Shown one piece after another: positions 1 through 64,000 of a stretch of DNA of 64,000 nucleotides. The first letter of the stretch is position 1. Every line of letters starts with the position of its first letter. The notes beneath the pieces are model-generated. The model worked only from the letters and a program-made list of their open reading frames with translations. It made no database searches and was not told the origin of the DNA. A program made the translations under genes and the position numbers. The stretch covers positions 7,374 through 71,373 of the forward strand of contig CAYVNP010000013.1 of the NCBI GenBank assembly GCA_964452905.1. The letters are read 5' to 3'. The DNA is from an uncultured Bacteroidales bacterium (GTDB taxonomy: Bacteria; Bacteroidota; Bacteroidia; Bacteroidales; CAYVNP01).

Positions 1-227
1 TATTTAAATACTGCATTCATATCAGGATTATTCTTCCTCATTGTTTTTTTATAATATTGTGATGCTGTATAATAGTCACCTTCTGCGAAATACTGATCTC
101 CAAGTTTAATGTTATCAACCTTGGTTTGAGATAAAACAGAATTGCTTATTGTTAACAAAAACAAAATTAAAAAAATGAATCCCTTTTTTATTTTACTTCT
201 TTCTTTATATATTCGGAATAAATACAT
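1..227 (-). CDS. Partial CDS (first 75 codons, runs off the window start): secreted protein with a TPR-like start, possibly the OmpA-family third gene of a type-B-cargo/PorP cassette
   Basis: My own minus-strand translation from the ATG at 227-225 gives MYLFRIYKERSKIKKGFIFLILFLLTISNSVLSQTKVDNIKLGDQYFAEGDYYTASQYYKKTMRKNNPDMNAVFK. It has a hydrophobic signal-like segment, then a TPR-like helix, and stays open to position 1. It is absent from the ORF track because it is truncated. The OmpA guess rests only on typical gene order. Confidence 0.4.
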   Translation of the reverse strand, partial: MYLFRIYKERSKIKKGFIFLILFLLTISNSVLSQTKVDNIKLGDQYFAEGDYYTASQYYKKTMRKNNPDMNAVFK

Positions 228-241
228 ATTATATTTTTTCT

Positions 242-1276
242 TTAAAATATAGGACACGGTACTTTTGCCGGGCTCCTGAATTTCGCACTTTGAATATTAT
301 ACATCAATGATAGTTCAAGTCCTCCGCGGTAAAGACTTGCATTATGCAGACGGGAATAATTCACATCATAACTAATCCCTAACGATGCGGAATTATAATC
401 CATTCCTAACATAAATATCGCTGCATCCCCTGCCCGGGTATATAAACCTAAATTGAATGAGTACTGATCTTTCAGAGATTGTTTAACCAGATAACAAAAC
501 TTTGATCCAATGATATACTCCTTGTATTTGCCTTGTGAAATAAATATGAAACAAGGATGTGAAATAAACCTGTTTTGTCTGATAGATATTTTTGATTGAA
601 CCGAGGCGATCACTTTCCTGTTTAATCTGATAGAGTTATTGTTGAAAAAAGATTGTTTGGGTTTATTCAAATGGAACATACTTAACCCGACATTGAAAAA
701 AGTATTATTGCTGGGAAAGTAACTCCAGGTAGCACCTGCACTGAAATCAAAAAATGTAAAATTGGTTGTCGACAAGGTCTCATTGTTGGGCAGATTGGAA
801 TCATAGGTAAATGTTGCATCATCAAACTGATCTCCGAAAGTAAGTTTTTTCAGATTAATTGTTCGCTGGGCTATTCCCGGCATGATGCCAAAGGTAAGAT
901 AGTGGCTGCCTTTATTGTTCAAAGACAATAAATAGGATAAACCTACACTCGCTTGGGTAGTACCGAATTCAGAGTCGCCGGCTTTATCCCTGTTTAAAAT
1001 TATTCCTGTTCCAATAAAACTTAATTGGTTCTTAATTTTCAGTTTTAGGTCAGCAGAGAGAGAAAAAGTTTGATAGGGCACAGATACGGAAGACCATTGA
1101 TTTTTATTATTCAAACAGAAACGGTACTTTCCTTTAAAGTTACCTGCATTGGCAGGATTCAAATTAAGCGGTGATGAAACAAATTGTGAAAAATGAATAT
1201 CCTGACCATAACCCCGACAGTAGAGAAAAGTAATTAATAAAAACAATATTATATTTTTAATTATAGAGATACTCAT
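242..1276 (-). CDS. PorP/SprF family type IX secretion system membrane protein
   Basis: N-terminal signal followed by the family signature QDIHFSQF..SPLNLNPANAG. Beta-strand-rich, about 340 aa. Lies directly downstream of a type-B CTD cargo gene, which is the canonical pairing. Confidence 0.85.
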   Translation of the reverse strand: MSISIIKNIILFLLITFLYCRGYGQDIHFSQFVSSPLNLNPANAGNFKGKYRFCLNNKNQWSSVSVPYQTFSLSADLKLKIKNQLSFIGTGIILNRDKAGDSEFGTTQASVGLSYLLSLNNKGSHYLTFGIMPGIAQRTINLKKLTFGDQFDDATFTYDSNLPNNETLSTTNFTFFDFSAGATWSYFPSNNTFFNVGLSMFHLNKPKQSFFNNNSIRLNRKVIASVQSKISIRQNRFISHPCFIFISQGKYKEYIIGSKFCYLVKQSLKDQYSFNLGLYTRAGDAAIFMLGMDYNSASLGISYDVNYSRLHNASLYRGGLELSLMYNIQSAKFRSPAKVPCPIF

Positions 1277-1327
1277 TCCGTTGAATCCAATGATCTTTTT
1301 TTTGTATGAATAAATTCTAAATATATT

Positions 1328-4300
1328 TTACCGAATCAGGGTTATATTTCCTTTTTTAAAATACTTTTCCTTGTTGATACATTCGGCATCTAAATAATAA
1401 ACATATACTGCAGGGTCACATAATTCTCCTTTATACACTCCATCCCATCCTTCCGATTGATTTTTAGTTTCAAACATTTTTTCGCCCCAACGATCATAAA
1501 CAGCAAAAAATAAATTTTTAATAAATCTTCCTTTTACCGTAAGCAAATCGTTTTTTCCATCCCCATTGGGTGTAAATGCATTCGGAACAAAAATATACGG
1601 CTCACCGCAAATAATTTCTTTTACCTCCACCTTAACCGAATCATACCATTCACAACCAAATCCATCGGTCATCGTTACTCGAAAAACGGTCGTTTTGAGT
1701 GGTGTTACTTCCGAAAAATAATTATCTGGCGTTTTCATTACTGACTCAGGTGACCAATGATAGTTCGCTTGAGGATAATACGTTGTTCGTACAATGGTTG
1801 TTGACCCTTCCCAAATCACAGCAGAATCGGCTGTTGTGGTTAATTTGTAATATTGCATTAACGTGTCCTTCAATTCTATTTTATCTATACGCATACAATT
1901 GTTTTTATCGGTTATTGTAACCGAATATTTCCCTTTACAAAGATTTTCGATGGCAGCACCGGATTGACCATTGCTCCATAAATATTTGTAAGGTGCCATT
2001 CCTCCGGAAACATAAGCAGATACAATACCATTACATGCTTGTAGACAGGTATTGATCTTATAATTCAGTGAATCCAATAAAGGCAAGGGTTCAGTGATTG
2101 GTACGGTTGTATCAGCAAAACATTTGATTTTATCCGTGACCGTAACAATGTATTTTCCCGGTTTTAAGCCGGTAATGGTTGATGATGTTTTTCCATTATT
2201 CCATACAAAAAAATACGGATTTATCCCTCCAGTTACTGATATACTAATCTGTCCATCATTTAAACCGTAGCAACTTACATTTCTAATTTCTTCTATTTGT
2301 ACTTTTATTTCAGAAATATCAACATGAACTGAATCAATGAAAATACATTTATCATTTGAAACCTTCACGTAAAATGTTTTCGGAGAAAGCAGATTTATCA
2401 AATTAAGTTTATTGTCATGTATATTTTTATTCAATGTATCTATAAAATAAGCAGTGGACGACCAAATGTAAACCAACGTATTATCAAACGGAGTAGCCTG
2501 TAAGGTTAATCCTGAACCTTTACAAACGGCAGTATCATTGCCTGCGGTTAATGAAGGGAGTTTAAATACATTGACTTTTGCAATTATAGTATCCGTACAA
2601 CTTTGATTGGTTTCAAGTAACATATATGTTGTTGAATTTGCAGGTGAAGCATAAGGATTAGGAACAGTAGGATCAGAGATACCAGTTGTCGGGAACCAAT
2701 GATAGGTAACATTCGGATCGGGATTAGGACTTACTCCGATCTGTATCTTTTCTCCAAAACAAATTGATTTATCAGGAAGTAAATAGGTTGTATCTTTTAA
2801 CAACTGCAATTGTTTCACAATAGTATCAGCTATATTGCAACTCTGTGAATCAAGTGCAATCAGTTGAATGGAATAGCTTCCGGCTTTCTTAAATGTATGT
2901 ACCGGATCTTTTAAGTAGGATAAAGGTGAGTTATCTCCAAAATTCCAAATGAACTTTTTTCCTAATCCTGTATTCTTAAATGAAATGTTTGCAGGCGCAC
3001 ATTTCACGGGAGGTATGTCGAAATCAGCAAGTGTTAGATCAAAACTGATGTTGATCTTAAATACTGCATTGTTGCAATTCCATGACATATTATGATTTGA
3101 CCATGCACCAATCGTAGTTGGAAAATGATCACAAGCACCACAACTTGCACAGGTTGACTGATAGATATTCCCTTTCTTATCAAAACGGCTGGTACCACCG
3201 TCCACGTGATCATGACCACTGTATTGGCAACCAAAATAGGATAGTTCACCAAAATACGTTGCATACTGCAATGCAGATGCATCATTCTTCATCACCATGA
3301 TATAAAAATCCTGTCCGTCCGTAATTTTTTGAACAGCATCCGTCGTAACATCCATGTTCTTTGTACCTTCAATATTATTCCATGTGTTCCCATCATGATT
3401 GGGCCATTCACGACCCCATCCCGAAATATAAACCCTGTTGCATATATCTACGGAAAAAGCTGTAGGTGAAATATTAGGTTTGCCATTTCCCGTTCCAAAC
3501 GCGGTGGACCAGATGATGGTATCCAGCGTTGTATTCATCTTTGTGATAAATTGTCCGCTGTTTGGCTTATTGTATTTCGCATTGCGGATCATTGTATTCC
3601 CGGGTGCTTTGGTCTGACCGTATATATAAACATGATTTTCCTTATCTGTCCTGACAAAATAGGATTGATCATATTCAGAAGATCCATAATAGGTAGATTT
3701 TAAGATTTTACTTCCATCCTGAGATATATGTGTTAAAAATCCATCTGTTGTGCCTCCATTGTAAATTGTCTGTATTGATCCGGAAGTAACAGGAAAATCA
3801 GATGAACTGGTACCTCCGGTAACAAACAAATTATACATGTTATCTGTATCAATGGAATAAACGGCATCGTCTTCACTCCCTCCAATATATGAACTCCAGA
3901 CCAGTGAAGTAAGATTATTATCAAGTTTAAAAACAACTCCTTCTTCTCTGCCACTAAAGTTTTTTTGAAATGCATTTGAACTGACCGGAAAATCCTTAGA
4001 AAAAGTACAGGTGCCAATATACACATTGTTTTTATCGTCGGTAATAATTTCACCTCTGGCACCGTCTGCATAATTATAATACAAAGAATCATTACCATGC
4101 ATCTGGTTTATTACATAATGCTGCCTGTAATTCAATCCGTCATTGGCAGCCCCCCCGATAAACGTTGAAGCGACCAGATTACTACCATCCGGACTAAGCT
4201 TAGAAACAAAAATATCTATGCCATGAAAAAAACTGACTACATTATCATAAACAATACTGTCGCCACCATTGAAGGTTTTATCATAAGCTGTTGCAGAAAC

Positions 4301-5407
4301 AGGGAAATCCGACGAGCCGGTGGTGCCAAGGATCACCAGTTCATTGGATTGATTAACAATCAAACTATGGGGCATTTCGGAACTATTACCGCCCAGATAC
4401 GTTGCATACAATCTGTTCTGACCTGTAGAATCATATTTGATAATACCAATATCCCAGCCCGGACTATAATCAAAGCTACCACCCGGATCTCCCCCACCAA
4501 AATCAAATTGATAAGCACCAACAGATACAGGATATCCGAAACCGCAAACAATTCCGCCCGAATAAACATTTCCCTGCAGATCATATGTCGCAGTAAACCC
4601 CCAATTATCAGCTGTTGAGCCGGAATAGGTTGAAAAAACCAAACCCGGATCAATGACCAATTTTTTTGTTTTATCATATCCTTCAGGAAAAATAAATCGA
4701 ACCGTTTGACCCTGCAAAAAATATTTACAAGGAATCATTATTTTTTGTTCTCCGATCATTTGATAAGCAATTGGCTTGGTTTCATAAATCTTTCCAACAC
4801 TCGTTTTAATTACTAACCGTTCTGAATTTATTGAAATATCATCTATTCCTTCATAGGAAAAAGAAATGTCATCCGTGTTTCCATTTGGACTGATGATAAA
4901 ATCGTATTTCAAAATTTTGTCAGTACTATACACTTTCAAATTAATATTCTTATACATTTCTTGGTATTCAATTAATTTAAATTTTCTAACATATGAAACC
5001 CATCTTGATTTGTTTTTTCCAATAAAATAATTTATATAATCAGGAGATTGAACAGAAGGAACTAGTTGTGTTGAGAGATTTGAATTTAAAAAATGCACTT
5101 TATACACATGACCATTCACACGAATATTCTTGGGTTTAATTACTTTATCATAATCATTGTGAGCATGTGAATGAGAAATATTTTCAAGATTGATCAGGTT
5201 AAACGTAAAACCGTCTTTTTCAAGAAAAATAGTATGTGAACCAATGTCTGTTTTGTATAAAACTTTTTTGTTCCATTGATTTTTATTTTCAATAAATTCG
5301 AGATTTCCGTCAGATCTGACTGATGTGGATAATTCATCTTTCATGCTCTGAGCCATTGAAAGAAAAACATAAAAAAGAAAATAGAATACGAATAGGTTTT
5401 GTTTCAT
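1328..5407 (-). CDS. Giant cell-surface adhesin with a T9SS type-B (gliding-motility-associated) C-terminal sorting domain
   Basis: Signal peptide. SBBP-type beta-propeller repeats (G.T.S.DFPV[ST]..A.Q). PKD-like segment (FIWNFGDNSPLS..PVHTFKKAGSYSIQL). Two SprB-type repeats (CYGLNDGQISISVTGG..PYFFVWNNG and CNGIVSAYVSGGMAPYKYLWSNG). C-terminus IFVPNAFTPNGDGKNDLL...YDRWGEKMFE...GWDG is typical of the type-B sorting domain. Confidence 0.9.
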   Translation of the reverse strand: MKQNLFVFYFLFYVFLSMAQSMKDELSTSVRSDGNLEFIENKNQWNKKVLYKTDIGSHTIFLEKDGFTFNLINLENISHSHAHNDYDKVIKPKNIRVNGHVYKVHFLNSNLSTQLVPSVQSPDYINYFIGKNKSRWVSYVRKFKLIEYQEMYKNINLKVYSTDKILKYDFIISPNGNTDDISFSYEGIDDISINSERLVIKTSVGKIYETKPIAYQMIGEQKIMIPCKYFLQGQTVRFIFPEGYDKTKKLVIDPGLVFSTYSGSTADNWGFTATYDLQGNVYSGGIVCGFGYPVSVGAYQFDFGGGDPGGSFDYSPGWDIGIIKYDSTGQNRLYATYLGGNSSEMPHSLIVNQSNELVILGTTGSSDFPVSATAYDKTFNGGDSIVYDNVVSFFHGIDIFVSKLSPDGSNLVASTFIGGAANDGLNYRQHYVINQMHGNDSLYYNYADGARGEIITDDKNNVYIGTCTFSKDFPVSSNAFQKNFSGREEGVVFKLDNNLTSLVWSSYIGGSEDDAVYSIDTDNMYNLFVTGGTSSSDFPVTSGSIQTIYNGGTTDGFLTHISQDGSKILKSTYYGSSEYDQSYFVRTDKENHVYIYGQTKAPGNTMIRNAKYNKPNSGQFITKMNTTLDTIIWSTAFGTGNGKPNISPTAFSVDICNRVYISGWGREWPNHDGNTWNNIEGTKNMDVTTDAVQKITDGQDFYIMVMKNDASALQYATYFGELSYFGCQYSGHDHVDGGTSRFDKKGNIYQSTCASCGACDHFPTTIGAWSNHNMSWNCNNAVFKINISFDLTLADFDIPPVKCAPANISFKNTGLGKKFIWNFGDNSPLSYLKDPVHTFKKAGSYSIQLIALDSQSCNIADTIVKQLQLLKDTTYLLPDKSICFGEKIQIGVSPNPDPNVTYHWFPTTGISDPTVPNPYASPANSTTYMLLETNQSCTDTIIAKVNVFKLPSLTAGNDTAVCKGSGLTLQATPFDNTLVYIWSSTAYFIDTLNKNIHDNKLNLINLLSPKTFYVKVSNDKCIFIDSVHVDISEIKVQIEEIRNVSCYGLNDGQISISVTGGINPYFFVWNNGKTSSTITGLKPGKYIVTVTDKIKCFADTTVPITEPLPLLDSLNYKINTCLQACNGIVSAYVSGGMAPYKYLWSNGQSGAAIENLCKGKYSVTITDKNNCMRIDKIELKDTLMQYYKLTTTADSAVIWEGSTTIVRTTYYPQANYHWSPESVMKTPDNYFSEVTPLKTTVFRVTMTDGFGCEWYDSVKVEVKEIICGEPYIFVPNAFTPNGDGKNDLLTVKGRFIKNLFFAVYDRWGEKMFETKNQSEGWDGVYKGELCDPAVYVYYLDAECINKEKYFKKGNITLIR

Positions 5408-5722
5408 TTATTTAATTTTTCATCAAGGAAATTTCTTGCCTGTATATTATTGTGAATATAAAAATATAAAATTACTTTAAATTCAAACTTAACAAAAATA
5501 AATTCATTCATTTTGTTATATCATGTTCTTTAATAAATAAAGATTGTTTTTTTATAGATAAGGTTGCATCATTTTTATTTTGTTCAATTTTTTTGAGAAA
5601 AAACAGGATAAAATTGAAAATCATCAACTATTAAAAAGTATTTTTCAACAAGTGGAACGGATTCTGTTTTTTTGAATAATTTTACCATTCATTTTTCTTT
5701 TTATTTCCTGAACCGATTTAAT

Positions 5723-8700
5723 ATGCCTGAATTTACTCATTTGCATGTACATACTCATTTTTCTATTCTTGACGGTGCTGCCGCCATTGATTCTCTTTTT
5801 GATAAGGCAGTGGCATCAGGCATGAAGGCATTAGCCATTACCGATCATGGAAATATGTTTGGTGTTCTCAAGTTTGTTCAGGAAGCAAAAAAAAGAAAAT
5901 TAAAACCTATTATCGGAAGTGAATTATATGTTGCTTCTGAAACCCGCTTTAAAAAAGAAACAAAAAACGATCGTAGCGGCGATCACCTGATTTTACTTGC
6001 AAAAAACATCACCGGATATGAAAATCTTTCAAGATTATCATCGCTCGGATTTATCGAAGGATTTTATTACACCCCCCGCATTGATAAAGAACTTTTACGT
6101 AATTATCATGAAGGACTGATTGCATCATCCGCTTGTTTGGGTGGAGAAATTCCATCCCGAATCATTGAAGGAAAAATTGATCTGGCTGAACAAGCATTGC
6201 AGGAATATCTGGATATTTTCGGAGAAGATTTTTATCTTGAAATGATGAACCACGGCATCCGGGAGCAAAAGATTGTCAACGAAGAACTGATCCGGATGTC
6301 AGCTAAATTCAATGTCAAACTGATTGCGACCAATGATGTTCATTTTATTGATGCCAAGGATGCTGAAGCTCATAATATTCTGATCTGTCTGAATACAGGC
6401 AAAGACATTGATGATCAACAAACATTGGTTTATACCGGTCAGGAATACCTGAAAACACCGGATGAAATGATGCAACTGTTTGCTGATTTTCCTGAAGCCA
6501 TTGAAAACACACAGGAAATAGTTGACAAAATTGAATCATTTAGTTTAGAAAGAAAAACCATACTACCTGTTTTTCCTTTGCCGGATGGCTTTACATCAGA
6601 AAACGATTTCCTACGACATCTAACCTATGAAGGCGCCAAAACAAAATATCCTGAATTAACCGAAGAACTTACAACACGTCTGGACTATGAACTCCGCGTG
6701 ATAGCCGAGATGGGATTCCCCGGTTATTTTCTGATTGTACAGGATGTGATCAATCAGGCACGCAAGATGGACGTGGCTGTTGGTCCGGGTAGAGGTTCTG
6801 CTGCCGGCTCTGCTGTTGCATTTTGTATCGGCATCACCAATATTGACCCAATCAAATATAATCTTCTCTTTGAACGCTTCCTCAACCCTGAACGCGTGTC
6901 CATGCCCGATATTGATATTGATTTTGATGATGACGGACGCGACCGCGTAATCAAATATGTGATCGATAAATACGGGAAAGAAAAGGTAGCACAGATCGTA
7001 ACCTTTGGCACGATGGCTGCAAAATCATCCATCCGTGATGTTGCGCGGGTTTTGAAACTCCCTTTACCCATTGCTGACCGTCTGGCAAAACTCGTTCCTG
7101 AATCACCCGGCATAACACTTAAAAAAGCATATGTTGAAGTGAAAGAGCTTTCCTTTGAAAAAGAACAAGGGGAACCACTTGTTAAAAAAACACTTGAACT
7201 GGCTGAAGTACTTGAAGGATCGGCACGTCATACCGGTGTTCATGCCTGCGGAATGATCATCGGCCCCAATGATCTGATCAACCTGATTCCACTGGCTACA
7301 GCCAAAGATTCCGAACTGATGGTTACGCAATACGAAGGGAAGCTGGTTGAATCAGTCGGTATGTTAAAAATGGATTTTCTTGGTTTGAAAACACTTTCCA
7401 TTTTAAAAGATGCAATAGAAAATATTTATAAAAGACACGGAATCAGAATCGATATAGATACGATTCCTCTTGATGACGCACTCACATTCAAACTCTTTCA
7501 AAAGGGCAATACGATTGGCATATTCCAGTTTGAGTCGGATGGAATGAGAACCTATATGAAAGATCTCAAACCAACGAGCATTGAAGATCTGATTGCCATG
7601 AATGCTCTGTACAGACCGGGACCAATGGATAACATTCCTACCTACATCCAACGAAAACACGGAAATGAAAAAGTAAATTATCATCATCCCTGGTTGGAAG
7701 AAATATTAAAACCGACCTACGGCATCATGGTCTATCAGGAGGAGATCATGCAGGCAGCACAGATCATGGCTGGTTATTCCCTTGCCGGCGCTGATAATCT
7801 GCGTCGGGCGATGGGAAAGAAAAAACCCGAAGTCATGGCTGAACAACGGGAAGTATTTGTTAAAGGTGCCACGGCAAAAGGAGTTGATAAAGACAAAGCG
7901 GAAGAAATTTTTAACTTCATGCAGAAGTTTGCTGAATATGGATTTAATCGTTCCCATTCAGCTGCCTACTCTGTGATTGCTTATCAAACAGCGTACTTGA
8001 AGGCGCATTATCCAGCTGAATTTATGGCTGCTGTATTAACTCATAACCTAACAGATATAAAAAGTATCAGCTTCTACATCGAAGAATGTAAACGACAAAA
8101 AATTGCCATTCACGGACCGGATGTGAATGAAAGTCATTTTAAATTTATTGTCAATAAAAAAGGGGAAATCCGTTTTGGATTGGGCGCTGTGAAAGGCGTT
8201 GGTGAAGCAGCCGTAGAATCCATCGTGACTGAAAGAGAAAACGGGGCCGCATTTAATAATATATTCAATTTTACTGAACGTGTTAATCTGCGGGCTGTCA
8301 ACAAACGCAGTCTGGAAGCACTTGCACAGGCCGGTGCTTTTGATAGTTTTGAGTCAGCTCACAGAGCACAATATTTTTTTAAAGATAAACCTGACGATCT
8401 TACTTTTCTTGAAAAAATAATCAAGATGGCAAGTGATGTTCAGAATAAAAAAAGAATGAATCAACATTCTTTATTTGGTGAAACCGAACATTTTGAAATG
8501 ACCCAATTGGAACTTCCCAAATGTGAACCATGGAACCGACTGGAGTTACTTAAAAAAGAAAAGGAAGTTACAGGATTCTATCTATCGGGTCATCCGTTGG
8601 ATGATTACAAACTGGAATTGAATTGTTTCTGCAACATTGATATCAATTCATTAAATGAAAATATTTTAACCTTATATAAACAAAAAAAAGAATTTTATTT

Positions 8701-9217
8701 TGCCGGTATCGTTACTTCATTTTTACAACGAACTACCAAAAGTGACACATTATACGGTAGTTTCACGCTTGAAGATTACAGTGGAACGATCCGCCTTACA
8801 CTCTTTTCTGAACCCTATCTGAAATGGAAACCGTTTATTCAGGAAGTAGGACAATTACTGCTGATCAAAGCAGTTGTTCAGGACAGATATTATAATAAAG
8901 GTCAACAAAATCAAGATAAAAATACAACCATCAATCCGGAAATAAAAATTTCAACTATTTCCTTATTGTCTGAAACGATTGATAAAATGGTAAAAAAAGT
9001 GATTGTTTTACTGCCTTTATCTACTATTGATAAAGACTTAATCACCGATATGCAAACTCAGATCAAAGAGAATCCGGGCGAATGCAAAATTGAATTTATC
9101 GTTCAGGATGGAAATAAAAATCAGATTACGATGAAACCGAGTAATGGCGGGCTTAAGGTAAATAGTCTATTTATCAAATATCTTAAAACTTCTGACATAC
9201 CATTCAAATTAAATTAA
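5723..9217 (+). CDS. dnaE: DNA polymerase III alpha subunit
   Basis: PHP domain start MPEFTHLHVHTHFSILDGA, then GPGRGSAAGS, PDIDIDF, FNRSHSAAY. About 1160 aa. I moved the start to the ATG at 5723 because the track ORF opens at an upstream TTG (5672). Confidence 0.97.
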   Translation: MPEFTHLHVHTHFSILDGAAAIDSLFDKAVASGMKALAITDHGNMFGVLKFVQEAKKRKLKPIIGSELYVASETRFKKETKNDRSGDHLILLAKNITGYENLSRLSSLGFIEGFYYTPRIDKELLRNYHEGLIASSACLGGEIPSRIIEGKIDLAEQALQEYLDIFGEDFYLEMMNHGIREQKIVNEELIRMSAKFNVKLIATNDVHFIDAKDAEAHNILICLNTGKDIDDQQTLVYTGQEYLKTPDEMMQLFADFPEAIENTQEIVDKIESFSLERKTILPVFPLPDGFTSENDFLRHLTYEGAKTKYPELTEELTTRLDYELRVIAEMGFPGYFLIVQDVINQARKMDVAVGPGRGSAAGSAVAFCIGITNIDPIKYNLLFERFLNPERVSMPDIDIDFDDDGRDRVIKYVIDKYGKEKVAQIVTFGTMAAKSSIRDVARVLKLPLPIADRLAKLVPESPGITLKKAYVEVKELSFEKEQGEPLVKKTLELAEVLEGSARHTGVHACGMIIGPNDLINLIPLATAKDSELMVTQYEGKLVESVGMLKMDFLGLKTLSILKDAIENIYKRHGIRIDIDTIPLDDALTFKLFQKGNTIGIFQFESDGMRTYMKDLKPTSIEDLIAMNALYRPGPMDNIPTYIQRKHGNEKVNYHHPWLEEILKPTYGIMVYQEEIMQAAQIMAGYSLAGADNLRRAMGKKKPEVMAEQREVFVKGATAKGVDKDKAEEIFNFMQKFAEYGFNRSHSAAYSVIAYQTAYLKAHYPAEFMAAVLTHNLTDIKSISFYIEECKRQKIAIHGPDVNESHFKFIVNKKGEIRFGLGAVKGVGEAAVESIVTERENGAAFNNIFNFTERVNLRAVNKRSLEALAQAGAFDSFESAHRAQYFFKDKPDDLTFLEKIIKMASDVQNKKRMNQHSLFGETEHFEMTQLELPKCEPWNRLELLKKEKEVTGFYLSGHPLDDYKLELNCFCNIDINSLNENILTLYKQKKEFYFAGIVTSFLQRTTKSDTLYGSFTLEDYSGTIRLTLFSEPYLKWKPFIQEVGQLLLIKAVVQDRYYNKGQQNQDKNTTINPEIKISTISLLSETIDKMVKKVIVLLPLSTIDKDLITDMQTQIKENPGECKIEFIVQDGNKNQITMKPSNGGLKVNSLFIKYLKTSDIPFKLN

Positions 9218-9289
9218 TACTAAAAATAATTAGCTTAAATAAAAAATTTATATAAATTTATCCAAAAAATAATTTAAAAAACTAAATCT

Positions 9290-9607
9290 ATGGCAATAGA
9301 ACTTACTGAAGAAACCTTTGATCAACATGTGTTGAATGAAACTAAACCCGTATTGGTTGATTTCTGGGCTGAATGGTGCGGTCCATGCAGACTCATTGCT
9401 CCTGTTCTTGAAGAACTATCAAACGAATATAAAGATAAAGCAGTGATTGCAAAAGTCAGTGTGGATGATAATCCCACCATTACTGAAAAGTATAAAGTAA
9501 TCAATATTCCTACCATGCTTTTCTTTAAAAATGGTGTTGTGGTGGATAAACTGATTGGTGCATCTAACAAGGCAACCATTATCCAAAAATTAAATTCTTT
9601 AGTATAG
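9290..9607 (+). CDS. trxA: Thioredoxin
   Basis: 105 aa with VLVDFWAEWCGPCRLIAP (WCGPC active site) and a thioredoxin-fold length. Confidence 0.95.
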   Translation: MAIELTEETFDQHVLNETKPVLVDFWAEWCGPCRLIAPVLEELSNEYKDKAVIAKVSVDDNPTITEKYKVINIPTMLFFKNGVVVDKLIGASNKATIIQKLNSLV

Positions 9608-9726
9608 TTTTTTTTCATGGTTCATCAGTCACACCATGACGTCTACCTTGAACTTATCAAAGGGCGAATATTATACTTCGAATTAAATTATATTTATTGA
9701 TTTCAATTCTTTGAAAGACAAATGTG

Positions 9727-10662
9727 ATGCAATACACTATTCAACAGGAGAAATTATATCCGTTTGGAAGCCTTGAATTACTTGCCAGACAGGTGGTAGA
9801 AGGATTCATTGTCGGATTGCACAAAAGTCCTTTTCATGGTTTTTCAGTTGAATTTGCTGAGCATAGACAATATAATTCGGGTGAATCAATCAAACATATT
9901 GATTGGAAACTCTATGGACGAACGGATAAACTTTATGTAAAACGTTATGAAGAAGAAACCAATCTCCGTTGTCAGATCGTCATTGATCATTCATCCTCCA
10001 TGTATTTTCCGGTTCGCAAAGAATTAACAGTTGAACATCCCAATAAAATAACTTTTTCAATTTACTGTGCCGCTGCACTCATCAACCTGCTTCGGATACA
10101 GCGAGATGCGGTGGGGTTAAGTATTTTCTCAGATGAAATTGAAACACATACGTCTGCCCGTTCATCCAGCGTTCATCATAAATATTTGTTTAATTTACTT
10201 GAACAAATGTTAGCACCTCAACCAGACCAAACGTTTAAAAAAACGTCTGCTGCTACTGTCCTCCATCGGATTTCCGAAAATATCCATAAACGATCGCTCG
10301 TAGTTATTTTCAGCGATATGTTTGAGAATAGTGATGCTGAAAATAATATGTTCTCCGCATTGCAACATCTTAAACACAATAAACATGAAGTAATTTTATT
10401 TCATGTAGTGGACAGGCAAAAAGAAATTGATTTTGATTTTGACGGAAGACCTTATAAATTTATTGATTTAGAAAGTGGTAAAGAAATGAAATTGAATCCT
10501 GTTGAAATCAAAAAAAAATATATTGATGCTATTCATGAATTTGAAAAAAACCTCAAACTTCGTTGTAATCAATACCGGATTGATCTTGTTCAAGCCGATA
10601 TCAATAAGGGCTTTCAGGAAGTGTTACTTCCATATCTGATGAAAAGAGAAAAAATGTTTTAA
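9727..10662 (+). CDS. DUF58 domain-containing (vWA-like) protein
   Basis: SPFHGFSVEFAEHRQYNSGESIKHIDWKLYGRTDKLYVKRYEEETNL is the conserved DUF58 core. ATG at 9727 (track start 9724 is GTG). Confidence 0.8.
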   Translation: MQYTIQQEKLYPFGSLELLARQVVEGFIVGLHKSPFHGFSVEFAEHRQYNSGESIKHIDWKLYGRTDKLYVKRYEEETNLRCQIVIDHSSSMYFPVRKELTVEHPNKITFSIYCAAALINLLRIQRDAVGLSIFSDEIETHTSARSSSVHHKYLFNLLEQMLAPQPDQTFKKTSAATVLHRISENIHKRSLVVIFSDMFENSDAENNMFSALQHLKHNKHEVILFHVVDRQKEIDFDFDGRPYKFIDLESGKEMKLNPVEIKKKYIDAIHEFEKNLKLRCNQYRIDLVQADINKGFQEVLLPYLMKREKMF

Positions 10663-10671
10663 TATTCTTTG

Positions 10672-11301
10672 ATGGAAAATATTTCCGAAATTATTCGTTT
10701 TCTGTTTGATACTGAGAAACTCATTCAATATGGAGGACTGTCACTTCTTTTAATTATAATTTTTGCGGAAACAGGAATTTTGATTGGGTTCTTTTTGCCG
10801 GGTGATTCACTTTTATTTTCTGCCGGATTATTATGTGGCACCAAAGATCTTTCAGTCAATATTTTTGTTCTGTTGTTATCTGTAACAATTGCTGCTATTG
10901 TAGGTAATATTACCGGCTACTTCTCCGGTAAAACTATTGGAAAACGATTATATAAAAAAAAAGACTCTTTGTTTTTTAAAAAAAAACATCTTGAAAGTGC
11001 TTCAATTTACTATAAAAAATATGGTGGAGTTTCTATAATTATCAGCCGATTTCTTCCATTTATCCGAACTTTTACCCCAATTATTGCAGGTACTATTAAC
11101 ATGAACTTTTGGAAATTTAATTCATTTAATATAATTGGTGCATTTTTATGGATATGGACTTTAATTCCATTGGGTTATTTTGCCGGAAAAAAAATACCAA
11201 ATGCCGCCTTAAACATTGAATATTTTATAATTGGAATTACCATTTTTGTCTTGTCATTGACACTTGTTGGATTTTTAAAGAACAGTAGAAAACAAAATTA
11301 A
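10672..11301 (+). CDS. DedA/VTT-family membrane protein
   Basis: Motif FAETGILIGFFLPGDSLLFSAG, multiple TM helices, about 210 aa. ATG at 10672 (track start 10669 is TTG). Confidence 0.85.
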   Translation: MENISEIIRFLFDTEKLIQYGGLSLLLIIIFAETGILIGFFLPGDSLLFSAGLLCGTKDLSVNIFVLLLSVTIAAIVGNITGYFSGKTIGKRLYKKKDSLFFKKKHLESASIYYKKYGGVSIIISRFLPFIRTFTPIIAGTINMNFWKFNSFNIIGAFLWIWTLIPLGYFAGKKIPNAALNIEYFIIGITIFVLSLTLVGFLKNSRKQN

Positions 11302-12729
11302 TTACTTCCAACCGCCACCAAGGGCTTTATAAATATTAATAAAAGTATAACACTGTTGCTTTTTCACATTAACTAATTCCAATTTTGATTTTAACGTATT
11401 CTGTTGCATCAGTAATACTTCCAGATAGTTTGCTTTTCCTGTTTTAAATAATTCAGAAGAAATATCAATAGAATTAGACAATATATTTACTTCATCAATT
11501 TTTAATTCAGCTATCTTTTGCAATGTGTTTATCAGCGATAATTCATTGTTGACTTCAACGTAAGCATTCAAGATAGTTTGTTGATATTTATATAATGCCT
11601 CTACCTGTTGAGCTTTGGCTGCTTTAAACTGCGATTTAATTGCATTCCTGTTCACCAAAGGAGCAATTAAATTACCAATAACTGTATAAGCAATTGATTG
11701 AGGTGTTTCAAAAAAATAAGATGGATTAAATGCCTGAAATCCTAATGTTCCATTTATAACAAAAGATGGGAAAAAAGATGCTTTAGCTGCAGCAACATCA
11801 GCATTGAATGCCTGCAGTTCCAATTCTGATTTTCTAATATCAGGACGATTGACTAATAGTTCAGAAGGTATTCCTGAATTTACTTTTGTTTTAATGGCAT
11901 TTATAAAAAATAATTTATTTCGGTTTACCTTCTGAGGATATCGGGCTAATAAAAAGTTTATCTTATTTTCAACCGTTTTAATTTTTTGCTCTACTTCAAT
12001 TTCCATTGCTTTTACATTTTTAACCTGAGCTTCAAACTGATTAACAGCCAAGGCATTTGCAACTGCAGCTTCTTTTTGAATTTTAACAATGTTCAAAGCA
12101 TATTCTTCCAGTTTAATTGTCTCTCTGATGATGTCAAGTTCATTGTCTAAACTAATCAGTTCAAAATATGCAGAAGCTACTTCTGCAATCAAATTGGAAA
12201 TAAACATATGTCGGTATTCTTCACTTGCCATGAAACGTAATAAAGCTGCTTTTTTTCTGTTTTTAAGTTTGCCCCACACATCAATCTCCCAAGCTGTTTG
12301 TAACCCAAGATAATAATCCGGAAGATGAACCGGTATTGTTTTTCCTTGTACTATATCGGTATTCTTATTCCCTGCTCCATCCATTGTATATTGTCCGAAC
12401 TTAGTTTGTCCAAAAGTACCACCAACAGACAATAAAGGCAAAAGGTCTCCTTTTCTCATTTTTAATTCAGCTCTCATTACTTCAATTCTTTGCTGTGCCA
12501 TTAAAAGATCATAATTATTTTTAATAGCCGTATCAATCAATCCTACCAGCAATGTATCAGAAAAATAATTTTTCCAGTTAATAGTTACAGAATTTAAAGA
12601 ATCCTTTGATTCCAAATATTTTCCGGGAATAGAATTGGTTGAATTTTGATTAATTAGTTTAGTCGTTTTACAACTCGTTATCAGAAGTAAAATCGTTATA
12701 ATGTTAAATACAAAAATTATTTTTTTCAT
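11302..12729 (-). CDS. RND efflux outer-membrane factor lipoprotein (TolC/NodT family)
   Basis: Lipobox ITSCK, two coiled-coil/TolC-like repeats, C-terminal YKALGGGW. Last gene of the MFP-RND-OMF operon. Confidence 0.9.
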   Translation of the reverse strand: MKKIIFVFNIITILLLITSCKTTKLINQNSTNSIPGKYLESKDSLNSVTINWKNYFSDTLLVGLIDTAIKNNYDLLMAQQRIEVMRAELKMRKGDLLPLLSVGGTFGQTKFGQYTMDGAGNKNTDIVQGKTIPVHLPDYYLGLQTAWEIDVWGKLKNRKKAALLRFMASEEYRHMFISNLIAEVASAYFELISLDNELDIIRETIKLEEYALNIVKIQKEAAVANALAVNQFEAQVKNVKAMEIEVEQKIKTVENKINFLLARYPQKVNRNKLFFINAIKTKVNSGIPSELLVNRPDIRKSELELQAFNADVAAAKASFFPSFVINGTLGFQAFNPSYFFETPQSIAYTVIGNLIAPLVNRNAIKSQFKAAKAQQVEALYKYQQTILNAYVEVNNELSLINTLQKIAELKIDEVNILSNSIDISSELFKTGKANYLEVLLMQQNTLKSKLELVNVKKQQCYTFINIYKALGGGWK

Positions 12730-12733
12730 CTTT

Positions 12734-15700
12734 TTAAATTACTTCGGTAAATGGTTTTTCTTCATGTGTTCCTTTTTTTATAAATTTTTCAGCAATCGAA
12801 GCAAACACCACATAAAGGCCGGGAATAATAATGATTCCGAATATTGTTCCGAATAACATTCCACCGGCTGCCGCAGCGCCTATTGTTTTATTCCCTATAG
12901 CTCCAGCTCCTGTTGCTAACATCAGTGGAATCAAGCCGGCAATAAATGCAAATGAAGTCATCAGAATGGGTCTAAATCTAACCTGCGCTCCTTCAATGGC
13001 CGCTTGCAACGGAGTACTACCCTGACTATGTTTGAGGGATGCAAATTCTACAATCAATATGGCATTTTTACCAAGTAAGCCGATCAGCATGATCAGGGCT
13101 ATTTGTGCATAAATATTATTTTCGAGACCCATCATCATCAATAATAAAAATGCTCCAAAAACACCTGTGGGAATTGAAAGGATAACAGGTAAAGGCAATA
13201 AAAAACTTTCGTATTGAGCGGATAATAATAAATACACAAATAACAGACATATGACAAATATAAATATAGCTTCATTGCCTGAATTTGCCTGTTCTCTAAA
13301 GGAGCCAGCCCAATCGTAATCATATCCTTTAGGGAGTTTTTCTTTTGCAACTTCTTTGATTGCATCAATGACCTGCCCACTACTAAATCCTTTGGCTGCT
13401 TCCCCGTTTAACATTGCGGATGGAAACATATTATATCGTGTCACCTGTTCGGGTCCATACACTTTATGAATAGTTAAAAAAGCCGACATCGGAACCATTT
13501 CATCTTTTTTGTTTTTAACATATAATTGTAAAATATCGTCAGGTTTAGCTCTGAATTCAGGAAGCGCCTGCACCATCACGCGATACATTTGTCCAAAACG
13601 AATGAAATTAGTTGCATATTCACTTCCTAAATATGTTTGCAGGGTGTTTAAAATATTCTCTACCACAACACCTTTTTGTGCAGCTTTTGCATAATCAATA
13701 TTTACTAATAGTTGAGGGAAGCTTGCATCAAAAATTGAAAAGGCATTTGTAATTTCAGGGCGTTTATTCAATTCTTTTACAAAATTATTCGATACCTCTT
13801 CTAATTTTTTAATATCACCTTTGCCTGTTTTATCAAGCAGTCTCAACTCAAATCCACTGGCATTCCCATAACCGGGTACCGGAGGAGGTGTGAAATATTC
13901 AATTTTTGCATCTTTAATATACGATGTTTTCTCTCTCAATATGTCAATGATCTCTTTATCTGATTTAGTTCTTTCTTTCCATGGTTTCAAACTAATCAGG
14001 TTCATCCCATAAGTGGCGCCTGTTCCGTCAGATAAAACACTAAATCCTGCTAAAGTAGAAACAGATTGAACACCATCAATTTTCCCTGCTGTTTGCTGAA
14101 TATCATCCACTACTTTTTCGGTTCGTTCCAATGTTGCACCTGATGGAGTAGTAATACTCGTATAAATAGTTCCCTGATCTTCATTGGGAATAAATCCTGT
14201 AGGCAATAGCTTCCCTAACAATCCGGAACCAATACAAAACACAAATAAGATGGAAAAGGTGATCATCTTTCTATTGGCAATCCGTGTGATTAATTTCTGA
14301 TACCGTTCAGAAAGCTTATTGTACCAGGAATTAAACCCGTTAAATAATTGATTGATCCAGATTTTCTTCTGGTGTAAATCATGTGGATTTTTTAATAATA
14401 TGATACAAAGCGCCGGTGTTAGTGTTAATGCAACGATACCTGATAGTACAATAGAAACAGCCATAGTTAAAGAAAACTGGCGATAAAAAATTCCAGTCGG
14501 ACCTGACATAAATGCAACAGGAATAAATACGGCAGACATCACTAAAGTAATTGCTATTATAGCTCCACTGATTTCTTTCATGGCTTGTTCTGTTGCTTTT
14601 TTTGGAGAAATTCCTGATTTTTCCATCTTTGCATGAACAGCTTCTACCACCACAATGGCATTATCCACAACAATTCCAATGGCAAGTACCAATGCAAACA
14701 GTGTAATCATGTTTATAGAAAAGTTCAGCATATTCATAAAAAAGAAAGTGCCAATCAATGATACAGGTACTGTTAATGCAGGTATCAGCGTTGAACGCCA
14801 ATCCTGTAAAAAAATAAAAACAACCAAGGATACCAACAAAAAAGCTTCTATCAATGTTTTGATGACTTCATAAATTGATGCATCTAAAAAAGTGGACACA
14901 TCGTAACTAAAGGTATAATCTATTCCTGCTGGAAACGACTTTTTGAGTTCTGCCATTTTGTTTTTAATATTTTCAATGACCTGACTTGCATTACTGCCAG
15001 GTCTTTGTTTTAATAAAATAGCTGCAGAAGGTTTGCCGTTTTCTTTTGACAATACATCATAATCCTGAGAGCCAAATTCCACCTCGGCAATATCTTTTAG
15101 CCGAACAAGCTCTCCGTCTGCATTGCTTCTGATGATTATATTTTCATACTGTTCTTTCGTATTATTTTTTCCTGAATATTTTACAACATATTGTAAAGAT
15201 TGAGATTTTCTCCCTGAACTTTCGCCTATTTTACCGGGGGCCGCTTCAACGTTTTGTTCTTTCAAACTACTGATCACATCTGCTGTTGAAATTGATAATG
15301 CAGTCATTTTATTCGGATTTAACCAAATACGCATAGAATAATCCCGTCTGCCCATGATGTCTGCAAATCCAACACCATCAATACGTTTGAGCTCTGCCAA
15401 TAAATTAATATCTGCATAATTATAAAGAAATTTTTCATCCATGGCTGTATCCCGACCAAGAATGTTTATATACAACAACATACTGTTTTGTACTTTTTCA
15501 ACGATGACACCATTTTTTATCACTTCTTCAGGCAATTCATCCAATACAGAAGCAACCCTGTTCTGAACATTGACTGAAGCAATTTCAGGGTCTGTACCTG
15601 TTTTAAAAATTATTTGAATGACACTCACTCCATCGTTCATAGATACTGACGACATATATGCCATGCCCGGAACTCCATTGATGGCTCGTTCCAAATGGGT

Positions 15701-15886
15701 AACTACCGCCTTTACACTTGCTTCGGCATTAGCGCCGGTATAATTTGTAGTAACGGTAACCTCAGGAGGTGCAATATCAGGAAATTGTGTTACCGGCAAT
15801 TGAGTTAAAGTTAAACCACCTAATAATGTAATGATAACAGATATTACAATGGATAAAACGGGTCGGTGAATAAATCTTGAGATCAT
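12734..15886 (-). CDS. Efflux RND transporter permease subunit (AcrB/HAE1-like)
   Basis: 1050 aa. N-terminus FIHRPVLSIVISVIITLLGG, 12-TM architecture, conserved VVDNAIVVVE. Confidence 0.95.
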   Translation of the reverse strand: MISRFIHRPVLSIVISVIITLLGGLTLTQLPVTQFPDIAPPEVTVTTNYTGANAEASVKAVVTHLERAINGVPGMAYMSSVSMNDGVSVIQIIFKTGTDPEIASVNVQNRVASVLDELPEEVIKNGVIVEKVQNSMLLYINILGRDTAMDEKFLYNYADINLLAELKRIDGVGFADIMGRRDYSMRIWLNPNKMTALSISTADVISSLKEQNVEAAPGKIGESSGRKSQSLQYVVKYSGKNNTKEQYENIIIRSNADGELVRLKDIAEVEFGSQDYDVLSKENGKPSAAILLKQRPGSNASQVIENIKNKMAELKKSFPAGIDYTFSYDVSTFLDASIYEVIKTLIEAFLLVSLVVFIFLQDWRSTLIPALTVPVSLIGTFFFMNMLNFSINMITLFALVLAIGIVVDNAIVVVEAVHAKMEKSGISPKKATEQAMKEISGAIIAITLVMSAVFIPVAFMSGPTGIFYRQFSLTMAVSIVLSGIVALTLTPALCIILLKNPHDLHQKKIWINQLFNGFNSWYNKLSERYQKLITRIANRKMITFSILFVFCIGSGLLGKLLPTGFIPNEDQGTIYTSITTPSGATLERTEKVVDDIQQTAGKIDGVQSVSTLAGFSVLSDGTGATYGMNLISLKPWKERTKSDKEIIDILREKTSYIKDAKIEYFTPPPVPGYGNASGFELRLLDKTGKGDIKKLEEVSNNFVKELNKRPEITNAFSIFDASFPQLLVNIDYAKAAQKGVVVENILNTLQTYLGSEYATNFIRFGQMYRVMVQALPEFRAKPDDILQLYVKNKKDEMVPMSAFLTIHKVYGPEQVTRYNMFPSAMLNGEAAKGFSSGQVIDAIKEVAKEKLPKGYDYDWAGSFREQANSGNEAIFIFVICLLFVYLLLSAQYESFLLPLPVILSIPTGVFGAFLLLMMMGLENNIYAQIALIMLIGLLGKNAILIVEFASLKHSQGSTPLQAAIEGAQVRFRPILMTSFAFIAGLIPLMLATGAGAIGNKTIGAAAAGGMLFGTIFGIIIIPGLYVVFASIAEKFIKKGTHEEKPFTEVI

Positions 15887-15907
15887 ATTTTTCAGGTATC
15901 GGGTTTT

Positions 15908-17026
15908 TTATAATTTTGTTTGTTGAGCCATAATCTGTGCCATTGACACAGGTTCAGGGATTATTTTATCTCCTTCTTTCACCCGTTGTATGCCTTCATA
16001 AATAATTTTATCATCAGGCGTTAATCCGGATTCGATTACAAATAAATGGGGTAAGCGTTGTTTGATAAGGATATTGCGTGATTGTACAACATTATTCCTA
16101 TCAACAACAAACACATATGTTTTTTCCTGAATTTCATAAGTTGCTTTTTGTGGAATTACCATTGCATTTGCAAGTTCATTAATAAGTTGAATTTTACCGC
16201 TTGAACCGTGTTTTAATAATCGATCAGGATTTTTAAATCTTGCTCTGAACGCCAGATTGCCGGTGTTTTTATCAATTTCACTTTCAACAATTTCAATTTT
16301 ACCCGGATGATTGTATAATTGTCCGTCAGCTAAAATCAGTTGTAAATTTTTTTGTTGATTGTTTTCATTTTCCCTCAGCATATTGAGATATTCTTTCTCC
16401 GAAACATGGAAGTACGCAAATACTTCATTAGTATTGGAAATAGTTGTAAGAAAAGCACCTTCATCAATCAAACTACCAATTTTATTTGGTATTCTATTGA
16501 TAACCCCATTGAACGGAGCTCTGATAATTGTATATGACAGATTTAAAGTTGCATTTGATTCATTGGATTTTGCTTCATCAATTTTGGCAAGCAGTGCATC
16601 CCATTTCGCTTGAGCCATTTCAAGCTGAGTTCTTGAAATTATATTTTTCTCAACTAAAATCTTATTATTCCTTACTTCTAATTCAGCTGCTTTTGCATCT
16701 GCAATTACATTTTTTAATAATGCTTTTGCTTTCAGAAGTTCTTCCTGATATTCTCGATTGCTGATACAAAACAATACTTGACCTTCTTTTACAATTGCCC
16801 CTTCATCAACATATATTTTATCTAAAAATCCTTTTACCCTTGCCCGTATTTCGACGTTCTGGATAGCTTGTATGTCTGCGACATAATCCTGTGTAAAAGT
16901 TGTATTCAACACAACAGGAAAGGTAACAGGAAATTTTTCATTCGTTTTATCTGTTTTTTTATCGGATGAACATGCTGTCAATATATATACAGCACAAATG
17001 CATGTATGCAGGAATAACTTTTTCAT
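15908..17026 (-). CDS. Efflux RND periplasmic adaptor (membrane fusion protein)
   Basis: Lipobox LTACSS, barrel-sandwich/coiled-coil hairpin pattern (IRARVKGFL..VDEGAIVKEGQVLF, TIIRAPFNGVI). Sits upstream of the RND pump. Confidence 0.9.
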   Translation of the reverse strand: MKKLFLHTCICAVYILTACSSDKKTDKTNEKFPVTFPVVLNTTFTQDYVADIQAIQNVEIRARVKGFLDKIYVDEGAIVKEGQVLFCISNREYQEELLKAKALLKNVIADAKAAELEVRNNKILVEKNIISRTQLEMAQAKWDALLAKIDEAKSNESNATLNLSYTIIRAPFNGVINRIPNKIGSLIDEGAFLTTISNTNEVFAYFHVSEKEYLNMLRENENNQQKNLQLILADGQLYNHPGKIEIVESEIDKNTGNLAFRARFKNPDRLLKHGSSGKIQLINELANAMVIPQKATYEIQEKTYVFVVDRNNVVQSRNILIKQRLPHLFVIESGLTPDDKIIYEGIQRVKEGDKIIPEPVSMAQIMAQQTKL

Positions 17027-17132
17027 TGAAATAATATTTAATTTATGTAATATAAAAATGACTTAACACGTTTGATTAAGCACAAATACATCCACCTGAT
17101 TCTGTGGGTATGTTTAATAAATAATATTTGTA

Positions 17133-17519
17133 TTAGACCTTAGGAGGCGGAGGACATATCTCAGGATGGTATTGAGAAAATAAATGTTCCTTGTATTCAG
17201 AAGGAATATTTATAATCGGGAAACAATGTAAATTAGACATATTTGTAATATAGTTCAAATGAAATAAATCAACATCTAATTTAATATCCATACAAAAACT
17301 AACTTCAGCATTTTCATCATTTTGTTCTGCAATTGCATTTTTAAAATTAAAAACCTGCTCCAATACAATTTCAAGAAAACTTTCCATTTTGTTAAATGAA
17401 ATTTTATTTGAAAAAAAACATTCCTGAAGAAGTGGTGCTTTAACACTGCAATTCATAATATGAATAGCCAATGCTAAAGTTAAAAAACGGATGATTATAT
17501 TTTGTCGGATAAATTTCAT
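17133..17519 (-). CDS. Small secreted or membrane-anchored hypothetical protein ending in PPPPKV
   Basis: 128 aa with an N-terminal hydrophobic segment. First gene of the efflux operon orientation. C-terminal motif is shared with ORF 20887..21189. Confidence 0.5.
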   Translation of the reverse strand: MKFIRQNIIIRFLTLALAIHIMNCSVKAPLLQECFFSNKISFNKMESFLEIVLEQVFNFKNAIAEQNDENAEVSFCMDIKLDVDLFHLNYITNMSNLHCFPIINIPSEYKEHLFSQYHPEICPPPPKV

Positions 17520-17612
17520 TAAGGGGTCAAAGATATTAATAAAACTTTAATTTTTTTTATAGAGGAAAATCATTTATTGACAAATTATATTACGCTTTTT
17601 TAAACCTATCCT

Positions 17613-18005
17613 CTAATGTATAACTTTAGTATTTTTCGATTTAATCCATTTTCTTGCTCTGGTAGTTGATGTAAATAATTCACATGACCATTTTGTCAGA
17701 TTTATTAAGATTTTATACTTTAAAATAAAATCTATTATTAAAGGATTTTTAGTAACAACAGCAACTTTCATTTTTTTATTCAACCATCTCATAGCTGATT
17801 TATCTAATGCACTCAACATAAACGCATCGTCTTTGTTAATTGTAATGTTATCTACCTTTGAAAAATCCCATAGCTGATATTTAGCATGTTTGAATCTTTC
17901 ATCAATAAATAATTTGCATTTTGCTTCCTGAATTTCAAGTATATTAACTTGTCCGAATATTTTTTTATAAATACCGGCTTTTTCCCAATATATTTGATAA
18001 GTCAT
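17613..18005 (-). CDS. Hypothetical protein (130 aa)
   Basis: Clean ATG-initiated ORF in a co-directional gene block. I recognise no motif with confidence. Confidence 0.45.
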   Translation of the reverse strand: MTYQIYWEKAGIYKKIFGQVNILEIQEAKCKLFIDERFKHAKYQLWDFSKVDNITINKDDAFMLSALDKSAMRWLNKKMKVAVVTKNPLIIDFILKYKILINLTKWSCELFTSTTRARKWIKSKNTKVIH

Positions 18006-18099
18006 AGTTGTTAAGATTTAATTATGTTTTTAAATACTTATTTTCATTTGTAAGTAAACAGCATTGATTATTATAACAAAACTACTGTCATATAAAAAA

Positions 18100-18351
18100 T
18101 TAATCAAATAATTCATTTAACCAACCTTTTTTTCTATGTTTAGAATAATCTTGTTGTTTATTTTCAAAACTATCATCCATGTGATTATGAGGATTATAAT
18201 TTGATTGAACTTGGGTTAGAACTGATCGTTCAATAATTTTGTCAAGTTCACAACGGTCTAACCAAATACCACGACATTGAGGGCAGTAATCAATTTCAAT
18301 ACCCAGTCTTTCGGACATTACTAAAGTTAAATTACACTTTGGACAATTCAT
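18100..18351 (-). CDS. Zinc-ribbon (TFIIB-type zf) domain protein
   Basis: CPKC..x16..CPQCRGIWLDRCELDKI, the four-Cys ribbon typical of zf-TFIIB-like small proteins. I prefer the ATG at 18351 (MNCPKC) over the track's TTG at 18375. It lies 27 nt downstream of TerC. Confidence 0.7.
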   Translation of the reverse strand: MNCPKCNLTLVMSERLGIEIDYCPQCRGIWLDRCELDKIIERSVLTQVQSNYNPHNHMDDSFENKQQDYSKHRKKGWLNELFD

Positions 18352-18378
18352 ATTTTTTATTTTTAAATTAAACAATCG

Positions 18379-19296
18379 TTAATATTTTTTTGGGGGAAAT
18401 AAAACAGAAAACACAACAGAAACAATCAATATTCCGAGAATAGTTAAGAGAGAATAACCAATTGGAATTTTATAAAAAAAAACGATTACCATTTTTACTC
18501 CAACAAAAACAAGAATAGCAGATAATCCATATTTAAGGTAGTGAAAATATTTTGTTATTCCTGCAAGTGCAAAATACAATGCTCTTAAACCCAAAATTGC
18601 GAAAACATTAGAAGTGAAAATAATAAATGGGTCATTTGATATAGCAAGGATTGCTGGTATTGAATCTACAGCAAAAATCAAATCAGTAAATTCAACTACC
18701 AAGAGAACGACAAACAAAGGTGTAGCAAATGTTTTAGCATTTATTTTAACAAAAAAATTATCACCATGTAACTTCTCACTAATTGGAAATATTTTCCTGA
18801 ACAATTTAACAAGTGGATTTTTTTCAGGTACAATTATTTCATCCTTATGAAAAAGCATTTTGATTCCGGTAAAAACAAGAAACAAGCCGAATATATATAT
18901 AATCCAATGGAATTTACTAATAAGAGCAACACCTGAAAATATAAAAATTGCTCGCAAGATCAGCGCCCCTAATATTCCCCAGAAAAGAATTTTATGTTGA
19001 TATTTAGAATCAACTTTGAAAAAAGTAAAAAGCATAATAAATACAAATAAATTATCAATGCTTAACGATTTTTCCAATACATATCCGGTAAGAAATTCAA
19101 GCGCTTTTTCTTTCCCCATTATTATTAAAACACCATAATTAAAAATAATAGCCATTGAAATCCATACAACACTCCAGATAAGCGCTTCTTTAATTTTAAT
19201 TTCATGCGATTTACGATGAAATACTCCCAAATCTAAAACTAACATTAGAATTACAAACGCAATAAACCCAATCCAAACATAAACATCAATAACCAT
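18379..19296 (-). CDS. TerC/Alx-family integral membrane protein
   Basis: LEFLTGYVLEKSLSIDNLFVF and a second half with a FAVDSIPAILAI repeat. About 9 TM helices. Confidence 0.9.
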   Translation of the reverse strand: MVIDVYVWIGFIAFVILMLVLDLGVFHRKSHEIKIKEALIWSVVWISMAIIFNYGVLIIMGKEKALEFLTGYVLEKSLSIDNLFVFIMLFTFFKVDSKYQHKILFWGILGALILRAIFIFSGVALISKFHWIIYIFGLFLVFTGIKMLFHKDEIIVPEKNPLVKLFRKIFPISEKLHGDNFFVKINAKTFATPLFVVLLVVEFTDLIFAVDSIPAILAISNDPFIIFTSNVFAILGLRALYFALAGITKYFHYLKYGLSAILVFVGVKMVIVFFYKIPIGYSLLTILGILIVSVVFSVLFPPKKY

Positions 19297-19399
19297 AACT
19301 TAATTTTTTTAAATTTTTAATTAAACTTAAACTATAATTTATAAACCGTACAACACATTTCAAAACCCAATCATAAATTCATAAAACATACAATTCTTT

Positions 19400-20014
19400 T
19401 CAAAAAACTTTAATTACAAAAATTACAATAGCAATACATGCTGTAACTATTATTGCAATAGGTTTAAATTTAAACTCAAGTATTTTTAAAATTTTCTCAC
19501 CAATAATTCTGATCAAAAATGCCAATAAATAAAATCTTATTCCTTGGCTTATTAATGTGATAAAGCAAAACATAAAAATATTTATGTTAAAAATCCCTGA
19601 CGAAATAGCAAATATTTTATAAGGTACAGGAATAAACGGTGCTATAAACAAAATCCAAAAATTCCATTTTGCATACTGGAAATAAATTTTATTATATACT
19701 GTTTCGGAAAACCCCGGAATATTATTAAACAAAAATTGTGCAAGTCCGGTAAACTCACCGTTCGTATTAAGCCAGGCAAAATGACCTATTGAATATCCAA
19801 TTATTGCTCCAAAAAACGTTCCTAAAGTACCCAACAATGCATACGTATATGCTTTCGTAACATTTAACAAAACAATACCAATGAAAAACATTGGAGTGGG
19901 TAACGGTAAAAAAGAGGCATCAGCAAAAGCGCATAAAAACAATGCCAATGCACCCCATTTGGTATCAGCCCATTTTAAACTCCAGACATGTAATTTATTA
20001 AACCAATTCTTCAT
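19400..20014 (-). CDS. YqaA-like (VTT/DedA-superfamily) membrane protein
   Basis: KWGALALFLCAFADASFLPLPTPMFFI motif, about 200 aa, multiple TM helices. Confidence 0.75.
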   Translation of the reverse strand: MKNWFNKLHVWSLKWADTKWGALALFLCAFADASFLPLPTPMFFIGIVLLNVTKAYTYALLGTLGTFFGAIIGYSIGHFAWLNTNGEFTGLAQFLFNNIPGFSETVYNKIYFQYAKWNFWILFIAPFIPVPYKIFAISSGIFNINIFMFCFITLISQGIRFYLLAFLIRIIGEKILKILEFKFKPIAIIVTACIAIVIFVIKVF

Positions 20015-20054
20015 TCTTTTTTTAATAATTTAAATTGAAAATTACCCAACCTAT

Positions 20055-20735
20055 TTATTCTCGCCTTCCAAAAAAAATCATGATATAATATAATAATGTT
20101 GCGAGCGAACCAAGTGCCGCAATGACATATGTATAAGCAGCCCACCGCAAAGCATCTTGTGCTTTTGAATGAGAATTATAATTGGTTATTCCTGCTGAGT
20201 TAAGCCAAATTAAAGCTCTTTTACTTGCATTTATTTCTATTGGTAGTGTTATTAAACTGAATAAAGTGGTAAGAGCAAATAATAATATTCCAGCAAGTAG
20301 CATTTGTGGAAAAGCATTTATTAATAATACTCCTCCAAGTAATACCCATTGAACCCAATTTGAAGCAAAATTAACCATAGGTACTAAAGTTGAACGTAAG
20401 CGCAACCATGCATAAGAATTTGCATGTTGAATTGCATGACCGCATTCATGTGCTGATACTGCTCCTGCTGCAATATGATTTCCAAAATACACATCGCTAC
20501 TAAGGTTGATGGTTTTGGTTATCGGATTATAATGGTCGGTCAGTTCTCCTTTTACAGAAAGAATTTTTATGTCTTTAATTCCATTTTCAAAAAGCATTTT
20601 TTCTGCAACCTCGCATCCTGTCATACCATTATTCATTGGTATTAGGGAGTATTTCTTAAATCTCGATTTAAGCTGATAGCTTATCAACCAACTAAGTAGC
20701 ATAAATAAGCCAAAAATCATTAAATATGATACCAT
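20055..20735 (-). CDS. Membrane-associated neutral zinc metallopeptidase (Zn_peptidase_2 type)
   Basis: N-terminal TM, VSAHECGHAIQH (HExxH) and C-terminal TM helices. About 226 aa, typical of this family. Confidence 0.85.
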   Translation of the reverse strand: MVSYLMIFGLFMLLSWLISYQLKSRFKKYSLIPMNNGMTGCEVAEKMLFENGIKDIKILSVKGELTDHYNPITKTINLSSDVYFGNHIAAGAVSAHECGHAIQHANSYAWLRLRSTLVPMVNFASNWVQWVLLGGVLLINAFPQMLLAGILLFALTTLFSLITLPIEINASKRALIWLNSAGITNYNSHSKAQDALRWAAYTYVIAALGSLATLLYYIMIFFGRRE

Positions 20736-20886
20736 CTTTTAAAAATTTAGTTTAACCTTAATTTTTATATTCAAAAAATCCATATTAGAACAGAAATAAA
20801 CTGTTAAATAAAATAATTTATACAAACCTAATACCACATGATAATAATAATCATGTTGAGATATAAAGGCAGATTAAAAAGTATTA

Positions 20887-21189
20887 TCAGGAAACTTTAG
20901 GTGGTTGCCAAATGGATTGAGAGTGCTTAAGAAATACAAAGTTGTTATTTGAGAAAGGAATTAAACATATAATTTCGTCAATCAAATTAGGTTCAAAATG
21001 TTTGATAATTTGATCATCTTCAAAAGAAGCAATATCTCCGATAAAAATATTATCAAAATCAACCTTATCCACAAAATGTGTAATGTTATTTGAACTTAAA
21101 TTGTTATTTGAATATTCGACCAACCCAAAACAACAAAGTATTGCTATTGAAAAGAAAATATTTAAAATTTTATTTTTTCGAATTTTCAT
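20887..21189 (-). CDS. Small secreted or membrane-anchored hypothetical protein ending in WQPPKVS
   Basis: 100 aa with an N-terminal hydrophobic segment. C-terminal HSQSIWQPPKVS resembles FSQYHPEICPPPPKV of ORF 17133..17519. Confidence 0.5.
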   Translation of the reverse strand: MKIRKNKILNIFFSIAILCCFGLVEYSNNNLSSNNITHFVDKVDFDNIFIGDIASFEDDQIIKHFEPNLIDEIICLIPFSNNNFVFLKHSQSIWQPPKVS

Positions 21190-21426
21190 ATTTTTGTAAA
21201 AGTAGCAATATTAACATCAACTTTAAGAAATTGGATAATAAATAGTTTGATCATTAACATTTATTAATTAAATACAATACTAAACTAATTAATCAAAGAA
21301 CGTGCCAAAACTAATTATTAGCAATATATTGTTAGGACAATAAAATGATTTTATTTCCTTTATAATATTACTAATGTCTTGTGAATTAAAAAGCGAAATA
21401 AATAATTCCTAATCCTGAAAATACTG

Positions 21427-24297
21427 TCAGTGGCGAAGAATTTTTTGCTTTGTATTGGCAGGTTGTTTGAACTTTTTCATATTATAGGTCAATGTAAATA
21501 AATAATACCGGTTAAGCACTTTGGTCTGATTGTCTTCAATGTATGTATCCGTTACGTTTCTTGTAATACTTTTATTTTGATTAAGTATATCAAACACACT
21601 GAACTTTAGCTCGAGAGATTGATTTTTAAGGAATTTATATCCAAGTGATCCATTCCAGAGTAAAAAATTCTGATTGAAATTTTGGGAGAGTCCAGCATAA
21701 TATGTTTGATTCACATTTGTATTTAAAACAAATCCTTTCCAGAAAATCCAGTTTAATTTTAATGTAGCAATGTGATAAAAATAATTCGTATTGGACTGTG
21801 TTTGTATAGAATTATCTACCATATTATAATTTGCCGTATAGGATAAATTAAAATCAATTTTCTCGTTGATATTGCTGCTGAGTCCTAATCCGCCTAACAT
21901 CGTGTAATTATTGGTCAGATTAATAATATGATTGATCAATGATGGTGTTTTGTTGTATGTAAATCCTCCATTCATATTCAGATTACATTTGATCAAACCA
22001 AATGGAATAGCATATGTAATTATACCTCTTGTATTCCAGCAATCATTAAGATTGACAGGTTGAGTTAATTGACTTCCTTTTTTTAAAACAATATTTTTAT
22101 TCCATATTGTATCTGCAGGAGCAATAAAAGTAGAATTACCAATGTAATTTTGAGCATAGTTGCCATAGAGAAAAATAAATAATCCGGTTGCTTTTTCACT
22201 TTTAGTTCTGCCATATCGAACGATGAGGGTATGTTCGTAATCCTGCTTTAGGTCTGGATTACCGGTGCTTAATAATAAAGGATTGGTATTGTTCACTACA
22301 TTTTGCAATTGAGATATTGAAGGAATATTCGTGGATGTACGATACATGAATCGTATGTTTGTTCCTTTGTCAAATTTATAGTTATACATTGCATTTGGCA
22401 ACAAATTATGATAGGATTCCCTGACATGAAAAGCAACTGGAAAAATTTCATTTCCCGAAAGGGTTGCATACTGATAATTGACCCCAATCATAAAATTATT
22501 TTTTTTACCATTTCTCCTATAACTAATACCTCCTCGGTTTGAGAAGTATGTATTTTGATATTTATTACTCAAAGCAGTATCCATGAGTAAATAATCTTGT
22601 TTAATCATATCAAAATTTTCTGTTTCCTTATCCGTTTTATTCTTTATAAAAGATGGATTATAATTGAATTGTATTTGATTGTTGCTGTCTATGGGTTCAG
22701 TGTAATTGATTCCTGAAGCAATCGTATACCCGTTATTATTCTGGGTGGAATGCTGGTCAATCAGGGTGGTATCATTTATATATTGATTTAATGAATATAA
22801 ACTGCCTTTCCCGTTTTTATCATTTGCATTTGTTTCAATATTCATTGAGAAAGTTCGACCGCGTTTTTTAAATTTATGTTGATACAAAATATTGTTTGAA
22901 AAAGTATATCCGAAATTATTAGACTTATTACTGTTTTCTGTTTTGTTTTCTAAACTATTTTCAGGAAAAATATTACTACCCCATACTGTTGCACTTGCAT
23001 TTTTTTGTTGAAAATTCAATTTAGGAGTGAATGTCAATTTATTCAATGAATCCAGTTCATATTCAAATCTAAAATTAATACGATGATTATAATTTCTACT
23101 ATCAGATTGATTATATTCATTGTAGATCAGTCCTTGATTTTTTAAAGTAAAATAGTTTCGTGTCAAAGATGTATAATTTGTATTTTCGGTATTATTAAAA
23201 AAATAACTACCTGTAACTTTCATTTTCTTTCCCCATTTATCGCTATAGTTTAATCCGATGGAATTGGTTGTGGAAACGCCTGCCTGTGTACCAATTAAAA
23301 AATTATTTGCCTGATTACTTCCAAATCCGCCACCGCCTCCACCACCGGAAAATCCGCCTCGTCCAGCAACTCCGCCTCCTCTTCCCTGTCCTCCCGCACT
23401 ATTTCCTGTTACACCAAGTAAATCCTGTGAACTGAAATTCTGTTGATTGATATTATTGCTAAGCCCGATTACTGAAATTCTTCGTTCCCCTTTAAATAAA
23501 TTAACATTCCCGCCTGCAATATAATGATCATCGGCTCCATACCCCGCATACACTTTCCCAAACTGCCCGTTATTCTTTCCGTTCTTTGTAATTATATTCA
23601 TTGTTTTAGTGGTTTGCCCATCGTCAAACCCGGTAAACTGGGACTGATCGCTCAGTTTATCAAATATTTGAATTTTATCAACCACTTCAGCAGGAAGATT
23701 TTTTAATGCCATGCTTGGGTCATCTCCAAAAAACGGTTTGCCATCCACTAAAACCTGTTTCACTTGTTCCCCATGTGCTTTCAAATTACCGCTGTTATCC
23801 GTTGTAATACCAGGCATTTTTGCAACTAAATCTTCAGTTGTTGCATCGGGATTCGTTTTATATGCATTTGAATTATATTGAATGGTGTCTCCTTTTTGTT
23901 CAACACGGATTTGCTCTCTTGCTATTGTTAGCTCCTTTAAGTTTGTGACTGAACGTTTCAACTTTATCAATCCGAAATTCTTTTCAAGTTTAACGTCATT
24001 CAGAATAAAGATTTCTGATTTTAAATCATCATAACCCACAAAAGAAATTTTAATAAAATAATTTCCAAAAGGAACTGAAGAAATCGTAAAACGACCTGTT
24101 TTATCAGTTATTACTCCTTTTACAATTGAAAAATCTTTTGCTTGGATGAGCGCTACTGAAGCGAATGTCATTGGTTCAGATGATTGAGCATCCTTAACAA
24201 AACCGAAAACTTTGCCAGAATTATTTTGTGCGGCAACTTTGAAAAATAATAAAAAAATAAATAAAATACAAGTACTTATTTTTCTTAATATAGTCAT
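21427..24297 (-). CDS. Outer-membrane beta-barrel protein with an N-terminal carboxypeptidase-regulatory-like domain (TonB-dependent-receptor-like)
   Basis: Signal peptide, then GKVFGFVKDAQSSEPMTFASVAL...GRFTISSVPFGNYFIKISFVGY (CarbopepD_reg-like), a plug-like segment, a Gly/Arg-rich linker, then about 600 aa of alternating beta-strand pattern. Confidence 0.8.
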   Translation of the reverse strand: MTILRKISTCILFIFLLFFKVAAQNNSGKVFGFVKDAQSSEPMTFASVALIQAKDFSIVKGVITDKTGRFTISSVPFGNYFIKISFVGYDDLKSEIFILNDVKLEKNFGLIKLKRSVTNLKELTIAREQIRVEQKGDTIQYNSNAYKTNPDATTEDLVAKMPGITTDNSGNLKAHGEQVKQVLVDGKPFFGDDPSMALKNLPAEVVDKIQIFDKLSDQSQFTGFDDGQTTKTMNIITKNGKNNGQFGKVYAGYGADDHYIAGGNVNLFKGERRISVIGLSNNINQQNFSSQDLLGVTGNSAGGQGRGGGVAGRGGFSGGGGGGGFGSNQANNFLIGTQAGVSTTNSIGLNYSDKWGKKMKVTGSYFFNNTENTNYTSLTRNYFTLKNQGLIYNEYNQSDSRNYNHRINFRFEYELDSLNKLTFTPKLNFQQKNASATVWGSNIFPENSLENKTENSNKSNNFGYTFSNNILYQHKFKKRGRTFSMNIETNANDKNGKGSLYSLNQYINDTTLIDQHSTQNNNGYTIASGINYTEPIDSNNQIQFNYNPSFIKNKTDKETENFDMIKQDYLLMDTALSNKYQNTYFSNRGGISYRRNGKKNNFMIGVNYQYATLSGNEIFPVAFHVRESYHNLLPNAMYNYKFDKGTNIRFMYRTSTNIPSISQLQNVVNNTNPLLLSTGNPDLKQDYEHTLIVRYGRTKSEKATGLFIFLYGNYAQNYIGNSTFIAPADTIWNKNIVLKKGSQLTQPVNLNDCWNTRGIITYAIPFGLIKCNLNMNGGFTYNKTPSLINHIINLTNNYTMLGGLGLSSNINEKIDFNLSYTANYNMVDNSIQTQSNTNYFYHIATLKLNWIFWKGFVLNTNVNQTYYAGLSQNFNQNFLLWNGSLGYKFLKNQSLELKFSVFDILNQNKSITRNVTDTYIEDNQTKVLNRYYLFTLTYNMKKFKQPANTKQKILRH

Positions 24298-24464
24298 AAA
24301 AATAAATTACTTAAAAGCGCATACGTTAATCTTTGACTAAACATATCCTAAAAAGTTTAATAGGAAACAAATAATTATTCAATTCTGTATTCTTTTGTAA
24401 AAAAGATTCAGAATAAATCGTCACAATTTCAACATGAAAAACCGAAATATTAGCAGGAACAAAA

Positions 24465-25217
24465 TTAATTTAATACACGATGTGACATCAGATCGTTAAA
24501 TTCATCTTTCTTCCTTCTCGAAATAATTACTTTAGAACCATCCTTCAGTTCAATATAATTATCATTGGTTATAAGTTTTTTTACAAAATTTAAATTAATA
24601 AGATATGATTTATGACATCGGAAGAAATCTTTATCGGTAAGCAATAATTCAAATTCCATGATATTTTTACTTACCACCATATTCTGTTTGTTGGTCATAT
24701 ATAGATGGGAATAACTTCCATCTGCAAGAATATAAATAATTTCATCAATATTGATATATTCCACTCCTTCTGAAGTAGATACTGAAATATTTTTTGATTG
24801 AGTTAACTTAATATTTTCAAGCAGTTTTTCTATGTTCGGATTAATTCCTTTTATGGTTGTTCTTTTATCTTCAACACGTTTAACCGCAATCATCAGTTCA
24901 TCAATATTAACAGGTTTGATGATATAATCTATTGCATTGTGTTTAATAGCTTTTAAAGCATAATGATCATGAGCTGTGATAAAAATTACTTCAAAGAATC
25001 TGTTCGGAATACATTCTAATAGATCAAATCCTGTTCCTTGTGGCATTTCAATATCAAGAAAAAGCAGATCCGGCTGATGCTCCAGAATAAGTTTGATCCC
25101 CTCTTTAAAAGAATTTGTTTTGGCAGTAACGTCTACTTTCGGGCAATACCTTTTTAATATCAGGTCGAGAGTATTAATGGCATCTATTTCGTCGTCAATG
25201 ATAATTGCTTTGATCAT
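24465..25217 (-). CDS. LytR/AlgR-family response regulator (REC + LytTR DNA-binding domain)
   Basis: MIKAIIIDDE...DLLFLDIEMP receiver and a C-terminal LytTR pattern (FFRCHKSYLINLNFV). Starts 5 nt after the kinase stop. Confidence 0.92.
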   Translation of the reverse strand: MIKAIIIDDEIDAINTLDLILKRYCPKVDVTAKTNSFKEGIKLILEHQPDLLFLDIEMPQGTGFDLLECIPNRFFEVIFITAHDHYALKAIKHNAIDYIIKPVNIDELMIAVKRVEDKRTTIKGINPNIEKLLENIKLTQSKNISVSTSEGVEYINIDEIIYILADGSYSHLYMTNKQNMVVSKNIMEFELLLTDKDFFRCHKSYLINLNFVKKLITNDNYIELKDGSKVIISRRKKDEFNDLMSHRVLN

Positions 25218-25221
25218 AATT

Positions 25222-27435
25222 CTATAAATTTATTATTGTTGGAATATTAAGTTCTACGAGTGTTCCAAGAGGATTATTGTATTCGTCTTTTAAATCAGTA
25301 TACGTAAATTTTAAATCTTTTTTATACAATTTATTTATTAGTTCCAATCGTGATTTAGTAATATTTATTCCCATCGAACGATGTTGTTGCTTTTTCTGTT
25401 TTTTAAGTTCCATCGCCTTTTCCCTACCAACACCGTTATCTTGTATCCGACAGCTGATTTTATCCTCAAGGTATCTGAGTTCAATCATTATTTTTCCTGA
25501 TTCCTCTTTCGGCATTAATCCATGCCAAATAGCATTTTCAATAAACGGTTGAATAATTAAAGAAGGTATCTTGTATAAGTTTGTATCTATTTTCTCATCA
25601 ATGATTATTTCATACTCAAACCGATTTTTAAACCGTAAAGTTTCCAATTCTAAATAAAGATTTAAACTTTCAATTTCATCTTTGATAGGAATGACAAGAT
25701 TTTGAGAATTATTCAACGTATTTCGCATTAAACTGGCAAACTTAGTAAGATAGCGGTTTGATGAAAGTATATCGTTTTGTAAAATATAATACTGAATGGA
25801 ATTCATTGCATTGAAAATAAAATGAGGATTCATCTGCCGACTTAGAGCTGAAATATTCGCTTTATTCAATTCCGATTGAAGTTGATTCCGTTTACGTATT
25901 TCCTGATTTCTGTAAAATAGATAAAAAGATAAAAACAGGACGAAAACAATAATAATTCCTATAGTAAAAAAATATCGTTGACGATTGATACTATTCTGCC
26001 GTTTATTCAATTCAAGTTCATCTAATATCTTCACTTTGTTTAAGGATTCAATCATGCGTTGTTTCTTTTCCGTTTGATATTTAGTCAGGATTTCATTGAT
26101 TTGCTTGTTGTTTTCCAGTTTAAATAATGAATCATAGATTGATTTAAAGAGTTTATAATTTGTAAAAGCTTCTTTATAAGAGCCCTGATTAGCATAAACT
26201 TCCGAGAGGAGCTCATAATTATTTTTGATCTGATCGACAAAATTTATTTTTAAAGCCAGGTTCAAACTTTTTTGAAGATAATGCACTGACTGATTATATT
26301 GGCGGAGATAATTATAGTTTGAACCTATCGCACTAAGGTTAAGGCATATCCCCGATTGATTATTGATCTGTTCATTGATCTTCAGTGCCTTCAGATAATA
26401 GTCAATGGAAAGAGAATTATTTTTTTTTGTTTCATAGGTATGACCTAAATTATGCAGAGAGGTAGCAATCCCTGGCAGATCATTGATTTTTTCACGGATA
26501 GAAAGAGCTTCATTAAAAACTCCAAGAGCTTTTTGCAATTCATTTTTTGCCAGATAAATATTGCCGATATTTGTAAGGGTATTGGCAATACCTGATTTAT
26601 TATTTATTTTTTTTTCTACATATAGGGACTTATGAAAATAATCCAGTGCGATATCATGTTGCAGCAAATTTTCATTGATTATACCTAAGTTCGTATAACA
26701 ACTGGCAATTCCTTTTTGAAAATTGATTTTTTCCGAGAGTTTCAATGCATCCTGATAACATAAAATAGCTTTGGTATATTTCCCCCAGTAAAGATAAATA
26801 TTACCGATCTGGTTTAAAGATATGGCCTGCCCTTTGGTGTCATTAGCCGTTTTTTTAATTTCAAGGGCTTCCTGATAATATTGTAACGATTTTTCATAAT
26901 TGCTGATGGCAGAATAAGCCAGTCCAATATTATTCAGTGTACGTGAAATATTTTTGGGGTTCCTGAATTTTTTAAAAATAAACAAGGCCTGTAAGTGAGA
27001 TTCGATTGCTTTTTCATATTCCCCCTTTTGATAATAAATCAACCCAAGATTTTCAAATGATAATCCTATCCCTAAAGTATCATTAATCCTTTTTCTGATA
27101 TTTAAAGATTTAGTAAAATTGAAAAGTGCTGAATCAATATTATTTTTCAGATAATATGATTTACCAAGATTATCGTAAGCCGCAGCCAACTCTTTTGAAA
27201 AGGATGTATGTTTTAAAAGGGTCAATACGGTTAAAGCATATTTTTTTGAAGAATCAGGTTGAATATTTAAATATTCTTCAGATATGTTATTAATTATAGT
27301 AATATATCTGACTCCTTTTGATTTTGATAATAAAACAGAAAGACTATCAATCTTGGGTTGCGAAAAAAGAACCCCGTTTATTAGATAAAACAAGATAAAC
27401 AATAAAAAATATCTGGGCATAAATGAATAATTCAT
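25222..27435 (-). CDS. TPR-repeat sensor histidine kinase (LytS-type His_kinase domain)
   Basis: Signal peptide, about 10 extracytoplasmic TPR units (repeated A...Y..AL.I...), a single TM (FFTIGIIIVFVLFLSFYLFY), then QMNPHFIFNAMNSIQ and the ATPase region IQPFIENAIWHG. Confidence 0.9.
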   Translation of the reverse strand: MNYSFMPRYFLLFILFYLINGVLFSQPKIDSLSVLLSKSKGVRYITIINNISEEYLNIQPDSSKKYALTVLTLLKHTSFSKELAAAYDNLGKSYYLKNNIDSALFNFTKSLNIRKRINDTLGIGLSFENLGLIYYQKGEYEKAIESHLQALFIFKKFRNPKNISRTLNNIGLAYSAISNYEKSLQYYQEALEIKKTANDTKGQAISLNQIGNIYLYWGKYTKAILCYQDALKLSEKINFQKGIASCYTNLGIINENLLQHDIALDYFHKSLYVEKKINNKSGIANTLTNIGNIYLAKNELQKALGVFNEALSIREKINDLPGIATSLHNLGHTYETKKNNSLSIDYYLKALKINEQINNQSGICLNLSAIGSNYNYLRQYNQSVHYLQKSLNLALKINFVDQIKNNYELLSEVYANQGSYKEAFTNYKLFKSIYDSLFKLENNKQINEILTKYQTEKKQRMIESLNKVKILDELELNKRQNSINRQRYFFTIGIIIVFVLFLSFYLFYRNQEIRKRNQLQSELNKANISALSRQMNPHFIFNAMNSIQYYILQNDILSSNRYLTKFASLMRNTLNNSQNLVIPIKDEIESLNLYLELETLRFKNRFEYEIIIDEKIDTNLYKIPSLIIQPFIENAIWHGLMPKEESGKIMIELRYLEDKISCRIQDNGVGREKAMELKKQKKQQHRSMGINITKSRLELINKLYKKDLKFTYTDLKDEYNNPLGTLVELNIPTIINL

Positions 27436-27544
27436 TTTTGTAAAGATATGAATTATAAATAAATAGCAAAACGTTTAATAATTGATTTTTTTCAAATTTG
27501 AAAAAAAAATTTATCTTTAAGGGACAATTTTGCCAATTTATATA

Positions 27545-27566
27545 TATATTTGTATAAATATATTTG
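27545..27566 (+). promoter_or_regulatory. Candidate Bacteroidota -7 promoter boxes (two TATATTTG copies 14 bp apart) upstream of the paralog array
   Basis: TATATTTG at 27545-27552 and 27559-27566 fits the TAnnTTTG consensus. They lie 38-52 nt upstream of the GTG at 27604. Confidence 0.35.
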
Positions 27567-27603
27567 AAAGAACCTATTCGTTTTTAATATTAAATATAGA
27601 AAA

Positions 27604-29805
27604 GTGAAGATTAAATTTATTTTTTTAAATATTTTGTTTTTTTCAATATGTGGTTTTTTATTCGCACAAAAATCAAACTGTCCTGCAATTTATCAGAAGC
27701 AGGATATTTGTGTGGTTACCGTTGATCAGATAATAAATAAAGCGGTTGTAGTGTGGGAAAAAACACGTGGACTTGGTATTAAATCTTTTTTAATCTATAA
27801 ATTGAGACATAATGGCTTGGATCAATGGGATGTAGCAGATACAATTCCTTTTAACAACCAGAGTATTTGGACGGATAAAAATTCCAATCCTGATTTATAT
27901 CCCGAATCATATAAAATTGCAGTGATGGATTCTTGTGGAAATATTTCCAACCTTAGCAGAGTTCACAGTTCCATCTATTTTCGTGCAGTTCGACAACCGC
28001 AAGGAATGCCTTATACTGAATTTCATTGGACAAATCCAATAGAGAACCCATACGATGATTTTTATAAATATGAACTATATGGTGGAGATACTATTTCAAA
28101 TTTAAAATTATTCAATTCTGGAAATTTAATAAGTGGTGGAGGTGATACAACATCACTTTCGGCTGACTGGGATCCTTCCTCACAATATAGATATTATTAT
28201 ATTATTTATATAAAAAGAGATTCATGTAATCCTGAAATTATTAAAAAAGGTGTGCCGGTATATGGCAAATCCATTTCAAACCTGGAAGATCTTGGAGCCC
28301 CTGAATGCAAAAATCCACCTTATATTTGGCAACAACAAATCTGTCTGACTACTGTTGATCATAAAACAAATAAGGTAGTGGTGGTTTGGGAAAAGATATT
28401 AAATGATGCGATTAAGTCTTTTTTAATATATAAATTAAGACACACAGGAACCAATCAATGGGATATTGTTGCTAACATCCCCTATAGGAGTGAAACTGTT
28501 TGGACAGATCCATATTCCAATCCCGATTTATATCCCGAGTCCTACAAAATAGCAACTATAGATACATGCGGTAATATTTCGAATCTAAGTATGGAAAACA
28601 AGTCAATCTATTTAACTGCAAAAACCATTCTTAATAATGATTCGGTTAATCAACTTAGTTGGAATTTTCCCAATTCATCAAGAGATGATGGTTTTTACTT
28701 GCCTCCCGATATTTATGGTGGAAGCACTAAAGAAACTATGAGATTATTTAGACAGGATGAGATTTCTATTATTTACGACTCTACATATAAAGTTCCTAAA
28801 TACCGTTACTATTATATTGCTTATAATGTAAAGGATACTTGTTTTCCATCCATATTTAAAAAAGGTGTTCCTGTTTATTCGCGTTCTGTTTCCAATTTAG
28901 AAGATTTAGGAGCATCATTTTGCTTCAGTATTCCATATGCCGATCAAAAAATCTGCATGGTAACAATAGATACTGTTTTGAATAAGAATGTTGTAGTATG
29001 GGATAAGCTCAAAAATAAAGGAATAGAATTCTTTTATATTTATAAATACAAATTGAATGGAGATTCAATCAAAGATGTAATAGTTATTTCTTCACATATG
29101 GCAGGTGTCTGGTTAGATTCCAGTTCAACACCGGATAAAGAGTCTGCAGATTATCGGATAGGGATTATTGATACGTGCGGTAATGTATCCAAGCCCAGTC
29201 CATATTCCTTCAGATCCGTTCATTTGTCAGTTGCAAAAGATAATAATGAAATTAACTTTCAATGGAATCACCCGATTGATGATCCCACATCAGAATTTAC
29301 CCGTTGTTTAATCTATGGAGGAAATGATTCATTGTATTTAACTCTACTATCAACGATAACTGATTTTAGTACAAAAAAAACATTTTTAACTTCTGATCCT
29401 TCTTCACATTATCTGTATTATCGAATTATTTATGAAAAAATTTCTATCTGTAATCCAACATTGAAAAAAGGGAATAGTAATTATTATTATCAAATCAAAT
29501 CCAATTTATTCAATACTGGAATGCTCGTAGGCATAGGAAAATATTCACTTCTGAATGAATCCATACTACTTTATCCAAACCCTGTTCGGGATTTGTTATC
29601 TGTGATGATTAAGAATCAATCAGAGAATACCGTAGAAATCGAATTAAAAGATGTACTTGGCAATACATTGTTAAAACAGGAATGGAATATTACATCTAAC
29701 AAACAAACCTTCAATTTAAATCTGTCCGGTTTATCCAGAGGTTTTTATTTTATAAAACTGAATAATGGTAATACGTCCATAATTCAAAAGATTATATTAA
29801 ATTAA
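27604..29805 (+). CDS. T9SS type-A-sorted modular surface protein, 3 modules (paralog 1)
   Basis: GTG start, signal peptide, three modules of about 205 aa starting at Cys26, Cys235 and Cys440. Each module reads C..(I)YQ.Q.IC.VTVD...NK.VVVWEK...GI.SF.IYK...W.D..SNPD...YKIA..D.CGN.S. C-terminal LYPNPVRDLLSV...GFYFIKL..IQKIILN is a Por-secretion-tail-type CTD. Confidence 0.85.
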   Translation: MKIKFIFLNILFFSICGFLFAQKSNCPAIYQKQDICVVTVDQIINKAVVVWEKTRGLGIKSFLIYKLRHNGLDQWDVADTIPFNNQSIWTDKNSNPDLYPESYKIAVMDSCGNISNLSRVHSSIYFRAVRQPQGMPYTEFHWTNPIENPYDDFYKYELYGGDTISNLKLFNSGNLISGGGDTTSLSADWDPSSQYRYYYIIYIKRDSCNPEIIKKGVPVYGKSISNLEDLGAPECKNPPYIWQQQICLTTVDHKTNKVVVVWEKILNDAIKSFLIYKLRHTGTNQWDIVANIPYRSETVWTDPYSNPDLYPESYKIATIDTCGNISNLSMENKSIYLTAKTILNNDSVNQLSWNFPNSSRDDGFYLPPDIYGGSTKETMRLFRQDEISIIYDSTYKVPKYRYYYIAYNVKDTCFPSIFKKGVPVYSRSVSNLEDLGASFCFSIPYADQKICMVTIDTVLNKNVVVWDKLKNKGIEFFYIYKYKLNGDSIKDVIVISSHMAGVWLDSSSTPDKESADYRIGIIDTCGNVSKPSPYSFRSVHLSVAKDNNEINFQWNHPIDDPTSEFTRCLIYGGNDSLYLTLLSTITDFSTKKTFLTSDPSSHYLYYRIIYEKISICNPTLKKGNSNYYYQIKSNLFNTGMLVGIGKYSLLNESILLYPNPVRDLLSVMIKNQSENTVEIELKDVLGNTLLKQEWNITSNKQTFNLNLSGLSRGFYFIKLNNGNTSIIQKIILN

Positions 29806-32039
29806 AAACTTTTTGTTTTGATATTTTTAATTATGAAAAAAGAAATCGTTTATATTTTATTTTTGATTTTTCTGTTAAATAATGTTTTTTCACAAAAATC
29901 AGATTGTCCGACTATTTATCAAGGTCAAGATATTTGTATGGTTACAGTTGATCAAACTATTAATAAAGCCGTAGTTGTTTGGGAAAGAAAAAAAGAACTT
30001 GGAATCAAATCATTTATTATTTATAAAGTTATGCAATCATCAGGTGATTGGATTGTAGCAGATACTATACCATTTGAAAAAGAAAGTATCTGGACTGACT
30101 ATCAATCAAATCCTGACACTACATTTGAAATGTATAAAATTGCAGTTATTGATACTTGCGGTAATGTTTCAACTTTAAGTAGAATGCATTCATCTGTTTA
30201 TCTGGCATGTTATAGAAATATTAGTTTAACAAATTTAACTTGGACACCTCCAACTTTAACACCTACAACAGATTATATCAATTGGGAAATTTATGGAGGA
30301 AATACATTATCAAAAATGAAACTGATTGAAACTGGACCAATTATTAATGATGATTTTATAATTAATAAAGAATATTTAAGTTCTGATTCCCTTTCAAAAT
30401 TCCGTTATTATTCTATAGCTTATGTTAAAAAGGATACATGTTTTCCATCCATATTTAAAAAAGGTGTTCCTGTTTATTCGCGTTCTGTTTCCAATTTAGA
30501 AGATTTAGGAGCATCATTTTGCTTCAGTATTCCATATGCCGATCAAAAAATCTGCATGGTAACAATAGATACTGTTTTGAATAAGAATGTTGTAGTATGG
30601 GATAAGCTCAAAAATAAAGGAATAGAATTCTTTTATATTTATAAATACAAATTGAATGGAGATTCAATCAAAGATGTAATAGTTATTTCTTCACATATGG
30701 CAGGTGTCTGGTTAGATTCCAGTTCAACACCGGATAAAGAGTCTGCAGATTATCGGATAGGGATTATTGATACGTGCGGTAATGTATCCAAGCCCAGTCC
30801 ATATTCCTTCAGATCCGTTCATTTGTCAGTTGCAAAAGATAATAATGAAATTAACTTTCAATGGAATCACCCGATTGATGATCCCACATCAGAATTTACC
30901 CGTTGTTTAATCTATGGAGGAAATGATTCATTGTATTTAACTCTACTATCAACGATAACTGATTTTAGTACAAAAAAAACATTTTTAACTTCTGATCCTT
31001 CTTCACATTATCTGTATTATCGAATTATTTATGAAAAAATTTCTATCTGTAATCCAACATTGAAAAAAGGGAATAGTAATTATTATTATCAAATCAAATC
31101 CAATTTATTCAATACTGGAATGCTCGTAGGCATAGGAAAATATTCACTTCTGAATGAATCCATACTACTTTATCCAAACCCTGTTCGGGATTTGTTATCT
31201 GTGATGATTAAGAATCAATCAGAGAATACCGTAGAAATCGAATTAAAAGATGTACTTGGCAATACATTGTTAAAACAGGAATGGAATATTACATCTAACA
31301 AACAAACCTTCAATTTAAATCTGTCCGGTTTATCCAGAGGTTTTTATTTTATAAAACTGAATAATGGTAATACGTCCATAATTCAAAAGATTATATTAAA
31401 TTAAAAACTTTTTGTTTTGATATTTTTAATTATGAAAAAAGAAATCGTTTATATTTTATTTTTGATTTTTCTGTTAAATAATGTTTTTTCACAAAAATCA
31501 GATTGTCCGACTATTTATCAAGGTCAAGATATTTGTATGGTTACAGTTGATCAAACTATTAATAAAGCCGTAGTTGTTTGGGAAAGAAAAAAAGAACTTG
31601 GAATCAAATCATTTATTATTTATAAAGTTATGCAATCATCAGGTGATTGGATTGTAGCAGATACTATACCATTTGAAAAAGAAAGTATCTGGACTGACTA
31701 TCAATCAAATCCTGACACTACATTTGAAATGTATAAAATTGCAGTTATTGATACTTGCGGTAATGTTTCAACTTTAAGTAGAATGCATTCATCTGTTTAT
31801 CTGGCATGTTATAGAAATATTAGTTTAACAAATTTAACTTGGACACCTCCAACTTTAACACCTACAACAGATTATATCAATTGGGAAATTTATGGAGGAA
31901 ATACATTATCAAAAATGAAACTGATTGAAACTGGACCAATTATTAATGATGATTTTATAATTAATAAAGAATATTTAAGTTCTGATTCCCTTTCAAAATT
32001 CCGTTATTATTCTATAGCTTATGTTAAAAAGGATACATG
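28840..32039 (+). repeat. Perfect tandem direct duplication, 2 x 1,599 bp
   Basis: Copy 1 (28840-30438) matches copy 2 (30439-32037) at every line I compared (offset 1599). Mismatches occur only at 28839/30438 and 30441/32040. The microhomology AAGGATAC(T/A)TG is present at 28831, 30430 and 32029. Confidence 0.9.
29833..31404 (+). CDS. T9SS type-A-sorted modular surface protein, 2-module chimera (paralog 2)
   Basis: ATG at 29833 (track opens at the TTG at 29818). The first about 202 aa are identical to paralog 3 and the last about 321 aa identical to paralog 1. The junction falls at the DTC codons (30430-30440). Confidence 0.8.
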   Translation: MKKEIVYILFLIFLLNNVFSQKSDCPTIYQGQDICMVTVDQTINKAVVVWERKKELGIKSFIIYKVMQSSGDWIVADTIPFEKESIWTDYQSNPDTTFEMYKIAVIDTCGNVSTLSRMHSSVYLACYRNISLTNLTWTPPTLTPTTDYINWEIYGGNTLSKMKLIETGPIINDDFIINKEYLSSDSLSKFRYYSIAYVKKDTCFPSIFKKGVPVYSRSVSNLEDLGASFCFSIPYADQKICMVTIDTVLNKNVVVWDKLKNKGIEFFYIYKYKLNGDSIKDVIVISSHMAGVWLDSSSTPDKESADYRIGIIDTCGNVSKPSPYSFRSVHLSVAKDNNEINFQWNHPIDDPTSEFTRCLIYGGNDSLYLTLLSTITDFSTKKTFLTSDPSSHYLYYRIIYEKISICNPTLKKGNSNYYYQIKSNLFNTGMLVGIGKYSLLNESILLYPNPVRDLLSVMIKNQSENTVEIELKDVLGNTLLKQEWNITSNKQTFNLNLSGLSRGFYFIKLNNGNTSIIQKIILN

Positions 32040-33627
32040 CTATCCTACCCTAATTAGAAAAGGGATACCTATTTACGCTCGTTCTACTTCTAATTTAGCT
32101 GATTTAGGATTTCCCCCTAAATGTGTCAGCCAACCTTATCAGGGACAAGATATTTGTCTTGTTACTATAGATCAAACTATAAATAAAGCTGTTGTTGTCT
32201 GGGAACGAAAAAAAGATCTCGGTATCAAATCGTATATCATTTATAAGTTAAGCCATACCATTGCCAATAAATGGGATGTGGCTGCTGATATTCCTTTTGA
32301 AAACGAAAGTGTCTGGATTGACCAGAATTCAAATCCTGATTTATATCCCGAATCCTATAAAATCGCTGTTATGGATACATGCGGAAACATTTCAGATCCT
32401 AGCAGAACTCATCGTTCAATCTTTTTAGAAGTTATAAGAAATTATACTGGACTACCTTATACAAATTTTAATTGGAATCGTCCTACAATAACACCTGTAA
32501 ATGATTATTATAAACTTGAAATTTATGGTGGTGATACACTATCCAAATTGAAAATTATCAGTTCTATCACAATTCAAGTTGACGACACTACTACATTTAT
32601 TGCAAACTGGGATCCTGCTTCACAATTCCGGTATTATTATCTAGTTTATTTCCGTTCCGATACCTGTTATCCTTCAATCATTAAGAAAGCACCTCCATTT
32701 GCTTATTCTATTTCCAATCTCCCTGATTTAGGATTTCCACCCTGTCAAAGTAAAACATATCAAAATTTTAAAATATGTTTAGTTACAGTAGATTCGACAA
32801 CACATAAAACGACATTAGTTTGGGAACGTCCAAAAAATTTAGGAATAGAATCATTTCTGATCTTTAAGAAAAATACGAATGTATCACCTCCTGTTTGGGA
32901 TGTACTCGATACTATTCCGTTTACCCAAAATAGCATTTGGACTGATCCTACTTCAAATCCTGATAAGAAAACCGAATTCTATAAATTTGGCATTTTAGAT
33001 ACATGTGGAAATTTAACATATTCTAATGTTACACAAAATTCCATCTATTTATCTCTTACGAAGAATGCTGATAATATTAAACTTTCATGGAATAATCCTT
33101 CAAAAGACCCAACATTGGATTTTAATTATTTTAAAATATTTGGCGGGAATAATCCTTCCGGTTTAAATCTAATTTTTACAGGTTCTAATTTTGACACTTC
33201 AAAAACATTTTTTCAGTCTGATCCTTCATCACAATATAAATATTATATTGTGATTTTTTACAAAATTGACACCTGTCAATCAGCAATTAATAAGAAAGGT
33301 GATTTGATTAATCTTTCTCAAATAACTTCAAATCTTGCCTACTTTGATATTCCTATAGGGATTACATCAACTAATGAATTTTCATTTCACGTGTCTCCTA
33401 ATCCTGCTCACGACGAATTAACAATTTATTTTACTAATTCCGAAAAGAAAAAAACAATTATAGAAATAACTGATTTGTTGGGAAATATTATTACCCAACA
33501 AGAACTTGTAATACCTACTATTAATCATTCAATTCATATTAACTTATCATCCTTAACAAAAGGGATCTATTTTATTAGAGTTAAAAGTGATAATTATTTA
33601 AAGTTACAAAAATTGATTATCAATTAA
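31432..33627 (+). CDS. T9SS type-A-sorted modular surface protein, 3 modules (paralog 3)
   Basis: ATG at 31432, signal peptide and three modules with the same motif set. C-terminal VSPNPAHDELTIYF...GIYFIRV...LQKLIIN is a type-A CTD. Confidence 0.85.
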   Translation: MKKEIVYILFLIFLLNNVFSQKSDCPTIYQGQDICMVTVDQTINKAVVVWERKKELGIKSFIIYKVMQSSGDWIVADTIPFEKESIWTDYQSNPDTTFEMYKIAVIDTCGNVSTLSRMHSSVYLACYRNISLTNLTWTPPTLTPTTDYINWEIYGGNTLSKMKLIETGPIINDDFIINKEYLSSDSLSKFRYYSIAYVKKDTCYPTLIRKGIPIYARSTSNLADLGFPPKCVSQPYQGQDICLVTIDQTINKAVVVWERKKDLGIKSYIIYKLSHTIANKWDVAADIPFENESVWIDQNSNPDLYPESYKIAVMDTCGNISDPSRTHRSIFLEVIRNYTGLPYTNFNWNRPTITPVNDYYKLEIYGGDTLSKLKIISSITIQVDDTTTFIANWDPASQFRYYYLVYFRSDTCYPSIIKKAPPFAYSISNLPDLGFPPCQSKTYQNFKICLVTVDSTTHKTTLVWERPKNLGIESFLIFKKNTNVSPPVWDVLDTIPFTQNSIWTDPTSNPDKKTEFYKFGILDTCGNLTYSNVTQNSIYLSLTKNADNIKLSWNNPSKDPTLDFNYFKIFGGNNPSGLNLIFTGSNFDTSKTFFQSDPSSQYKYYIVIFYKIDTCQSAINKKGDLINLSQITSNLAYFDIPIGITSTNEFSFHVSPNPAHDELTIYFTNSEKKKTIIEITDLLGNIITQQELVIPTINHSIHINLSSLTKGIYFIRVKSDNYLKLQKLIIN

Positions 33628-33650
33628 TTTTAAAATTTCATACTGTTATT

Positions 33651-33685
33651 AACCTCATAGTTTGACTATGAGGTTTTTTATTTTA
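33651..33685 (+). terminator. Rho-independent terminator after the paralog array
   Basis: Perfect 10-bp stem AACCTCATAG / CTATGAGGTT with loop TTTGA, followed by TTTTTTATTTT. Confidence 0.8.
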
Positions 33686-33819
33686 TACCGTTCGTCAATC
33701 ATTTTATACCATTCATAAAATAATTAATACACTTTGTATGTTAAATGGTATTATTCATAGTTCAACATGTTAATTTTATAGAAAATTTAACGATTAATAA
33801 CGATTAAAATTTAAAAACG

Positions 33820-34173
33820 ATGAGAACACTAATTTTAATTTTAGCATTATTAATAATTACAAAAATGTCATTTACTCAAAATTTAAAACTTTCAAGACGA
33901 ATAAAATTTATTGCAATAAATACTCATTCTATTAATACAATATCATCGAATATGATTTATAGTGTAACTAATAAACAGAATGTACCAAAAAAACATAAAT
34001 TTTCAAATTCAAATATCAGTAGAATTTGTTTTTTTGATTCAGTTGGATCAATCAAATTTATTTATCATCCATCTGTAATTGATACTTCTTACAGTAATAC
34101 ACCAATTGAATGTATGCATTACCCGAAACATCTTTATTATTATTTATTTTATGTAAAAAGAGCTATTTGTTAA
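33820..34173 (+). pseudogene. Short ORF resembling a decayed module of the upstream paralog family
   Basis: 117 aa with a signal-like N-terminus. ISRICFFDSVGSI is comparable to YKIAVMDSCGNIS, and the C-terminal HLYYYLFYVKRAIC to YRYYYIIYIKRDSC. There is no CTD. Confidence 0.35.
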
Positions 34174-34373
34174 TTACTTTTTTCCCTCATATTTACGACC
34201 TAAAAGACATAACCCAAATTCTCTCTTTTTCAAAAACATCTTTAACATCCTATCATTAATTTATCAACGAATTTTAAGTCTATTTACTCACATAAAAATT
34301 CCAAAAAATACATATTTATGTCATTGATGATTTAAAAAAATTATCTTTACCGCCCAAACAAATATTTTAATTC

Positions 34374-35438
34374 ATGAACCGCCTCTATCTGATTGTTATT
34401 TTCATTCCATTTATTTTTTCATGTAAAAAAGATAAACCTCAGATTATTCAACATAAATATATTGACACAACCAATAAAGATTCAGTGACTTTAGATCCGA
34501 ATTTACTACATTATATTAATCCGGTATTAAATACCGATTTCCCCGATCCTGCCATACTTCTGGCACAAGATGGATACTATTATTCGTATGCTACCAATGG
34601 GAAATACGATGGTGTTTTTTGTACTATTCAAGTGGCTCGTTCAGCCGACATGGTCAATTGGGAGCATCTGGGTGATGCTATGCCAGTTCAACCCGACTGG
34701 GCAAGTGGTGATTTCTGGGCGCCCCATGTGATCTATGATGATTCATTAAAAAAATATTTCATGTATTTTTCCGGTGAGAATAATGGGAAATGCCTGGGTG
34801 TTGCAACTTCCAATTCACCCGAAGGACCCTTTGTTGATAAAGGGACTCCGCTTCTGTGTGGTGATGGTTTTGTGAATATTGATCCTATGGCTTTTGATGA
34901 TCCCCAAACCGGAAAGCATTATCTGTTCTGGGGTTCAGGATTCCAAGCCATCAAAGTACAAGAACTGACAAGGGATAGAATGCATTTTGTTTCGGGCAGT
35001 CAACCGAAAGGACTTATATATCCAAATGGTGGAGAACCCTATAAAATTTTAGTTGAAGGTAACTGGGTAATCTATCGGAATGGAAAATATTATATGTTTT
35101 ATTCAGGTGATAATTGTTGCGGTACAAAAGCACATTACGCTGTCATGGTTGCCAGAGCCGACAGCCCAACCGGACCTTTTACCGAATTTAAAAGCCCAAC
35201 TGAAAATTCAAGTGTTATCCTACGTGACAGTTATAACTGGCGTGGTCCGGGACATAATTCAATCATTACAGATAAAGCCGGCAACGACTGGATCGTTTAT
35301 CATGCTATGCGTCCTGAAGATATGGCACGCACGTTCCGTGTGATGCTCATTGACAGAATATTATGGGTTGAAGGCTGGCCAAGGGTGTACAATGATCAGC
35401 CATCAAATGTTTTATGCAATGCCCCGGTAGTAAACTGA
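34374..35438 (+). CDS. Glycoside hydrolase family 43 lipoprotein (arabinanase/xylosidase-like)
   Basis: Lipobox IFSCKK. DFPDPAILLAQDGYYYSYATN and FWAPHVIYD, followed by VEGNWVIYRNGKYYMFYSG, are the five-bladed-propeller GH43 motifs. Confidence 0.88.
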   Translation: MNRLYLIVIFIPFIFSCKKDKPQIIQHKYIDTTNKDSVTLDPNLLHYINPVLNTDFPDPAILLAQDGYYYSYATNGKYDGVFCTIQVARSADMVNWEHLGDAMPVQPDWASGDFWAPHVIYDDSLKKYFMYFSGENNGKCLGVATSNSPEGPFVDKGTPLLCGDGFVNIDPMAFDDPQTGKHYLFWGSGFQAIKVQELTRDRMHFVSGSQPKGLIYPNGGEPYKILVEGNWVIYRNGKYYMFYSGDNCCGTKAHYAVMVARADSPTGPFTEFKSPTENSSVILRDSYNWRGPGHNSIITDKAGNDWIVYHAMRPEDMARTFRVMLIDRILWVEGWPRVYNDQPSNVLCNAPVVN

Positions 35439-35439
35439 T

Positions 35440-36435
35440 TTAAAATAATAATGATAGCGTCTTAGCCAGATCAAGCATTTCAGGTGCAATATCCTGTTCT
35501 TGTTTGGTTGCTTTTTCAAAAGGAGTGTATGCAACTTCATTATTTATGATCCCAACCATCTCTCCTCTGCGTCCGTTCAACAAAGCTTTTACGGCATTAA
35601 AACCGAGTTCGCTCGCCAGCACACGGTCTCTGCATGATGGACTTCCTCCGCGCTGAAGATGACCGAGAATAGTCACACGGGTATCAAAATATTCAAATTT
35701 CTGTTTGACTTTATTGGCTATCTCAATAGCGCCGCCTGCTTCATCGCCTTCGGAAACAATGACGATGGCTGAACGACTGTTTCTTTTTTTCAATCCATCG
35801 GCAAGACCGTCAATCACTTCTTCAATGGTCGTCTTGGTTTCGGGGATCAGTATTCCTTCGGCGCCTGTGGCAATACCGCTGTGGAGGGCAATGTAACCTG
35901 CATCACGTCCCATCACTTCAATAAAAAATATTCTATTGTGCGAGGCAGCCGTATCTCTGATCTTATCAACCGCTTCAATAACAGTATTCAATGCCGTGTC
36001 AAAGCCAATGGTCAGGTCTGTACCGCAAAGATCATTGTCTATTGTACCCGGTAATCCCATGATTGGCACATCGTATTTACTTCCAAACTCAAGAGCACCG
36101 CGGAATGTACCATCACCGCCGATCACCACCAGTCCTTCAATGCCTTCACGCATCAGGTTTTCATAGCCGGTCTTAAGTCCTTCATCAGTTCTGAAACGTT
36201 TGCTGCGTGCAGTTTTCAGGATAGTACCACCTTTACTGATGATTCCTGATACCGAATGGGTATCCATTTCCACGAACTGATCATTCATCATTCCTTCATA
36301 CCCGTTGTAAATACCGGATACTTCCAATCCAAGTTGTATTGCGGTGCGCACAACCGCTCTGATAGCAGCATTCATGCCAGGGGAGTCACCGCCTGAAGTC
36401 AGGACGCCAATTTTATGTATATTATTCTTTGCCAT
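35440..36435 (-). CDS. pfkA: ATP-dependent 6-phosphofructokinase
   Basis: IGVLTSGGDSPGMNAAIRAVVR, VVIGGDGTF, GLPGTIDNDL, MGRDAGYIAL. Confidence 0.95.
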   Translation of the reverse strand: MAKNNIHKIGVLTSGGDSPGMNAAIRAVVRTAIQLGLEVSGIYNGYEGMMNDQFVEMDTHSVSGIISKGGTILKTARSKRFRTDEGLKTGYENLMREGIEGLVVIGGDGTFRGALEFGSKYDVPIMGLPGTIDNDLCGTDLTIGFDTALNTVIEAVDKIRDTAASHNRIFFIEVMGRDAGYIALHSGIATGAEGILIPETKTTIEEVIDGLADGLKKRNSRSAIVIVSEGDEAGGAIEIANKVKQKFEYFDTRVTILGHLQRGGSPSCRDRVLASELGFNAVKALLNGRRGEMVGIINNEVAYTPFEKATKQEQDIAPEMLDLAKTLSLLF

Positions 36436-36537
36436 AGGTTGTTGAATTTTGTTTCTTCAAAAATACATTAAATTTGAAATAATCGACCATCCCTTTTCTA
36501 TATATTACCGAATTATGTTTCATTACTTATCAAATTT

Positions 36538-37737
36538 TTATGCTTGATATTTTTCTTTCTTGCTTCCTTTATAAAGTTCAAACTGAACAAATTTACATTC
36601 AAGGGGCCCATTAAACAGTTTGATTTTCTTTGAAGGATGCAAGCCGATAAATTTCAATGCCTGAATGTCGGAGCTGATAAGCCATGCGGTGTGACCGAGA
36701 TAATTCTGTTTCAACGTGTCGCCGATGGATTTATAAAAAGCAATGATATCGTCCTGTTCCAATCGCTCGCCATACGGAGGATTCGTAATAATAATACCGC
36801 TTTCTGAATCAGCTTTGGTATTTTCAAATGCGTTAACAGATAATGTAATATCTTTATGAAATCCGGCTGAATGTATATTTTCTTTTGCAATATCAATCAT
36901 CATTCCCGAAATATCCGAACCAATGATTTCATGGTCAAATTCAGTTTGTTCAGAATAGGAATCTTTTACTATTTTATTCCAGAGTTCGGGTTCATAATCT
37001 TTCCATTTCATAAACCCATAGTCATTCCGGTAATTTCCGGGGGCAATGTTATTGGCGATCAGGGCTGCTTCAATGAGTAATGTACCAGAACCGCACATCG
37101 GATCAATGAAGTTACAATCTTTTTTCCAACCGCTCAGCAATATTAATCCGGCTGCTAACACTTCGTTCATGGGCGCACCGCCTGTCATCCGGCGATAACC
37201 GCGTTTAAACAAAGGAATACTGGAACTGTCAAGCGAAACAGTGCAATGATTTGATTCAATGTGCAGATTAATCCTCAGTGATGGATTTTCAGTATCAACG
37301 GATGGTCTGGCTCCATGCCGGTTGCGAAACTGATCCACAATAGCATCTTTGGCTTTCTGGGCAACAAATTTGGAGTGATTGAGTTCCGAATTATTGACTA
37401 CTGCATCAATTGCCAGCGTGTCCTTCACATCAATATATTCCTGCCAGTTAATAGATATAATTTTATCATACAAGTCCTGTTCATTGGTCACATCAAATTC
37501 ATGAACAGGTAACAATATCCTTAAAGCTGTTCGGCACCAGTGGTTAGCAGCATACATCAGATTTTTATTCCCTTTAAAACCAACAGCACGTTTTAAAAGT
37601 TGAATATCTTCAGCACCTAACGCTTTTAATTCCTCTGCAAGTATTTCTTCCAGACCAAACAAGGTGGTTGCTACCAATGAACTTTTTTCTAATTTATCCG
37701 TCAAAATATAATTATTTTTGAATATGTAAAAAGTCAA
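36538..37737 (-). CDS. THUMP-domain class I SAM-dependent RNA methyltransferase (RlmL/UPF0020-like)
   Basis: LVATTLFGLEEILAEEL (THUMP N-terminus), DPMCGSGTLLIEAA (SAM motif I) and ITNPPYGERL (motif IV). There is no in-frame ATG before the conserved core. The start is the TTG at 37737 or the next TTG, so the exact 5' end is uncertain. Confidence 0.85.
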   Translation of the reverse strand: MTFYIFKNNYILTDKLEKSSLVATTLFGLEEILAEELKALGAEDIQLLKRAVGFKGNKNLMYAANHWCRTALRILLPVHEFDVTNEQDLYDKIISINWQEYIDVKDTLAIDAVVNNSELNHSKFVAQKAKDAIVDQFRNRHGARPSVDTENPSLRINLHIESNHCTVSLDSSSIPLFKRGYRRMTGGAPMNEVLAAGLILLSGWKKDCNFIDPMCGSGTLLIEAALIANNIAPGNYRNDYGFMKWKDYEPELWNKIVKDSYSEQTEFDHEIIGSDISGMMIDIAKENIHSAGFHKDITLSVNAFENTKADSESGIIITNPPYGERLEQDDIIAFYKSIGDTLKQNYLGHTAWLISSDIQALKFIGLHPSKKIKLFNGPLECKFVQFELYKGSKKEKYQA

Positions 37738-37738
37738 C

Positions 37739-39484
37739 CTATGATTGAATTTTTATTCCCAATTCTTTCAGTTGCTCATCAGAAATTTTCGAAGGAGAGT
37801 CAATCATCACATCTCTGCCTGAATTATTTTTGGGAAAAGCAATGAAATCGCGGATTGTTTCAGAACCGCCGAACAACGAACAAAGGCGGTCGAAGCCGAA
37901 GGCGAGACCGCCGTGAGGAGGAGCGCCATATTCAAAAGCATTCATCAAAAAACCAAACTGATACTGGGCTTCTTCATCCGTAAAACCAAGCACTTCAAAC
38001 ATTCTTTTCTGCAATGTACGATCATGGATCCTGATGGAACCACCACCAACTTCAACACCGTTGATAACCATGTCATACGCATTGGCTCTGACCTTAGCGG
38101 GTTCCGTATCTAGTAAAGAAATATCTTCGGGCTTTGGAGATGTGAACGGATGATGCTTGGCATAAAAACGTTTTGTGTCTTCATCCCATTCAAGCAGTGG
38201 AAAATCCAATACCCACAATGGTTTGAAATTTTCCGGATCACGTAAACCAAGTCGATTGCCCATTTCGAGACGTAGTTCACACAATTGTTTTTGCACTTTT
38301 TCCCGAGCACCTGCCATGACCAACATCAGTTCGCCGGGTTTGGCATTGAACTGCTCACAGATTTGTTTCAAATCATCAACAGAATAAAATTTGTCAACTG
38401 AAGATTTTAAACTCCCGTCTTTACCAAATCTAAGATAAATTAGACCTGATGCACCTATCTGCGGCTTCTTCACGAAATCAGTCAGTTCATCCAGTTGTTT
38501 ACGGGTATATTCACTGCACCCTTCAACACAAATACCAACAACAAGTTCAGCTTGATCAAACACATTGAACCCTTTTCCTTTTACCACATCGTTCAGTTCA
38601 ACAAATTTCATTTCAAAACGCAAATCAGGTTTGTCGCAACCATAGTATTTCATGGCTGTTTCATAGGTCATACGAGGTAATTTTTCTAATTTGATGCCTT
38701 TGACTTTTTCAAATAAATGGATGATCAACCCTTCAAAATTATTCAGAATATCTTCCTGCGTAACATATGACATTTCGCAGTCTATTTGTGTGAACTCGGG
38801 CTGACGGTCGGCACGCAGGTCTTCATCGCGGAAACAGCGTACGATCTGAAAATATTTATCAATACCGGCAACCATCAAAAGTTGTTTAAATGTCTGTGGT
38901 GACTGAGGTAAAGCATAAAATTCACCCTGATTCATCCGTGATGGCACCACAAAGTCGCGTGCACCTTCGGGAGTGGATTTAATTAGTACGGGTGTTTCTA
39001 TTTCGAGAAATCCTTTTGAACTGAGAAAAGCGCGTGTTTCCTGAGCCATCCAATGACGTAGCTCAAGATTTTTTTTAACGACATTTCTCCGTAGATCAAG
39101 GTAACGGTATTTCATGCGGAGCTCATCGCCCCCGTCAGTGTTGTCTTCAATAGTGAATGGAGGTGTTTTGGATGTATTCAGAATTGTAAGTTGTTCAACA
39201 ATAATTTCAATCTCACCGGTAGGTAGCTTTAAATTCTTATTGCTACGCTCCATCACTTCACCAATGACCTGAATAACAAACTCACGTCCAAGTGTTCTTG
39301 CCTGTTGGCAGAGAGCAGCATTTGATTCCATATTGAAAACGAGTTGTGTGATGCCATAGCGGTCGCGAAGATCAAGGAAGGTCATACCGCCCATGTCGCG
39401 TGTGCGTTGCACCCAGCCGCAAAGCGTAACTTGTTCATTTATATTTTTCAGCGTGAGTTCACCGCAATTATTGGTTCTGTACAT
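37739..39484 (-). CDS. aspS: Aspartate--tRNA ligase
   Basis: [11 protein letters not shown]..., class II motifs [18 protein letters not shown] and GGGSIRIH, C-terminal GLAFGFDRL. Confidence 0.97.
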
Positions 39485-39573
39485 ATAAAAAAGTTTTATG
39501 CGAAATTACAAAAAAATAAATTTATCAGATGAAATGAATGACTGGATTAATCAATACAAAGGTGAATATGACT

Positions 39574-40803
39574 TTATTTTGTTTTAATCAAAGATGAATC
39601 TGATTTCTTATCTTCATCCGTATTCTTCTGATTACCGAAGATTTCATAAAGTTTTTGTGAAAGTTCTTCCCCTGAAATTCCTTTGCTGATAATTATTCCA
39701 TTTGGATCGATAAGAATATTGTATGGTATTTTTTTCACATTATAAAGTGTAATAACAGGACCAGCCATATCATTGTAATCATTGACCTGAATCCAGGGAA
39801 GATAAAGATCATTGATAGCTTTTTTCCAACGTTCTTTGTTTTCGTCAATAGCAATGCTTAATATTTCAAATCCTTTTTTGTGAAATGTTTTATATACCCA
39901 TTTCGAATATTTTGTTTCCTGAATACAGTCTTCACATTGAGGTGACCAGAAATTAAGAAGAACATATTTCCCACGTAATGAGAGGAGAGAAACAGTATCC
40001 CCTTTAATATTCGGTAAAACAAAGTTAGGTGCTATTGCTCCAATTAGCAGACGCTGTTCAATTAATTTTTTTTCAGCTTCATCTCTTTTCAGTTTTGCTA
40101 ATCGTTCATGCAGATTTATAACATGTTTATTTTTAGGATATTTTGAAAATAATGCGTGATCAATTTTTTCGGAAAATTCAATTTCTTCATCATCAGTTAT
40201 CAATCGTTTTTTTCCAAAACTTTGAAACAAGGCAAGGATAGAAGCCATTGAACCGGAATTCGCATTGATAAACTGTTTGATGTATTTTTGTTGATCTTTA
40301 TATATTTCATGAAAGGAGGAATCCAATTTATTTTTAATTTCGGGGAACTCAGATTTGTTCTGACTTTCGATAAATATTTTTTTCAATGAATCAACTTTCG
40401 CTGCGTTTTTGTAGTAATACAAATACAACTCACAAATCTTTTTTGATTCATCGGAACCACTGACAGTGTACGTTCGTTCAAGTTGTAATGCATCACCATC
40501 CAGTGTCAGTGCATCTTCGGGCTGGATCAATAAGGTAATGAAATTTTTATTTTTTACTTTCAACAAATAAAAACCCGGTTCGGTAATAGTATGTTTGAAG
40601 AAAAATTCCCCATCTTCGTTGAATCTTGTTGAATCGATAGTTTGAGTCTTATTGATTAATAATTCTTCAATATAAATGGACTCCCCTTTCGTATTTTTTA
40701 ATTTCCCTTTTACTACAAACTCATTTGATTTCGGCTTCAACGGATCACTGCATCCGTATCCCGCAATGATGATAAGGAATAAAGGAATGAATATTTTTCT
40801 CAT
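39574..40803 (-). CDS. TlpA-family thiol:disulfide oxidoreductase lipoprotein with an N-terminal DUF4369-like domain
   Basis: Lipobox GYGCS, an N-terminal beta-rich domain (FVVKGKLKN.KGESIYIEEL), and a C-terminal thioredoxin fold with LLNFWSPQCEDCIQE (CxxC). Confidence 0.82.
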   Translation of the reverse strand: MRKIFIPLFLIIIAGYGCSDPLKPKSNEFVVKGKLKNTKGESIYIEELLINKTQTIDSTRFNEDGEFFFKHTITEPGFYLLKVKNKNFITLLIQPEDALTLDGDALQLERTYTVSGSDESKKICELYLYYYKNAAKVDSLKKIFIESQNKSEFPEIKNKLDSSFHEIYKDQQKYIKQFINANSGSMASILALFQSFGKKRLITDDEEIEFSEKIDHALFSKYPKNKHVINLHERLAKLKRDEAEKKLIEQRLLIGAIAPNFVLPNIKGDTVSLLSLRGKYVLLNFWSPQCEDCIQETKYSKWVYKTFHKKGFEILSIAIDENKERWKKAINDLYLPWIQVNDYNDMAGPVITLYNVKKIPYNILIDPNGIIISKGISGEELSQKLYEIFGNQKNTDEDKKSDSSLIKTK

Positions 40804-40809
40804 ATAAAA

Positions 40810-41622
40810 TTATAACGTTTGTATCAATTCTTTAATGATCAGTGTCATACTAGGTTCTGCTATGTTGGCAGCAGCAATGATCTCATCCAGACTTGTTTCT
40901 TTTATTTTTCCCTCTATACCTAAGTCGGTAATAATTGAAATGGCAAAACAAGGAATATTCATTTGTCGTGCAACAATGACTTCCGGAACGGTTGACATGC
41001 CTACTACATCAGCGCCAATGATGTGTAGAAATTTATATTCAGCAGGTGTTTCAAGATTGGGTCCTGAAACACAAACATAAACACCTTGCTGAAGTTTTAT
41101 GTTGTTTTTTTTTGCAATCTCTATTGTTTTGGCAATCATTCCTTTATCATAGGCACTGCTCATATCCGGGAAGCGCGGTCCCAGTTCATCCAGATTTTTT
41201 CCTATCAAAGGATTGGCAGGTAACAAATTAATATGATCGGTAATAACCATCAGGTCACTGACATTAAAAGCCGGATTAAGCCCACCACAAGCATTGGACA
41301 GAATAAGCTTTTCGATGCCAAGCATTTTCATAACACGGATGGGAAACGTAACCTGTTTCATGTCATACCCTTCATAAAAATGAAATCGTCCGTGCATGGC
41401 AATCACATTCTTTCCTTCCAATAATCCAAAGATCAATTCTCCCTGATGGCTTTCAACAGTTGAAACCGGAAAATCAGGAATATCTTTATATGGAATGACA
41501 TGTTCAATTTCAATTTCTTTGACAAGTCCCCCAAGACCGGTGCCGAGTACTATACCAACTTGTGGTTTAATCGTTATTTTCTTCTGAATAAATTCAGTTG
41601 TTTTTCTTATTTTTTCTAACAT
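40810..41622 (-). CDS. Purine nucleoside phosphorylase (trimeric PNP/PunA type)
   Basis: VGIVLGTGLGG, HGRFHFYEGY, GPRFPDMS, VGMSTVPEVIVA. Its start overlaps the lpxK stop by 29 nt. Confidence 0.92.
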   Translation of the reverse strand: MLEKIRKTTEFIQKKITIKPQVGIVLGTGLGGLVKEIEIEHVIPYKDIPDFPVSTVESHQGELIFGLLEGKNVIAMHGRFHFYEGYDMKQVTFPIRVMKMLGIEKLILSNACGGLNPAFNVSDLMVITDHINLLPANPLIGKNLDELGPRFPDMSSAYDKGMIAKTIEIAKKNNIKLQQGVYVCVSGPNLETPAEYKFLHIIGADVVGMSTVPEVIVARQMNIPCFAISIITDLGIEGKIKETSLDEIIAAANIAEPSMTLIIKELIQTL

Positions 41623-42658
41623 AATCTAATATTTGATGGTCAAATTCATTTTTACAATCATCATGAAATTCAAATTGTATCGGTACAAAATAAACAGGTA
41701 TATCTTTAAATTCATCTGCAAAATCAATATACTGAAAACGCATATAGTCTTTTTCTGTTGTGACAATAATTTTATTTCGCGTTGCAATATTATTAAAAAT
41801 CCGGCGGATATGCTGAATATCTTGTTTTAAATAATGATGATGATCAGGATAATTCAGTTGAACGACTTCACTGCATAATTTGGTCAGATGCTCTTTTAAA
41901 GGGTAGGGATTGGCAATACCGGTCACCATCAGGATAGTATTGATTTTTTTTTCAGAATAGTTTTCCGCTGATGAATTCAGACTTTTTAATTGAAGAAATT
42001 TTATATATGAAAAATAAACTTTCTGATAAGAACGGGGCTTAATATCTTCAATTAATTTCTTTTTTATAATAGGTGAAAATATCTTGGGTGTTTTGGTAAC
42101 AACAATAATGTCGGCTCTTTTAAAACCCTTTTTAAATTCGCGAAGGGTTCCTGTAGGAAACATGAAATTATTAAAAAAAGTATTGTGGTAGTCCGTCAGA
42201 ATAATTGATAAACCCGGCTTTATTGAGCGATGCTGAAAGGCATCGTCCAGTAAAATCACATCGGGTGGTTTATCAGTTTTTAAAAGCATTTCAACTCCAT
42301 GACATCGGTTTTCATCAACAGCAACCTTAACGTGTTCAAATTTTTGTTTGTATTGACGGGGTTCATCACCTATTTCTGACGCTGAATGATCTTCATTAGC
42401 CAATATATATCCTTTGGTTTTTCTTTTGTATCCTCTGCTAAGTATAGCCAGTACATATTCATTATTCAACAAACGCACAAGATATTCAGTGGTTGGTGTT
42501 TTTCCTGTACCTCCCATCGTTAGGTTACCGATAGATATGATGGGGACTTCAAAACTTTGAGAAGAAAAAATTCTAAAATCAAATAATTTATTCCTAACCC
42601 AAATGATAAACCCATAGAGCAATGAAATAGGAATTAAAAGTATTTTTATTAGTGTCAT
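41594..42658 (-). CDS. lpxK: Tetraacyldisaccharide 4'-kinase
   Basis: N-terminal membrane helix, P-loop ISIGNLTMGGTGKTP, then ILSRGYKRK and LDDAFQHR. Confidence 0.9.
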   Translation of the reverse strand: MTLIKILLIPISLLYGFIIWVRNKLFDFRIFSSQSFEVPIISIGNLTMGGTGKTPTTEYLVRLLNNEYVLAILSRGYKRKTKGYILANEDHSASEIGDEPRQYKQKFEHVKVAVDENRCHGVEMLLKTDKPPDVILLDDAFQHRSIKPGLSIILTDYHNTFFNNFMFPTGTLREFKKGFKRADIIVVTKTPKIFSPIIKKKLIEDIKPRSYQKVYFSYIKFLQLKSLNSSAENYSEKKINTILMVTGIANPYPLKEHLTKLCSEVVQLNYPDHHHYLKQDIQHIRRIFNNIATRNKIIVTTEKDYMRFQYIDFADEFKDIPVYFVPIQFEFHDDCKNEFDHQILDYVRKNKKNN

Positions 42659-43022
42659 ATTTCAAAAGTATAAAAAAAATGTTTCAATTTGACTTTTAAA
42701 ACATTAAAATATTAAATCATTAAACGTTTACAACTACACTGTTTAAATATAAATTATACACATATATTTTTTGTTTCAAATTATCATTTCTTATAAAAGG
42801 ATTATCAAAAAACACAACAACATTTTTTATAAATGATATAACTTTGTTAAAAGCAAGTAATGATGAAACTTAAACACTATTTTAAATTTCAAACTATGAA
42901 TTTTATAAAGTTTTCTTAAAACTTTTTTTCAATACGGTTTTTTAAAAAGTGTTAAACGGAATTATGTTTTATAAATAATCTTCATTCCCATATTTAATAA
43001 AATTAATATAAAAAAAATTTCA

Positions 43023-46000
43023 ATGAAAAAAATTGTATCTTTTCAAATACTGATTTTATTATTATCCCTAAAAATAACAGCTCAAAATATTGGTATCAAT
43101 ACTGATGGAAGTACACCTGATGCTGGTGTAATGCTCGACATTAAGCCATCAAGCAGCGGTTCGGTTGATCCTTTGCTACTCCGAATGAGAGGCACTACAG
43201 ATGGTGCACAGTATATTGCTGTTTTATTCGGTAATAATAATTTTCAGTATTATCATACACTTAAATCAAGACACAGCAGTACAGCAAACAACAGCAATGC
43301 CCTTGATTTTTATTTATCAACCACAACATCCGGAACGCAAAAACAGGTTCTTTCTTTAACTGGAGCTGGTAATGTTGGAATTGGTACTATCGCCCCATCT
43401 GCATCTGCAATGCTTGAAATGTCATCAACATCAGGTGGTTTATTGATTCCGCGTATGACTGCTGCCCAGAAAGTTGCAATTGGAACTCCAGCCACCGGAT
43501 TATTAATTTATCAAACAGATGCTCCTGTCGGATTCTGGTATTATAATGGAACATCCTGGTTGCCTTTGTTAGGAGCAATCAGCAGCAGTGATGGTACAGC
43601 CGGTTGGTCCTTAACGGGAAATACAGGCACAACAGCAGGAACAAACTATCTCGGAACTTCCGATGCAAAAGATTTTGTTATAAAAACCAATGGCACAGAA
43701 AGAGTACGTGTAAAATCAGGAGGTAATGTTGGTATTGGGACAAATGCACCGGCACAAAAACTCGAGATTACAGGGAATACGAGGATTTCAGGAGGTAATG
43801 GTCTAGAAATCACTGAAACTGGAAATCCATTTTTACGAATTGCCTTGGACCAAAGTACGGCTGGTTATAGTTGTATCGTTAATAACTGGGGCAATAGCTC
43901 AAATCCTGGTGTTGTTGTGGGTTCAACCCGAACAGACGGAAATGCTTTTCAAGTGGGGACAGGAATTACACTTGACGCAAATTCACTCCCAAATTCCAAT
44001 GGAACTCAACGATTTTTAGTTCAAGGAAATGGTGATATCGGTATGACAGCCACTGACCTTTCTCATAGTTTACAAGGCGGAACAGTACCCTATAAAATTA
44101 CACGTCTGGTTCGCATTGCTACTGATAATGATAATGAAGATGCACTTTTTCAAATTACCAGTTCCGGGGGGTCCTCTCATATTAATCTCTTTTCTGGAAA
44201 CAGCACTGATAATCCAGCTTTTATCTGGCAACAAAACAAAAGTATTCGTTTCGGCGTATGGGATTCATGGAAAACAGCAACATTCACAAGTATGATATTA
44301 ATCAATGGAACTAACGGTTATGTTGGTATAAATAATGATGTACCTTCAGCAAGGTTAAGCATTGCTAACACTGGAGTAACGGAATTAACCGGTACTTCTC
44401 ATTCATCCACATTTCGAACAATTGCAGGTACACTTGGAAATACTGTTGGGGATCTTCTTCAGTTAGCTTCAATTGGCTATAAAACAAATCAACCAAATAG
44501 CTGTGCTCTTGGTTTTTGGTCTTACAGACATTCAACTACATCCCCTTTTCCTCATGGATGGGATGGAACATCTATAGGACTTACAATGGATGTTGACAAC
44601 TCAGCAAGAGCTGGAAATGGACTTTGGTTAAAACATAATGGCTATATTGGTATTGGCACACCGAATCCACAAAATAAATTTGAAGTCAGTAAAGACGGTA
44701 CTACCGAAGGATTTTCAGTTTCAACAGGTGGGGTTGTCAAAATAAACAATGTGTACTCATTGCCAACTGCCGTTGGAATATCAGGGCAAGCGCTTATTTC
44801 GGCTGGTGCAACATCTAACTGGGGGACACTGGGTGTAGCTGGAGGTGGAACCGGAGCCAACTCGTTAACCGGCATGATTAAAGGAAATGGAATAGGTGCA
44901 TTTACCGGTATTACAGGTACACAATGGGGAATAACCTACTGGTCAAATGCAAATACGATTGCTTCTACTGCTGCTGGTACTGCAGGGCAGGTGCTCATTT
45001 CAAATGGAGCTGCAGCGCCTGCATGGGCAAACATGAACTCCTACAATTGGAGTTTGACGGGTAATTCTGGTACCACACCCGGAACCAATTATTTAGGCAC
45101 TTCCGATGCAAAAGATTTAATCCTGTCAACGGCTGCCACCGAACGATTCCGTATTACCAGTGATGGGACTAAATTTGGTTTTAATACCGGAGGCACTCCC
45201 ACCTATAATTTTCATGTTAAACCTGCTTCAGGCAATACGATTGATGCCATGTTCACACCAACAGAATGGAATTCAACCGATGATTATTCTAAAATCATGT
45301 TAGGTTTTACTGACCATTATATTAAAGCAGCTCAAAATGCAGGAATGGATATCTATACCAATGATGATCTGAGGTTTTATACCGGAACCGGTTCGGGGGG
45401 AAGCAATGTGGGTAAACAACGGATGAAGATTGAGGAAACCGCCAATAATACGACCTATGTTGATCTGACCACGGACCCTTCTGATGCCACAGCATGGAAC
45501 AGTAGCGGAGATTTCGTGCGTCTGCGTTTGGGTGATGACAATCATTACATTCATGGAGAATATGGAGTTGGAATGACATTTAATGATGTAAATAAATTCA
45601 ATTTTACAGGCGGGAATGTCGGTATTAACCAAACTGCTCCCGAATGGAAATTGCAGATGACATCATCCGGAAATAATACACCGGATGCATTACAGGCAAC
45701 GAATGCCAATAAATCCCGATTCCTGACCGTTTTTTCCGGAAGTGAAAATGCAAACGATGATTCACCTGCTTTGGTTTGGGGTCAACGAGGAGGAACTGCC
45801 GGATTGCAGGGAAATATATTAAGACTTGGTACCTGGAACGCTTCCAGTGGATCAAGCTGGCAAGAACATTACAGGTTTTATGGGGACGGTAATACAACCG
45901 CAAATGCAACTCGGGTTGATATAAAACAAGGATATGACAGGACCACAGCAACAGATAACTATTATACTCTTGATTTACGAAAAGGTGATAATACAGATGT

Positions 46001-46481
46001 GACAGGCACCTGTGTCATTAATGATAATTTAAATGTTTATGGAACGATATGGGCTAATGGCGCTACCATTACTAACGGCTTTACTACGTGGTCTGACGGA
46101 CGATTTAAAACAAATATCTATCCGATTAATTTCCCTTCAGAAAAAATCAAGAAACTCAATGGGGTTTATTATCTTTGGCGAACCGATACATCCACTGCCG
46201 GAATTAATTTCCCGGTTGGCAAACAAATGGGGTTGATTGCTCAAGATGTTGAAAAAGTTTTTCCGGAAGCAGTAATTGAATTCAAAGGGTTAAAAACAAT
46301 TGATTACGGCAAATTAATTTCACCTTTGATTGAAGCTTTTAAAGAACAACAAATATTATTAGAACAATTGATACATGATAATCAACTTCTTGAATCAGAT
46401 AATAAAAATTTAAAAGAATATCTTGACAAACTGGATACAAGACTTAAAAATATTGAAGCATTATCTAAAACAGACAAATAG
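43023..46481 (+). CDS. Secreted tail-fibre-like protein with a C-terminal intramolecular chaperone (endosialidase chaperone / Peptidase_S74) domain
   Basis: Signal peptide. Five repeats of the G(N/Y)VGIGT..P...L.(V/I/M) collar motif. An internal duplication (WSLTGN[TS]GTT.GTNYLGTSDAKD at about aa 195 and about aa 680). C-terminus TW-SDGRFKTNIYPI...LNGVYYLWR...GLIAQDVEKVFPEAV...IDYGKLISPLIEAFKEQQ followed by a coiled coil. The predicted autocleavage Ser is codon 1024 (nt 46092). Confidence 0.85.
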   Translation: MKKIVSFQILILLLSLKITAQNIGINTDGSTPDAGVMLDIKPSSSGSVDPLLLRMRGTTDGAQYIAVLFGNNNFQYYHTLKSRHSSTANNSNALDFYLSTTTSGTQKQVLSLTGAGNVGIGTIAPSASAMLEMSSTSGGLLIPRMTAAQKVAIGTPATGLLIYQTDAPVGFWYYNGTSWLPLLGAISSSDGTAGWSLTGNTGTTAGTNYLGTSDAKDFVIKTNGTERVRVKSGGNVGIGTNAPAQKLEITGNTRISGGNGLEITETGNPFLRIALDQSTAGYSCIVNNWGNSSNPGVVVGSTRTDGNAFQVGTGITLDANSLPNSNGTQRFLVQGNGDIGMTATDLSHSLQGGTVPYKITRLVRIATDNDNEDALFQITSSGGSSHINLFSGNSTDNPAFIWQQNKSIRFGVWDSWKTATFTSMILINGTNGYVGINNDVPSARLSIANTGVTELTGTSHSSTFRTIAGTLGNTVGDLLQLASIGYKTNQPNSCALGFWSYRHSTTSPFPHGWDGTSIGLTMDVDNSARAGNGLWLKHNGYIGIGTPNPQNKFEVSKDGTTEGFSVSTGGVVKINNVYSLPTAVGISGQALISAGATSNWGTLGVAGGGTGANSLTGMIKGNGIGAFTGITGTQWGITYWSNANTIASTAAGTAGQVLISNGAAAPAWANMNSYNWSLTGNSGTTPGTNYLGTSDAKDLILSTAATERFRITSDGTKFGFNTGGTPTYNFHVKPASGNTIDAMFTPTEWNSTDDYSKIMLGFTDHYIKAAQNAGMDIYTNDDLRFYTGTGSGGSNVGKQRMKIEETANNTTYVDLTTDPSDATAWNSSGDFVRLRLGDDNHYIHGEYGVGMTFNDVNKFNFTGGNVGINQTAPEWKLQMTSSGNNTPDALQATNANKSRFLTVFSGSENANDDSPALVWGQRGGTAGLQGNILRLGTWNASSGSSWQEHYRFYGDGNTTANATRVDIKQGYDRTTATDNYYTLDLRKGDNTDVTGTCVINDNLNVYGTIWANGATITNGFTTWSDGRFKTNIYPINFPSEKIKKLNGVYYLWRTDTSTAGINFPVGKQMGLIAQDVEKVFPEAVIEFKGLKTIDYGKLISPLIEAFKEQQILLEQLIHDNQLLESDNKNLKEYLDKLDTRLKNIEALSKTDK

Positions 46482-46510
46482 TATTATATTTGATTTTAGA
46501 GTATTAACTA

Positions 46511-47797
46511 ATGACTGTAAAAAAATTCATCCCGTTGATTTTTCTGACTATTTATTTATTAATTAGTTCGGATGTCTGTGCTCAGTCCCGATTAGTAATG
46601 AATAATGACCCGTATGTTGTTTATGCCAATGGCAGTTCATCCAAACCGGTTTATCTGGTGTTGAATAACTCAAATGCAAATTCCATCACACTTTCAGGTA
46701 CAGGAGGAAACATTATTTCGGAAAATGAATATCATATATTGAAATGGAATATAGGTACTCAGACAGGGAACTATACAGTACCTTTTACTAAAACATCTGG
46801 CAATAAAATTCCATATACATTGAATATTACAAATGCAGGATCCGGTTCCGGCAATATTAAATTTTCAACCTATACTTCAAATTCAGCAAATACACCATTT
46901 CCTTCTGATGTAACTTTTCTGAATGACATTTCAACAAATTCAGATAATTCCCTAAAAGTAATTGATCGCTTCTGGATCATTGATGCGAACGGTTATACAA
47001 CCAAACCAACATCAACTATGCTCTTTACGTATTTGCATTCGGAATATGCAGCACCTAATACAATCACAGAATCAAATTTACGCGCACAACGTTTTAATTC
47101 AACACTACCTAAATGGGGAGATTATCTGCCCCAGGGAACCATAGATATCGGTGCAAACACTGTCTCATCTGTACCTGCTGCACCTGCAGATTTTTTCCGA
47201 TCCTGGACGTTGGTTGATAATTCAAGTCCCTTACCTATTGAATTACTTTATTTTAATGGTCTTTGCTCTGATAATCAATTGAAATTATTCTGGGCAACAC
47301 AAACTGAAACAAATAATGATTTTTTCACCATCGAAGAGTCCTCGAACGGTTCTGACTTTACAGAGATGAGACGAATCAAAGGCGCCGGAAACAGTAATAA
47401 AATCAGGTATTATCAGGTAAACATTCCCGGTGATGCAAATGAACAATTTTATTTCCGTTTAAAGCAAACCGATTTCAACGGAAAATATCATTATTATTCC
47501 ATAATACATCCCGAAAATAACTGTGTAAAAAAGACAACACGTTTTTTTTATTCAGTTTCTCCCAATCCTGCCACTTCAGATAATTTAAAATTGACCTTAT
47601 TCAGTCCGATACGACAGAATATTTCGGTATCTTTTTATTCATTAATCGGTCAATTGGTGTATGAAATGATATTACCCGTTGGAAATGACCAACCCATTAG
47701 TCATATTTTTCAATTGCAGCATCTCACTCCTGCAATGTATCTGATGGTACTATCAACTTCATCAAACAATTATGTTGAGAAAATTATTGTTAAATAA
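46511..47797 (+). CDS. T9SS type-A-sorted hypothetical surface protein (partner of the tail-fibre-like gene)
   Basis: Signal peptide, then the PIELLYFNG......LKLFWATQTETNNDFFTIEES.NG.DF domain common in Bacteroidota surface proteins. C-terminal SVSPNPATSDNLKLTLF...AMYLMVL...VEKIIVK is a CTD. It starts 29 nt after the upstream stop. Confidence 0.75.
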   Translation: MTVKKFIPLIFLTIYLLISSDVCAQSRLVMNNDPYVVYANGSSSKPVYLVLNNSNANSITLSGTGGNIISENEYHILKWNIGTQTGNYTVPFTKTSGNKIPYTLNITNAGSGSGNIKFSTYTSNSANTPFPSDVTFLNDISTNSDNSLKVIDRFWIIDANGYTTKPTSTMLFTYLHSEYAAPNTITESNLRAQRFNSTLPKWGDYLPQGTIDIGANTVSSVPAAPADFFRSWTLVDNSSPLPIELLYFNGLCSDNQLKLFWATQTETNNDFFTIEESSNGSDFTEMRRIKGAGNSNKIRYYQVNIPGDANEQFYFRLKQTDFNGKYHYYSIIHPENNCVKKTTRFFYSVSPNPATSDNLKLTLFSPIRQNISVSFYSLIGQLVYEMILPVGNDQPISHIFQLQHLTPAMYLMVLSTSSNNYVEKIIVK

Positions 47798-47886
47798 TCT
47801 ATTTTCATTTTTTACTTTCTACACATTAATTTTTGAATAAAAAATTAGCAAAAAATACTTATCTTTGATTTTTAGAAAAACTAAAA

Positions 47887-48981
47887 ATGAAAATTTCGGA
47901 GATTATTCATTATCTTGAATCAATTGCACCCAAGCAAATACAGGAATCATATGATAATTGCGGTTTACTGGTAGGAGAAATTGAAAGAGATGTAACGAAA
48001 GCTTTGATTTGTCTTGATGTAACAGAAGATGTCATTCAGGAAGCTATTGACAACAATTGCCAACTGATCATTTCACATCATCCGGTTATTTTCAAAGCAA
48101 TAAAAAAAATCACTACTCAAAATTTTACTGAACGGATATTACTCAAAGCGATCAGAAACGAACTAGCAATTTATGCGATCCATACCAATCTGGATCAGGT
48201 TGATACCGGTGTAAACTTCATAATCGCTGAAAAAATCGGATTAAAGAATACTAAAATACTTTCTCCTGTTCAGGATATACTTTGTAAACTGGTTACATTC
48301 TGTCCGACAGATAAAGCTGAAGAAATCCGTATAGCTTTATTCAAGGCAGGTGCAGGGCAAATTGGATTATATGATAATTGCAGTTTTAATTCCGGAGGAA
48401 CTGGCACTTTTCGTGCATCAGAACAAACCAATCCCTATGTTGGAGAAAAAGGGAAAATACATTTCGAACCCGAAACCCGGATTGAAGTCATATTTCCTGC
48501 TTATACTGAATCTGCTGTTATCAGTTCGTTAATTAATGTTCACCCTTACGAAGAACCGGCATACGATATTTATCCGTTAAAAAATAATCATTCCAAAATT
48601 GGTTCCGGAATGATAGGTGAACTTGAAAATCCATCAGATGAAAAAGAATTTCTTTCAAGAATTAAAACTATTTTCAGAACCGGTTGTATCAGACATTCAA
48701 AGTTGAAAAATAAAAAAATAAAAAGAGTAGCAGTTTGTGGTGGGTCAGGTAGTTTTTTAATTTCAAATGCCATTGCAGCCGGAGCAGATATTTTTATTAC
48801 TGCCGATATAAAATACCACGATTTTTTTATTGCCGACAATCGAATTGTTTTGGCTGATATCGGGCATTACGAAAGCGAATGGGTAACAAAAGAATTATTG
48901 TTTTCACTAATTAATAAAAAATTCCCTACATTTGCACTGCAAATTTCAGAGCAGGATCTAAACCCCGTTAATTATTTTTAA
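47887..48981 (+). CDS. Nif3-like dinuclear metal-centre protein (GTP cyclohydrolase 1 type 2 homolog)
   Basis: YDNCGLLVG, LIISHHPVIFKAIKKIT, AIYAIHTNLD, an inserted PII-like domain, C-terminal GHYESEW. Confidence 0.9.
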   Translation: MKISEIIHYLESIAPKQIQESYDNCGLLVGEIERDVTKALICLDVTEDVIQEAIDNNCQLIISHHPVIFKAIKKITTQNFTERILLKAIRNELAIYAIHTNLDQVDTGVNFIIAEKIGLKNTKILSPVQDILCKLVTFCPTDKAEEIRIALFKAGAGQIGLYDNCSFNSGGTGTFRASEQTNPYVGEKGKIHFEPETRIEVIFPAYTESAVISSLINVHPYEEPAYDIYPLKNNHSKIGSGMIGELENPSDEKEFLSRIKTIFRTGCIRHSKLKNKKIKRVAVCGGSGSFLISNAIAAGADIFITADIKYHDFFIADNRIVLADIGHYESEWVTKELLFSLINKKFPTFALQISEQDLNPVNYF

Positions 48982-48991
48982 AAATATAATT

Positions 48992-50215
48992 ATGGCCACA
49001 TCAAAAAAACCTGTCAAATCAAAATCACCGGCTAAAAAAGCATCCGTTAAAAAAATTGCTAAACCGGTAAAAACTAAATCCAATTCTGTGGCTTTGAAAA
49101 AACCTGTTTCTAAAAAGAAACCTGATTTAAAAAAACAAGTACCTGTTAAAAAAACGGTTGTTGCTAAAAAGCCGGTTGTTGTTAAAAAGACAACCAAACA
49201 GGTCACAAAATCAGAAAAATCAAATATAAAAACTCCAAGTAAACTTAAGCCGGTTGTTAACAAAAAAACCGCCATACATAAAACAATAAATAAACTTAAT
49301 CAACAACATTTATTAAAAAAGAAAACTGAAAAAGGAAAAAAAATTATGAGTGAGAATATCAAAGAAGTTGAAAAATCAAAAGAAAAGAAAAAAGAACCGA
49401 TTGAAATTGGTCTGGAATTGGATAAAGTAAAAATTCCCGATATGTTTAAAGGTGATGATGCGGATGATGCCATGCAATATACTGTTGAAAAAAAACTGAT
49501 TGCGCTTTACAGTTTACAACAAATCGATTCTCAGATTGATAAGATTAAAATAGTCAGAGGGGAACTCCCACTTGAGGTGCAGGACATGGAAGACAGTTTT
49601 GTCGGACTGGAAACACGCATTGAAAACTATCAGCAAGAGATTGCAAATCTTGAAAAAGAAATACTCAGCAAACAAAACGCAATTAAAGACTCCAATACGT
49701 TAATTAAAAAATATAAAGACCAAAAAAATAATGTTCGTAATAACCGTGAATTCAATTCTCTGACCAATGAAATTGAATTTCAAACATTGGATATCCAGTT
49801 ATCTGAAAAGAAAATTGCTGAATTCAAACTGTTACTTGATGCTAAAAAAGAAGCTATTAAAATTGCAAACAGTGAGTTGAAGGAATTAAAAAATGATTTA
49901 ACGATCAAGAAAAACGAACTAAATGAAATTACATCCGAAACGGAAAAAGAAGAAACGGATCTGAATAAAAAATCCATACAGAATCAAAAATATATTGAAG
50001 AACGTTTGCTTAGCGCTTACAAACGTATCCGTTCTAATGCCAATAATGGTCTGGCTGTTGTTAAGGTCGAACGGGATGCCTGTGGCGGTTGTTTCAATAA
50101 AATTCCACCTCAACGACAACTCGATATTCAAATACATAAAAAAATAATTGTATGTGAATACTGTGGTCGCATTCTGGTTGATGACGAAATTGCCAATGCA
50201 GTAAAAATAAAATAA
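48992..50215 (+). CDS. COG1579-type coiled-coil/zinc-ribbon protein with a 118-aa lysine-rich histone-H1-like N-terminal extension
   Basis: The C-terminal CGGCFNKIPPQ...VCEYCGRILV ribbon preceded by a long coiled coil is the usual Nif3 neighbour. The N-terminus is a KKPV/KKxV repeat tract. An alternative internal start (ATG 49346, MSENIKE) would remove the extension. Confidence 0.8.
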   Translation: MATSKKPVKSKSPAKKASVKKIAKPVKTKSNSVALKKPVSKKKPDLKKQVPVKKTVVAKKPVVVKKTTKQVTKSEKSNIKTPSKLKPVVNKKTAIHKTINKLNQQHLLKKKTEKGKKIMSENIKEVEKSKEKKKEPIEIGLELDKVKIPDMFKGDDADDAMQYTVEKKLIALYSLQQIDSQIDKIKIVRGELPLEVQDMEDSFVGLETRIENYQQEIANLEKEILSKQNAIKDSNTLIKKYKDQKNNVRNNREFNSLTNEIEFQTLDIQLSEKKIAEFKLLLDAKKEAIKIANSELKELKNDLTIKKNELNEITSETEKEETDLNKKSIQNQKYIEERLLSAYKRIRSNANNGLAVVKVERDACGGCFNKIPPQRQLDIQIHKKIIVCEYCGRILVDDEIANAVKIK

Positions 50216-50232
50216 AGTTTTTTGACTATTTC

Positions 50233-50268
50233 AAAGGAGTTGCTTCACAGGCGCTCCTTTTTTTTTAA
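50233..50268 (+). terminator. Probable rho-independent terminator
   Basis: AAAGGAG ... CTCCTTT stem (with additional GC pairs inside) followed by a run of 9 T. Confidence 0.55.
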
Positions 50269-50291
50269 CATTATCTCTGTAAAACGTTTAG

Positions 50292-51794
50292 ATGAAAAAT
50301 ATTCTTTTCATATTTATTTTTATACTCATCCATTTATTCTCTTTTGGCTATTATGATTTTAATTCTTCATGCAAAAAAGCATTCATTGAAATCATGAATC
50401 TACGGTTTGACAATGGCAGACAACTGATTGAAACCGAAAAAAAAATCCGACCAGCAAACGATATACCTTATTTTATTGAAAATTATATTGACTTCCTGAC
50501 TATCATGATCGGCGAGGAAGAAGATGTTTATTTGAAATTACTAAACGAAAAATCCAAACGAATTCAACGACTTGAGAGGGGAGAAAAAAATTCCCCTTAC
50601 TATAAATATTGTCTTGCCGAGCTTGAGTTGCAATGGGCTTTTTGCAGAATTAAATTCAATGACTACCTCACGGCTGCTTATGAAATCAATAAAGCATACC
50701 GTTTATTATCCAAAAATCAAGAAGAGTATTCATGGTTTATCTTGAATTTGAAGGGACTTGGAGTTATTCATTCTTTATCAGAATCGGTTCCTCCGGGTTA
50801 TAAATGGATTATCAATGTTGCCGGAATGGAAAGCGCAACCGGACAAGGCGCTAATGAACTTAATAAAATCTGTTTAGTTACCATAAACAATCCCTCTTAT
50901 CATTATTTGAAATTGGAATGTGCTTACTTGTATTCTTCTATTCAATGGATACAATCAGATAATAAAAATGAACTTAAAACATTATTAAAACAATTGGAAC
51001 AAATATCAACGGATACAAGTTTTTCCCGATCTCCTTTATTAACCTTTTGTAAAATAAAAACAGCATATATCACTCATGATGGTGACCTCGCCGAAAAATT
51101 TACTTTGATGCGCCAAACAGGTAAAGACTATTTTCCGTTTTATTATCTTGATTATTTAACCGGACTGATTCGACTGGATCGGCTTGATAACAATGCGTGT
51201 AACAACTTCACCTATTTTATTTCTAATTATAAAGGGAAAAATTTTATTCGTTCTGCTTATCAGAAACTTGCCTGGTGCTATCTTATTCAAAACGATTTTT
51301 CAAATTACAAAAAAAATATTTTGAATGTAAAAAAATATGGACATTCAAATGCTGACGATGATCAACAAGCCGAAGTGGAAGCAACCGGACAAACCATCCC
51401 CAACATTGCCCTCTTAAAAGCACGTTTGCTCTGCGACGGTGGCTATTTCCAAGAGGCATTGAAGAGTATTAAACATCCGAATACAATTAAATCCTTGCGG
51501 GATAAAAAAGATTCGTTGGAATACTTCTATCGAACCGGAAGAATACTGCATGAATCTGGTAAACTACAACAATGTATTCCGAACTACCAGAAAACACTGG
51601 AAATTGGAGCAAATGAAAAATATTATTTTGCTGCAAACGCTGCCCTGCAGCTTGGACTGATTTATGAAAAAAACGGGAATACATCTCTTGCTTCAAACTA
51701 TTACACTAAAGTTTTTACATTAAAAAATACGGAATATAAAAACAGTATTGAACAAAAAGCTAAAGCCGGCTTAAAAAGATTAAAAAAGAAATAA
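50292..51794 (+). CDS. Hypothetical helical-repeat (TPR-like) protein
   Basis: 500 aa, N-terminal hydrophobic segment, all-helical composition with TPR-like A..Y/L periodicity near the C-terminus. I cannot make a family-level call. Confidence 0.6.
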   Translation: MKNILFIFIFILIHLFSFGYYDFNSSCKKAFIEIMNLRFDNGRQLIETEKKIRPANDIPYFIENYIDFLTIMIGEEEDVYLKLLNEKSKRIQRLERGEKNSPYYKYCLAELELQWAFCRIKFNDYLTAAYEINKAYRLLSKNQEEYSWFILNLKGLGVIHSLSESVPPGYKWIINVAGMESATGQGANELNKICLVTINNPSYHYLKLECAYLYSSIQWIQSDNKNELKTLLKQLEQISTDTSFSRSPLLTFCKIKTAYITHDGDLAEKFTLMRQTGKDYFPFYYLDYLTGLIRLDRLDNNACNNFTYFISNYKGKNFIRSAYQKLAWCYLIQNDFSNYKKNILNVKKYGHSNADDDQQAEVEATGQTIPNIALLKARLLCDGGYFQEALKSIKHPNTIKSLRDKKDSLEYFYRTGRILHESGKLQQCIPNYQKTLEIGANEKYYFAANAALQLGLIYEKNGNTSLASNYYTKVFTLKNTEYKNSIEQKAKAGLKRLKKK

Positions 51795-51891
51795 TCATTG
51801 ATTTATTTATAATTTATTTCAATTTTCGCATTTAATTTTTTTTCCTTTTTATATGTCAAAATAAACCATTTATGAATTTTTTATCAAGTCA

Positions 51892-51922
51892 TTGTGTAAT
51901 TAAAAAAAATCATGTAGGTTTG
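51892..51922 (+). promoter_or_regulatory. Candidate Bacteroidota sigma-A promoter for tRNA-Lys
   Basis: TAGGTTTG (51915-51922) fits the -7 consensus TAnnTTTG and ends 8 nt before the mature tRNA 5' end. ATTG/TTG at 51891-51894 lies 20 bp upstream, as a -33-like element. Confidence 0.45.
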
Positions 51923-51930
51923 CACTTTTA

Positions 51931-52006
51931 CTCTCTGTAGCTCAGTTGGTAGAGCAATTGACTCTTAATCAATGGGTCGCAGGTTCGAATCCTGCCAGGG
52001 AGACCA
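51931..52006 (+). tRNA. tRNA-Lys (anticodon CUU), CCA encoded
   Basis: Folded by hand. Acceptor CTCTCTG/CAGGGAG (one G-U pair), D arm GCTC-AGTTGGTA-GAGC, anticodon stem ATTGA/TCAAT with loop CTCTTAA (CTT at 51964-51966), variable loop GGGTC, T arm GCAGG-TTCGAAT-CCTGC, discriminator A, then CCA. Confidence 0.95.
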
Positions 52007-52037
52007 ATAAATCAATGGTGATTGAAGACACAAGCGA

Positions 52038-52102
52038 GTAAAAACAAAAACTCGTTTTTGTTTTTACAAAATGATGTGGATTTCATTTGCATAGCAAATG
52101 AA
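52038..52102. other. Two perfect hairpins between the tRNA and its 3'-end repeat
   Basis: The first is a 13-bp stem GTAAAAACAAAAA/TTTTTGTTTTTAC (52038-52050 / 52055-52067, loop CTCG). The second is a 9-bp stem TTCATTTGC/GCAAATGAA (52082-52090 / 52094-52102, loop ATA). Confidence 0.8.
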
Positions 52103-52143
52103 CCTTTGATTTTGACTTGGCGATTTCAAGGATCATTTCTAAT

Positions 52144-52160
52144 AATCCTGCCAGGGAGAC
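52144..52160 (+). repeat. 17-bp direct repeat of the tRNA-Lys 3' end (att-like)
   Basis: AATCCTGCCAGGGAGAC at 52144-52160 is identical to 51988-52004 (T-arm 3' strand plus acceptor 3' strand). Confidence 0.85.
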
Positions 52161-52165
52161 TTCAC

Positions 52166-52202
52166 AGACAGTTTAGAAAAATCTGAACTGTCTTTATTTT
52201 TT
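52166..52202 (+). terminator. Rho-independent terminator following the tRNA 3'-end repeat
   Basis: Perfect 8-bp stem AGACAGTT/AACTGTCT (52166-52173 / 52186-52193) followed by TTATTTTTT. Confidence 0.7.
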
Positions 52203-52630
52203 ATTGAAGGTGTTAGCCCAATGGTATTATTTGTTTTTAAAATCTTTTTGGGGTAATTGCATTTGATGTATAGATAACCCTAGCAATAGCAACTGACATA
52301 ACAAACATTGAAATTAAAATAAATTGTTTTTAATTTCTTTAATTTTTAATTTTCGCTACAAATGAAATCTTTTTTAAAGAATTCATTCTCGACAAAGTTG
52401 AATCCTCTATTCATTGAATAAATTATTAATTAAATAAAAGAGTTAAATCATTCACACATTATCAGTTTCAGGATAATCATATACAGATTTTTCACATACA
52501 ACTTTATTGAAATAAACATTTTACGAACATATTGGTATAAAACTTAATGCCGTTAAATGAATTTATTTTGAAAGTCTAAATACTTTTCTATAATGATAAC
52601 CATAAATTGAAAATGTAATTGCATCAACTA

Positions 52631-54043
52631 TTAAAGTAGGGCGTCTGAAATGGTCCATAGTAACAATTTCCAGTAGTCTGTTCTTCCCTTATTAAGAACT
52701 CCAATTATAAAAATTGATTTCATAAAAGCTTTTAATGTAACAATATTAATTTGGGAAGGCAAATTATTGTGGGGATTATAATTTAAAAGTAACTGACGAA
52801 TTCGTTTATAATATGGTTTTGTAGTATATATATCATGAATGATTTTTTTATATCCCAACACCAATTCATTAACATTCATCTTAGGAATAAAATTCATTGA
52901 AAAGTCGGTGTTATTGCCTGATGCTTCAATGGTCAGCCTGTTTTCTGCTTCAAGTCGTCTGTATAGTTTGGTGTTTTTAGGTGCATTCAATAAACCCACC
53001 ATGGCAGATACAATTCCGCTTTGCTGGATAAAATCAATTTGTCTTTGAAAAACAGTTGTCGTATCACTATCGAAACCTACAATAAATCCGGCTGAAACCT
53101 GTAATCCTGCTTGTTGGATTTTCTTAACACTTTCCAACATGTCTCTGTTTTTATTCTGACTTTTATTACACTCCTGTAAAGATTTTTCATCCGTTGTTTC
53201 AATTCCTATAAAAGTAGAGTTAAATCCTGCTTCAACCATTAATGACATAAGCTTTTCATCATCTGCAAGGTTTATGGATGTTTCTGTGTTAAAAACAAAT
53301 GGATATTTATGCCTTTTCATCCATGTTTTCATAGCAGGGAGAAGATTGTTTTTAATTTCATTTTTGTTTCCAATGAAATTATCATCAACGATAAGTATAG
53401 GTCCACGCCAATTCAGTTGATAAAGTGTTTCAAGTTCATGTATTATTTGAGAGGTAGCTTTCATTCGTACCTTGTGTCCTAAAAGGGAAGTAATTTCACA
53501 AAAATCGCATGAAAAGGGACATCCACGTGAAACCTGAATATTCATTAATGCGTAATCCTTTCTTGATAATAAATGAAAATCAGGAACAGGAGTCAAACGA
53601 ATATCAGCATATTCATCCGTTTTATATATTTTTTGAGGATGACCAGATTCTAAATCTTTCAAAAAGTGCGGGAAGGTAATTTCTGCTTCATTCAAAATCA
53701 AATGATCTATTTGCGGATAGTTGTTAAACTCCTGAGTAAAAAGAGGGCCACCAGCAACAATTTTAACTTTATGTTTAACACATTCTTCAATGATCTTGTT
53801 TACCGATTCCTTTTGGATGTACATGGCGCTGATAAAAACATAATCCGCCCAAAGGATATCATTTGTCCGAAGGGTAGATATATTCATATCTACCAATTTT
53901 TTTTTCCATGTTTTGGGTAGCATGGCAGATATGGTGATCAAACCAAGTGGAGGTACACCGGCTTTTTTAGAAATAAAACGTAAAGCATACTTGAAACTCC
54001 AGAATGAATCAGGGTATTGTGGATATATTAATAAAACTTTCAT
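52631..54043 (-). CDS. B12-binding-domain radical SAM protein (DUF4070-type C-terminus), apparently frameshifted near the 3' end
   Basis: MKVLLIYPQYPDSFWSF..PPLGLITISAMLP (B12-binding-like N-domain) and SRGCPFSCDFCEI (CxxxCxxC). The ORF stops at 52631, but the frame reached by adding one T continues as FRRPTLIVDAITFSIYGYHYRKVFRLSK* to 52563. Confidence 0.85.
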   Translation of the reverse strand: MKVLLIYPQYPDSFWSFKYALRFISKKAGVPPLGLITISAMLPKTWKKKLVDMNISTLRTNDILWADYVFISAMYIQKESVNKIIEECVKHKVKIVAGGPLFTQEFNNYPQIDHLILNEAEITFPHFLKDLESGHPQKIYKTDEYADIRLTPVPDFHLLSRKDYALMNIQVSRGCPFSCDFCEITSLLGHKVRMKATSQIIHELETLYQLNWRGPILIVDDNFIGNKNEIKNNLLPAMKTWMKRHKYPFVFNTETSINLADDEKLMSLMVEAGFNSTFIGIETTDEKSLQECNKSQNKNRDMLESVKKIQQAGLQVSAGFIVGFDSDTTTVFQRQIDFIQQSGIVSAMVGLLNAPKNTKLYRRLEAENRLTIEASGNNTDFSMNFIPKMNVNELVLGYKKIIHDIYTTKPYYKRIRQLLLNYNPHNNLPSQINIVTLKAFMKSIFIIGVLNKGRTDYWKLLLWTISDALL

Positions 54044-54370
54044 ATTTAATTTTTTAATAAATGATTCTAAATAAATTTATCGTTTGATAGACGACGGATA
54101 TTAAATAACTCCATTCATCCCCTTAACTGTTAAGCCAATCAATGGTAATCAACTTAGGTAATGTGGTTGTGTATGATGTTTAAACTTTTCCTATTAATCT
54201 ACTTTCTCTTTTAAATAAAAAGTAAAAACTATAAAAGTTCTTTATTTAAAACCATGAAGTACACTAATGACAGCAGCGTTTATCTTTATTATGCCTAAAT
54301 AATTACGATATAAAAATAAGAAAAGGTTGTAACGAAAGCGTTATATAATTTTTGATAAAAATTACATTAT

Positions 54371-54931
54371 TCACACATTTCCCAAAGCGCTTCGTCTTTT
54401 GTGTTTTAATTTTTTAAAGTGAGTAGGAGTAAGTCCTGTCATTTTTTTAAATTGGGTTGAAAGATGGGCTACGCTACTGTAATGGAGCTTATATGCAATT
54501 TCAGTAAGATTAAGTTCATCATATACCAGGAGTTCTTTTGCTTTTTCTATTTTATGTGACAGATAAAAATTTTCAATTGTAGTTCCTTTAACTTCTGAAA
54601 ACAGATTTGAAAGATATGTATAATCAAGATGGAGCTTATCGCTTAAGTAATCGGAAAGATTTGTTTTAATTTGTTCGTCTGTATAATGAACCAGTTCAAT
54701 AATAATTGTTTTTATATGTTCAACCAGAATACTTTTTTTATCATCCATCAATTCAAGACCACTCTTTTTGAGAGTACTATTTATATAACTCATCTGCTCT
54801 GGAGTAATATCCTCCAATATTTCAGCTTCACCCAAATCAACAGAAATATAATGCAATCCAAGTTCTTTCAAAACAGATTTAACTACCATTTTGCAACGAA
54901 TGCAAACCATATTTTTAATGAAGATTTTCAT
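54371..54931 (-). CDS. AraC-family transcriptional regulator with an N-terminal HMA-like (ferredoxin-fold) domain
   Basis: MKIFIKNMVCIRCKMVVKSVLKELG (HMA-like with CxxC) plus a C-terminal HTH_AraC (LNLTEIAYKLHYSSVAHLSTQFKKMTGLTP). Confidence 0.85.
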   Translation of the reverse strand: MKIFIKNMVCIRCKMVVKSVLKELGLHYISVDLGEAEILEDITPEQMSYINSTLKKSGLELMDDKKSILVEHIKTIIIELVHYTDEQIKTNLSDYLSDKLHLDYTYLSNLFSEVKGTTIENFYLSHKIEKAKELLVYDELNLTEIAYKLHYSSVAHLSTQFKKMTGLTPTHFKKLKHKRRSALGNV

Positions 54932-55104
54932 TTAAATTTAAACAAAAACATAAGCAACTCTGATCCTATCAAACAAATATACAAAATCTTGTCGGAGGAA
55001 AAAATTCATTAAAACATAAATATTCCTGATCAGACTGATTTAATTAAGTTCCTTAAATTTTTTCTATTTCATATTTTATTCTGTAATTTTGAAAATACAG
55101 CACT

Positions 55105-55746
55105 TCAACAAATAAACTCAAAATTTCCATTAGGAATTATACCGATGTTCGCTTCATTAAACTGTTTTACCGTTTCCGACCAAGCTGTTTCTTTTTTTAC
55201 AAAACCAGTCTGTCTCTTCTCTATCACCAATTCATCAAGATAAGCAATGGTGTGGTCAAAGGTATTTTTGCAAACTAATTTTATTTTTTTGGTTCCTACA
55301 GGAAGTTTAATTTCGTTTTCAAATTCTGTCCAGTTTGAATTTTTATCAGTAAATTCAATACTTCCACCTGGTATTGCAGTAAATATTTTTTTTGATTTAT
55401 CATTTTGAGCTTCAATGTAAAGTGTGATTGATTTATTTTTTTCATTTTTTCGATCCTTTCCGATGATATGAATCCAGCCCTTAAGTACAATCTCATTTAC
55501 ATGAAATGGAAGGTCAAGTATATATGAAGCTCTTCCGTTACCGGAAATTTCCAATGCCTGTTGTCCTTTGTATGATTGGGTATTAACCGGAACTGCATTC
55601 TTTAATGTCCAGGAAGAATCTGTCATATTCTCAAATCCATCATTCATAAGAATATAGTTTTGAGCAAACAAGTCAACTGAAAAAAAGAATACAACTGTAA
55701 TTAAAGATATGATTAAATGAAGAGAATAGATTTTTATTTTATTCAT
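55105..55746 (-). CDS. Secreted hypothetical protein, jelly-roll/CBM-like
   Basis: Signal anchor followed by NDGFENM..SSWTL......YKGQQALEISG, reminiscent of CBM4/9-type sugar-binding folds. The call is weak. Confidence 0.5.
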   Translation of the reverse strand: MNKIKIYSLHLIISLITVVFFFSVDLFAQNYILMNDGFENMTDSSWTLKNAVPVNTQSYKGQQALEISGNGRASYILDLPFHVNEIVLKGWIHIIGKDRKNEKNKSITLYIEAQNDKSKKIFTAIPGGSIEFTDKNSNWTEFENEIKLPVGTKKIKLVCKNTFDHTIAYLDELVIEKRQTGFVKKETAWSETVKQFNEANIGIIPNGNFEFIC

Positions 55747-56099
55747 ATTTTAAAGAACAATTATATCGTGATTTTAAACTTCTAAACAAAGATAAAAATT
55801 ATCATGAAACGAAAAAATATTATTCTTTTGGTTAGTCAACATTACTAACGGGTCATTACTTAAACCTTTTTAATTTATATCTCAAACTATTTATGCATGC
55901 AAGAATTTTCAATACATACTAAAACGAGAATGAATGCAAAAAATATTCATTTAACAAATTACTTAGTAAATTCATTTCAAATTTGTTTTGACTTTCTTAT
56001 TATTCTTTTTGTATTGCGTATTTATATGAAATTCACTTATGAAATTCTTTTATTTTAAAATAAATATCATCTTTGCAATATAATTATTAATCCAACTAT

Positions 56100-58280
56100 A
56101 TGAAATTTATTCACACCCTGTTATATCTATCAATTTTTAATATAAGTTTTTCACAAACTGTTTCAAAATTTATAGTTGTTGATCAGTTTGGATATATGCC
56201 TTACATGAAAAAAGTGGCTGTAATGCGTTCACCTCAGACCGGTTATGATTCATTGGAAACATTTACACCAGGATCAAATTATGCTGTTGTTAATTCAGCA
56301 AATGGTATGCAGGTTTTCACTGCGTCTCCTGCTCTTTTTAATTCCGGGCAAACCGATCCGTCATCCGGTGATAAAGTATGGTGGTTTGATTTTTCTTCTG
56401 TTACTACACCCGGGTCATATTTTATTTTAGATATTACCAATAATTTAAAATCATATAATTTTATTATTTCGGATACGGTTTATAAAAATGTATTAAAAGC
56501 AGCAGTCCGAATGTTTTTTTATCAGCGATTCGGTTGCGCAAAAGAAGCGAAGTATGCCGGTGTCGGTTGGGCTGATGGCGCCAGTCATATTGGACCGTTG
56601 CAAGACAAGAATTGCAGAGTATATAATGATAAAAACAATCCGGCAACAGAACATGATCTCAGCGGTGGCTGGTATGATGCAGGCGATCTGAATAAATATA
56701 CAGCATGGACCACAAGCTATGTTATTGGCTTACTGCGTTCATATCAAGAATTTCCAAATGTATTCACTGATGATAATAATATCCCTGAATCGGGCAATGG
56801 AATACCTGATCTTTTGGATGAAATTAAATGGGGTATGGACTGGCTGTTGCGCATGCAATTACTTGATGGATCATGTTTAAGTGTTGTGGGTGGTGCTCCC
56901 AAAAGTCCACCTTCGCTTGCAACCGGTCAAAGCTTATATGGCTTACCCAGCACCAATGCAACGATGAGTTGTGCTGCTGCATTTGCTCTTGGCGCTAAAA
57001 TTTACAGGTCAACAGGGAATTCTGCATTGCAAATATATGCAGATACTTTACAAGCAAGAGCATTTAAAGCATGGAACTGGGCAATAGCTAATCCTTCTAT
57101 TCTGTTTCATAGCAACAATGCTGCTAATGGCAGCAGTGGCATATTACCCGGCGATCAGGAAACGGATTCATTAGGTCGTTTAGTATGCAAAATTTCTGCT
57201 GCAGTTTATTTGTTTGATCTAACAGGAGATGTAAAATACAGAAGTATTTTTGATGCCAATTTCAAAGGACTTCCATTATTTACCTGGTACTATTTTGTAG
57301 ATCAATACCGGGCTTCACAACAAGATATTTTACTTTATTATACATCAATACCTAATGCGACAAATACCAATTGTCTGATGATCAAAAACTATTTAACAAC
57401 AGGATTTAAAAAAACCGGTGATTATATTTCAATGATTGATACAGATCCGTATCGTGCATTTATCAAGGATTACAACTGGGGTTCGAATGCATATAAAAGT
57501 ACTTATTCATTTACTTTTTACAATATTCAAAAGTACAATCTTGATCCTGTCAATAATCAAAAATATTTGGATGCAGCTACGGATTATGTTCATTATATTC
57601 ATGGTATCAATCCGTTCAATATGGTTTATTTGACCAATATGAGCAGCTATGGAGCAGAGTCCAGCGCCACCACGATGTATCATTCATGGTTTTGCGATGG
57701 TAGCGCTAAATGGGATCAGGTTGGCAAATCACTCTATGGTCCTGCTCCGGGTTATATTACAGGTGGTCCAAATCAATATTATAAATGGGCTGATTGTTGT
57801 CCTTCATCCTGTGGAAGCATAGCAAATAATAAATTATGCACCTCTGAATCCTTACTTCCTCCTTTGAACCAGCCACAACAAAAATCGTATAAAGATTTTA
57901 ATACCAGCTGGCCATTGGATTCATGGGAGATCACAGAACCAAGTTGCGGGTATCAAACAGATTATATCCGCATGTTGTCCATGGTGATCGGCTCACAATC
58001 CTTGATCACAAAGGTTGCAGAAAATTCCAAATTTAATAGGGATTATGATTTTATATTGTTTCCTAATCCGGCTTCAGATCAACTGACTATTCAGGAAAGT
58101 TGGACTCAGGACAGAGAAATAAAAACTGTTACCTTAACGAATACTCTTGGTCAAATTGTTTTTACAAAACAAATACATTTATCCAATAATTCTTTTACCC
58201 TTGATATGTCTGATATTCCGGAAGGAGTATATTTCGTTACAATAAAAAACAGCACCAAAAAGATTTTGATAATTAAATAA
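56100..58280 (+). CDS. Glycoside hydrolase family 9 endoglucanase with an N-terminal Ig-like (CelD_N) domain and a T9SS type-A CTD
   Basis: IVVDQFGYMPYMKKVAV (Ig-like N-domain), DLSGGWYDAGDLNKY (GH9 catalytic Asp pair), DYVHYIHGINPFNMVYLT, ITGGPNQYY, WEITEPSCGYQ. C-terminal LFPNPASDQLTIQ...GVYFVTIKN...KILIIK. Confidence 0.9.
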   Translation: MKFIHTLLYLSIFNISFSQTVSKFIVVDQFGYMPYMKKVAVMRSPQTGYDSLETFTPGSNYAVVNSANGMQVFTASPALFNSGQTDPSSGDKVWWFDFSSVTTPGSYFILDITNNLKSYNFIISDTVYKNVLKAAVRMFFYQRFGCAKEAKYAGVGWADGASHIGPLQDKNCRVYNDKNNPATEHDLSGGWYDAGDLNKYTAWTTSYVIGLLRSYQEFPNVFTDDNNIPESGNGIPDLLDEIKWGMDWLLRMQLLDGSCLSVVGGAPKSPPSLATGQSLYGLPSTNATMSCAAAFALGAKIYRSTGNSALQIYADTLQARAFKAWNWAIANPSILFHSNNAANGSSGILPGDQETDSLGRLVCKISAAVYLFDLTGDVKYRSIFDANFKGLPLFTWYYFVDQYRASQQDILLYYTSIPNATNTNCLMIKNYLTTGFKKTGDYISMIDTDPYRAFIKDYNWGSNAYKSTYSFTFYNIQKYNLDPVNNQKYLDAATDYVHYIHGINPFNMVYLTNMSSYGAESSATTMYHSWFCDGSAKWDQVGKSLYGPAPGYITGGPNQYYKWADCCPSSCGSIANNKLCTSESLLPPLNQPQQKSYKDFNTSWPLDSWEITEPSCGYQTDYIRMLSMVIGSQSLITKVAENSKFNRDYDFILFPNPASDQLTIQESWTQDREIKTVTLTNTLGQIVFTKQIHLSNNSFTLDMSDIPEGVYFVTIKNSTKKILIIK

Positions 58281-58296
58281 AAATTGGTGATTCAGA

Positions 58297-60183
58297 CTAA
58301 TCCAATAAAGTCAGTTTTTTTGTATATGTTTTCTTCGTTTTACTATTTTCCAGAGAGCAGATATAAACACCTGAACGTAATTTATTTCCATTTTGATCAT
58401 CACCATACCATTGGATTTGATTGAAATTATTCACTCTAACTATCTTTACTAACTTACCGTTTAAATTAAAAACTCTGAAAACTACATCATCGGGACCATT
58501 ATTAAATTTAATGGTAGTACATATATTAAATGGATTAGGATATGCAATAAAAGTAAAATCAACATCATTTTTATTCAATCCAACAGGTGTAAATGAATTA
58601 ACATAAAGTAATTCGATGCCATCTCCTGTACCTAAATTCCTTGTATATTTTCTATCAGATGCATTATTCCAGTGTTCAAAGACACCCTGACTTGCAATTG
58701 GAGTACCATCTCCTTCAGGATCATAACTGATACCGGAAGGCCAGTAGGCAGAGCTGGCACACTGTTTTAAATAATCAGCAATTTCCGCCCTTAATGTAAC
58801 AGGATATTCACGCATGGATGTATCCACCAGATTTTCCTGAAAAAGAACATCAAAACAAACAGATTCAATAGCAACCGGATCCTGACTAATTAAAATAGAA
58901 TTCGGATAGTCGGTATTGAACGGTTCTGTTTGAAATTTATGTATGAACCCTTCCCATCCATCACCACCCCAGATGCCATCCACAAGATAGATCAGTGTTT
59001 TACCTCCAGTTTCTTTATGCCCCATGTAATCGACCAGATGACGATATTTTCCGGTACCCGGACTATTTATAAATAAATAATCATGCAACATTTTAGCACT
59101 TTGGCTTTCAGGTTTTCCGCCCAAAGGTAAATACGAACCCTGATGGTTTTTGGCAGCAATCGTAATTCCTCCATCCGCATGTGTTTTTAAACATGGCATA
59201 TTGATAAAATATTTGGCATCCAAATAATATTGAGGTAAAGTTGATTTTGCTTTTCCATTACTGAACTTAAGTACTTCCAATGAGCTGGGAACTGTCTTCG
59301 TTACACCTAATGAACCCGTTCCATCAACATAATTCACCGTAGGATAAATGGATGCACATATATCCTTGTATTCCTGACGAAACTGACGATACGGATCACC
59401 AAGGATAATATCTTTTGGATTTACACCGACATGCTCTATCAACTGTTTTAATAAAGCCAGAACCAGATGAGGAGTCGCATTCATCCTTTCTTCGGATGTA
59501 CTCACCTGATTCGTTAAATTTATTTTTACTACAATCTTTTCACCTTTTTTATACCCAACTTTTCCAAAACCGTGTGCACTATTAAAATAGCTAAAAATAT
59601 AATTCCAGGCAGTATCAATATTTTCTGTATTTGCATACTGCATGATTGCATATGAAAGGGTAAGATCAACTTGAGTCTGGTTAACATTTGTATTGCTGTA
59701 CCAGAAATTTTTACTGCCCGCAACCGGATTATACTTTTCATTCGTCATATCGGTGTTATGTGCCCAGACTACACGACCCGGATAAAGACCTAAAGCTTCA
59801 CCAACTGGTATGTTGGAAGCAACAGGAAATGAAATTCCTTTAATAGAGTGTTTCGTAGCAAAAGAAAATTTTGAATCATTGACTATAAATATCGCTCCAC
59901 AAATAACAAACAAAATCAGAAATGCAAAAGCAAAACGATAATGTGACCTCGCGAAATTTTTCTTAAACGTCCTGAATGCTGCAATACTGCCAAACAAACT
60001 GATTAAATATATGACCATGCCCGACATAAGCGGAGATGCAACTCTCATACAAGGATATGTTGCTCTGCTCGGTTTAGGGATGACCCTGAAAAGAAACCAT
60101 ACTGTTGATGCAATACCAATTAAGAAAAAATAAAATTTTGAATTTTTATAATTTTTAATGAACCTCAGTAATTTTAACAACAT
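58297..60183 (-). CDS. DUF362 domain-containing protein with N-terminal TM helices and a T9SS type-A CTD
   Basis: PKPSRATYPCMRVASP N-terminal motif between hydrophobic helices, DUF362 core NMPCLKTHADGGITIAAKNHQG, C-terminal AYPNPFNICTTIKF...GVYICSLEN...KKLTLLD. Confidence 0.75.
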   Translation of the reverse strand: MLLKLLRFIKNYKNSKFYFFLIGIASTVWFLFRVIPKPSRATYPCMRVASPLMSGMVIYLISLFGSIAAFRTFKKNFARSHYRFAFAFLILFVICGAIFIVNDSKFSFATKHSIKGISFPVASNIPVGEALGLYPGRVVWAHNTDMTNEKYNPVAGSKNFWYSNTNVNQTQVDLTLSYAIMQYANTENIDTAWNYIFSYFNSAHGFGKVGYKKGEKIVVKINLTNQVSTSEERMNATPHLVLALLKQLIEHVGVNPKDIILGDPYRQFRQEYKDICASIYPTVNYVDGTGSLGVTKTVPSSLEVLKFSNGKAKSTLPQYYLDAKYFINMPCLKTHADGGITIAAKNHQGSYLPLGGKPESQSAKMLHDYLFINSPGTGKYRHLVDYMGHKETGGKTLIYLVDGIWGGDGWEGFIHKFQTEPFNTDYPNSILISQDPVAIESVCFDVLFQENLVDTSMREYPVTLRAEIADYLKQCASSAYWPSGISYDPEGDGTPIASQGVFEHWNNASDRKYTRNLGTGDGIELLYVNSFTPVGLNKNDVDFTFIAYPNPFNICTTIKFNNGPDDVVFRVFNLNGKLVKIVRVNNFNQIQWYGDDQNGNKLRSGVYICSLENSKTKKTYTKKLTLLD

Positions 60184-60331
60184 CGTTTTTATAATTATAA
60201 TATAGACAAATTTAATTTTTTTCTGACACCAAAATTTTATTCAAAGATTTAATTTTTTCATGTCACTTAAATATCTGAAAAAATCAGAAAAAAAATGATT
60301 TTAAACCCTGAAAAAATTGAAAAATAAAGTA

Positions 60332-61036
60332 TTAGTCTTTAACACAACGGATAGAAAATCCATTGGTTTTATAACTAAAATTTTTTCCGATCTCATCGCT
60401 GTGATCAAAGAGATAACGGCACCAGGCACCATCAGGTTTATTCATCGTGGATGTCCACCAAAAACCATCCTCCCCTATGCCTCCAAATTTACCAAAACCG
60501 AATCGTGAACCACCGGGAAGTGCTGAAAAATTACTTTCATTGGTCACAAAGGATGAAGAAACATTCCAATGTTTAGTTCCTGACTCTTTCAATTTTGAAC
60601 CTACAAAAAAACCAAGATATTTGGCTAAATTTGTCCATTCAGCATCAGAAGGTACATGCCACCCTTTTGGACAAAGTTTACCTGACTGAACAGCAAACCA
60701 ATTATATAAAGCGCCATATATATTTTTATTGTTAACATCGTTTGCATACCAACAATAAGCGGGAGAAAAAAATGACATCCAAATACTATCGCTCGTTATC
60801 AATGAAATAGGAGTCCCATCATTTAATTTTGTTGTTCTTAAATTCTCTGCCATCCACCATTGATTACCAATTTTTATTGTTTTATAAACATTTCCATCAA
60901 TATCTGTAACTGAACCAATAGTTTGTTGATAAACTGATAAAACCGAATGATTATATGATGATCGTTTAAAACTTATTATACCCATTATTAAAGGAATCAT
61001 CATTAAAAAAATTAAAAAAGAATTATATCTTTTCAT
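60332..61036 (-). CDS. Fibrobacter succinogenes major paralogous (FISUMP) domain protein
   Basis: DIDGNVYKTIKIGNQWWMAENLRTTKLNDGTPI, YGALYNWFAV, LCPKGWHVPSDAEWTNL, ALPGGSR, FWWTST. This is the full FISUMP motif set. Confidence 0.88.
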   Translation of the reverse strand: MKRYNSFLIFLMMIPLIMGIISFKRSSYNHSVLSVYQQTIGSVTDIDGNVYKTIKIGNQWWMAENLRTTKLNDGTPISLITSDSIWMSFFSPAYCWYANDVNNKNIYGALYNWFAVQSGKLCPKGWHVPSDAEWTNLAKYLGFFVGSKLKESGTKHWNVSSSFVTNESNFSALPGGSRFGFGKFGGIGEDGFWWTSTMNKPDGAWCRYLFDHSDEIGKNFSYKTNGFSIRCVKD

Positions 61037-61327
61037 AGTAATTATTATTAATAAAAAACACGTATAAAATTATGAAAATTTAATATATAATAGGGAAAAA
61101 AGCAAATAAAAAAATATAATTGTAGAAATTTTTTGCAATTCAAAAACATAAAAATTTCTTAATTCGGACACCTTCATTATGAGATTTTTTTAGACTGATA
61201 ATACATATTTAAATTTATTAAATACAACCAAAAATAATTCAATTAGGTTATTGTTATTTTGACTATAATTTAGTATATTTGTATTATTGAAAATTATTAA
61301 TTTACTATATATTCAAATATTATAAAC

Positions 61328-63202
61328 ATGAGATTACATATTATATTTCCTATTTTCATTTTATTTTTCTCGGTTCATCTTTTACAAGCACAAACCCGCA
61401 CTTTAGTTTTCGTTAATAATATGTCCAAAGATATCTGGGTTGGAACGCAAGGGGCTCCCAATGCTGCTGTTCCTGCGAACGGAGGATTTGTTTTGCCTGC
61501 CAGAGGAGAATATACGCTTCAGCTACCCAATGGCTCTTCTTCCTTACGATTCTGGGGAAGAACAGGATGCAATCCACAAACAGGTAAATGTGAAACGGGT
61601 GATTGCACATCCGGTAAAGTTGAATGCAATGGGATGGGAGGTGTACCTCCGATAACACTTGTTGAAATGACATTGGGTGATCCAAAAGCGCAGAATGCTG
61701 ATTTCTATGACATCAGCTTGGTGGATGGATATAACCTGCCTATCCGGATTATTCCTGTTGTTGGTACCTTTACCCCACCGACTTCTGGAAATCCATTTGA
61801 TTGCGGGATTGCCGGCTGTACGTCTGATCTGAATAAAACATGTCCACTGGAACTACAGGTAAATAACAAAAACGGTGATACCATTGCATGTAAAAGCGGA
61901 TGTATGCGATTCAACACTGATCGGTTTTGTTGTCGCAATGCGTTTGGCACTCCGGATAAATGTCCTCCAACCGATTACTCCATGCTCTTCAAAGAAGCCT
62001 GTCCTGATGCTTACAGCTATGCCTATGATGATCTTTCAAGCACCTATGTTTGCTTCAATGCAACCTACAGAATTGAATTCGGTATTCTGGAAAGTACCGG
62101 AAAGCCAACTGCAAAAATCATTGCCTCTAAAGTGACAGGTACAGCTCCTTTAACCGTTAATTTTGATGCTTCGGGTTCATTTGATCCAAATGGTAAACCA
62201 TTAACCTATTTCTGGGATTTTCACGATAATTCCAATGGTACAGGCAAAAACATACAGCATACCTATACTCAAACCGGAAGTCATATTGCTTCACTTACTG
62301 TGAATAATGGTGTATCCAGCGATGTTGCATTTGTTAAAATAAATGTTGGTGCAACAAATCTGCTTCCATCCATTAACTGGAATTTACCTTTGGATGGAAG
62401 TGTTTATTCTCAAGGCAGTTCAATTACTTTTTCAGTTACCGCTGAAGATGAAAGTGGAATTTCATTGGTTGAATTCTTTGCGGATGGTCTTAAGATTGGC
62501 GATGATTCCACTTTTCCTTATTCATTTGTATGGTTGAGCCCGACAAATGGAAAACACATTTTAACTGCCCGTGCAACTGATAATTTAAATCACTCAGCAT
62601 CAACTGCTGAAATTACCGTTAACATTGGACAAAGTGAAGGGGGCGGTTGCACCTTAAATGATTTAACCGGAGATTTCAAAACCATTGTTTCGGGTGCTTT
62701 AAGCAATCCAACGATTACTTTTATTCCATTACGAACCGGTGTTGGTGAAACTACCTGTATACTATATTATTCATTAACCGGAGTGAGTCCATTTGGTGGA
62801 CACTTGGCAACACAAGGGCTCCCGTTTCAGATTAATGCATCGCTTGGGAATACTGTTTATTTCTATTATACTTATTCTGTTCCTGAAGGAGGTGAACGGA
62901 ATAATTCAGCTAACAAATTTCAGGTCAAGATTGGCGATTGCACATCAACTGGTATCAATTCAAATAAAAATAAGGATATAACAATAGATGTAAAACAAAC
63001 GGATAATAGTCTTTTTTTGGATTTCAAACAAAATCAAATTAATTTGCTTGAGATTTATAATTTAGTTGGACAAAAAATAATTAGCTCTGATCATATCGTC
63101 AACTCATTCCTGAACATTGATATTTCTATTTTAATTTCAGGATTTTATTACATCAAATTTTATGGTAGTACAAACCCGGCAATTCCATTTTATAAAAAAT
63201 AA
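61328..63202 (+). CDS. Thaumatin-like (PR-5 family) domain protein fused to PKD, an Ig-like domain, an unknown domain and a T9SS type-A CTD
   Basis: After the signal peptide comes TLVFVNN..KDIWVG...LRFWGRTGC. GKCETGDCTSGKVEC is a near-exact thaumatin signature. Then FYDISLVDGYNLP, TDRFCCRNAFGTPDKCPPTDYSMLFKEACPDAYSYAYDD..STYVC (14 Cys in the family pattern). PKD segment is GTAPLTVNFDASGSFDPNGKPLTYFWDF. C-terminus is LEIYNLVGQKI...GFYYIKF. Confidence 0.85.
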   Translation: MRLHIIFPIFILFFSVHLLQAQTRTLVFVNNMSKDIWVGTQGAPNAAVPANGGFVLPARGEYTLQLPNGSSSLRFWGRTGCNPQTGKCETGDCTSGKVECNGMGGVPPITLVEMTLGDPKAQNADFYDISLVDGYNLPIRIIPVVGTFTPPTSGNPFDCGIAGCTSDLNKTCPLELQVNNKNGDTIACKSGCMRFNTDRFCCRNAFGTPDKCPPTDYSMLFKEACPDAYSYAYDDLSSTYVCFNATYRIEFGILESTGKPTAKIIASKVTGTAPLTVNFDASGSFDPNGKPLTYFWDFHDNSNGTGKNIQHTYTQTGSHIASLTVNNGVSSDVAFVKINVGATNLLPSINWNLPLDGSVYSQGSSITFSVTAEDESGISLVEFFADGLKIGDDSTFPYSFVWLSPTNGKHILTARATDNLNHSASTAEITVNIGQSEGGGCTLNDLTGDFKTIVSGALSNPTITFIPLRTGVGETTCILYYSLTGVSPFGGHLATQGLPFQINASLGNTVYFYYTYSVPEGGERNNSANKFQVKIGDCTSTGINSNKNKDITIDVKQTDNSLFLDFKQNQINLLEIYNLVGQKIISSDHIVNSFLNIDISILISGFYYIKFYGSTNPAIPFYKK

Positions 63203-63310
63203 ATATATTTAAATCAATCAAATATGTTTGTTGGTTAAACTAAATTCAAATTGCAGCAAAAAAACAGACTCTAGAATCCTGCTAAATAAAATGCAGTAAC
63301 AAACTGTTTG

Positions 63311-63901
63311 TTATTCCGATTCTGTTTTGACCTTCTTGCCTTTTTTTTGAGGATACGTTCCGGGTAAAATAACATCAATCAGTTTCTTTCCCCATAAACC
63401 TAATTGCACCCCTAAGCCAAGACAGACAATACCTAACACGATCGTCCATGTTTTATAATCTTCACGGGGAGCAATGAAAAAAAGAATAATGGAAAAAAGA
63501 ATAATTGCAATACCTGCAATAATTTTAACATTTAATAAAGGCGTTTTCAATGTTTTAAAACGTGTCAGCCCGTCAACAATACCCGTTAAAAAAGCAAGTA
63601 TCAAAGTAAATGGGAATGTGGCTACAGCAAAAATCAAGACGGCTTTAAGCGTATCATGAAAAAAAGTATCAAAAATATTTACGACCAAAGCAAGAGCGGG
63701 TATTGTAATTACCAAAGCTTGTGAAAGATGAATGGCGATTGGATGTAAATCAAGATTTAAGACAAACAGTCTGTTTAATGAAACTCTTTCACGATAAGGT
63801 TCAAAAACCTTTCTGGGTAGTCCGCAGGCGGGACACACATCGCCTAACTTATCTGCTTCCATTACAAATCCGCAAGGTCGACAACGAACAAGTTCTTTCA
63901 T
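63311..63901 (-). CDS. Rubredoxin-like zinc-ribbon / DUF2231-type membrane protein
   Basis: N-terminal CRPCGFV...DVCPACG four-Cys knuckle followed by four TM helices. Confidence 0.7.
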   Translation of the reverse strand: MKELVRCRPCGFVMEADKLGDVCPACGLPRKVFEPYRERVSLNRLFVLNLDLHPIAIHLSQALVITIPALALVVNIFDTFFHDTLKAVLIFAVATFPFTLILAFLTGIVDGLTRFKTLKTPLLNVKIIAGIAIILFSIILFFIAPREDYKTWTIVLGIVCLGLGVQLGLWGKKLIDVILPGTYPQKKGKKVKTESE

Positions 63902-64000
63902 AAAAATGATTATTTAATCTTTAATTATTACAAAGAAAAGAAAAATAAAAAAGAATTACAAAACAAACTTCATTCGTTTTCCTGATAAAAGCATCTAAAA

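Follow-up and report, generated by a model that had tools for sequence, protein, structure and literature searches.

What do proteins do that, once mature, consist of nothing but repeated FN3-like domain pairs, and how does an array of genes encoding them arise? Both questions are raised by three adjacent, co-oriented genes on a contig of an uncultured member of the Bacteroidota (Table 1; all positions are those of the window, the 64-kb stretch of DNA that was analysed). We consider it likely that they form an operon of module-only T9SS cargo, in which modules of a di-FN3 stalk family have been amplified and of which the middle gene is a recent chimera. The locus encodes an unusual variety of T9SS cargo with FN3 repeats, one made of modules only. 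It represents no new system or mechanism: surface proteins with FN3 repeats are ordinary, and so are tandem duplications.

The genes are separated by 12-nt spacers of identical sequence, AAACTTTTTGTT, which is found twice, and the only plus-strand terminator-like site follows gene 3; because of these two features, a single transcription unit is likely. Database gene calls let genes 2 and 3 begin five codons further downstream, at an ATG, yielding 523 and 731 residues. Two TAnnTTTG motifs upstream of gene 1 are candidate -7 promoter elements of the Bacteroidota type, as far as a pattern match can tell. A sigma-70 scan was uninformative (51 sites found, 50 expected), and Rfam and tRNA scans of the region returned no matches.

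Table 1. Features of the locus and its surroundings, in window positions; a slash marks a putative cleavage site or a junction.
Feature	Position	Strand	Basis or remark
Gene 1	27604..29805	+	ORF, 733 aa; Pfam and NCBIfam CTD matches; module alignment; profile matches
Gene 1 leader	aa 1-21, ...LFA/QKS		putative signal peptide
Gene 1 modules 1, 2, 3	27673-28302; 28303-28917; 28918-29547	+	
Gene 1 type A CTD	29548-29802	+	
Gene 2 (chimera)	29818..31404	+	ORF, 528 aa; probable ATG start 29833
Gene 2 modules 1, 2	29899-30516; 30517-31146	+	
Gene 2 CTD	31147-31401	+	
Gene 3	31417..33627	+	ORF, 736 aa; probable ATG start 31432
Gene 3 modules 1, 2, 3	31498-32118; 32119-32739; 32740-33372	+	
Gene 3 CTD	33373-33624	+	
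Terminator-like site	33651..33685	+	11-bp stem, then T-run; 24 nt past the gene 3 stop
Two TAnnTTTG motifs	27545, 27559 (27545..27566)	+	pattern match; 168-nt AT-rich divergent intergenic region
Perfect tandem duplication	28840..32039	+	period 1,599 nt; copy 1 28840-30438, copy 2 30439-32037, plus 2 nt
Recombination junction	30429..30446	+	AAAGGATACA/TGTTTTCC, K-D-T-C codons; three-way nucleotide comparison
TPR/His_kinase (LytS-type) sensor	25222-27435	-	Pfam; divergent from the module genes (pair with the LytTR gene spans 24465..27435)
LytTR response regulator	24465-25217	-	Pfam

The type A T9SS sorting domain originally predicted at the end of all three genes is borne out by matches above the curated cut-offs of both Pfam (Por_Secre_tail, PF18962; 56-58 bits, cut-off 27) and NCBIfam (TIGR04183; 45-47 bits, cut-off 23), which end one or two residues before the stop codon. 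The motifs PNP, GxYF and K-hydrophobic are readable in the sequences, and at the other end hydrophobic leaders close, as judged by eye, with A/Q and S/Q (MKIKFIFLNILFFSICGFLFA/QKS and MKKEIVYILFLIFLLNNVFS/QKS). With type A CTD cargo the proteins share a Por_Secre_tail domain above threshold, beta-sandwiches just upstream of the CTD and, on the reading by eye, a putative leader; they differ from it in lacking a catalytic domain, or any other functional one, at the N-terminus. Upon passage through the translocon and removal of the CTD they would be released or anchored to the cell surface by a glycolipid; release instead of anchoring is also possible for type A CTD cargo.

The repeated unit is a module of about 205 residues, present in three, two and three copies in genes 1 to 3 at a spacing of 612-633 nt, as DNA and protein self-comparison agree; the copy numbers first read from the sequence are therewith confirmed. 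All eight copies match positions 2-202 of the module profile with E-values of 1e-64 to 1e-73, and within the window the profile finds the module in these three genes only. An AF2 model of one module has a pLDDT of 90.5, a pTM of 0.87 and 13 strands (6-7 plus 7), and the best Foldseek matches are tandem FN3 pairs without exception, with probability 1.00 and E-values as low as 8e-7. This comparison, proposed along with the original prediction, agrees with the model on two FN3-like subdomains per module. At the sequence level the relationship is faint: a PDB profile search gave weak FN3 matches only, in both halves (E 0.007-0.1; titin, the Fn3-like 3mpc, gp130), and Pfam fn3 (PF00041) has no match at E<=1 in any of the three proteins. 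Eukaryotic tandem FN3 pairs such as neuroglian (1cfb), NCAM (2vkx), LAR (6tpv) and gp130 (3l5j) align over both halves and 205-224 columns with a probability of 1.00, but with identities of 7-15%, TM-scores of at most 0.36 and rmsd values of 11-17 Å, so that the two domains are oriented differently, relative to each other, than in the top-ranked solved pairs. FN3 is a generic fold and provides little information on a ligand.

Each module would accordingly be pictured as a rigid FN3-type beta-sandwich pair. When two modules are modelled together the pTM drops from 0.87 to 0.50, which fits modules that are rigid in themselves and flexibly joined, and the products would most likely be non-enzymatic, rod-like chains of four to six FN3 domains, for which we infer a function as spacer, coat or adhesin. 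The four cysteine columns expected from the sequence are invariant in the alignment of the window modules, in which the other listed motifs are also present. Across the family, the cysteines of the IC and CxP motifs occur together, both being present in 59 modules and both absent from 14, with three discordant cases, and of the 14 modules without the DTCGN cysteine, 9 have these two as their sole cysteines. Each FN3 pair probably contains one or two disulfides; in canonical FN3 topology, a bond between the IC and CxP cysteines would require a compact inter-domain geometry. This conserved pair is specific to the module family and sets it apart from the eukaryotic FN3 pairs.

How, then, did the array arise? 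Only six of the eight copies are distinct, two being non-independent products of a tandem duplication. Positions 28840-30440 are 100% identical to positions 30439-32039, over 1,601 positions at an offset of 1599; direct offset comparison showed this repeat, which Tandem Repeats Finder with its longest period of 500 had missed. The duplicated unit extends from the tail of module 2 of gene 1 through its module 3, CTD and the 12-nt spacer to the signal peptide and first module of the next gene. Up to position 30438, gene 2 is identical to gene 3, and from 30439 onward to gene 1, and the sequence across the junction, gene-3-like on its left and gene-1-like on its right, is novel with respect to the parental sites at 28830-28847 and 32028-32045. 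Judged from this comparison, gene 2 is a fresh in-frame chimera of the 5' part of gene 3 and the 3' part of gene 1, and because of the perfect repeat of 1,599 nt the locus reduces to six distinct modules in two ancestral genes plus one chimera. One ancestral module would have been amplified within and between two genes in this lineage, and the middle gene would be the outcome of a very recent unequal crossing-over between the end of module 2 of gene 1 and the end of module 1 of gene 3. A crossover at the shared AAAGGATAC-N-TG (K-D-T-C) codons would have created a new two-module protein through an in-frame duplication of 1,599 bp. If this holds, a single in-frame unequal crossover made a repeat-protein gene that has since acquired no substitutions, a clean example of array growth.

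The six window modules form one clade in a neighbour-joining tree (100% bootstrap). Their pairwise identity is 38-65% in the first half and 25-54% in the second, which upholds the observation that the first half is the better conserved. The proposed mosaic relationships are also recovered, as the module nearest to the first one of gene 1 is the second one of gene 3 (58% identity, against 53% to the positional counterpart); the two pair at 94% bootstrap. Module shuffling, inferred originally from such patterns, can be observed directly in gene 2, the chimera, and agrees with a tree that does not follow module position.

Could these proteins be variable adhesins or decoy antigens, with a second FN3 domain under diversifying selection and shuffling that varies the family between strains? 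The shuffling event caught in gene 2 and the tree argue in this direction, as does the greater divergence of the second half, which has a dN/dS roughly 2-2.5 times as high as the first when the two are compared separately, as had been suggested. However, dN/dS nowhere reaches 1 (0.10-0.56), and with synonymous sites saturated (pS 0.5-0.74) only the ratio between the halves is informative. An invertible promoter was rejected, as the promoter region has weak AT-rich palindromes only and no flanking inverton-like repeats; the Pfam annotation of the neighbouring genes contains no recombinase, and the window contains no silent cassettes or module copies beyond the three genes. Variation between strains would moreover call for strain-level relatives, of which the collections searched yielded none. 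A word-indexed protein search gave only 15 non-self matches, at 23-37% identity; an exact-sequence look-up matched zero contigs; a JGI metagenome scan with gene 1 gave zero matches; and the best genome reached via synteny of the neighbouring PFK gene had 63% identity, the 80 loci inspected (1.39 Mb) being free of modules. In these collections, the Bacteroidota lineage from which the contig stems has no close relatives. Taken together, we regard diversifying adhesins or decoys as rather unlikely.

The module itself is by no means rare. The original prediction placed it in no recognisable family, which is correct insofar as scans of the three proteins with the Pfam and NCBIfam models left it uncovered, yet far from being an orphan it is part of a family that is very large, though unnamed. 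A profile of alignment A1 matches 23,679 clusters at E<=1e-3 and 4,073 at E<=1e-30, counts in which giant multi-FN3 proteins without a full module are included. The 13 homologues in this alignment have E-values of 1e-20 to 1e-37 against a profile of the window modules only, and further independent homologues came from the A1 search. Members of the family can be recognised by a full-length match of about 200 residues over both FN3 halves and by the pattern IC...DTCGN...CxP...SN, in which the I-C, D, W, C and S-N positions are taken as invariant; the window modules show both. Searches of the literature turned up no account of the module; a "long CTD" of Prevotella (PMC11969387) was considered and rejected, being an ordinary seven-strand CTD. 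The giant proteins carry CHU_C, a type B CTD, as opposed to the type A domain of the window genes. The profile matches 10-39 repeated stretches in each of them, covering both halves, but most repeats lack the IC/CxP cysteine pair and there is no single full-length module match; a scan of one giant protein gave weak Pfam fn3 matches in addition to CHU_C.

Where the full module does occur, its position is steady. Of the 58 best-matching proteins that have the complete module, 38 have their last copy end 81-121 residues before the C-terminus, and in each window gene the last copy adjoins the CTD. While the window proteins have two or three copies, relatives usually carry one: the top-scoring profile list contains 41 single-module proteins versus 20 with two or more, and all 89 metagenome ORFs with a full module, found with a 7-sequence alignment as query, have exactly one. 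The N-terminal domains of homologues vary (PKD, SprB, CBM9, Big_2, FG-GAP). As the usual place of the module is thus in single copy between functional N-terminal domains and the CTD, its architecture suggests a CTD-proximal stalk of T9SS cargo. Clusters of neighbouring genes that each combine the module with a CTD are also found elsewhere, and minimal proteins of about 300 residues, comprising signal peptide, module and CTD, lie beside large cargo genes in three assemblies. If the stalk family is real, a conserved di-FN3 unit of about 200 residues in thousands of T9SS cargo clusters can be defined as a family, and its steady place next to the CTD raises the question of a role in secretion, cleavage or surface display.

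This position and the recurrent minimal proteins would also be expected of a non-binding T9SS accessory that serves secretion competence, PorU/PorV processing or attachment spacing, with module-only proteins acting as "empty stalks" that build or modulate a surface layer. Yet many T9SS cargo proteins lack the module, some homologues have it far from the C-terminus, and CTDs alone are sufficient to direct the secretion of a reporter; an accessory of this kind is therefore distinctly unlikely. Equally doubtful is a bolder scenario in which the IC...CxP di-FN3 unit, conserved in thousands of cargo proteins, would be a dedicated and hitherto unrecognised T9SS accessory module, a disulfide-stapled stalk that works with the CTD during processing or when the cargo is attached to the surface, and the module-only genes of the window would constitute a self-contained surface-layer or spacer system expanding and contracting by in-frame unequal crossing-over.

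To return to the operon with a chimeric middle gene, the duplication is seen on one contig of one assembly, as a single instance, and a perfect 1.6-kb tandem repeat is difficult for short reads. An assembly artefact, with gene 2 spurious and only two genes in the true locus, is nonetheless very unlikely. Assemblers usually collapse such repeats rather than expand them, and the GATACA/TGTTTTCC junction is new sequence. With no more than 9+2 nt in common, the parental sites have too little overlap to be joined in a k-mer graph, and reads with the junction must therefore exist. Furthermore, the reading frame of the chimera is intact and its modelled module looks normal; its two-module AF2 model folds with a mean pLDDT of 82.7.

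That the proteins are carbohydrate-binding accessories of a GH43 glycoside hydrolase (Pfam), encoded 750 nt downstream on the same strand, is most improbable: FN3-like domains are frequent companions of glycoside hydrolases, but a terminator and a separate small ORF intervene, the neighbouring genes scanned have no SusC/SusD family match, and module genes elsewhere do not adjoin GH43. Upstream, the divergent TPR-His_kinase/LytTR pair possibly regulates the module genes, though not as a general rule, which we rejected because module genes elsewhere adjoin other genes. In the 64 kb examined, the core T9SS genes sprA/sov, porK-N, porU and porV are absent; of other T9SS-related genes, another CTD protein is encoded in the window, as is PorP/SprF, the gene for which (242-1276) adjoins a CHU_C cargo gene.

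The three array genes encode little more than runs of modules of about 205 residues, closed in each case by a type A C-terminal T9SS sorting domain (CTD): all three proteins score 56-58 bits with PF18962 and 45-47 bits with TIGR04183 at their C-termini, where the cut-offs are 27 and 23 bits, respectively. A hydrophobic leader, read by eye from the sequence, begins each protein and ends in ...LFA or ...VFS followed by QKS; public gene calls for genes 2 and 3 use an ATG five codons further in (523 and 731 aa). The original observation of three, two and three module copies with a type A CTD holds, the DNA repeat spacing is 612-633 nt, and the motifs described there were reproduced in a protein alignment, including four cysteines invariant in the window copies. 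At E<=1, Pfam and NCBIfam models matched only the CTDs of the three proteins and nothing on the modules, and a profile search found no further module copies in the 64-kb window outside these genes. Both intergenic spacers are 12 nt long (AAACTTTTTGTT, twice), and the sole terminator-like hairpin on the + strand lies 3' of gene 3 (33651-33675).

Location of the array genes, of a type B cargo pair in the window and of minimal module proteins elsewhere
Feature	Position	Strand	Basis or remark
Gene 1 ORF, 733 aa, three modules and type A CTD	27604-29805	+	ORF and profile matches
Gene 2 ORF, 528 aa, two modules and type A CTD	29818-31404	+	ORF and profile matches
Gene 3 ORF, 736 aa, three modules and type A CTD	31417-33627	+	ORF and profile matches
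PorP/SprF family gene	242-1276	-	Pfam; directly adjoins type B cargo gene
1,359-aa cargo: DUF7948, PKD, Ig_7, SprB repeat, CHU_C type B sorting domain	within 242-5407	-	Pfam
Minimal-protein loci in other assemblies	L082 6374-20915; L083 and L084 6388-10918		Minimal gene 5-18 nt downstream of cargo gene

What kind of domain is the module? An AlphaFold2 model of the second module of gene 3, built with a 19-sequence alignment (A1), consists of two consecutive beta-sandwiches (pLDDT 90.5, pTM 0.87), for which Foldseek retrieved from the PDB the tandem FN3 pairs of neuroglian, NCAM, LAR, gp130 and integrin beta4 with a probability of 1.00 over 205-224 aligned columns. Thus both halves, FN3-1 and FN3-2, are FN3-like, bearing out the earlier proposal of two FN3/Ig-like subdomains; a profile search of PDB sequences gave only marginal FN3 matches for each half (E 0.007-0.1). 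The Foldseek matches have TM-scores of at most 0.36 and rmsd values of 11-17 Å, and in the model the mutual orientation of the halves differs from that in the top-ranked solved pairs. Among 76 modules from outside the window, the cysteines of the IC and CxP motifs are both present in 59, both missing in 14 and discordant in 3, and that of DTCGN varies independently of them; where the DTCGN cysteine is lacking, the IC and CxP cysteines are the only ones in nine of 14 modules. This co-occurrence and isolation favor an IC-CxP disulfide, which would link the beginning of FN3-1 with the F-G region of FN3-2 and be in keeping with the high pTM and with the unusual orientation of the domains. In the canonical FN3 topology, however, the equivalent sites are far apart, and the inferred pairing would need a compact inter-domain geometry. 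The fourth cysteine precedes IC by about 10 residues and is largely confined to the window copies.

A word-indexed protein search returned no more than 15 proteins other than the array's own, with identities of 23-37%, which alone could mean an orphan module; at the level of sequence profiles this is contradicted by an exhaustive search that matched 23,679 cluster representatives at E<=1e-3, of which 4,073 remain at E<=1e-30, counts that take in giant multi-FN3 proteins. Among its best 150 matches, 58 non-window proteins contain at least one full-length module. In 38 of these the last module ends 81-121 aa before the C-terminus and therefore abuts the CTD, and in a further 11 a gap of about one extra domain intervenes. 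The N-terminal partners are varied (PKD, SprB repeats, CBM9, Big_2, FG-GAP, cadherin, BNR), the database names are 'T9SS type A sorting domain-containing protein' or 'hypothetical' throughout, and a Pfam scan left the module uncovered there too. Of 79 JGI metagenome loci, nine have two or three adjacent module genes; each of the 89 ORFs there that contain a full module has exactly one. Tandem two-module proteins are known (e.g., P0063, P0073, P0089); three abutting modules as a whole protein occur, among the best 150 matches, in this window only. One 4.4-Mb genome (L082, 6374-20915) carries four module-CTD cargo genes consecutively, and three unrelated assemblies share a minimal protein of about 300 aa, made up of signal peptide, module and CTD, whose gene adjoins a PKD/SprB/module/CTD cargo gene of about 1,200 aa. 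The array is a variation on known FN3-repeat T9SS cargo and no new system. The minimal-protein pair adjoins an MscS channel gene in two of the three assemblies (L082, L084). On a contig of only 2.5 kb (L081, 124-2351), a CTD-ending gene lies 11 nt upstream of P0063, a spacing similarly tight to that of the window array.

Overlooked previously, 28840-30440 and 30439-32039 are 100% identical when the sequence is compared directly with itself shifted by 1,599 nt. The repeated unit comprises the last ~25 codons of module 2 of gene 1, its module 3 and CTD, the 12-nt spacer and, from the next gene, the signal peptide with most of module 1, so that gene 2 consists of residues 1-207 of gene 3 joined to residues 413-733 of gene 1. 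At the junction (30429-30446), which reads AAAGGATACA followed by TGTTTTCC, nucleotide comparison with both parents shows a gene 3-like left side (AAAGGATACATGCTATCC) and a gene 1-like right side (AAAGGATACTTGTTTTCC), placing the crossover inside the conserved K-D-T-C codons, within 9+2 nucleotides common to both parents and with the reading frame retained. The duplication must be very recent, as it has no substitutions, whereas synonymous sites are saturated in every other pair of modules (pS 0.51-0.74). That the repeat arose as an assembly artefact is quite improbable, since the junction sequence is absent from either parent and the parental sites have too little in common there for a k-mer graph to join them. 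The locus thus holds two older genes and one new chimera, with six distinct modules. In a two-module model of gene 2, local confidence stays good (mean pLDDT 82.7) while pTM drops to 0.50, which fits rigid modules with flexible joints; the model also shows the chimeric domain to be a normal module.

A neighbor-joining tree that included 13 outgroup modules united the six modules of the window in one clade (100% bootstrap), in which module 1 of gene 1 and module 2 of gene 3 are sisters (94%), as had been proposed, joined by module 1 of gene 3 (94.5%) and then module 2 of gene 1 (93.5%). Divergence is greatest in the two modules next to the CTDs, and the two distinct CTDs share 36% identity. A single clade with non-positional pairing implies growth from one module by repeated, position-independent duplication, the most recent case being the 1,599-bp event; this supports the module shuffling originally suggested. 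FN3-2 is less constrained than FN3-1 (dN/dS 0.22-0.56 and 0.10-0.21, respectively), and neither half shows a sign of positive selection in this test, which is limited by saturated synonymous sites.

Following the general T9SS model, the array proteins would be exported by Sec, fold and form disulfides in the periplasm, and be recognized by the T9SS through the CTD; cleavage of the preceding linker would then lead to release or glycan-linked attachment. In Prevotella, T9SS cargo is cut in a flexible linker, and the C-terminus so generated is glycosylated (PMC11969387). The array products would have no catalytic parts and consist of a chain of four to six FN3 domains each, most plausibly serving as surface spacer, coat or adhesin. 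We consider it probable that the array encodes cargo of di-FN3 modules, of stalk-family origin and with a recent chimera; for any specific ligand or role our confidence is much lower. The original observation is thereby confirmed and sharpened; its interpretation is supported in part, as regards the FN3/Ig-like subdomains and the shuffling.

The window is a piece of chromosome that includes dnaE, aspS, lpxK and pfkA; the best PFK match among 185,579 species genomes reaches only 63%, so that there is no close relative for comparison. Upstream of the array, 168 nt of AT-rich sequence containing two TAnnTTTG motifs lead to a divergent TPR/His_kinase sensor and a LytTR regulator, a pairing not seen beside module genes in the other loci examined; no inverton-like repeats were found. 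Downstream of the regulator lies the gene of a 956-aa outer-membrane protein (CarboxypepD_reg and OMP_b-brl_3) that contains a Gly-rich insert (21427-24297, -), and a similar OMP_b-brl_3 gene is close to the L082 module cluster. Pairing of a type B cargo gene with a PorP/SprF gene of its own, as listed in the table, is the usual arrangement. Between the array terminator and a GH43 gene there is a 117-aa ORF that matches no family and has a hydrophobic N-terminus (33820-34173, +). The G+C content is 28-33% over 16001-34000 (28-30% over the array), 38-40% over 34001-40000 and 31-42% in most other parts of the window. Farther on, a C-terminal Peptidase_S74, the endosialidase intramolecular chaperone found in phage tail spikes, is the sole Pfam match of a 1,152-aa protein, whose gene is followed after 30 nt by that of a type A CTD protein of 428 aa (43023-47797, +).

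Follow-up and report, generated by a model that had tools for sequence, protein, structure and literature searches.

A probable in vivo tandem duplication with an in-frame hybrid gene between two paralogous T9SS cargo genes of an uncultured Bacteroidales bacterium

A 1,599-nt segment is present twice, head to tail and without a single difference, in DNA from an uncultured Bacteroidales bacterium. As a result, the middle one of three adjacent genes (P1, P2, and P3) combines the beginning of P3 with the end of P1. The best explanation overall, to which we assign a probability of roughly 80%, is a natural tandem duplication in vivo that created an in-frame hybrid between intact P1 and P3. This is a well-known kind of bacterial mutation, and the locus is a clean natural example of it: real, neat, and ordinary. 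The event neither reveals a new mechanism nor answers an open question.

A perfect tandem repeat that spans two genes

We compared the window (the whole 64-kb stretch of DNA that we analyzed) with itself, base for base. On the + strand, 28840–30438 recurs at 30439–32037 with 0/1599 mismatches, as the original prediction had claimed, and the bases that differ at the borders of the unit are also the ones that it gave (28839 T vs. 30438 A, and 30441 T vs. 32040 C). The identical run at an offset of 1599 is 28840–30440, which is 1601 nt, not 1599, because the two bases that follow the unit (TG) are common to both sites. In each of the flanking 100-nt bins, identity at this offset is 20–42%, which is background for sequence with 30% GC. 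The tandem unit is the sole long perfect repeat in the window. Since 1599 = 3 x 533, the reading frame is preserved.

P1 (27604–29805, + strand, 733 amino acids, with a GTG start) and P3 (31432–33627, + strand, 731 amino acids) each encode a putative signal peptide, three FN3-pair modules, and a T9SS type A sorting domain. P1 is identical to the database protein P0003, with three module matches and a sorting domain that matches PF18962 (Por_Secre_tail) at 56 bits and also TIGR04183; P3 is identical to P0001. Between them lies P2 (29833–31404, + strand), an open reading frame with two module matches that the source record annotates as a 523-amino-acid protein (P0002). Codons 1–202 of P2 are P3-type and encode the putative signal peptide and module 1. 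Codons 203–523 are P1-type and encode the terminal cysteine, a linker, module 3, and the sorting domain. These 202 + 321 codons are what had been expected for a middle gene joined in frame from paralog 3 and paralog 1. The first copy of the unit holds P1 module 3 and the P1 sorting domain and stop codon, followed by a 27-nt spacer and by module 1 of the P3 type with its putative signal peptide, which matches the gene content that had been proposed for it. The spacer between P1 and P2 (29806–29832) therefore has an identical second copy, within the duplicated unit, between P2 and P3 (31405–31431).

Breakpoints at equivalent module borders

A short motif, AAGGATAC(T/A)TG, is found at all three junction positions. 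In full, the boundary match is AAAGGATAC[T/A]TG (9 exact nt, 1 mismatch, and 2 nt), at 28830, 30429, and 32028. The left outer boundary reads AAAGGATACTTG (28830–28841, + strand) and encodes K-D-T-C at the border of P1 modules 2 and 3. The novel junction (30429–30440, + strand) and the right outer boundary, at the border of P3 modules 1 and 2 (32028–32039, + strand), both read AAAGGATACATG. At the novel junction, 30438 is a P3-type A and 30441 is a P1-type T, so the exchange lies inside the TG at 30439–30440. Both breakpoints are at the terminal Cys codon of equivalent module borders (P1 2/3 and P3 1/2). The original prediction had an 11-bp microhomology at the three junctions. The motif is indeed at all three, but it has an internal mismatch, and the TG is the one place where the exchange can lie.

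As expected for a short-junction duplication, two identical copies lie head to tail with a single novel junction, and all three sites (left boundary, junction, and right boundary) carry the same short repeat in direct orientation. Together with the in-frame hybrid, this agrees with the earlier claim of one duplication event. That claim had named unequal crossover or slippage as the means. A single event fits, but a RecA-dependent crossover is the less likely means: the best 35-nt window over the breakpoints is 80% identical, and no window of at least 35 nt exceeds this. (The best 20-nt window is 85% identical, and the longest exact run at the breakpoints is 9 nt.) In the Tandem tool, the signature of homologous recombination is a flanking repeat of at least 35 bp at 92% identity or more, and no extended repeat of this kind was found across the breakpoints. 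The breakpoints do fall within the best-conserved nucleotide tract between P1 and P3, and a homeologous tract of about 110 nt with 74% identity surrounds them. A RecA-independent short-junction duplication is probably to be favored over homologous unequal crossing-over; we base this solely on the lack of extended homology across the breakpoints.

The join also respects the structure of the protein. The module (about 205 amino acids) is predicted by AlphaFold2 (AF2) to form two FN3-like beta-sandwiches (pLDDT 89). In a Foldseek search against PDB, the top matches were all FN3 pairs or arrays, with E values of 2e-5 and weaker, and profile matches of the module were to FN3 domains of titin and chitinase A1 (E = 8e-4 to 0.3). 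So the fold is a seven-strand beta-sandwich that matches solved FN3 domains. By sequence, the module does not belong to Pfam fn3 or another curated family: Pfam and NCBIfam gave the sorting domain alone at E ≤ 0.01. In the AF2 model of P2, the join at 202/203 lies after the last strand of module 1 (192–199), and the linker 3' of the join (208–232) has pLDDT below 50. The modules on either side of the join and the sorting domain are all folded in the model. Because the join is at the module's last Cys codon, directly before the disordered linker, all of the domains are left intact.

We propose that the starting point was a pair of adjacent, co-transcribed genes, P1 and P3, for T9SS-secreted proteins in the chromosome of an uncultured member of the Bacteroidota. 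In a single illegitimate-recombination or template-switch event, the end of P3 module 1 would have become linked to the beginning of P1 module 3, which lies 1599 nt upstream of it. The joining would have relied on AAAGGATAC[T/A]TG, a short and imperfect match that both module borders have because both encode K-D-T-C, and would thereby have copied the intervening 1599 nt in tandem. Our proposal explains why the novel junction yields an in-frame, two-module hybrid gene: the breakpoints share codon phase and structural position. P2 would have inherited the 27-nt spacer and a start codon, and it would sit between intact P1 and P3. We infer that the event occurred in vivo and that the duplication exists in most cells.

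Alternative origins and comparable systems

Could the repeat be an artefact of assembly or library preparation? In that case, the genome would have one unit (P1 followed by P3), and the junction would derive from rare chimeric molecules or a long-read mis-join, with the resulting loop traversed once. Graph assemblers resolve any loop by minimum traversal, which gives exactly two copies, as seen here. Also, the sequence derives from one draft contig for which our searches gave no independent confirmation, and the ~110-nt tract with 74% identity could prime template switching in vitro (during PCR or MDA). On the other hand, the breakpoints share just 9 exact nt, which is too few for collapse of k-mers of 21 or more. 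In a reconstruction of the one-unit locus, the longest exact repeat, and the sole one of at least 21 nt, is a 23-nt repeat at 27886/32332, away from the breakpoints and not used. So an assembler could not have made the junction by k-mer collapse, and we rule out this form of artefact. Furthermore, low-coverage chimeric edges are usually pruned, and the 64 kb contain no Ns and no other perfect repeat or oddity (neighboring genes such as DnaE, 1181 amino acids, and AspS, 581 amino acids, are full length). Nor would the sites of an artefactual join be expected to coincide in codon phase and structural border, although with similarity-driven switching in vitro they would. Overall, we consider an artefact to be unlikely.

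Relatives of the locus might have shown the ancestral state. Exact look-ups of P2 and P3 returned no match, and in our homolog search, P1, P2, and P3 were singletons from one NCBI draft contig of 75,882 bp. Their next relatives are at most 35% identical over the full module, or at most 41% over shorter stretches. We found no related locus in GTDB representative genomes or JGI metagenomes, so the ancestral one-unit state was not observed. With AspS as an anchor (best match 78% identity, in MAGs of uncultured Bacteroidia), 0 of 80 loci in the nearest genomes share the P1-P2-P3 array or its neighbors.

The original prediction had taken the lack of substitutions to mean that the event is very recent. 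There are indeed 0 differences between the copies. But tandem duplications of this short kind form frequently and can amplify, and their rate of loss is around 1e-4 per generation for 2.6 kb (PMC12607827). Since loss greatly outpaces substitution, whichever short duplications are observed at all should have perfectly identical copies. For the same reasons, the duplication might be real but heterogeneous or amplified, as a variant in part of the population (a mix of 1, 2, 3, or more units), perhaps under selection for the dosage of these surface proteins, with the assembly representing one state. Short tandem duplications are a common and unstable class of bacterial structural variant, and the assembly alone cannot tell these states apart. 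No sequence evidence speaks against this idea, which seems quite plausible to us even if the odds are somewhat against it; it would refine the natural tandem duplication rather than replace it.

Tandem paralogous genes can also undergo gene conversion, so we considered an old three-gene array in which the 5' part of P2 was overwritten from P3 and its 3' part from P1. However, the two tracts would have to cover P2 and both spacers, meet at one dinucleotide, and leave no P2-specific base. Nor do other module pairs have converted tracts (the best pair has 71% nucleotide identity over 210 nt), and synonymous identity is nowhere in excess along the modules. Because the scenario is unparsimonious and these other traces are absent, we reject gene conversion as exceedingly improbable.

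Another idea is that the locus is a contingency locus, with programmed or high-frequency shuffling of modules at the conserved linker to diversify surface proteins. In a tree of the modules, the six form one clade (100% bootstrap), and P1 module 1 is sister to P3 module 2 (97% bootstrap), not to P3 module 1. This supports earlier shuffling within the module family, with what appears to be at least one older out-of-register rearrangement. That pairing, and the location of the breakpoints in the nucleotide tract that the two genes conserve best, would fit with programmed shuffling. But the modules are 37–58% identical to each other, so the earlier events must be old and rare. Synonymous-site conservation in the linker is 0.42–0.67, which does not go beyond the 0.57 for the whole module; that is, the linker lacks conservation at the DNA level. 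The genes annotated from 15.9 to 46.5 kb encode housekeeping proteins, regulators, glycosidases, or transport proteins, with no recombinase, reverse transcriptase, or invertase among them, and no inverted repeats flank the locus. With no such enzyme among the genes annotated in that range and no flanking inverted repeats, we reject a mobile or programmed element, which seems very unlikely. A weaker version, which we also doubt but slightly less so, is that the locus is a recurring hotspot of module shuffling, in which the K-D-T-C and linker codons at each border template short-junction duplications and deletions. If so, the population would hold a spectrum of T9SS surface proteins that vary in the number and order of modules, with no dedicated recombinase, and the assembly would be one snapshot.

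The closest parallel to a natural tandem duplication of this kind is nusG'-'sigH of Staphylococcus aureus, a 1210-bp short-junction duplication with an 8-bp flanking repeat, an in-frame chimera, and both parents intact; rplK'-'sigH is a second such chimera (PMC3486894). As in nusG'-'sigH, the unit is on the scale of a kilobase (1599 bp here), a direct repeat of 8–12 nt is at both outer borders and at the join, and the 5' end of the downstream gene is fused in frame to the 3' end of the upstream gene. In both cases, the parental genes are kept and the chimera is under the start signals of the downstream gene. In S. aureus, however, the chimera joins unrelated genes, and laboratory work both selected the event and demonstrated its reversion. 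Here, paralogs are joined at equivalent domain borders, a single mismatch interrupts the repeat, and the duplication is known from one draft assembly.

More generally, the locus resembles other bacterial tandem duplications in its identical head-to-tail copies, its novel join, and its expected instability (Anderson and Roth; Andersson and Hughes; Tandem preprint 10.64898/2026.05.22.727201; PMC12607827). These are classed by flanking homology versus junction microhomology, a scheme that applies here too. Most of the studied cases are selected for dosage and involve whole genes, whereas the duplication here is small and mainly yields a new combination of domains.

In the streptococcal Alp/Rib and M proteins and in TAL effectors, recombination between repeats changes the number and order of modules while the frame is kept. 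Like P1–P3, these are modular beta-sandwich or repeat proteins of the cell surface that recombine at repeat borders. But their repeats are nearly identical in DNA and undergo homologous recombination inside one gene, while DNA identity among our modules is only about 56% and the event extends over two genes and their intergenic spacer.

If the duplication is real in vivo, then one event illustrates three textbook ideas: a gene family growing by tandem duplication, a new gene born at the join point, and domains shuffled at structural borders. The ancestor can be reconstructed exactly, as no later mutations blur the event. Judging from the model of P2, about 10 nt of imperfect identity may suffice to yield a foldable hybrid; that identity has been preserved solely because four residues are encoded in common at the two sites. 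For annotators, perfect kilobase-scale tandem repeats in draft MAG contigs call for read-level confirmation.

T9SS cargo features and surroundings of the array

All three proteins exceed the curated cut-offs for a C-terminal type A sorting domain (PF18962, 56–58 bits with a cut-off of 27; TIGR04183, 45–47 bits with a cut-off of 23). The N-terminus is hydrophobic and is modelled in P2 as a helix (2–19). P1–P3 resemble T9SS type A cargo with Ig/FN3-like domains, with a signal peptide (putative here), beta-sandwich domains, and a C-terminal Por_Secre_tail. Unlike such cargo, they carry no further functional domain, catalytic or otherwise, only repeats of the module. Among the distant homologs examined, the FN3-pair module is single and immediately before the sorting domain (117/117). 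We also considered that the multi-module architecture might be exclusive to this lineage, and rejected this, as many other proteins carry arrays of 2–15 such modules.

A terminator scan found no terminator-like site in the 27-nt spacer at 29806–29832, which implies that P1, P2, and P3 are co-transcribed. An intrinsic-terminator-like hairpin at 33651–33685 (+ strand), with an 11-bp stem and a T-run, closes the P1-P2-P3 unit. We infer that P2 is expressed and secreted.

The intergenic region 5' of P1 (27436–27603, + strand) is common to P1 and a divergent gene for a TPR histidine kinase. By inspection, it contains two TATATTTG boxes (27545–27552 and 27559–27566). Both match the Bacteroidota -7 consensus (TAnnTTTG), so there is presumably a promoter upstream of P1. 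(A scan for sigma-70 promoters was uninformative, with 49 sites versus 49 expected.) The divergent genes encode a two-component pair (24465–27435, - strand), with a TPR and His_kinase sensor at 25222–27435 and a LytTR response regulator at 24465–25217. From its position, this pair could possibly regulate the P1-P2-P3 array. The window contains further T9SS cargo genes, of type B at 1328–5407 and of type A at 56100–58280.

The duplicated unit and the chimeric gene P2

Three adjacent paralogous genes lie on the same strand: P1 (27604–29805; 733 amino acids, with a GTG start), P2 (29833–31404; 523 amino acids, counted from ATG), and P3 (31432–33627; 731 amino acids). The P1/P2 and P2/P3 spacers are identical and are 27 nt each. 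In P1 and P3 the N-terminus is hydrophobic, and each of these two proteins contains three ~205-amino-acid modules (m1–m3). All three proteins have a C-terminal T9SS type A sorting domain (PF18962 and TIGR04183, well over the curated cut-offs). No other Pfam or NCBIfam family matches P1, P2, or P3, and neither database has a model for the module.

The original prediction held that 28840–30438 is perfectly repeated, head-to-tail, at 30439–32037. Indeed, all 1599 of 1599 positions are equal, and the mismatches that it gave for the flanks (28839 T / 30438 A and 30441 T / 32040 C) are as described. The run of identity at an offset of 1599 is 1601 nt, or two bases past the end of the unit; beyond the unit, identity at this offset is 20–42% per 100 nt, which is the background at 30% GC. 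The window has no Ns, and a repeat scan of all 64 kb found no further long perfect repeats. (The other repeat families of the array region are module fragments with 66–80% identity.)

The first codon of the unit encodes the terminal Cys of P1 module 2. The unit then continues through P1 module 3 with the P1 sorting domain and stop codon, crosses the 27-nt spacer, and takes in a P3-type putative signal peptide and module 1. It ends immediately 5' of the codon for the last Cys of P3-type module 1. The boundary codons are ...AAT GTA AAG GAT ACT TGT TTT CCA... in P1 and ...GTT AAA AAG GAT ACA TGC TAT CCT... in P3, while the novel junction reads ...GTT AAA AAG GAT ACA TGT TTT CCA.... The junction is P3-type through 30438 (A) and P1-type starting at 30441 (T), so the exchange is restricted to the common TG. 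A 12-nt match that includes one mismatch, AAAGGATAC[T/A]TG, has this TG at its 3' end. Thus, the proposed microhomology is present but imperfect. Because 1599 = 3 x 533 and both breakpoint sites are at the same codon phase, P2 consists of P3 codons joined to P1 codons, 202 of the former and then 321 of the latter, as had been proposed. The original observation is confirmed, and its interpretation is supported with refinements.

The join also respects the predicted protein structure. A confident AlphaFold model of a single module (from a 41-sequence alignment; pLDDT 89, pTM 0.81) has a disordered linker of ~30 residues followed by two beta-sandwiches. Searching the PDB with this model using Foldseek returned FN3 pairs and arrays only (gp130 D4-6, fibronectin, NCAM; best E = 2e-5), and a profile search of PDB sequences gave weak FN3 matches (titin, chitinase A1). 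Based on these results, each module is a pair of FN3-like domains. P1–P3 are probably T9SS-exported, FN3-rich surface or secreted proteins. The model of P2 (mean pLDDT 76) comprises a putative signal-peptide helix (residues 2–19), the two sandwiches of module 1 (last strand 192–199), a linker with pLDDT below 50 (208–232), the two sandwiches of module 2 (240–402), a second disordered linker, and the sorting-domain sandwich (444–522). The join (residue 202/203) is placed precisely in the gap between two folded units, so we expect P2 to fold as its parents do and to be secreted like them; we infer both its expression and its secretion.

Reality, mechanism, and age of the duplication

We estimate a probability of about 0.8 that this is a genuine in vivo duplication, carried by at least part of the population. 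The original prediction also raised the possibility of an assembly artefact. K-mer collapse in a graph assembler is ruled out as the source of the junction, as the breakpoints share only 9 exact nt; the reconstructed locus contains a single repeat of at least 21 nt (23 nt, 27886/32332), which is elsewhere and was not used by the duplication. So, the junction sequence must have existed in the sequenced molecules. Chimeras could form in vitro at the partly similar (homeologous) sequences around the breakpoints, but overall we consider an assembly or in vitro artefact to be improbable. At a loop of this kind, an assembler outputs the minimum traversal, so it will give two copies regardless of the real number.

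P1, P2, and P3 are singletons, from one NCBI contig of 75,882 bp, in a collection of ~15 billion proteins, and exact look-ups of P2 and P3 found no match. Relatives of the locus were found neither in GTDB representatives nor in JGI metagenomes. None of 185,579 GTDB species representatives is closely related to the source organism: the best AspS match is 78% identical, and none of the 80 loci compared were syntenic.

We measured the homology between the breakpoints in the reconstructed one-unit ancestor. They lie 1599 nt apart, inside a homeologous tract of ~110 nt with 74% identity, which is the conserved coding sequence of the module end and linker. No exact run there exceeds 9 nt, and the best windows across the breakpoints have identities of 85% (20 nt), 80% (35 nt), and 78% (50 nt). 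This is under the "HR signature" of 35 bp at 92% from a classification of bacterial tandem duplications (bioRxiv 10.64898/2026.05.22.727201). The homology is far short of the usual requirement for RecA-dependent exchange, so the event probably belongs with short-junction, microhomology-type duplications. Of the proposed unequal crossover or slippage, a single duplication is supported, but homologous crossing-over is unlikely. In a short-junction event, the 3' end of a nascent strand, ...AAAGGATACATG, made with the end of P3 module 1 as its template, could pair anew with ...AAAGGATACTTG, either 1599 nt back or on the sister chromosome, after which the segment would be copied a second time.

We also considered gene conversion. 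This is not credible: it would require two tracts that replaced the whole of P2 along with both spacers and abutted at one and the same dinucleotide. No other module pair has converted tracts or excess synonymous identity.

With 0 differences at 1599 aligned positions, the divergence between copies is under ~0.2% (95%). At typical bacterial mutation rates, substitutions in 3.2 kb arise orders of magnitude more slowly than short duplications are lost. In P. aeruginosa, a 2.6-kb duplication was lost at ~1e-4 per generation, for a half-life of ~7,100 generations (PMC12607827). Because loss is so much faster than substitution, short duplications that are not under selection will almost always be free of differences when caught. 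A perfect match marks the copies as "young or continuously re-homogenised", not as "special", and the lack of differences behind the proposed recency is less telling than it seems.

The closest precedent is sigH of S. aureus, where short-junction tandem duplications (1210 bp, and others) with an 8-bp flanking repeat yield in-frame nusG'-'sigH or rplK'-'sigH chimeras and leave both parents intact (PMC3486894). Those chimeras use the start signals of the downstream gene, and the duplications revert and appear to be RecA-independent (PMC3486894). The architecture is the same here. Unlike in S. aureus, the partners are paralogs joined at equivalent domain boundaries, so P2 is a domain-shuffled family member while the S. 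aureus product is a tagged protein. Pending read-level confirmation, the duplication is a neat illustration, if unsurprising to specialists.

Growth of the module family

The modules of P1 and P3 (27667–29451 and 31492–33276) have pairwise identities of 37–58% as proteins and ~56% as DNA. Conserved motifs include I-C-[LM]-V-T-V-D, W-E-K, D-T-C-G-N, and the terminal Cys. The module end, ...K/R-D-T/S-C, is followed by the linker P-x-I-x-K-K-G-x-P-x-Y-x-R-S-x-S-N-L-x-D-L-G.

In a neighbor-joining tree with 35 single modules from other organisms, these six form one clade (100% bootstrap), which implies that all of the multiplication took place in this lineage. Within the clade, P1m1 and P3m2 are sisters (97%), and P3m1 (78%) and P1m2 (85%) join next. 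A simple whole-gene duplication should give m1-m1, m2-m2, and m3-m3 pairs instead, so the tree records at least one older out-of-register rearrangement. This supports the original view of the locus as a snapshot of family expansion and shuffling. The older rearrangements are ancient; the best module pair is 58% identical as protein and 71% as DNA (over 210 nt). We saw no extra synonymous conservation in the linker that might mark a DNA-level hotspot, and no recombinase or similar gene among the annotated neighbors.

The longest exact repeat of the locus, AATCCTGATTTATATCCCGAATC (23 nt; 27886–27908 and 32332–32354), exceeds the one that the duplication used. It is common to P1 module 1 and P3 module 2, which fits the pairing of these two modules in the tree, and further rearrangement could use it as a substrate.

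In our first search, the module was present in a single copy, directly before the T9SS sorting domain, in 117 of 117 distant homologs, with cargo of many kinds. Among 1.84 billion cluster representatives, a profile of the module matched 24,893 at E <= 1e-3, of which 4,347 reached E <= 1e-30. Many of the top matches hold 2–15 near-full-length modules in tandem, so we rejected the idea that an all-module architecture is unique to this locus. The module looks like an uncurated and very common "pre-sorting-domain" module of Bacteroidota cargo.

Surroundings of the array

A strong terminator-like hairpin lies 3' of P3 (33651–33675), and none was found in the P1/P2 or P2/P3 spacers, so P1-P2-P3 look like a single transcription unit. 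Upstream and divergent, across an intergenic region of 168 nt, are a histidine kinase with TPR repeats and a response regulator of the LytTR type (24465–27435, - strand), possibly a dedicated regulator of the array. The kinase has His_kinase/HATPase_c domains and weak similarity to Porphyromonas FimS. Directly downstream is a GH43 arabinanase-like gene (34374–35438, + strand), and beyond it are the housekeeping genes PFK, RlmL, and AspS, with DnaE more distant. The locus is ordinary chromosomal DNA from an uncultured member of the Bacteroidota. Between the terminator and the GH43 gene, a 117-aa ORF (33820–34173, + strand) has an AT-rich, low-complexity translation and no family match; it is probably not a gene.

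Elsewhere in the window are a protein of 1359 aa that carries a T9SS type B sorting domain (1328–5407, - strand) and a cellobiosidase-like (CelK-like) protein whose sorting domain is of type A (56100–58280, + strand). Together with the GH43 gene, these suggest a glycan-degrading lifestyle. The only domain match of a 1152-aa ORF (43023–46481, + strand) lies near its C-terminus and is to Peptidase_S74, the intramolecular chaperone domain known from endosialidase and from tail-fibre proteins. This ORF has an internal 106-nt repeat (43604/45047, 71% identity) and is surrounded by housekeeping genes, with no obvious prophage. Finally, a B12-binding radical SAM protein (52631–54043, - strand) is PhpK/BchE-like, under all equivalog cut-offs, and its gene adjoins tRNA-Lys(CTT) (51931–52006).

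Follow-up and report, generated by a model that had tools for sequence, protein, structure and literature searches.

The window analysed here is a 64,000-nucleotide stretch of DNA from an uncultured Bacteroidales bacterium, and positions are counted from its first letter. The initial annotation singled out two genes on its plus strand, both of which are present with the sizes (1,152 and 428 aa) and the 29-nt gap that it described. The upstream gene (43023..46481, +), which we call the fibre gene on the strength of the ORF call and a Pfam S74 match, codes for a 1,152-aa member of a Bacteroidota 'PTL_trimer' or tail-fibre-domain family that resembles the mosaic adhesive trimer (MAT) fibres of Bdellovibrio. 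The downstream partner gene (46511..47797, +) codes for a 428-aa protein made up of a signal peptide, an all-beta N-terminal domain that we term parN, an FN3-like domain and a T9SS type A CTD. The pair is flanked by the housekeeping genes for LpxK (E 7.6e-80) and NIF3 (E 6.5e-82), and Pfam scans of 26 further ORFs in the window found cellular genes only, with no phage structural, integrase or lysis genes, in agreement with the initial annotation on both points.

Modules of the fibre protein

The fibre begins with a Sec signal peptide (aa 1-20; 43023..43082, +) that was read from the sequence as MKKIVSFQILILLLSLKITA followed by Q, with a predicted signal peptidase I cut between ITA and Q that places the predicted mature N-terminus at Gln21. 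The mature protein then opens with the stretch QNIGINTDGSTPDAGVMLDI... (43083..43157, +), which is conserved in the fibres that adjoin partner orthologues, where it is kept as QN[IV]GIN..G..P..SA.LD[IV]. The signal-peptide junction AQ/N[IV]GIN is the same in about 55 fibre-family members from other genomes, and this genome has a paralogue, C3, in which the constant N-terminus also occurs. Further along, the first collar and most widely conserved module (aa 112-186; 43356..43580, +) follows the pattern GNVGIGT..P...L ... GLLIPRMT..QK.AI..PATGLLIYQTD...FWYYNGTSW. Residues 115-260 of the query were best conserved in relatives, and the HMM qA, which was built from the best-conserved stretch of the fibre, matches family members.

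The five collar motifs and the internal duplication that had been noted from the sequence were also recovered. Specifically, G[NY][VI]GI[GN] motifs start at residues 116, 234, 432, 540 and 864, and WSLTGN.GTT.GTNYLGTSDAKD is found at residues 195 and 676. Smith-Waterman alignment of repeat unit 1 (aa 195-471; 43605..44435, +) with repeat unit 2 (aa 676-1009; 45048..46049, +) gave a score of 213, as compared to 63 +/- 10 for shuffled sequences. When the first 45 residues were omitted the score was 95 versus 45 +/- 7, with 0/300 shuffles reaching 95. Judged from these alignments, the duplication exceeds the WSLTGN motif and is old and diverged; a blastp self-comparison missed it, and it was the Smith-Waterman comparison with shuffles that revealed it. 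The end of repeat unit 2 is predicted to be the tip that remains after self-cleavage.

The C-terminal intramolecular chaperone (46092..46478, +) consists of an S74 core (aa 1024-1084) and a coiled-coil tail that runs to aa 1152. It thus occupies the last 129 residues, behind the fibre proper, and ends in a heptad-rich helical tail. The HMM search that had been proposed for this domain returned Pfam Peptidase_S74 (PF13884) on residues 1024-1084 with an E value of 9.6e-14 and 51.9 bits (cut-off 22). The predicted catalytic pair is intact within S1024-D-G-R-F-K1029, with Ser1024 (codon 46092-46094, +), at which SDGRFK starts, and Lys1029 (codon 46107-46109, +) five residues apart. This Ser, Asp and Lys are found without exception in the S74 domains of the family alignment (55/55). 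The MyRF ICA chain 7DC3 aligns with fibre residues 1026-1139, the heptad-rich tail included. Most likely the chaperone would drive trimerisation of the fibre and then cut itself at Ser1024 with Lys1029 as the base, whereupon a piece of ~129 aa would come free and the tip would be available for binding. Among MAT fibres, the S74 protein Bd3182 was expressed as wild type and mutant to test for trimerisation and autoproteolysis (PMC10769870).

The precomputed family annotation for the fibre is PF26696 (PTL_trimer) plus PF13884, and at least ~2,000 relatives were present among 8,000 candidates scored. Members of this family share the same N-terminus and vary in their tips, which include S74 with a coiled coil, FISUMP-like and other C-termini. 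The lack of a T9SS CTD on the fibre also held up, as no Pfam or NCBIfam CTD model matches it and it is not among the matches of an iterated CTD HMM. There is no place for such a domain on the fibre, whose C-terminus forms the distal tip and is predicted to be lost through self-cleavage.

The T9SS-tagged partner

The parN domain (aa 25-238; 46583..47224, +) spans 214 aa and was modelled by AF2 with a pLDDT of 94.3 and a pTM of 0.91. A Foldseek search of this model against the PDB gave no significant match (best E 0.28, TM at most 0.32), and no Pfam or PHROGs family matched the domain. According to the model, parN is a confidently predicted fold that has no solved structural relative. It is followed by an FN3-like beta-sandwich spacer (aa 239-340; 47225..47530, +) with fold matches to FN3 pairs and then by the type A CTD (aa 345-428; 47543..47794, +). 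The signal peptide and CTD claimed for this protein are both present, the CTD scoring above the cut-offs of Por_Secre_tail PF18962 (27.2 bits, borderline to the cut-off of 27) and TIGR04183 (29.7 bits, cut-off 23). It also matches the T9SS substrate CTD chain 8GLK_D, and PF18962 is found on most partner orthologues. The full-length partner model (pLDDT 89) returned FN3/Ig and CTD-type matches only, at low TM, and these fold searches were uninformative for the N-domain.

Relatives of the partner number more than 350, of which the best 120 are mostly 400-450 aa long, and 1,082 representative clusters were obtained at E <= 0.001. In its own genome parN is single copy, and the FN3-like domain plus CTD is common to seven large proteins at 29-54% identity. 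The order parN-FN3-CTD, with parN N-terminal and distal to the CTD, is seen in 94/140 parN representatives. The same three domains also form the C-terminal cassette of giant adhesins that have Big_9, cadherin-like or ice-binding passengers. Since parN-FN3-CTD caps these adhesins, the cassette can carry a passenger in cis. As for the secretion system itself, the genome has SprA_N (E 1.6e-165) and at least 226 type A CTD ORFs (54 per Mb), and from these gene counts we conclude that it has an active T9SS repertoire.

The spacer between the two genes (46482..46510, +; 29 nt) contains the Bacteroidota -7 box-like sequence TATATTTG at 46485-46492, 18 nt before the partner ATG. Across the genome TAnnTTTG is most frequent at 15-30 nt before the start codon (~100 per 5-nt bin versus ~20 beyond 60 nt), and the partner box coincides with this peak. 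The partner therefore probably has its own promoter. In view of this box, and of a gene order that is inverted at roughly half of the remaining loci, the initial claim that the two genes are co-transcribed is not established. A scan with a sigma-70 promoter and terminator model was discarded in favor of the TAnnTTTG count, as it found no more sites than in shuffled sequence and the model is not applicable to Bacteroidota.

Pairing across genomes and the role of the partner

Co-occurrence of the two genes in other genomes had been set beforehand as a test that could refute the pairing. We found a fibre-family gene within 1 kb of the partner orthologue in 44/64 loci with flanks, all from other species and spanning several orders. 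Fluviicola genomes are among those with the pair. All 69 fibre-family matches near partner orthologues (69/69) are on the strand of the partner, on either side of it and with a median gap of 21 nt, and no gene family other than that of the fibre is conserved next to these orthologues. S74 is present on only 12/51 of the adjacent fibres, the rest having other tips. By this sequence comparison, the conserved link of the partner is to the N-terminal module that the fibre-family members have in common and not to S74. Thus the proposed pairing stands in that the genes do co-occur, and it needs revision with regards to S74 and to how widely the partner is distributed. Specifically, among 40 genomes of the same order, fibre-family matches were observed in 24 and the partner domain in just 4, which leaves twenty that have fibre-family matches and no parN partner. 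The four are the relatives richest in fibre genes, and in them the two kinds of genes form interleaved, same-strand arrays. The small number of genomes with the partner domain indicates that the partner cannot be a universal exporter of fibres, and the twenty fibre-bearing genomes without parN, as well as a ratio of one partner to eight fibre-family ORFs in its own genome, indicate that it is not a general requirement. Literature searches on S74 in Bacteroidetes, PTL_trimer and tail fibres with T9SS found no paper on a fibre paired with a T9SS partner.

The best explanation overall, for which we see about an even chance, is that the locus codes for a chromosomal MAT-like fibre and a T9SS cargo partner that is functionally coupled to it. 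The fibre would be Sec-exported, with an N-terminal base that is constant, a tip that varies, and between them a long beta-rich stalk bearing GNVGIGT..P...L collars. We infer that it forms trimers, is cleaved, is located at the surface and is bound by the partner, a T9SS cargo composed of parN, the FN3-like domain and the type A CTD. The most likely mechanism, although we rate it at somewhat below even, is that parN docks to the constant base of the fibre and that the partner CTD supplies in trans the T9SS passage of the fibre, its surface attachment, or both. The partner carries the T9SS tag that the fibre lacks and is therefore a candidate for bringing the fibre to the surface or for retaining it there. 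A more tentative proposal is that parN-FN3-CTD constitutes the surface socket of Bacteroidota MAT-type fibres, which would bind the base and carry the fibre through, or tether it at, the T9SS. We found no precedent in the literature for T9SS hitchhiking or piggyback, or for a cargo that holds a second protein in trans.

It is also possible, although in our estimation rather unlikely, that the two genes are functionally linked without the partner being a carrier or anchor. In that case the partner would be a co-regulated T9SS surface protein in its own right, such as a second adhesin or an accessory directed at the same target, and some other route would take the fibre to the surface, to vesicles or into the medium. 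An N-terminal, CTD-distal parN is what is expected of a displayed functional head, and this alternative also draws on the -7 box of the partner, on the absence of the partner from most fibre-bearing relatives, and on a Rosetta-stone search in which no fusion of parN to a fibre module was present among the 140 parN representatives or the giant parN proteins of the relatives. It fits less well with a fibre N-terminus that stays constant while the tips vary, which suggests that it is the base that the partner recognises, as opposed to the two having a target in common, and the tight spacing and strict strand agreement of the pairs are as expected of subunit-like coupling.

We consider it improbable that the adjacency has no specific meaning and simply reflects genes for surface proteins and T9SS cargo that are abundant and clustered. 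In its favor are the abundance of type A CTD genes, the finding that 8.8% of all genes in this genome lie within 500 bp of a CTD gene on their own strand, and other fibre paralogues of this genome that adjoin unrelated CTD proteins. However, fibre-family genes are only ~0.3% of its genes, and 4/7 of the fibre genes are next to a CTD gene on the same strand, as compared to the background of 8.8% (binomial P 0.0017; the sample is small and its members are not fully independent). Chance also does not account well for the recurrence of the pair at partner loci in several orders, or for 57 of the 69 fibre-family matches falling within 1 kb with only 12 located farther out in the 10-kb flanks.

Relation to phage and MAT fibres

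Similarity to phage tail fibres, including T5-like tail fibres, was detected by tblastn only for fibre residues 837-1147, which make up its C-terminal 27%, with identities of 25-38%, and the first ~800 residues have no phage match. PHROGs tail-fibre matches to the fibre are likewise mostly C-terminal. Phage_sheath_1 (PF04984) and GPW_gp25 (PF04965) are absent from the genome, which is 98% complete in 150 contigs, so the check for a prophage or tailocin context came out in favor of a cellular locus. The proposal that the fibre belongs to a phage, a prophage remnant, a tailocin or an eCIS encoded elsewhere, for which the PHROGs matches, the fragmented assembly and the known occurrence of S74 genes as shell genes of eCIS operons (PMC8213781) could be cited, is highly improbable and largely refuted by the Sec signal peptide found on this fibre and across its family, the housekeeping flanks, the missing sheath and gp25 genes, and the restricted phage similarity. 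The locus is best explained as a chromosomal two-gene surface module and not as a phage remnant.

The S74 domain itself does have phage relatives. Those of the K1F endosialidase (3GW6) and the T5 L-shaped tail fibre pb1 (4UW8) belong to the same Pfam family, have the Ser and Lys five residues apart and are C-terminal, whereas the fibre differs from these proteins in being Sec-exported, chromosomal and free of phage similarity in its larger part. MyRF ICA (7DC3) shows how an S74-type domain serves trimerisation and self-cleavage in a cellular protein, although MyRF, a membrane-bound transcription factor of eukaryotes, is unrelated in function. In regards to the partner, it resembles T9SS type A cargo such as gingipains and the cargo of Flavobacterium and Cytophaga in its signal peptide (Gln at +1) and in the Ig/FN3-like domain that precedes its CTD. 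It is set apart from them by a sole passenger of 214 aa and by a conserved neighbour that is a CTD-less fibre.

Our preferred reading of the fibre sequence is that of a Bacteroidota equivalent to the MAT fibres found in Bdellovibrio. MAT fibres, with S74 (e.g. Bd3182) or without it (e.g. Bd2133), are like the fibre in being cellular and not viral, in their length of ~1,000 aa and in their signal peptide. Both have a family-constant N-terminal part, a long stalk, probably beta-rich in the fibre as well, with V-G-x-x-x-x-P-x-x-x-L type loops, and exchangeable tips on a constant base, S74 with SDxxxK included. The MAT capping loop V-G-G/N-x-x-x-P-x-x-x-L can be compared with the five GNVGIGT..P...L motifs. 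The best PDB sequence matches of the fibre are Bd2133 (8OND, E 7e-4), 8OJN (E 4e-3) and MyRF ICA, with the MAT matches being weak; that to the Bd2133 crystal chain 8OND covers fibre residues 98-257. The sequence link to MAT fibres is a weak one, and the family-constant N-terminus of the fibre is a candidate counterpart of the conserved beta-rich domain that follows the signal peptide in MAT fibres. The Bdellovibrio counterparts mediate prey recognition, whereas there is no sign of predation by the fibre host in the present data. A further difference is that the fibre locus has a conserved T9SS-tagged neighbour as an anchor candidate; for MAT fibres, the 'identification' of the surface anchor 'awaits further study' (PMC10769870). 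The same study characterised both S74 and non-S74 cellular fibres (Caulton 2024, PMC10769870) and already lists members of the FCB group, so the initial description of the biology of such proteins as essentially uncharacterised no longer holds.

Bacteroidota have a great many cellular phage-like fibres, as seen by the at least ~2,000 relatives scored here, and what these cells stick to is probably determined in large part by such fibres. This class of fibres raises the questions of how a tag-less trimer crosses the outer membrane or stays on it and of what holds its base, and the tightly spaced T9SS-tagged neighbour is a concrete candidate for the surface route or retention of the fibres. If parN-FN3-CTD does act as a socket, then the partner would be the first example of a T9SS cargo acting in trans to export or anchor another protein that has no tag of its own, and this would explain how fibres whose C-terminus is cut off do without a sorting domain. 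If the idea of a carrier in trans fails, then the pair would still be a useful marker cassette for annotating the fibre family, and if it holds, then the known repertoire of the T9SS would be extended.

The fibre and its relatives

The two open reading frames on which the initial annotation had focused were recovered as it described them, with a fibre gene (43023-46481, + strand, 1,152 aa) followed after 29 nt by a partner gene (46511-47797, + strand, 428 aa). The features claimed for the fibre were likewise all found. Specifically, its N-terminus reads as a typical signal peptide, MKKIVSFQILILLLSLKITA, followed by Q; collar motifs of the form G[NY][VI]GI[GN] occur at residues 116, 234, 432, 540 and 864; the motif WSLTGN.GTT.GTNYLGTSDAKD occurs twice, at residues 195 and 676; and SDGRFK begins at Ser1024. 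The proposed S74 domain was recovered by the Pfam profile Peptidase_S74 at residues 1024-1084 (E 9.6e-14, 51.9 bits, cut-off 22). The internal duplication extends beyond the short WSLTGN motif, with residues 195-471 aligning to 676-1009 at a score of 213 (63 +/- 10 for shuffles), and at 95 (45 +/- 7 for shuffles) when its first 45 residues are left out. The G+C content of the fibre gene (window 44001-46000) is 41.8% versus about 33% in the flanks, which may be a mere effect of its Gly/Thr/Ala/Asn-rich composition.

The fibre family is very large, with about 2,000 proteins at E ≤ 0.001 among 8,000 candidates scored. In precomputed Pfam annotations most relatives are labelled PF26696 'PTL_trimer' and many have PF13884 as well; some bear the name 'tail fiber domain-containing protein'. 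Relatives have in common no more than about 12% of the query, chiefly residues 115-260. In family members of other genomes the mature N-terminus is near-constant (signal peptide, then AQ|N[IV]GIN..G..P..SA.LD[IV].S..KGLLIPR). The C-termini are diverse: some consist of S74 followed by a coiled coil, some are FISUMP-like (…SVRCLKD), and there are many further types. Across an S74 alignment of 55 members, SDxxxK keeps its Ser, Asp and Lys without exception. In the organism's own genome there are three genes with S74, and fibre-family ORFs number eight altogether (~0.3% of genes).

This resembles the design of the mosaic adhesive trimer (MAT) fibres of Bdellovibrio. Those fibres start with a signal peptide and an invariant N-terminal domain, continue into a trimeric stalk whose loops read V-G-G/N-x-x-x-P-x-x-x-L, and end in swappable tips, some of which include S74; cleavage at the SDxxxK serine was demonstrated in Bd3182 (PMC10769870). 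The best PDB sequence matches of the fibre are Bd2133 (8OND; residues 98-257, E 7e-4), 8OJN and the MyRF ICA domain (7DC3; residues 1026-1139). MAT proteins of the FCB group are also already listed, from Kordia, Dokdonia, a Saprospiraceae bacterium and Salinivirga (PMC10769870, Supplementary Table S3). Together with the invariant SDxxxK, these likenesses place the fibre, by its sequence, in a published MAT-like kind.

Similarity to phage proteins is confined to residues 837-1147, where matches among 50,697 phage records, T5-like tail fibres included, have 25-38% identity; PHROGs matches are also mostly C-terminal. Pfam scans bore out the reported LpxK and NIF3 flanks and found no phage genes among the remaining large ORFs of the window, which are those of an ordinary Bacteroidota chromosome (DNA polymerase III alpha, an AcrB-type efflux operon, phosphofructokinase, RlmL, TerC), along with glycoside hydrolases and numerous genes for T9SS cargo. 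Phage_sheath_1 and GPW_gp25 had no match in the whole genome (4.18 Mb, 150 contigs, 98% complete). Thus, given this cellular setting and the C-terminal-only phage similarity, the reading of the fibre as a prophage, tailocin or contractile-injection component is unsupported, and its Sec signal peptide speaks against it as well.

The T9SS-tagged partner

The partner is composed of a signal peptide (…VCA before Q), a 214-aa N-terminal domain (parN), an FN3-like sandwich and a type A T9SS C-terminal sorting domain (CTD). The CTD had been claimed previously and passed both sorting-domain models (PF18962, 27.2 bits, cut-off 27; TIGR04183, 29.7 bits, cut-off 23). AlphaFold2 gave the whole partner a pLDDT of 89 (116 homologues) and modelled parN alone as an all-beta domain (pLDDT 94.3, pTM 0.91), for which there was no significant structural match in PDB (best E 0.28, TM at most 0.32) and no match in Pfam or PHROGs. 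More than 350 relatives have 48-61% identity over parN, the best-listed ones being mostly 400-450 aa, and the family forms 1,082 representative clusters at 50% identity. The parN-FN3-CTD architecture occurs in 94 of the 140 best representatives; the remainder have extra domains ahead of the CTD or no detectable CTD.

The own genome has a single copy of parN. In relatives the parN-FN3-CTD cassette also terminates giant adhesins, whose passengers are Big_9 or cadherin-like repeats, or a domain of ice-binding-like type. At two loci of the same-order genome G023 (contigs 27 and 61; L110, L112) it is the C-terminus of 1,056-, 2,465- and 2,530-aa proteins with passengers of these types. The final 190 residues of the partner (FN3-like plus CTD; window 47225-47794) recur at 29-54% identity at the ends of seven other own-genome proteins, on contigs C21, C3, C18, C1, C37 and C71, six of which lie in open frames of 1,300-1,900 aa, and look like a shared extended sorting module. 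SprA is present, and type A CTDs end at least 226 ORFs (54 per Mb), which for a genome of 4.2 Mb is a very large predicted load of T9SS cargo.

The earlier description of the two genes as co-transcribed was not established. Genome-wide, the Bacteroidota -7 box TAnnTTTG peaks sharply 15-30 nt ahead of start codons (about 100 per 5-nt bin at the peak versus about 20 in bins past 60 nt). The 29-nt spacer (46482-46510, + strand) holds TATATTTG 18 nt ahead of the partner ATG, at this peak spacing, so the partner probably has its own promoter. NIF3 has TATCTTTG (47860-47867) at 19 nt, and the nearest motif of this type for the fibre gene lies 176 nt upstream. No terminator-like site was seen between fibre and partner.

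Co-occurrence of fibre and partner genes

The main test of the initial annotation was co-occurrence, which held in a sample of 80 loci that carry a partner relative, drawn from genomes representing their species (Flavobacteriales, Chitinophagales, Saprospirales, Bacteroidales, Cytophagales and others). Their six-frame ORFs were scanned with three HMMs, one each for fibre residues 19-100, for residues 101-200 and for the S74 region. Both flanks reach 1.5 kb or more at 64 of the loci, and at 44 of these 64 a fibre-family gene lies no more than 1 kb from the partner (upstream at 21 and downstream at 26, with 3 loci counted in both). The 69 fibre-family matches are without exception on the partner's strand, 57 of them within 1 kb and only 12 farther out in the 10-kb flanks; the gap has a median of 21 nt and is at most 50 nt in 38 of 53 cases. 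When all neighbouring ORFs were clustered, no neighbour but the fibre family (55 loci) was conserved, and lineage-specific housekeeping genes made up the clusters that came next. Of 40 same-order genomes, only G005, G009, G013 and G023 have parN; these four are the richest in fibre matches, and in them copies of parN and fibre genes alternate along same-strand arrays. One such array (L113; G005 contig 8, 1-19900) has six fibre-family genes, four with S74, and three partners with an extra N-terminal region of 140-200 residues. This adjacency, together with the arrays in the fibre-richest genomes, makes a functional link between fibre and partner well supported.

Two loci deserve separate mention. 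At L043 (8442-9902) the fibre-family gene immediately upstream of a partner orthologue is broken into two frames (86 + 345 aa), by either frameshift or assembly error, and this locus was scored non-adjacent under the 1-kb criterion. A partner orthologue with an adjoining fibre gene (L039; JAVEPM010000111.1; P0131) sits on a contig binned as the archaeon 'Methanolobus sp.', most likely a mis-binned Bacteroidota contig.

The pairing has limits. A fibre-family gene adjoins the partner at 51 loci, and at only 12 of these does such a gene bear S74, indicating that the partner accompanies the constant base of the family and not S74. In twenty same-order genomes there are fibre-family matches and no parN, the own genome has one partner versus its eight fibre-family ORFs, and two early look-ups, of orthologues in Fluviicola riflensis and one ENA contig, found no fibre neighbour. 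Fusion of parN to fibre modules was seen neither in the 140 best representatives nor in the giant parN proteins of relatives. Some other own-genome fibre paralogues adjoin unrelated CTD proteins: a same-strand CTD neighbour within 500 bp accompanies 4/7 fibre genes versus 8.8% of all genes (binomial P 0.0017, from a small and partly dependent sample), a hint that CTD partners are of several kinds. At C12:70465-75856 of the own genome, genes for two CTD-bearing proteins (194 and 524 aa) unrelated to parN precede a second fibre gene with S74 (1,071 aa), 620 bp past which the contig terminates.

A possible carrier for the fibre

Export of the fibre by Sec is most likely, and the Gln at +1 of its mature form fits the preference of Bacteroidota for Gln following signal peptidase I cleavage. 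The fibre would then trimerise under the control of its S74 domain, cleave itself at Ser1024 and end on the cell surface with base to the cell and tip outward, as proposed for MAT fibres, whose surface element binding the N-terminal domain is stated as unidentified (PMC10769870). A C-terminal T9SS tag on the fibre would be lost with cleavage and would also be at the wrong end, so a separate tag-carrying protein bound to the constant base would solve both problems. No fibre-family member on the partner's strand has a CTD. The cassette does carry in-cis passengers in other proteins, and we tentatively propose the partner as carrier or anchor of the fibre. That it is instead a linked yet independent surface protein seems rather less likely. 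Meaningless clustering, a phage component and readings that we have not considered share what probability remains.

The fibre itself is of the published, MAT-like kind. A literature search found no paper describing the pairing of such a fibre with a T9SS-tagged protein.

Follow-up and report, generated by a model that had tools for sequence, protein, structure and literature searches.

An open reading frame (ORF) on the plus strand of the window (the whole 64,000-nucleotide stretch of DNA that was analyzed, from an uncultured Bacteroidales-like bacterium) was predicted from the ORF list to encode a 624-aa modular secreted protein. This protein probably acts outside the cell on β-1,3-glucans, as a GH152-type protein exported by the type IX secretion system (T9SS). 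Its modules and their coordinates are given in Table 1.

Table 1. Features of the thaumatin-encoding gene, with positions in the window
Feature	Position	Strand	Basis or remark
Whole gene	61328..63202	+	624 aa; stop codon 63200-63202
N-terminal Sec signal peptide, aa 1-21 (MRLHIIFPIFILFFSVHLLQA, followed by QTR)	61328..61390	+	Read directly from sequence
Thaumatin/GH152-type domain, aa 22-253, 14 Cys	61391..62086	+	Pfam PF00314, PDB phmmer, AF2, Foldseek
Span with the five REDDD acidic-cleft residues	61547..62032	+	HMMER alignment to NP24-I (2i0w) and other TLP structures
PKD domain, aa 259-339	62102..62344	+	Pfam PKD_4 4.1e-18, PKD 1.8e-14
Big_7 bacterial Ig-like domain, aa 347-414	62366..62569	+	Pfam PF17957, 1.5e-15
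Domain X, aa ~439-542, unclassified β-sandwich of ~100 aa	62642..62953	+	Relatives, alignment A2, AF2
Probable T9SS type-A CTD, aa 548-624, divergent	62969..63199	+	TIGR04183, Pfam Por_Secre_tail

The domain assignments are far above chance. The PKD and Ig-like domains that a sequence-only reading of this DNA had placed after the thaumatin domain were borne out by Pfam (PKD_4, 65.6 bits against a threshold of 27; Big_7, 58 against 24.1), with the segment quoted as Ig-like, SITFSVTAEDESGISLVEFFADG, falling inside Big_7; the PKD segment also matched ColH PKD domains in a PDB sequence search. The signal peptide, as read from the sequence, combines a basic residue with a hydrophobic core and ends in L-Q-A ahead of Gln22. 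The same kind of junction (A/QRT) is found in two Chitinophaga homologues, and the mature N-terminal Gln agrees with the Bacteroidetes “Q-rule.”

Thaumatin-like domain

The presence of a thaumatin-family domain in a bacterium, proposed from sequence motifs, was confirmed by an HMM search in which PF00314 matched aa 30 to 251 (E = 1.2e-69; score 234.6 bits, cut-off 27.4), covering profile positions 1 to 207 of 209. A PDB sequence search (phmmer) matched 3zs3 at E = 4.4e-51. Structure prediction likewise returned a thaumatin fold (AF2 model, pLDDT 87.6, pTM 0.86), which aligned with apple Mal d 2 (3zs3) at TM 0.86/0.89 in Foldseek; more than 25 structures of thaumatin-like proteins (TLPs) matched the model at E < 1e-13, and GH64 was a remote structural match. 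The acidic cleft is complete, with the REDDD residues R74 (61547-61549), E113 (61664-61666), D128 (61709-61711), D133 (61724-61726), and D235 (62030-62032), and all five positions are invariant across alignment A1. These residues align with NP24 R44, E84, D97, D102, and D185, respectively, in NP24 numbering by our own count. For what the REDDD motif signifies, we follow PMC11800479.

The earlier count of 14 cysteines in this region was correct (positions 81, 88, 93, 100, 159, 164, 172, 188, 192, 201, 202, 212, 225, and 242), implying seven disulfides. Long-type TLPs have 16 Cys and eight disulfides, a set that this domain falls short of, with M32 and G252 replacing the first and last Cys. Loss of the first Cys (N-x-C, here NNMS) had been noticed at the outset; loss of the last (F-C-P, here F-G-I) had been overlooked. 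Since these two cysteines normally pair with each other, one entire disulfide is lost. The two terminal cysteines are jointly missing from 36/64 prokaryotic and 16/66 eukaryotic (insect) thaumatin-family members, so that their absence marks a form of the family and gives no ground for exclusion. The partial family signature C-x-T-[GA]-D-C-x(1,2)-[GQ]-x(2,3)-C does match, from C88 to C100; where the full PROSITE pattern opens with G, the window protein has Q84, because of a 3-residue deletion.

Plant long-type TLPs (PR-5 proteins, such as Mal d 2, 3zs3, and Pru av 2, 2ahn) have the same fold (TM 0.86 to 0.89), approximately 40 to 50% identity, and the same REDDD residues, and seven of their eight disulfides are kept by position in the window protein. 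The latter differs in being bacterial, in lacking the disulfide between the N and C termini, and in two indel characters, namely, the 3-residue deletion, which lies in the C81-C88 loop, and approximately 8 extra residues before C159. Plant TLPs are also single-domain proteins, whereas the window TLP is fused to PKD, Big_7, domain X, and a T9SS CTD. TLXI, a thaumatin-like inhibitor of xylanase, was considered as a model and rejected: it was a distant match (E = 2e-6, TM 0.46) and is of the short type, whereas the window protein, which keeps every REDDD residue, is a long-type TLP.

Domain X and its association with β-1,3-glucanases

The GGC...KIGDC segment that could not be placed by the sequence-only reading is still without a family match, and it measures approximately 100 aa (aa 439 to 538) and not 130 aa. 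Domain X had no Pfam match at E ≤ 10, no NCBIfam model matched this part in a scan of the whole protein, and there was no significant match among PDB sequences or PDB folds. Its AF2 model (pLDDT 87.4) contains eight strands, and a fold search with it returned only a generic Ig/FN3 resemblance, including to the Ig-like domain of the T9SS cargo PPAD. Three more cysteines (441, 477, and 538) lie in this domain, and its signature (NPTITF.P...GVG...ILYY...YFYYTYSVPEGGERN...G.C) is accompanied by a conserved pair, C441/C538; C12/C109 are near-invariant in alignment A2. An identity with CBM56 (PF22184) was rejected, with Pfam silent and a probability of 37% for A2 versus the CBM56 alignment in hhalign.

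Exhaustive searching recovered 128 representative relatives of domain X, compared to 2 by word-indexed search. Among 129 other proteins containing the domain, partners included the CTD (91 proteins), Big_7 (47/129, the commonest partner other than the CTD), CBM6 (34), and CBM56 (8/129, as a separate domain beside domain X). The only recurrent catalytic partners were GH16 (20 proteins), GH64 (16), and GH81 (12), and no further GH family reached two members in either of the top-25 partner lists. GH16 is a broad family, and its 20 members here are not all necessarily β-1,3-specific. One contig bears adjoining genes with the layouts GH16-...-CBM6-X-CTD and GH64-...-CBM6-X-CTD, and one domain X protein is annotated as “beta-1,3-glucanase family protein [Reichenbachiella sp.]”.

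The same C-terminal layout as in the window protein, with Ig-like spacers, domain X (40 to 53% identity), and CTD, was found in Bacteroidota T9SS β-1,3-glucanases such as P0247 (GH64-Big_2-CBM6-X-CTD), P0251 (GH16-...-CBM6-X-CTD), and P0242 (Reichenbachiella; GH81 and GH64 with three copies of domain X). These proteins carry a GH16, GH64, or GH81 catalytic module where the window protein has a thaumatin/GH152 domain; no second case of a thaumatin domain paired with domain X was found among the proteins examined. Bacillus halodurans BH0236 (GH81-CBM6-CBM56) and Paenibacillus PbBgl64A (CBM56-GH64) follow the same design principle, joining β-1,3-glucan-active to β-1,3-glucan-binding modules (PMC13251364), but in Gram-positive hosts without T9SS and with classified CBMs, which domain X resembles weakly in the case of CBM56.

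A role for domain X in glucan recognition is proposed because GH16, GH64, and GH81 are its only recurrent catalytic partners. It is plausible, if somewhat short of probable, that domain X represents an unclassified β-1,3-glucan-binding family of T9SS cargo and that the thaumatin/GH152 domain has been swapped in for a GH16, GH64, or GH81 module. The partners of domain X give independent backing to the β-1,3-glucan association suggested earlier for the thaumatin protein. A structural spacer preceding the CTD, devoid of any carbohydrate role and linked to glucanases through descent that a few enzyme lineages have in common, is a rather less likely identity for the domain. Its usual position directly before the CTD, 75 to 90 residues from the C terminus, and its generic Ig/FN3 fold are what a spacer would lead one to expect, but the domain also occurs in one to three tandem copies and as far as 526 residues from the C terminus. 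Moreover, it joins three unrelated folds able to act on one substrate class, in addition to thaumatin, and no other enzyme class recurs with it among thousands of T9SS cargo types; the weak profile similarity to CBM56 also counts against a mere spacer. Domain X is a tangible candidate for founding a family of carbohydrate-binding modules, with a ligand predicted from co-occurrence alone.

Probable sorting signal and genomic setting

The type-A CTD proposed in the sequence-only reading was retained as probable only. Its position at the extreme C terminus, as in relatives in which the CTD directly follows domain X, and the motifs “LEIYNLVGQKI” and “GFYYIKF...K” agree with the assignment, but the usual PNP motif is absent on reading the sequence, and scores fell just below both curated cut-offs (TIGR04183 on aa 562 to 614, 22.5 bits against 23, E = 8.1e-5; Por_Secre_tail, PF18962, on the isolated tail, 22.9 bits against 27, E = 1.1e-4). 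At least seven other proteins in the window bear above-threshold CTDs (type A and CHU_C); with at least eight CTD proteins in 64 kb, one of them a GH9, the host probably makes heavy use of T9SS. The window's AspRS places this host in Bacteroidota and has relatives at 87%. No T9SS machinery genes were present among the window ORFs scanned.

The thaumatin gene stands alone, outside any polysaccharide-utilization locus, and its neighbors include the GH9 cellulase and genes for other secreted proteins. The Chitinophaga analogue likewise lies outside such a locus, with no dedicated β-glucan locus around it. When metagenomes were scanned with the DUF362-CTD gene that flanks the thaumatin gene, a single 52% homologue came back, and its neighbors were unrelated. 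Promoter and terminator scans, and one for the Bacteroidetes-type -33/-7 pattern, gave matches at chance level.

This isolation, with no uptake locus nearby, would suit an antagonistic effector, that is, an osmotin/PR-5-like antifungal or anti-oomycete weapon predicted to damage target walls or membranes. The closest PDB relatives are plant PR-5-type TLPs, the acidic cleft of antifungal TLPs is retained, and many bacterial thaumatin carriers (Polyangia, Chitinophaga, Ktedonobacteria, and Actinomycetota) come from soil groups that are predatory or live in association with fungi. However, the surrounding genes do not include toxin or immunity genes, and ordinary GH16, GH64, and GH81 glucanases have domain X and the general scaffold in common with the window protein. 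An effector, a role suggested in the earlier reading, is possible but quite improbable, and it is less parsimonious than glucan degradation or binding because the same scaffold elsewhere bears ordinary β-1,3-glucanases. The antagonistic and glucan-degrading roles are not mutually exclusive.

Proposed activity on β-1,3-glucans

TLPs constitute CAZy family GH152, whose members from L. edodes and B. tabaci have demonstrated β-glucanase activity (PMC11800479); the family is counted among the β-1,3-glucanase families (PMC10637969). GH64 and TLPs share a fold, and GH64 is placed in a GH64-TLP structural superfamily (PMC13251364).

The proposed mode of action is as follows. The signal peptide would direct passage through Sec, with seven disulfides forming in the thaumatin domain; domain X would probably acquire a single one. 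The CTD would then be recognized by T9SS, and the protein would be released or anchored at the cell surface. There, the thaumatin domain, with its intact REDDD cleft, is predicted to bind β-1,3-glucan chains and probably to cleave them; candidate substrates include laminarin and the wall glucan of fungi, oomycetes, or algae. The PKD and Big_7 domains may act as spacers, and domain X would most likely aid polysaccharide binding. The purpose of such an enzyme would be nutritional rather than antagonistic.

An alternative in which catalysis plays no part, with the thaumatin domain and domain X forming a surface lectin or adhesin that is anchored by T9SS, binds β-glucan, and tethers the cell to glucan-rich particles, hyphae, or algal detritus, is considered unlikely. 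Many plant TLPs bind glucan but hydrolyze it poorly or not at all, and several TLPs, reportedly according to Trudel et al. in 1998, bind β-1,3-glucan without notable hydrolysis. Surface attachment is frequent for T9SS type-A CTD cargo, and the PKD and Ig domains give the protein a stalk-like architecture. Glucan binding is also known for the thaumatin-like domains of fungal SUN proteins (PMC13251364). Hydrolysis is nonetheless suggested by conservation of the full REDDD set, presumed catalytic acids included, by the true hydrolases that hold the thaumatin position in relatives, and by the activity of both characterized GH152 members as glucanases (PMC11800479).

The module swap proposed above would make the window protein a first candidate for a catalytically active bacterial GH152. 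GH152 is among the least characterized β-glucanase families, with one characterized CAZy member and a second added by PMC11800479, neither of them bacterial. A soluble bacterial GH152 in a CAZyme-like scaffold would offer a handy test of the thaumatin cleft as a true glycosidase.

Thaumatin domains in prokaryotes and origin of the window sequence

At least 162 thaumatin-encoding loci were found in 185,579 species-representative prokaryotic genomes, in at least eight major lineages that included Myxococcota, Chloroflexota, Actinomycetota, Acidobacteriota, Fibrobacterota, Spirochaetales, and Bacteroidota. These bacterial relatives, which carry the NCBI label “thaumatin family protein,” had been described at the start as rare and uncharacterized; they are infrequent but not exotic, and a crystal structure of one, from Amycolatopsis rifamycinica (7p22), is already in the PDB. 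Within the searchable papers, the literature held nothing specific on bacterial TLPs and no biochemical data. The 7p22 protein has a thaumatin fold in common with the window domain (TM 0.76 to 0.80) but only approximately 26 to 27% identity to it (E = 1.9e-11), and the window domain lies far closer to TLPs of the plant, animal, and myxobacterial type.

Fusion to CBM6, CBM56, ricin-B, or GH16 is frequent among prokaryotic thaumatin domains, as in thaumatin-CBM6-CTD (Chitinophaga), thaumatin-CBM56 (Ktedonobacteria), and thaumatin-3xCBM6-GH16 (Spirochaetales). This survey revises the picture of the family, with thaumatin domains present in many bacterial phyla and usually wired to glycan-binding modules. 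The proteins of Chitinophaga sp. CF118 and YR573 (L009 and L014) are comparable to the window protein: they are likewise from Bacteroidota, have a signal peptide ending in A/Q and a thaumatin domain from residue 22, lack the terminal Cys pair, and place a carbohydrate-binding-type module before the T9SS CTD. Their thaumatin domains, however, are only 48 to 49% identical to that of the window protein, with no robust grouping by neighbor joining (NJ), and their middle modules are a βγ-crystallin-like region and CBM6 in place of PKD, Big_7, and domain X.

The window thaumatin domain is equally close, at approximately 50 to 57% identity, to sequences from plants, mosses, Plasmodiophora, arthropods, and Myxococcota. 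Word-indexed search, exact look-up, and a scan of the species-representative genomes, a set without the window's own genome, yielded no relative beyond 57% identity, and no eukaryotic sequence exceeded this value. Phylogenetic analysis with eukaryotic and bacterial homologs (NJ, Kimura distances, 200 bootstraps), a check proposed in the sequence-only reading, did not place the window sequence: a small angiosperm clade was its sister in 73/200 replicates, support for a plant sister group was 33 to 36%, and deeper nodes had approximately 0%. HMMs built from Myxococcota, arthropod, plant, and moss clades scored the sequence alike (280 to 307 bits). GC content at third codon positions (GC3) was 0.358 in the thaumatin segment, compared to 0.22 to 0.27 in the rest of the gene, and 11% of same-size windows in other genes attained this value; the codon composition of the segment is ordinary, with no mark of foreign origin.

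A recent inter-kingdom acquisition, in which a thaumatin module from a plant or other eukaryote was grafted onto a bacterial secretion scaffold, is very improbable on these data. The angiosperm sister clade, the plant TLPs as best PDB matches, the somewhat raised GC3, and the lack of close bacterial relatives could be read in its favor, but eukaryotic relatives are equally distant, the plant grouping is poorly supported, the four clade HMMs do not discriminate, and the GC3 value is within the range of other genes. The indel and cysteine characters also agree with those of certain bacterial and insect TLPs, not with those of plants. Among sampled plant TLPs, almost none has the short C81-C88 loop or the long loop ahead of C159, and none has the terminal Cys-pair loss, whereas the Cys-pair loss and loop characters are present in a bacterial sequence (P0002), in Chloroflexia (L036 and L041), and in insect sequences. 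The domesticated inter-kingdom transfer put forward earlier thus found no support as a recent event; an ancient transfer, in either direction, may have occurred. The prokaryotic spread of thaumatin bears on how plants, fungi, and animals came by PR-5 proteins, and the bacterial TLPs with short loops and without the terminal disulfide may share a transfer history with the TLPs of beetles and other insects.

Domain layout and fold of the thaumatin protein

The thaumatin gene, whose position the sequence-only reading had given exactly, encodes a thaumatin domain followed by PKD and Big_7 domains, a segment termed domain X, and a probable T9SS C-terminal sorting domain (CTD) (see the table). The CTD resembles the T9SS type-A form, with scores slightly below both curated thresholds. 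That reading's observation was confirmed, including the thaumatin HMM match (PF00314, E = 1.2e-69) and 14 Cys in the thaumatin segment, and its interpretation was partly supported. The first Cys (N-x-C) was absent as reported, reading NNMS in an alignment with 25 homologues, but the last Cys (F-C-P) was also gone (F-G-I). The first and last Cys of thaumatins pair up, tying the termini together; one complete disulfide is therefore lost. By position, the remaining seven are intact.

Features of the thaumatin protein (aa) and of the surrounding window (nt)
Feature	Position	Strand	Details
Thaumatin gene	61328..63202	+	624 aa; ORF list
Thaumatin (PF00314)	aa 30-251		Pfam; 234.6 bits vs gathering score 27.4
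PKD_4/PKD	aa 259-339		Pfam
Big_7	aa 347-414		Pfam
Domain X	aa ~439-542		
T9SS type-A-like sorting domain	C-terminal 80 residues		TIGR04183 22.5 vs 23; Por_Secre_tail 22.9 vs 27
DUF7948, PKD, SprB repeat, CHU_C (type-B) T9SS signal	1328-5407	-	1359 aa
Three successive T9SS CTD genes	27604-33627	+	733, 528, 736 aa; CTDs 56-58 bits
GH43	34374-35438	+	26 kb from thaumatin gene
Peptidase_S74 protein	43023-46481	+	1152 aa; domain near C-terminus
T9SS CTD protein	46511-47797	+	428 aa; directly after Peptidase_S74 gene
GH9 cellulase, CelD_N Ig-like domain, T9SS CTD	56100-58280	+	two genes upstream of thaumatin gene
DUF362 protein with T9SS CTD	58297-60183	-	628 aa; N-terminal membrane segment; CTD 33.5 bits

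The nearest PDB sequences to the thaumatin domain were apple Mal d 2 (3zs3, 4.4e-51) and cherry Pru av 2 (2ahn). An AlphaFold2 model with the thaumatin alignment A1 as input (pLDDT 87.6, pTM 0.86) matched both structures at TM 0.85-0.89 and, remotely, the GH64 β-1,3-glucanases 5h4e and 3gd0. The five acidic-cleft residues (REDDD) were complete in a HMMER alignment to NP24-I (2i0w), as R74, E113, D128, D133, and D235, and their columns showed no variation across A1. The structure prediction proposed in the sequence-only reading returned a modeled thaumatin fold, and the domain is canonical. Thaumatin-like proteins (TLPs) form CAZy family GH152, with β-glucanase activity shown for Lentinula edodes and whitefly enzymes (PMC11800479). 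GH152 is listed along with GH16, GH64, and GH81 among β-1,3-glucanase families (PMC10637969), and TLPs and GH64 are structurally related (PMC13251364), as also seen in the fold search here.

Domain X is tied to β-1,3-glucan enzymes

Domain X is the most informative part of the window protein. Pfam gave no match to it at a threshold as loose as E ≤ 10, and no NCBIfam match fell in this region in a scan of the whole protein. Exhaustive HMMER searching of 1.84 billion representative proteins recovered 128 relatives at E ≤ 1e-3 (97 at E ≤ 1e-10), compared with two by a faster word-indexed search. The domain comprises ~100 residues with the signature NPT[IL]TF.P...GVG...ILYY...PG[YH]...YFYYTYS.PEGGE[RN]N...VG.C and a Cys pair that hardly varies (C441/C538 of the window protein). 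It is present in one to three copies per protein and in most ends 75-90 residues before the C terminus, with a T9SS CTD directly after. Its model is an eight-strand all-β fold (core pLDDT above 90). No sequence relative was found in the PDB, and a fold search there gave no significant neighbor (best E = 0.015, TM about 0.5), the weak matches being generic Ig/FN3 domains, including the Ig-like domain of the T9SS cargo PPAD. Profile-profile alignment to CBM56 was weak (probability 37%, 68 columns).

In the 129 other domain-X proteins, all scanned with Pfam, a T9SS CTD was found in 91, Big_7 in 47, CBM6 in 34, GH16 in 20, GH64 in 16, GH81 in 12, and CBM56 in 8; in neither of two top-25 partner lists did any other GH family have two or more members. 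Two domain-X proteins are named, both from marine Cytophagales MAGs, and one is labeled “beta-1,3-glucanase family protein.” At L084 (6099-12463), a GH16-3xBig_2-CBM6-X-CTD gene adjoins a GH64-Big_2-CBM6-X-CTD gene on a single contig. A Y_Y_Y/SpoIIE-type regulator flanks the pair, which resembles a module in which a T9SS bacterium combines two enzymes for β-1,3-glucan. The recognition that domain X is an unclassified module linked to enzymes for β-1,3-glucan is new here.

Among the 130 domain-X representatives drawn from the 1.84-billion-protein library, a thaumatin domain occurred only in the window protein, and domain X was absent from all ~200 other thaumatin proteins examined. Thaumatin thus fills the slot that GH16, GH64, or GH81 takes in other domain-X proteins, within a Bacteroidota secretion scaffold that is otherwise shared. 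This pairing of a thaumatin/GH152 module with a T9SS β-glucanase scaffold, unique within both sets, is also new. The 50%-representative library contains the window protein (P0241), which a word-indexed thaumatin search and an exact-sequence contig look-up both missed; a failure to appear in either tool is hence no evidence of absence.

Proposed mechanism and role

Judging from its sequence, the window protein would be exported by Sec and cut after A21, so that it would begin with Gln, consistent with the Bacteroidetes Q-rule. Disulfides would form in the periplasm, and the T9SS would recognize the divergent CTD and then release the protein or attach it to the surface. Homology and domain co-occurrence suggest that β-1,3-glucan is bound, and probably cleaved, in the thaumatin cleft (E113, D128, D133, D235, and R74), with PKD and Big_7 as likely spacers and domain X adding substrate targeting. 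A purely binding role, as a lectin or adhesin, is the main functional rival. The sequence-only reading had proposed an antifungal effector or a glucan-binding module. The domain-X partners favor the glucan link; a dedicated antifungal weapon, compatible with a nutritional role, appears less parsimonious, because the scaffold is common to ordinary glucanases. For the same reason, a nutritional, CAZyme-like role is the more parsimonious reading. Both the GH152 module in a T9SS scaffold and domain X are open to direct bench tests.

Thaumatin domains in other prokaryotes

Scanning one genome for each of 185,579 prokaryotic species, by pattern plus tblastn, confirmed 162 thaumatin loci. The 80 inspected came from Polyangia and other Myxococcota, Ktedonobacteria, Chloroflexia, several Actinomycetota, Acidobacteriaceae, Fibrobacterota, Spirochaetales, Syntrophorhabdus, two Chitinophaga isolates, and a Saprospiraceae MAG. 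Bacterial members, assumed in the sequence-only reading to be rare, are therefore less unusual than supposed, and homologues are already named “thaumatin family protein” by NCBI. “Uncharacterised” holds in that a literature search on bacterial TLPs found no paper on the function of any member, but a structure from Amycolatopsis rifamycinica is in the PDB (7p22).

Architectures included signal peptide-thaumatin-βγ-crystallin-like region-CBM6-T9SS CTD (Chitinophaga), thaumatin with one or two CBM56 (Ktedonobacteria), thaumatin with ricin-B lectin (a Myxococcales MAG), thaumatin-fn3-CBM6 (a Pseudonocardiaceae MAG), and, in a Spirochaetales MAG, thaumatin with F5/8-C in one protein and with three CBM6 and GH16 in a second. 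β-1,3-Glucan binding is established for CBM6 and CBM56 in BH0236 and PbBgl64A (PMC13251364), and because of these partners, bacteria appear to use the thaumatin domain like catalytic CAZyme modules. The Spirochaetales thaumatin-CBM6-GH16 protein (L058, 17-2650 of JAFGKU010000056.1) joins two glucanase-type modules in a single polypeptide and is a natural candidate for telling a catalytic from an auxiliary role of the thaumatin module. TLPs at five loci in Fibrobacterota/Chitinivibrionales MAGs (L045-L047, L050, and L052) align to the window protein only from residue ~88 (50-55% identity) and share a conserved N-terminal start, GWPHKNAAGQT; their N-terminal lobe seems to be replaced or strongly diverged.

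Origin of the thaumatin domain

Best identities of the window domain were alike (52-57%) for Plasmodiophora, mosses, angiosperms, a mollusc, Myxococcota, and Ktedonobacteria, as were clade HMM scores (280-307 bits) for Myxococcota, arthropods, plants, mosses, and other eukaryotes. The phylogeny called for by the sequence-only reading, a neighbor-joining (NJ) tree of 179 sequences, supported lineage clades (Actinomycetota, 0.98; Ktedonobacteria, 0.97; Acidobacteriaceae, 1.00; insects, 0.93; plant groups, 0.8-1.0) but did not place the window sequence, which had no supported partner (best sister, 33%; deeper nodes, about 0%). Of 200 replicates, 73 gave it an angiosperm clade as sister, 38 metagenome sequences (mostly P0002), 27 Plasmodiophora, and about 43 Spirochaetales or Chitinophaga.

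The terminal Cys pair was jointly lost in 36 of 64 prokaryotic sequences and in only 16 eukaryotic ones, all insect. The short C81-C88 loop with NNMS recurred in P0002 (a metagenomic thaumatin plus ricin lectin) and the Chloroflexia locus L036, with NNLS in L041; beetle TLPs likewise carry the short loop. In nearly all plant TLPs sampled, the C81-C88 loop has 9 residues and the one before C159 is of the short form. The rare characters of the window domain point away from plants. GC3 of the thaumatin segment (0.358) was above that of the rest of the gene and was reached by 11% of equal-sized windows in other genes, AspRS included. The sequence-only reading had suggested an inter-kingdom transfer; the tree, HMM scores, GC3, and rare characters gave no evidence for a recent one, and an old transfer, in either direction, may have occurred. 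The patchy distribution across phyla suggests lateral spread among bacteria.

In the 179-domain alignment, beetle and some other insect TLPs (for example P0054, P0072, P0097, and P0109) shared with some bacterial TLPs (such as L036, L041, and P0002) two derived characters, the Cys-pair loss and a C-C loop 3 residues shorter (CN/CD---xxxxHC); plant TLPs sampled never lacked the pair and almost always had the longer loop. The shared characters could reflect convergence or bacterium-arthropod transfer.

Host and neighborhood

The window is bacterial chromosome, encoding DnaE, AspRS, NIF3, and an RND efflux system. Its AspRS shared 76-78% identity with named proteins of Bacteroidales and Bacteroidota MAGs (nearest relatives, 87%). 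At least eight proteins of the 64-kb window carry T9SS CTDs. The thaumatin gene, flanked by genes for a FISUMP-domain protein and a rubredoxin-like membrane protein, is otherwise solitary, and its local gene context held no SusC/SusD locus. With GH9 and GH43, the host seems to secrete several plant/algal polysaccharide enzymes with no adjacent SusC/D genes.

The T9SS-exported DUF362 protein looks unusual; a homologue of equal length (52% identity) occurs in a JGI metagenome (L081, 3824-5713). The three successive CTD proteins had no further Pfam domain at E ≤ 1e-5 and may be a paralogous cargo family. The Peptidase_S74 domain (endosialidase/tail-spike intramolecular chaperone) recalls phage tail fibres, although the gene lies in a chromosomal context. 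The SprB-repeat product is a gliding-adhesin-like cargo, and since it carries a CHU_C type-B signal, the host appears to use both CTD types.
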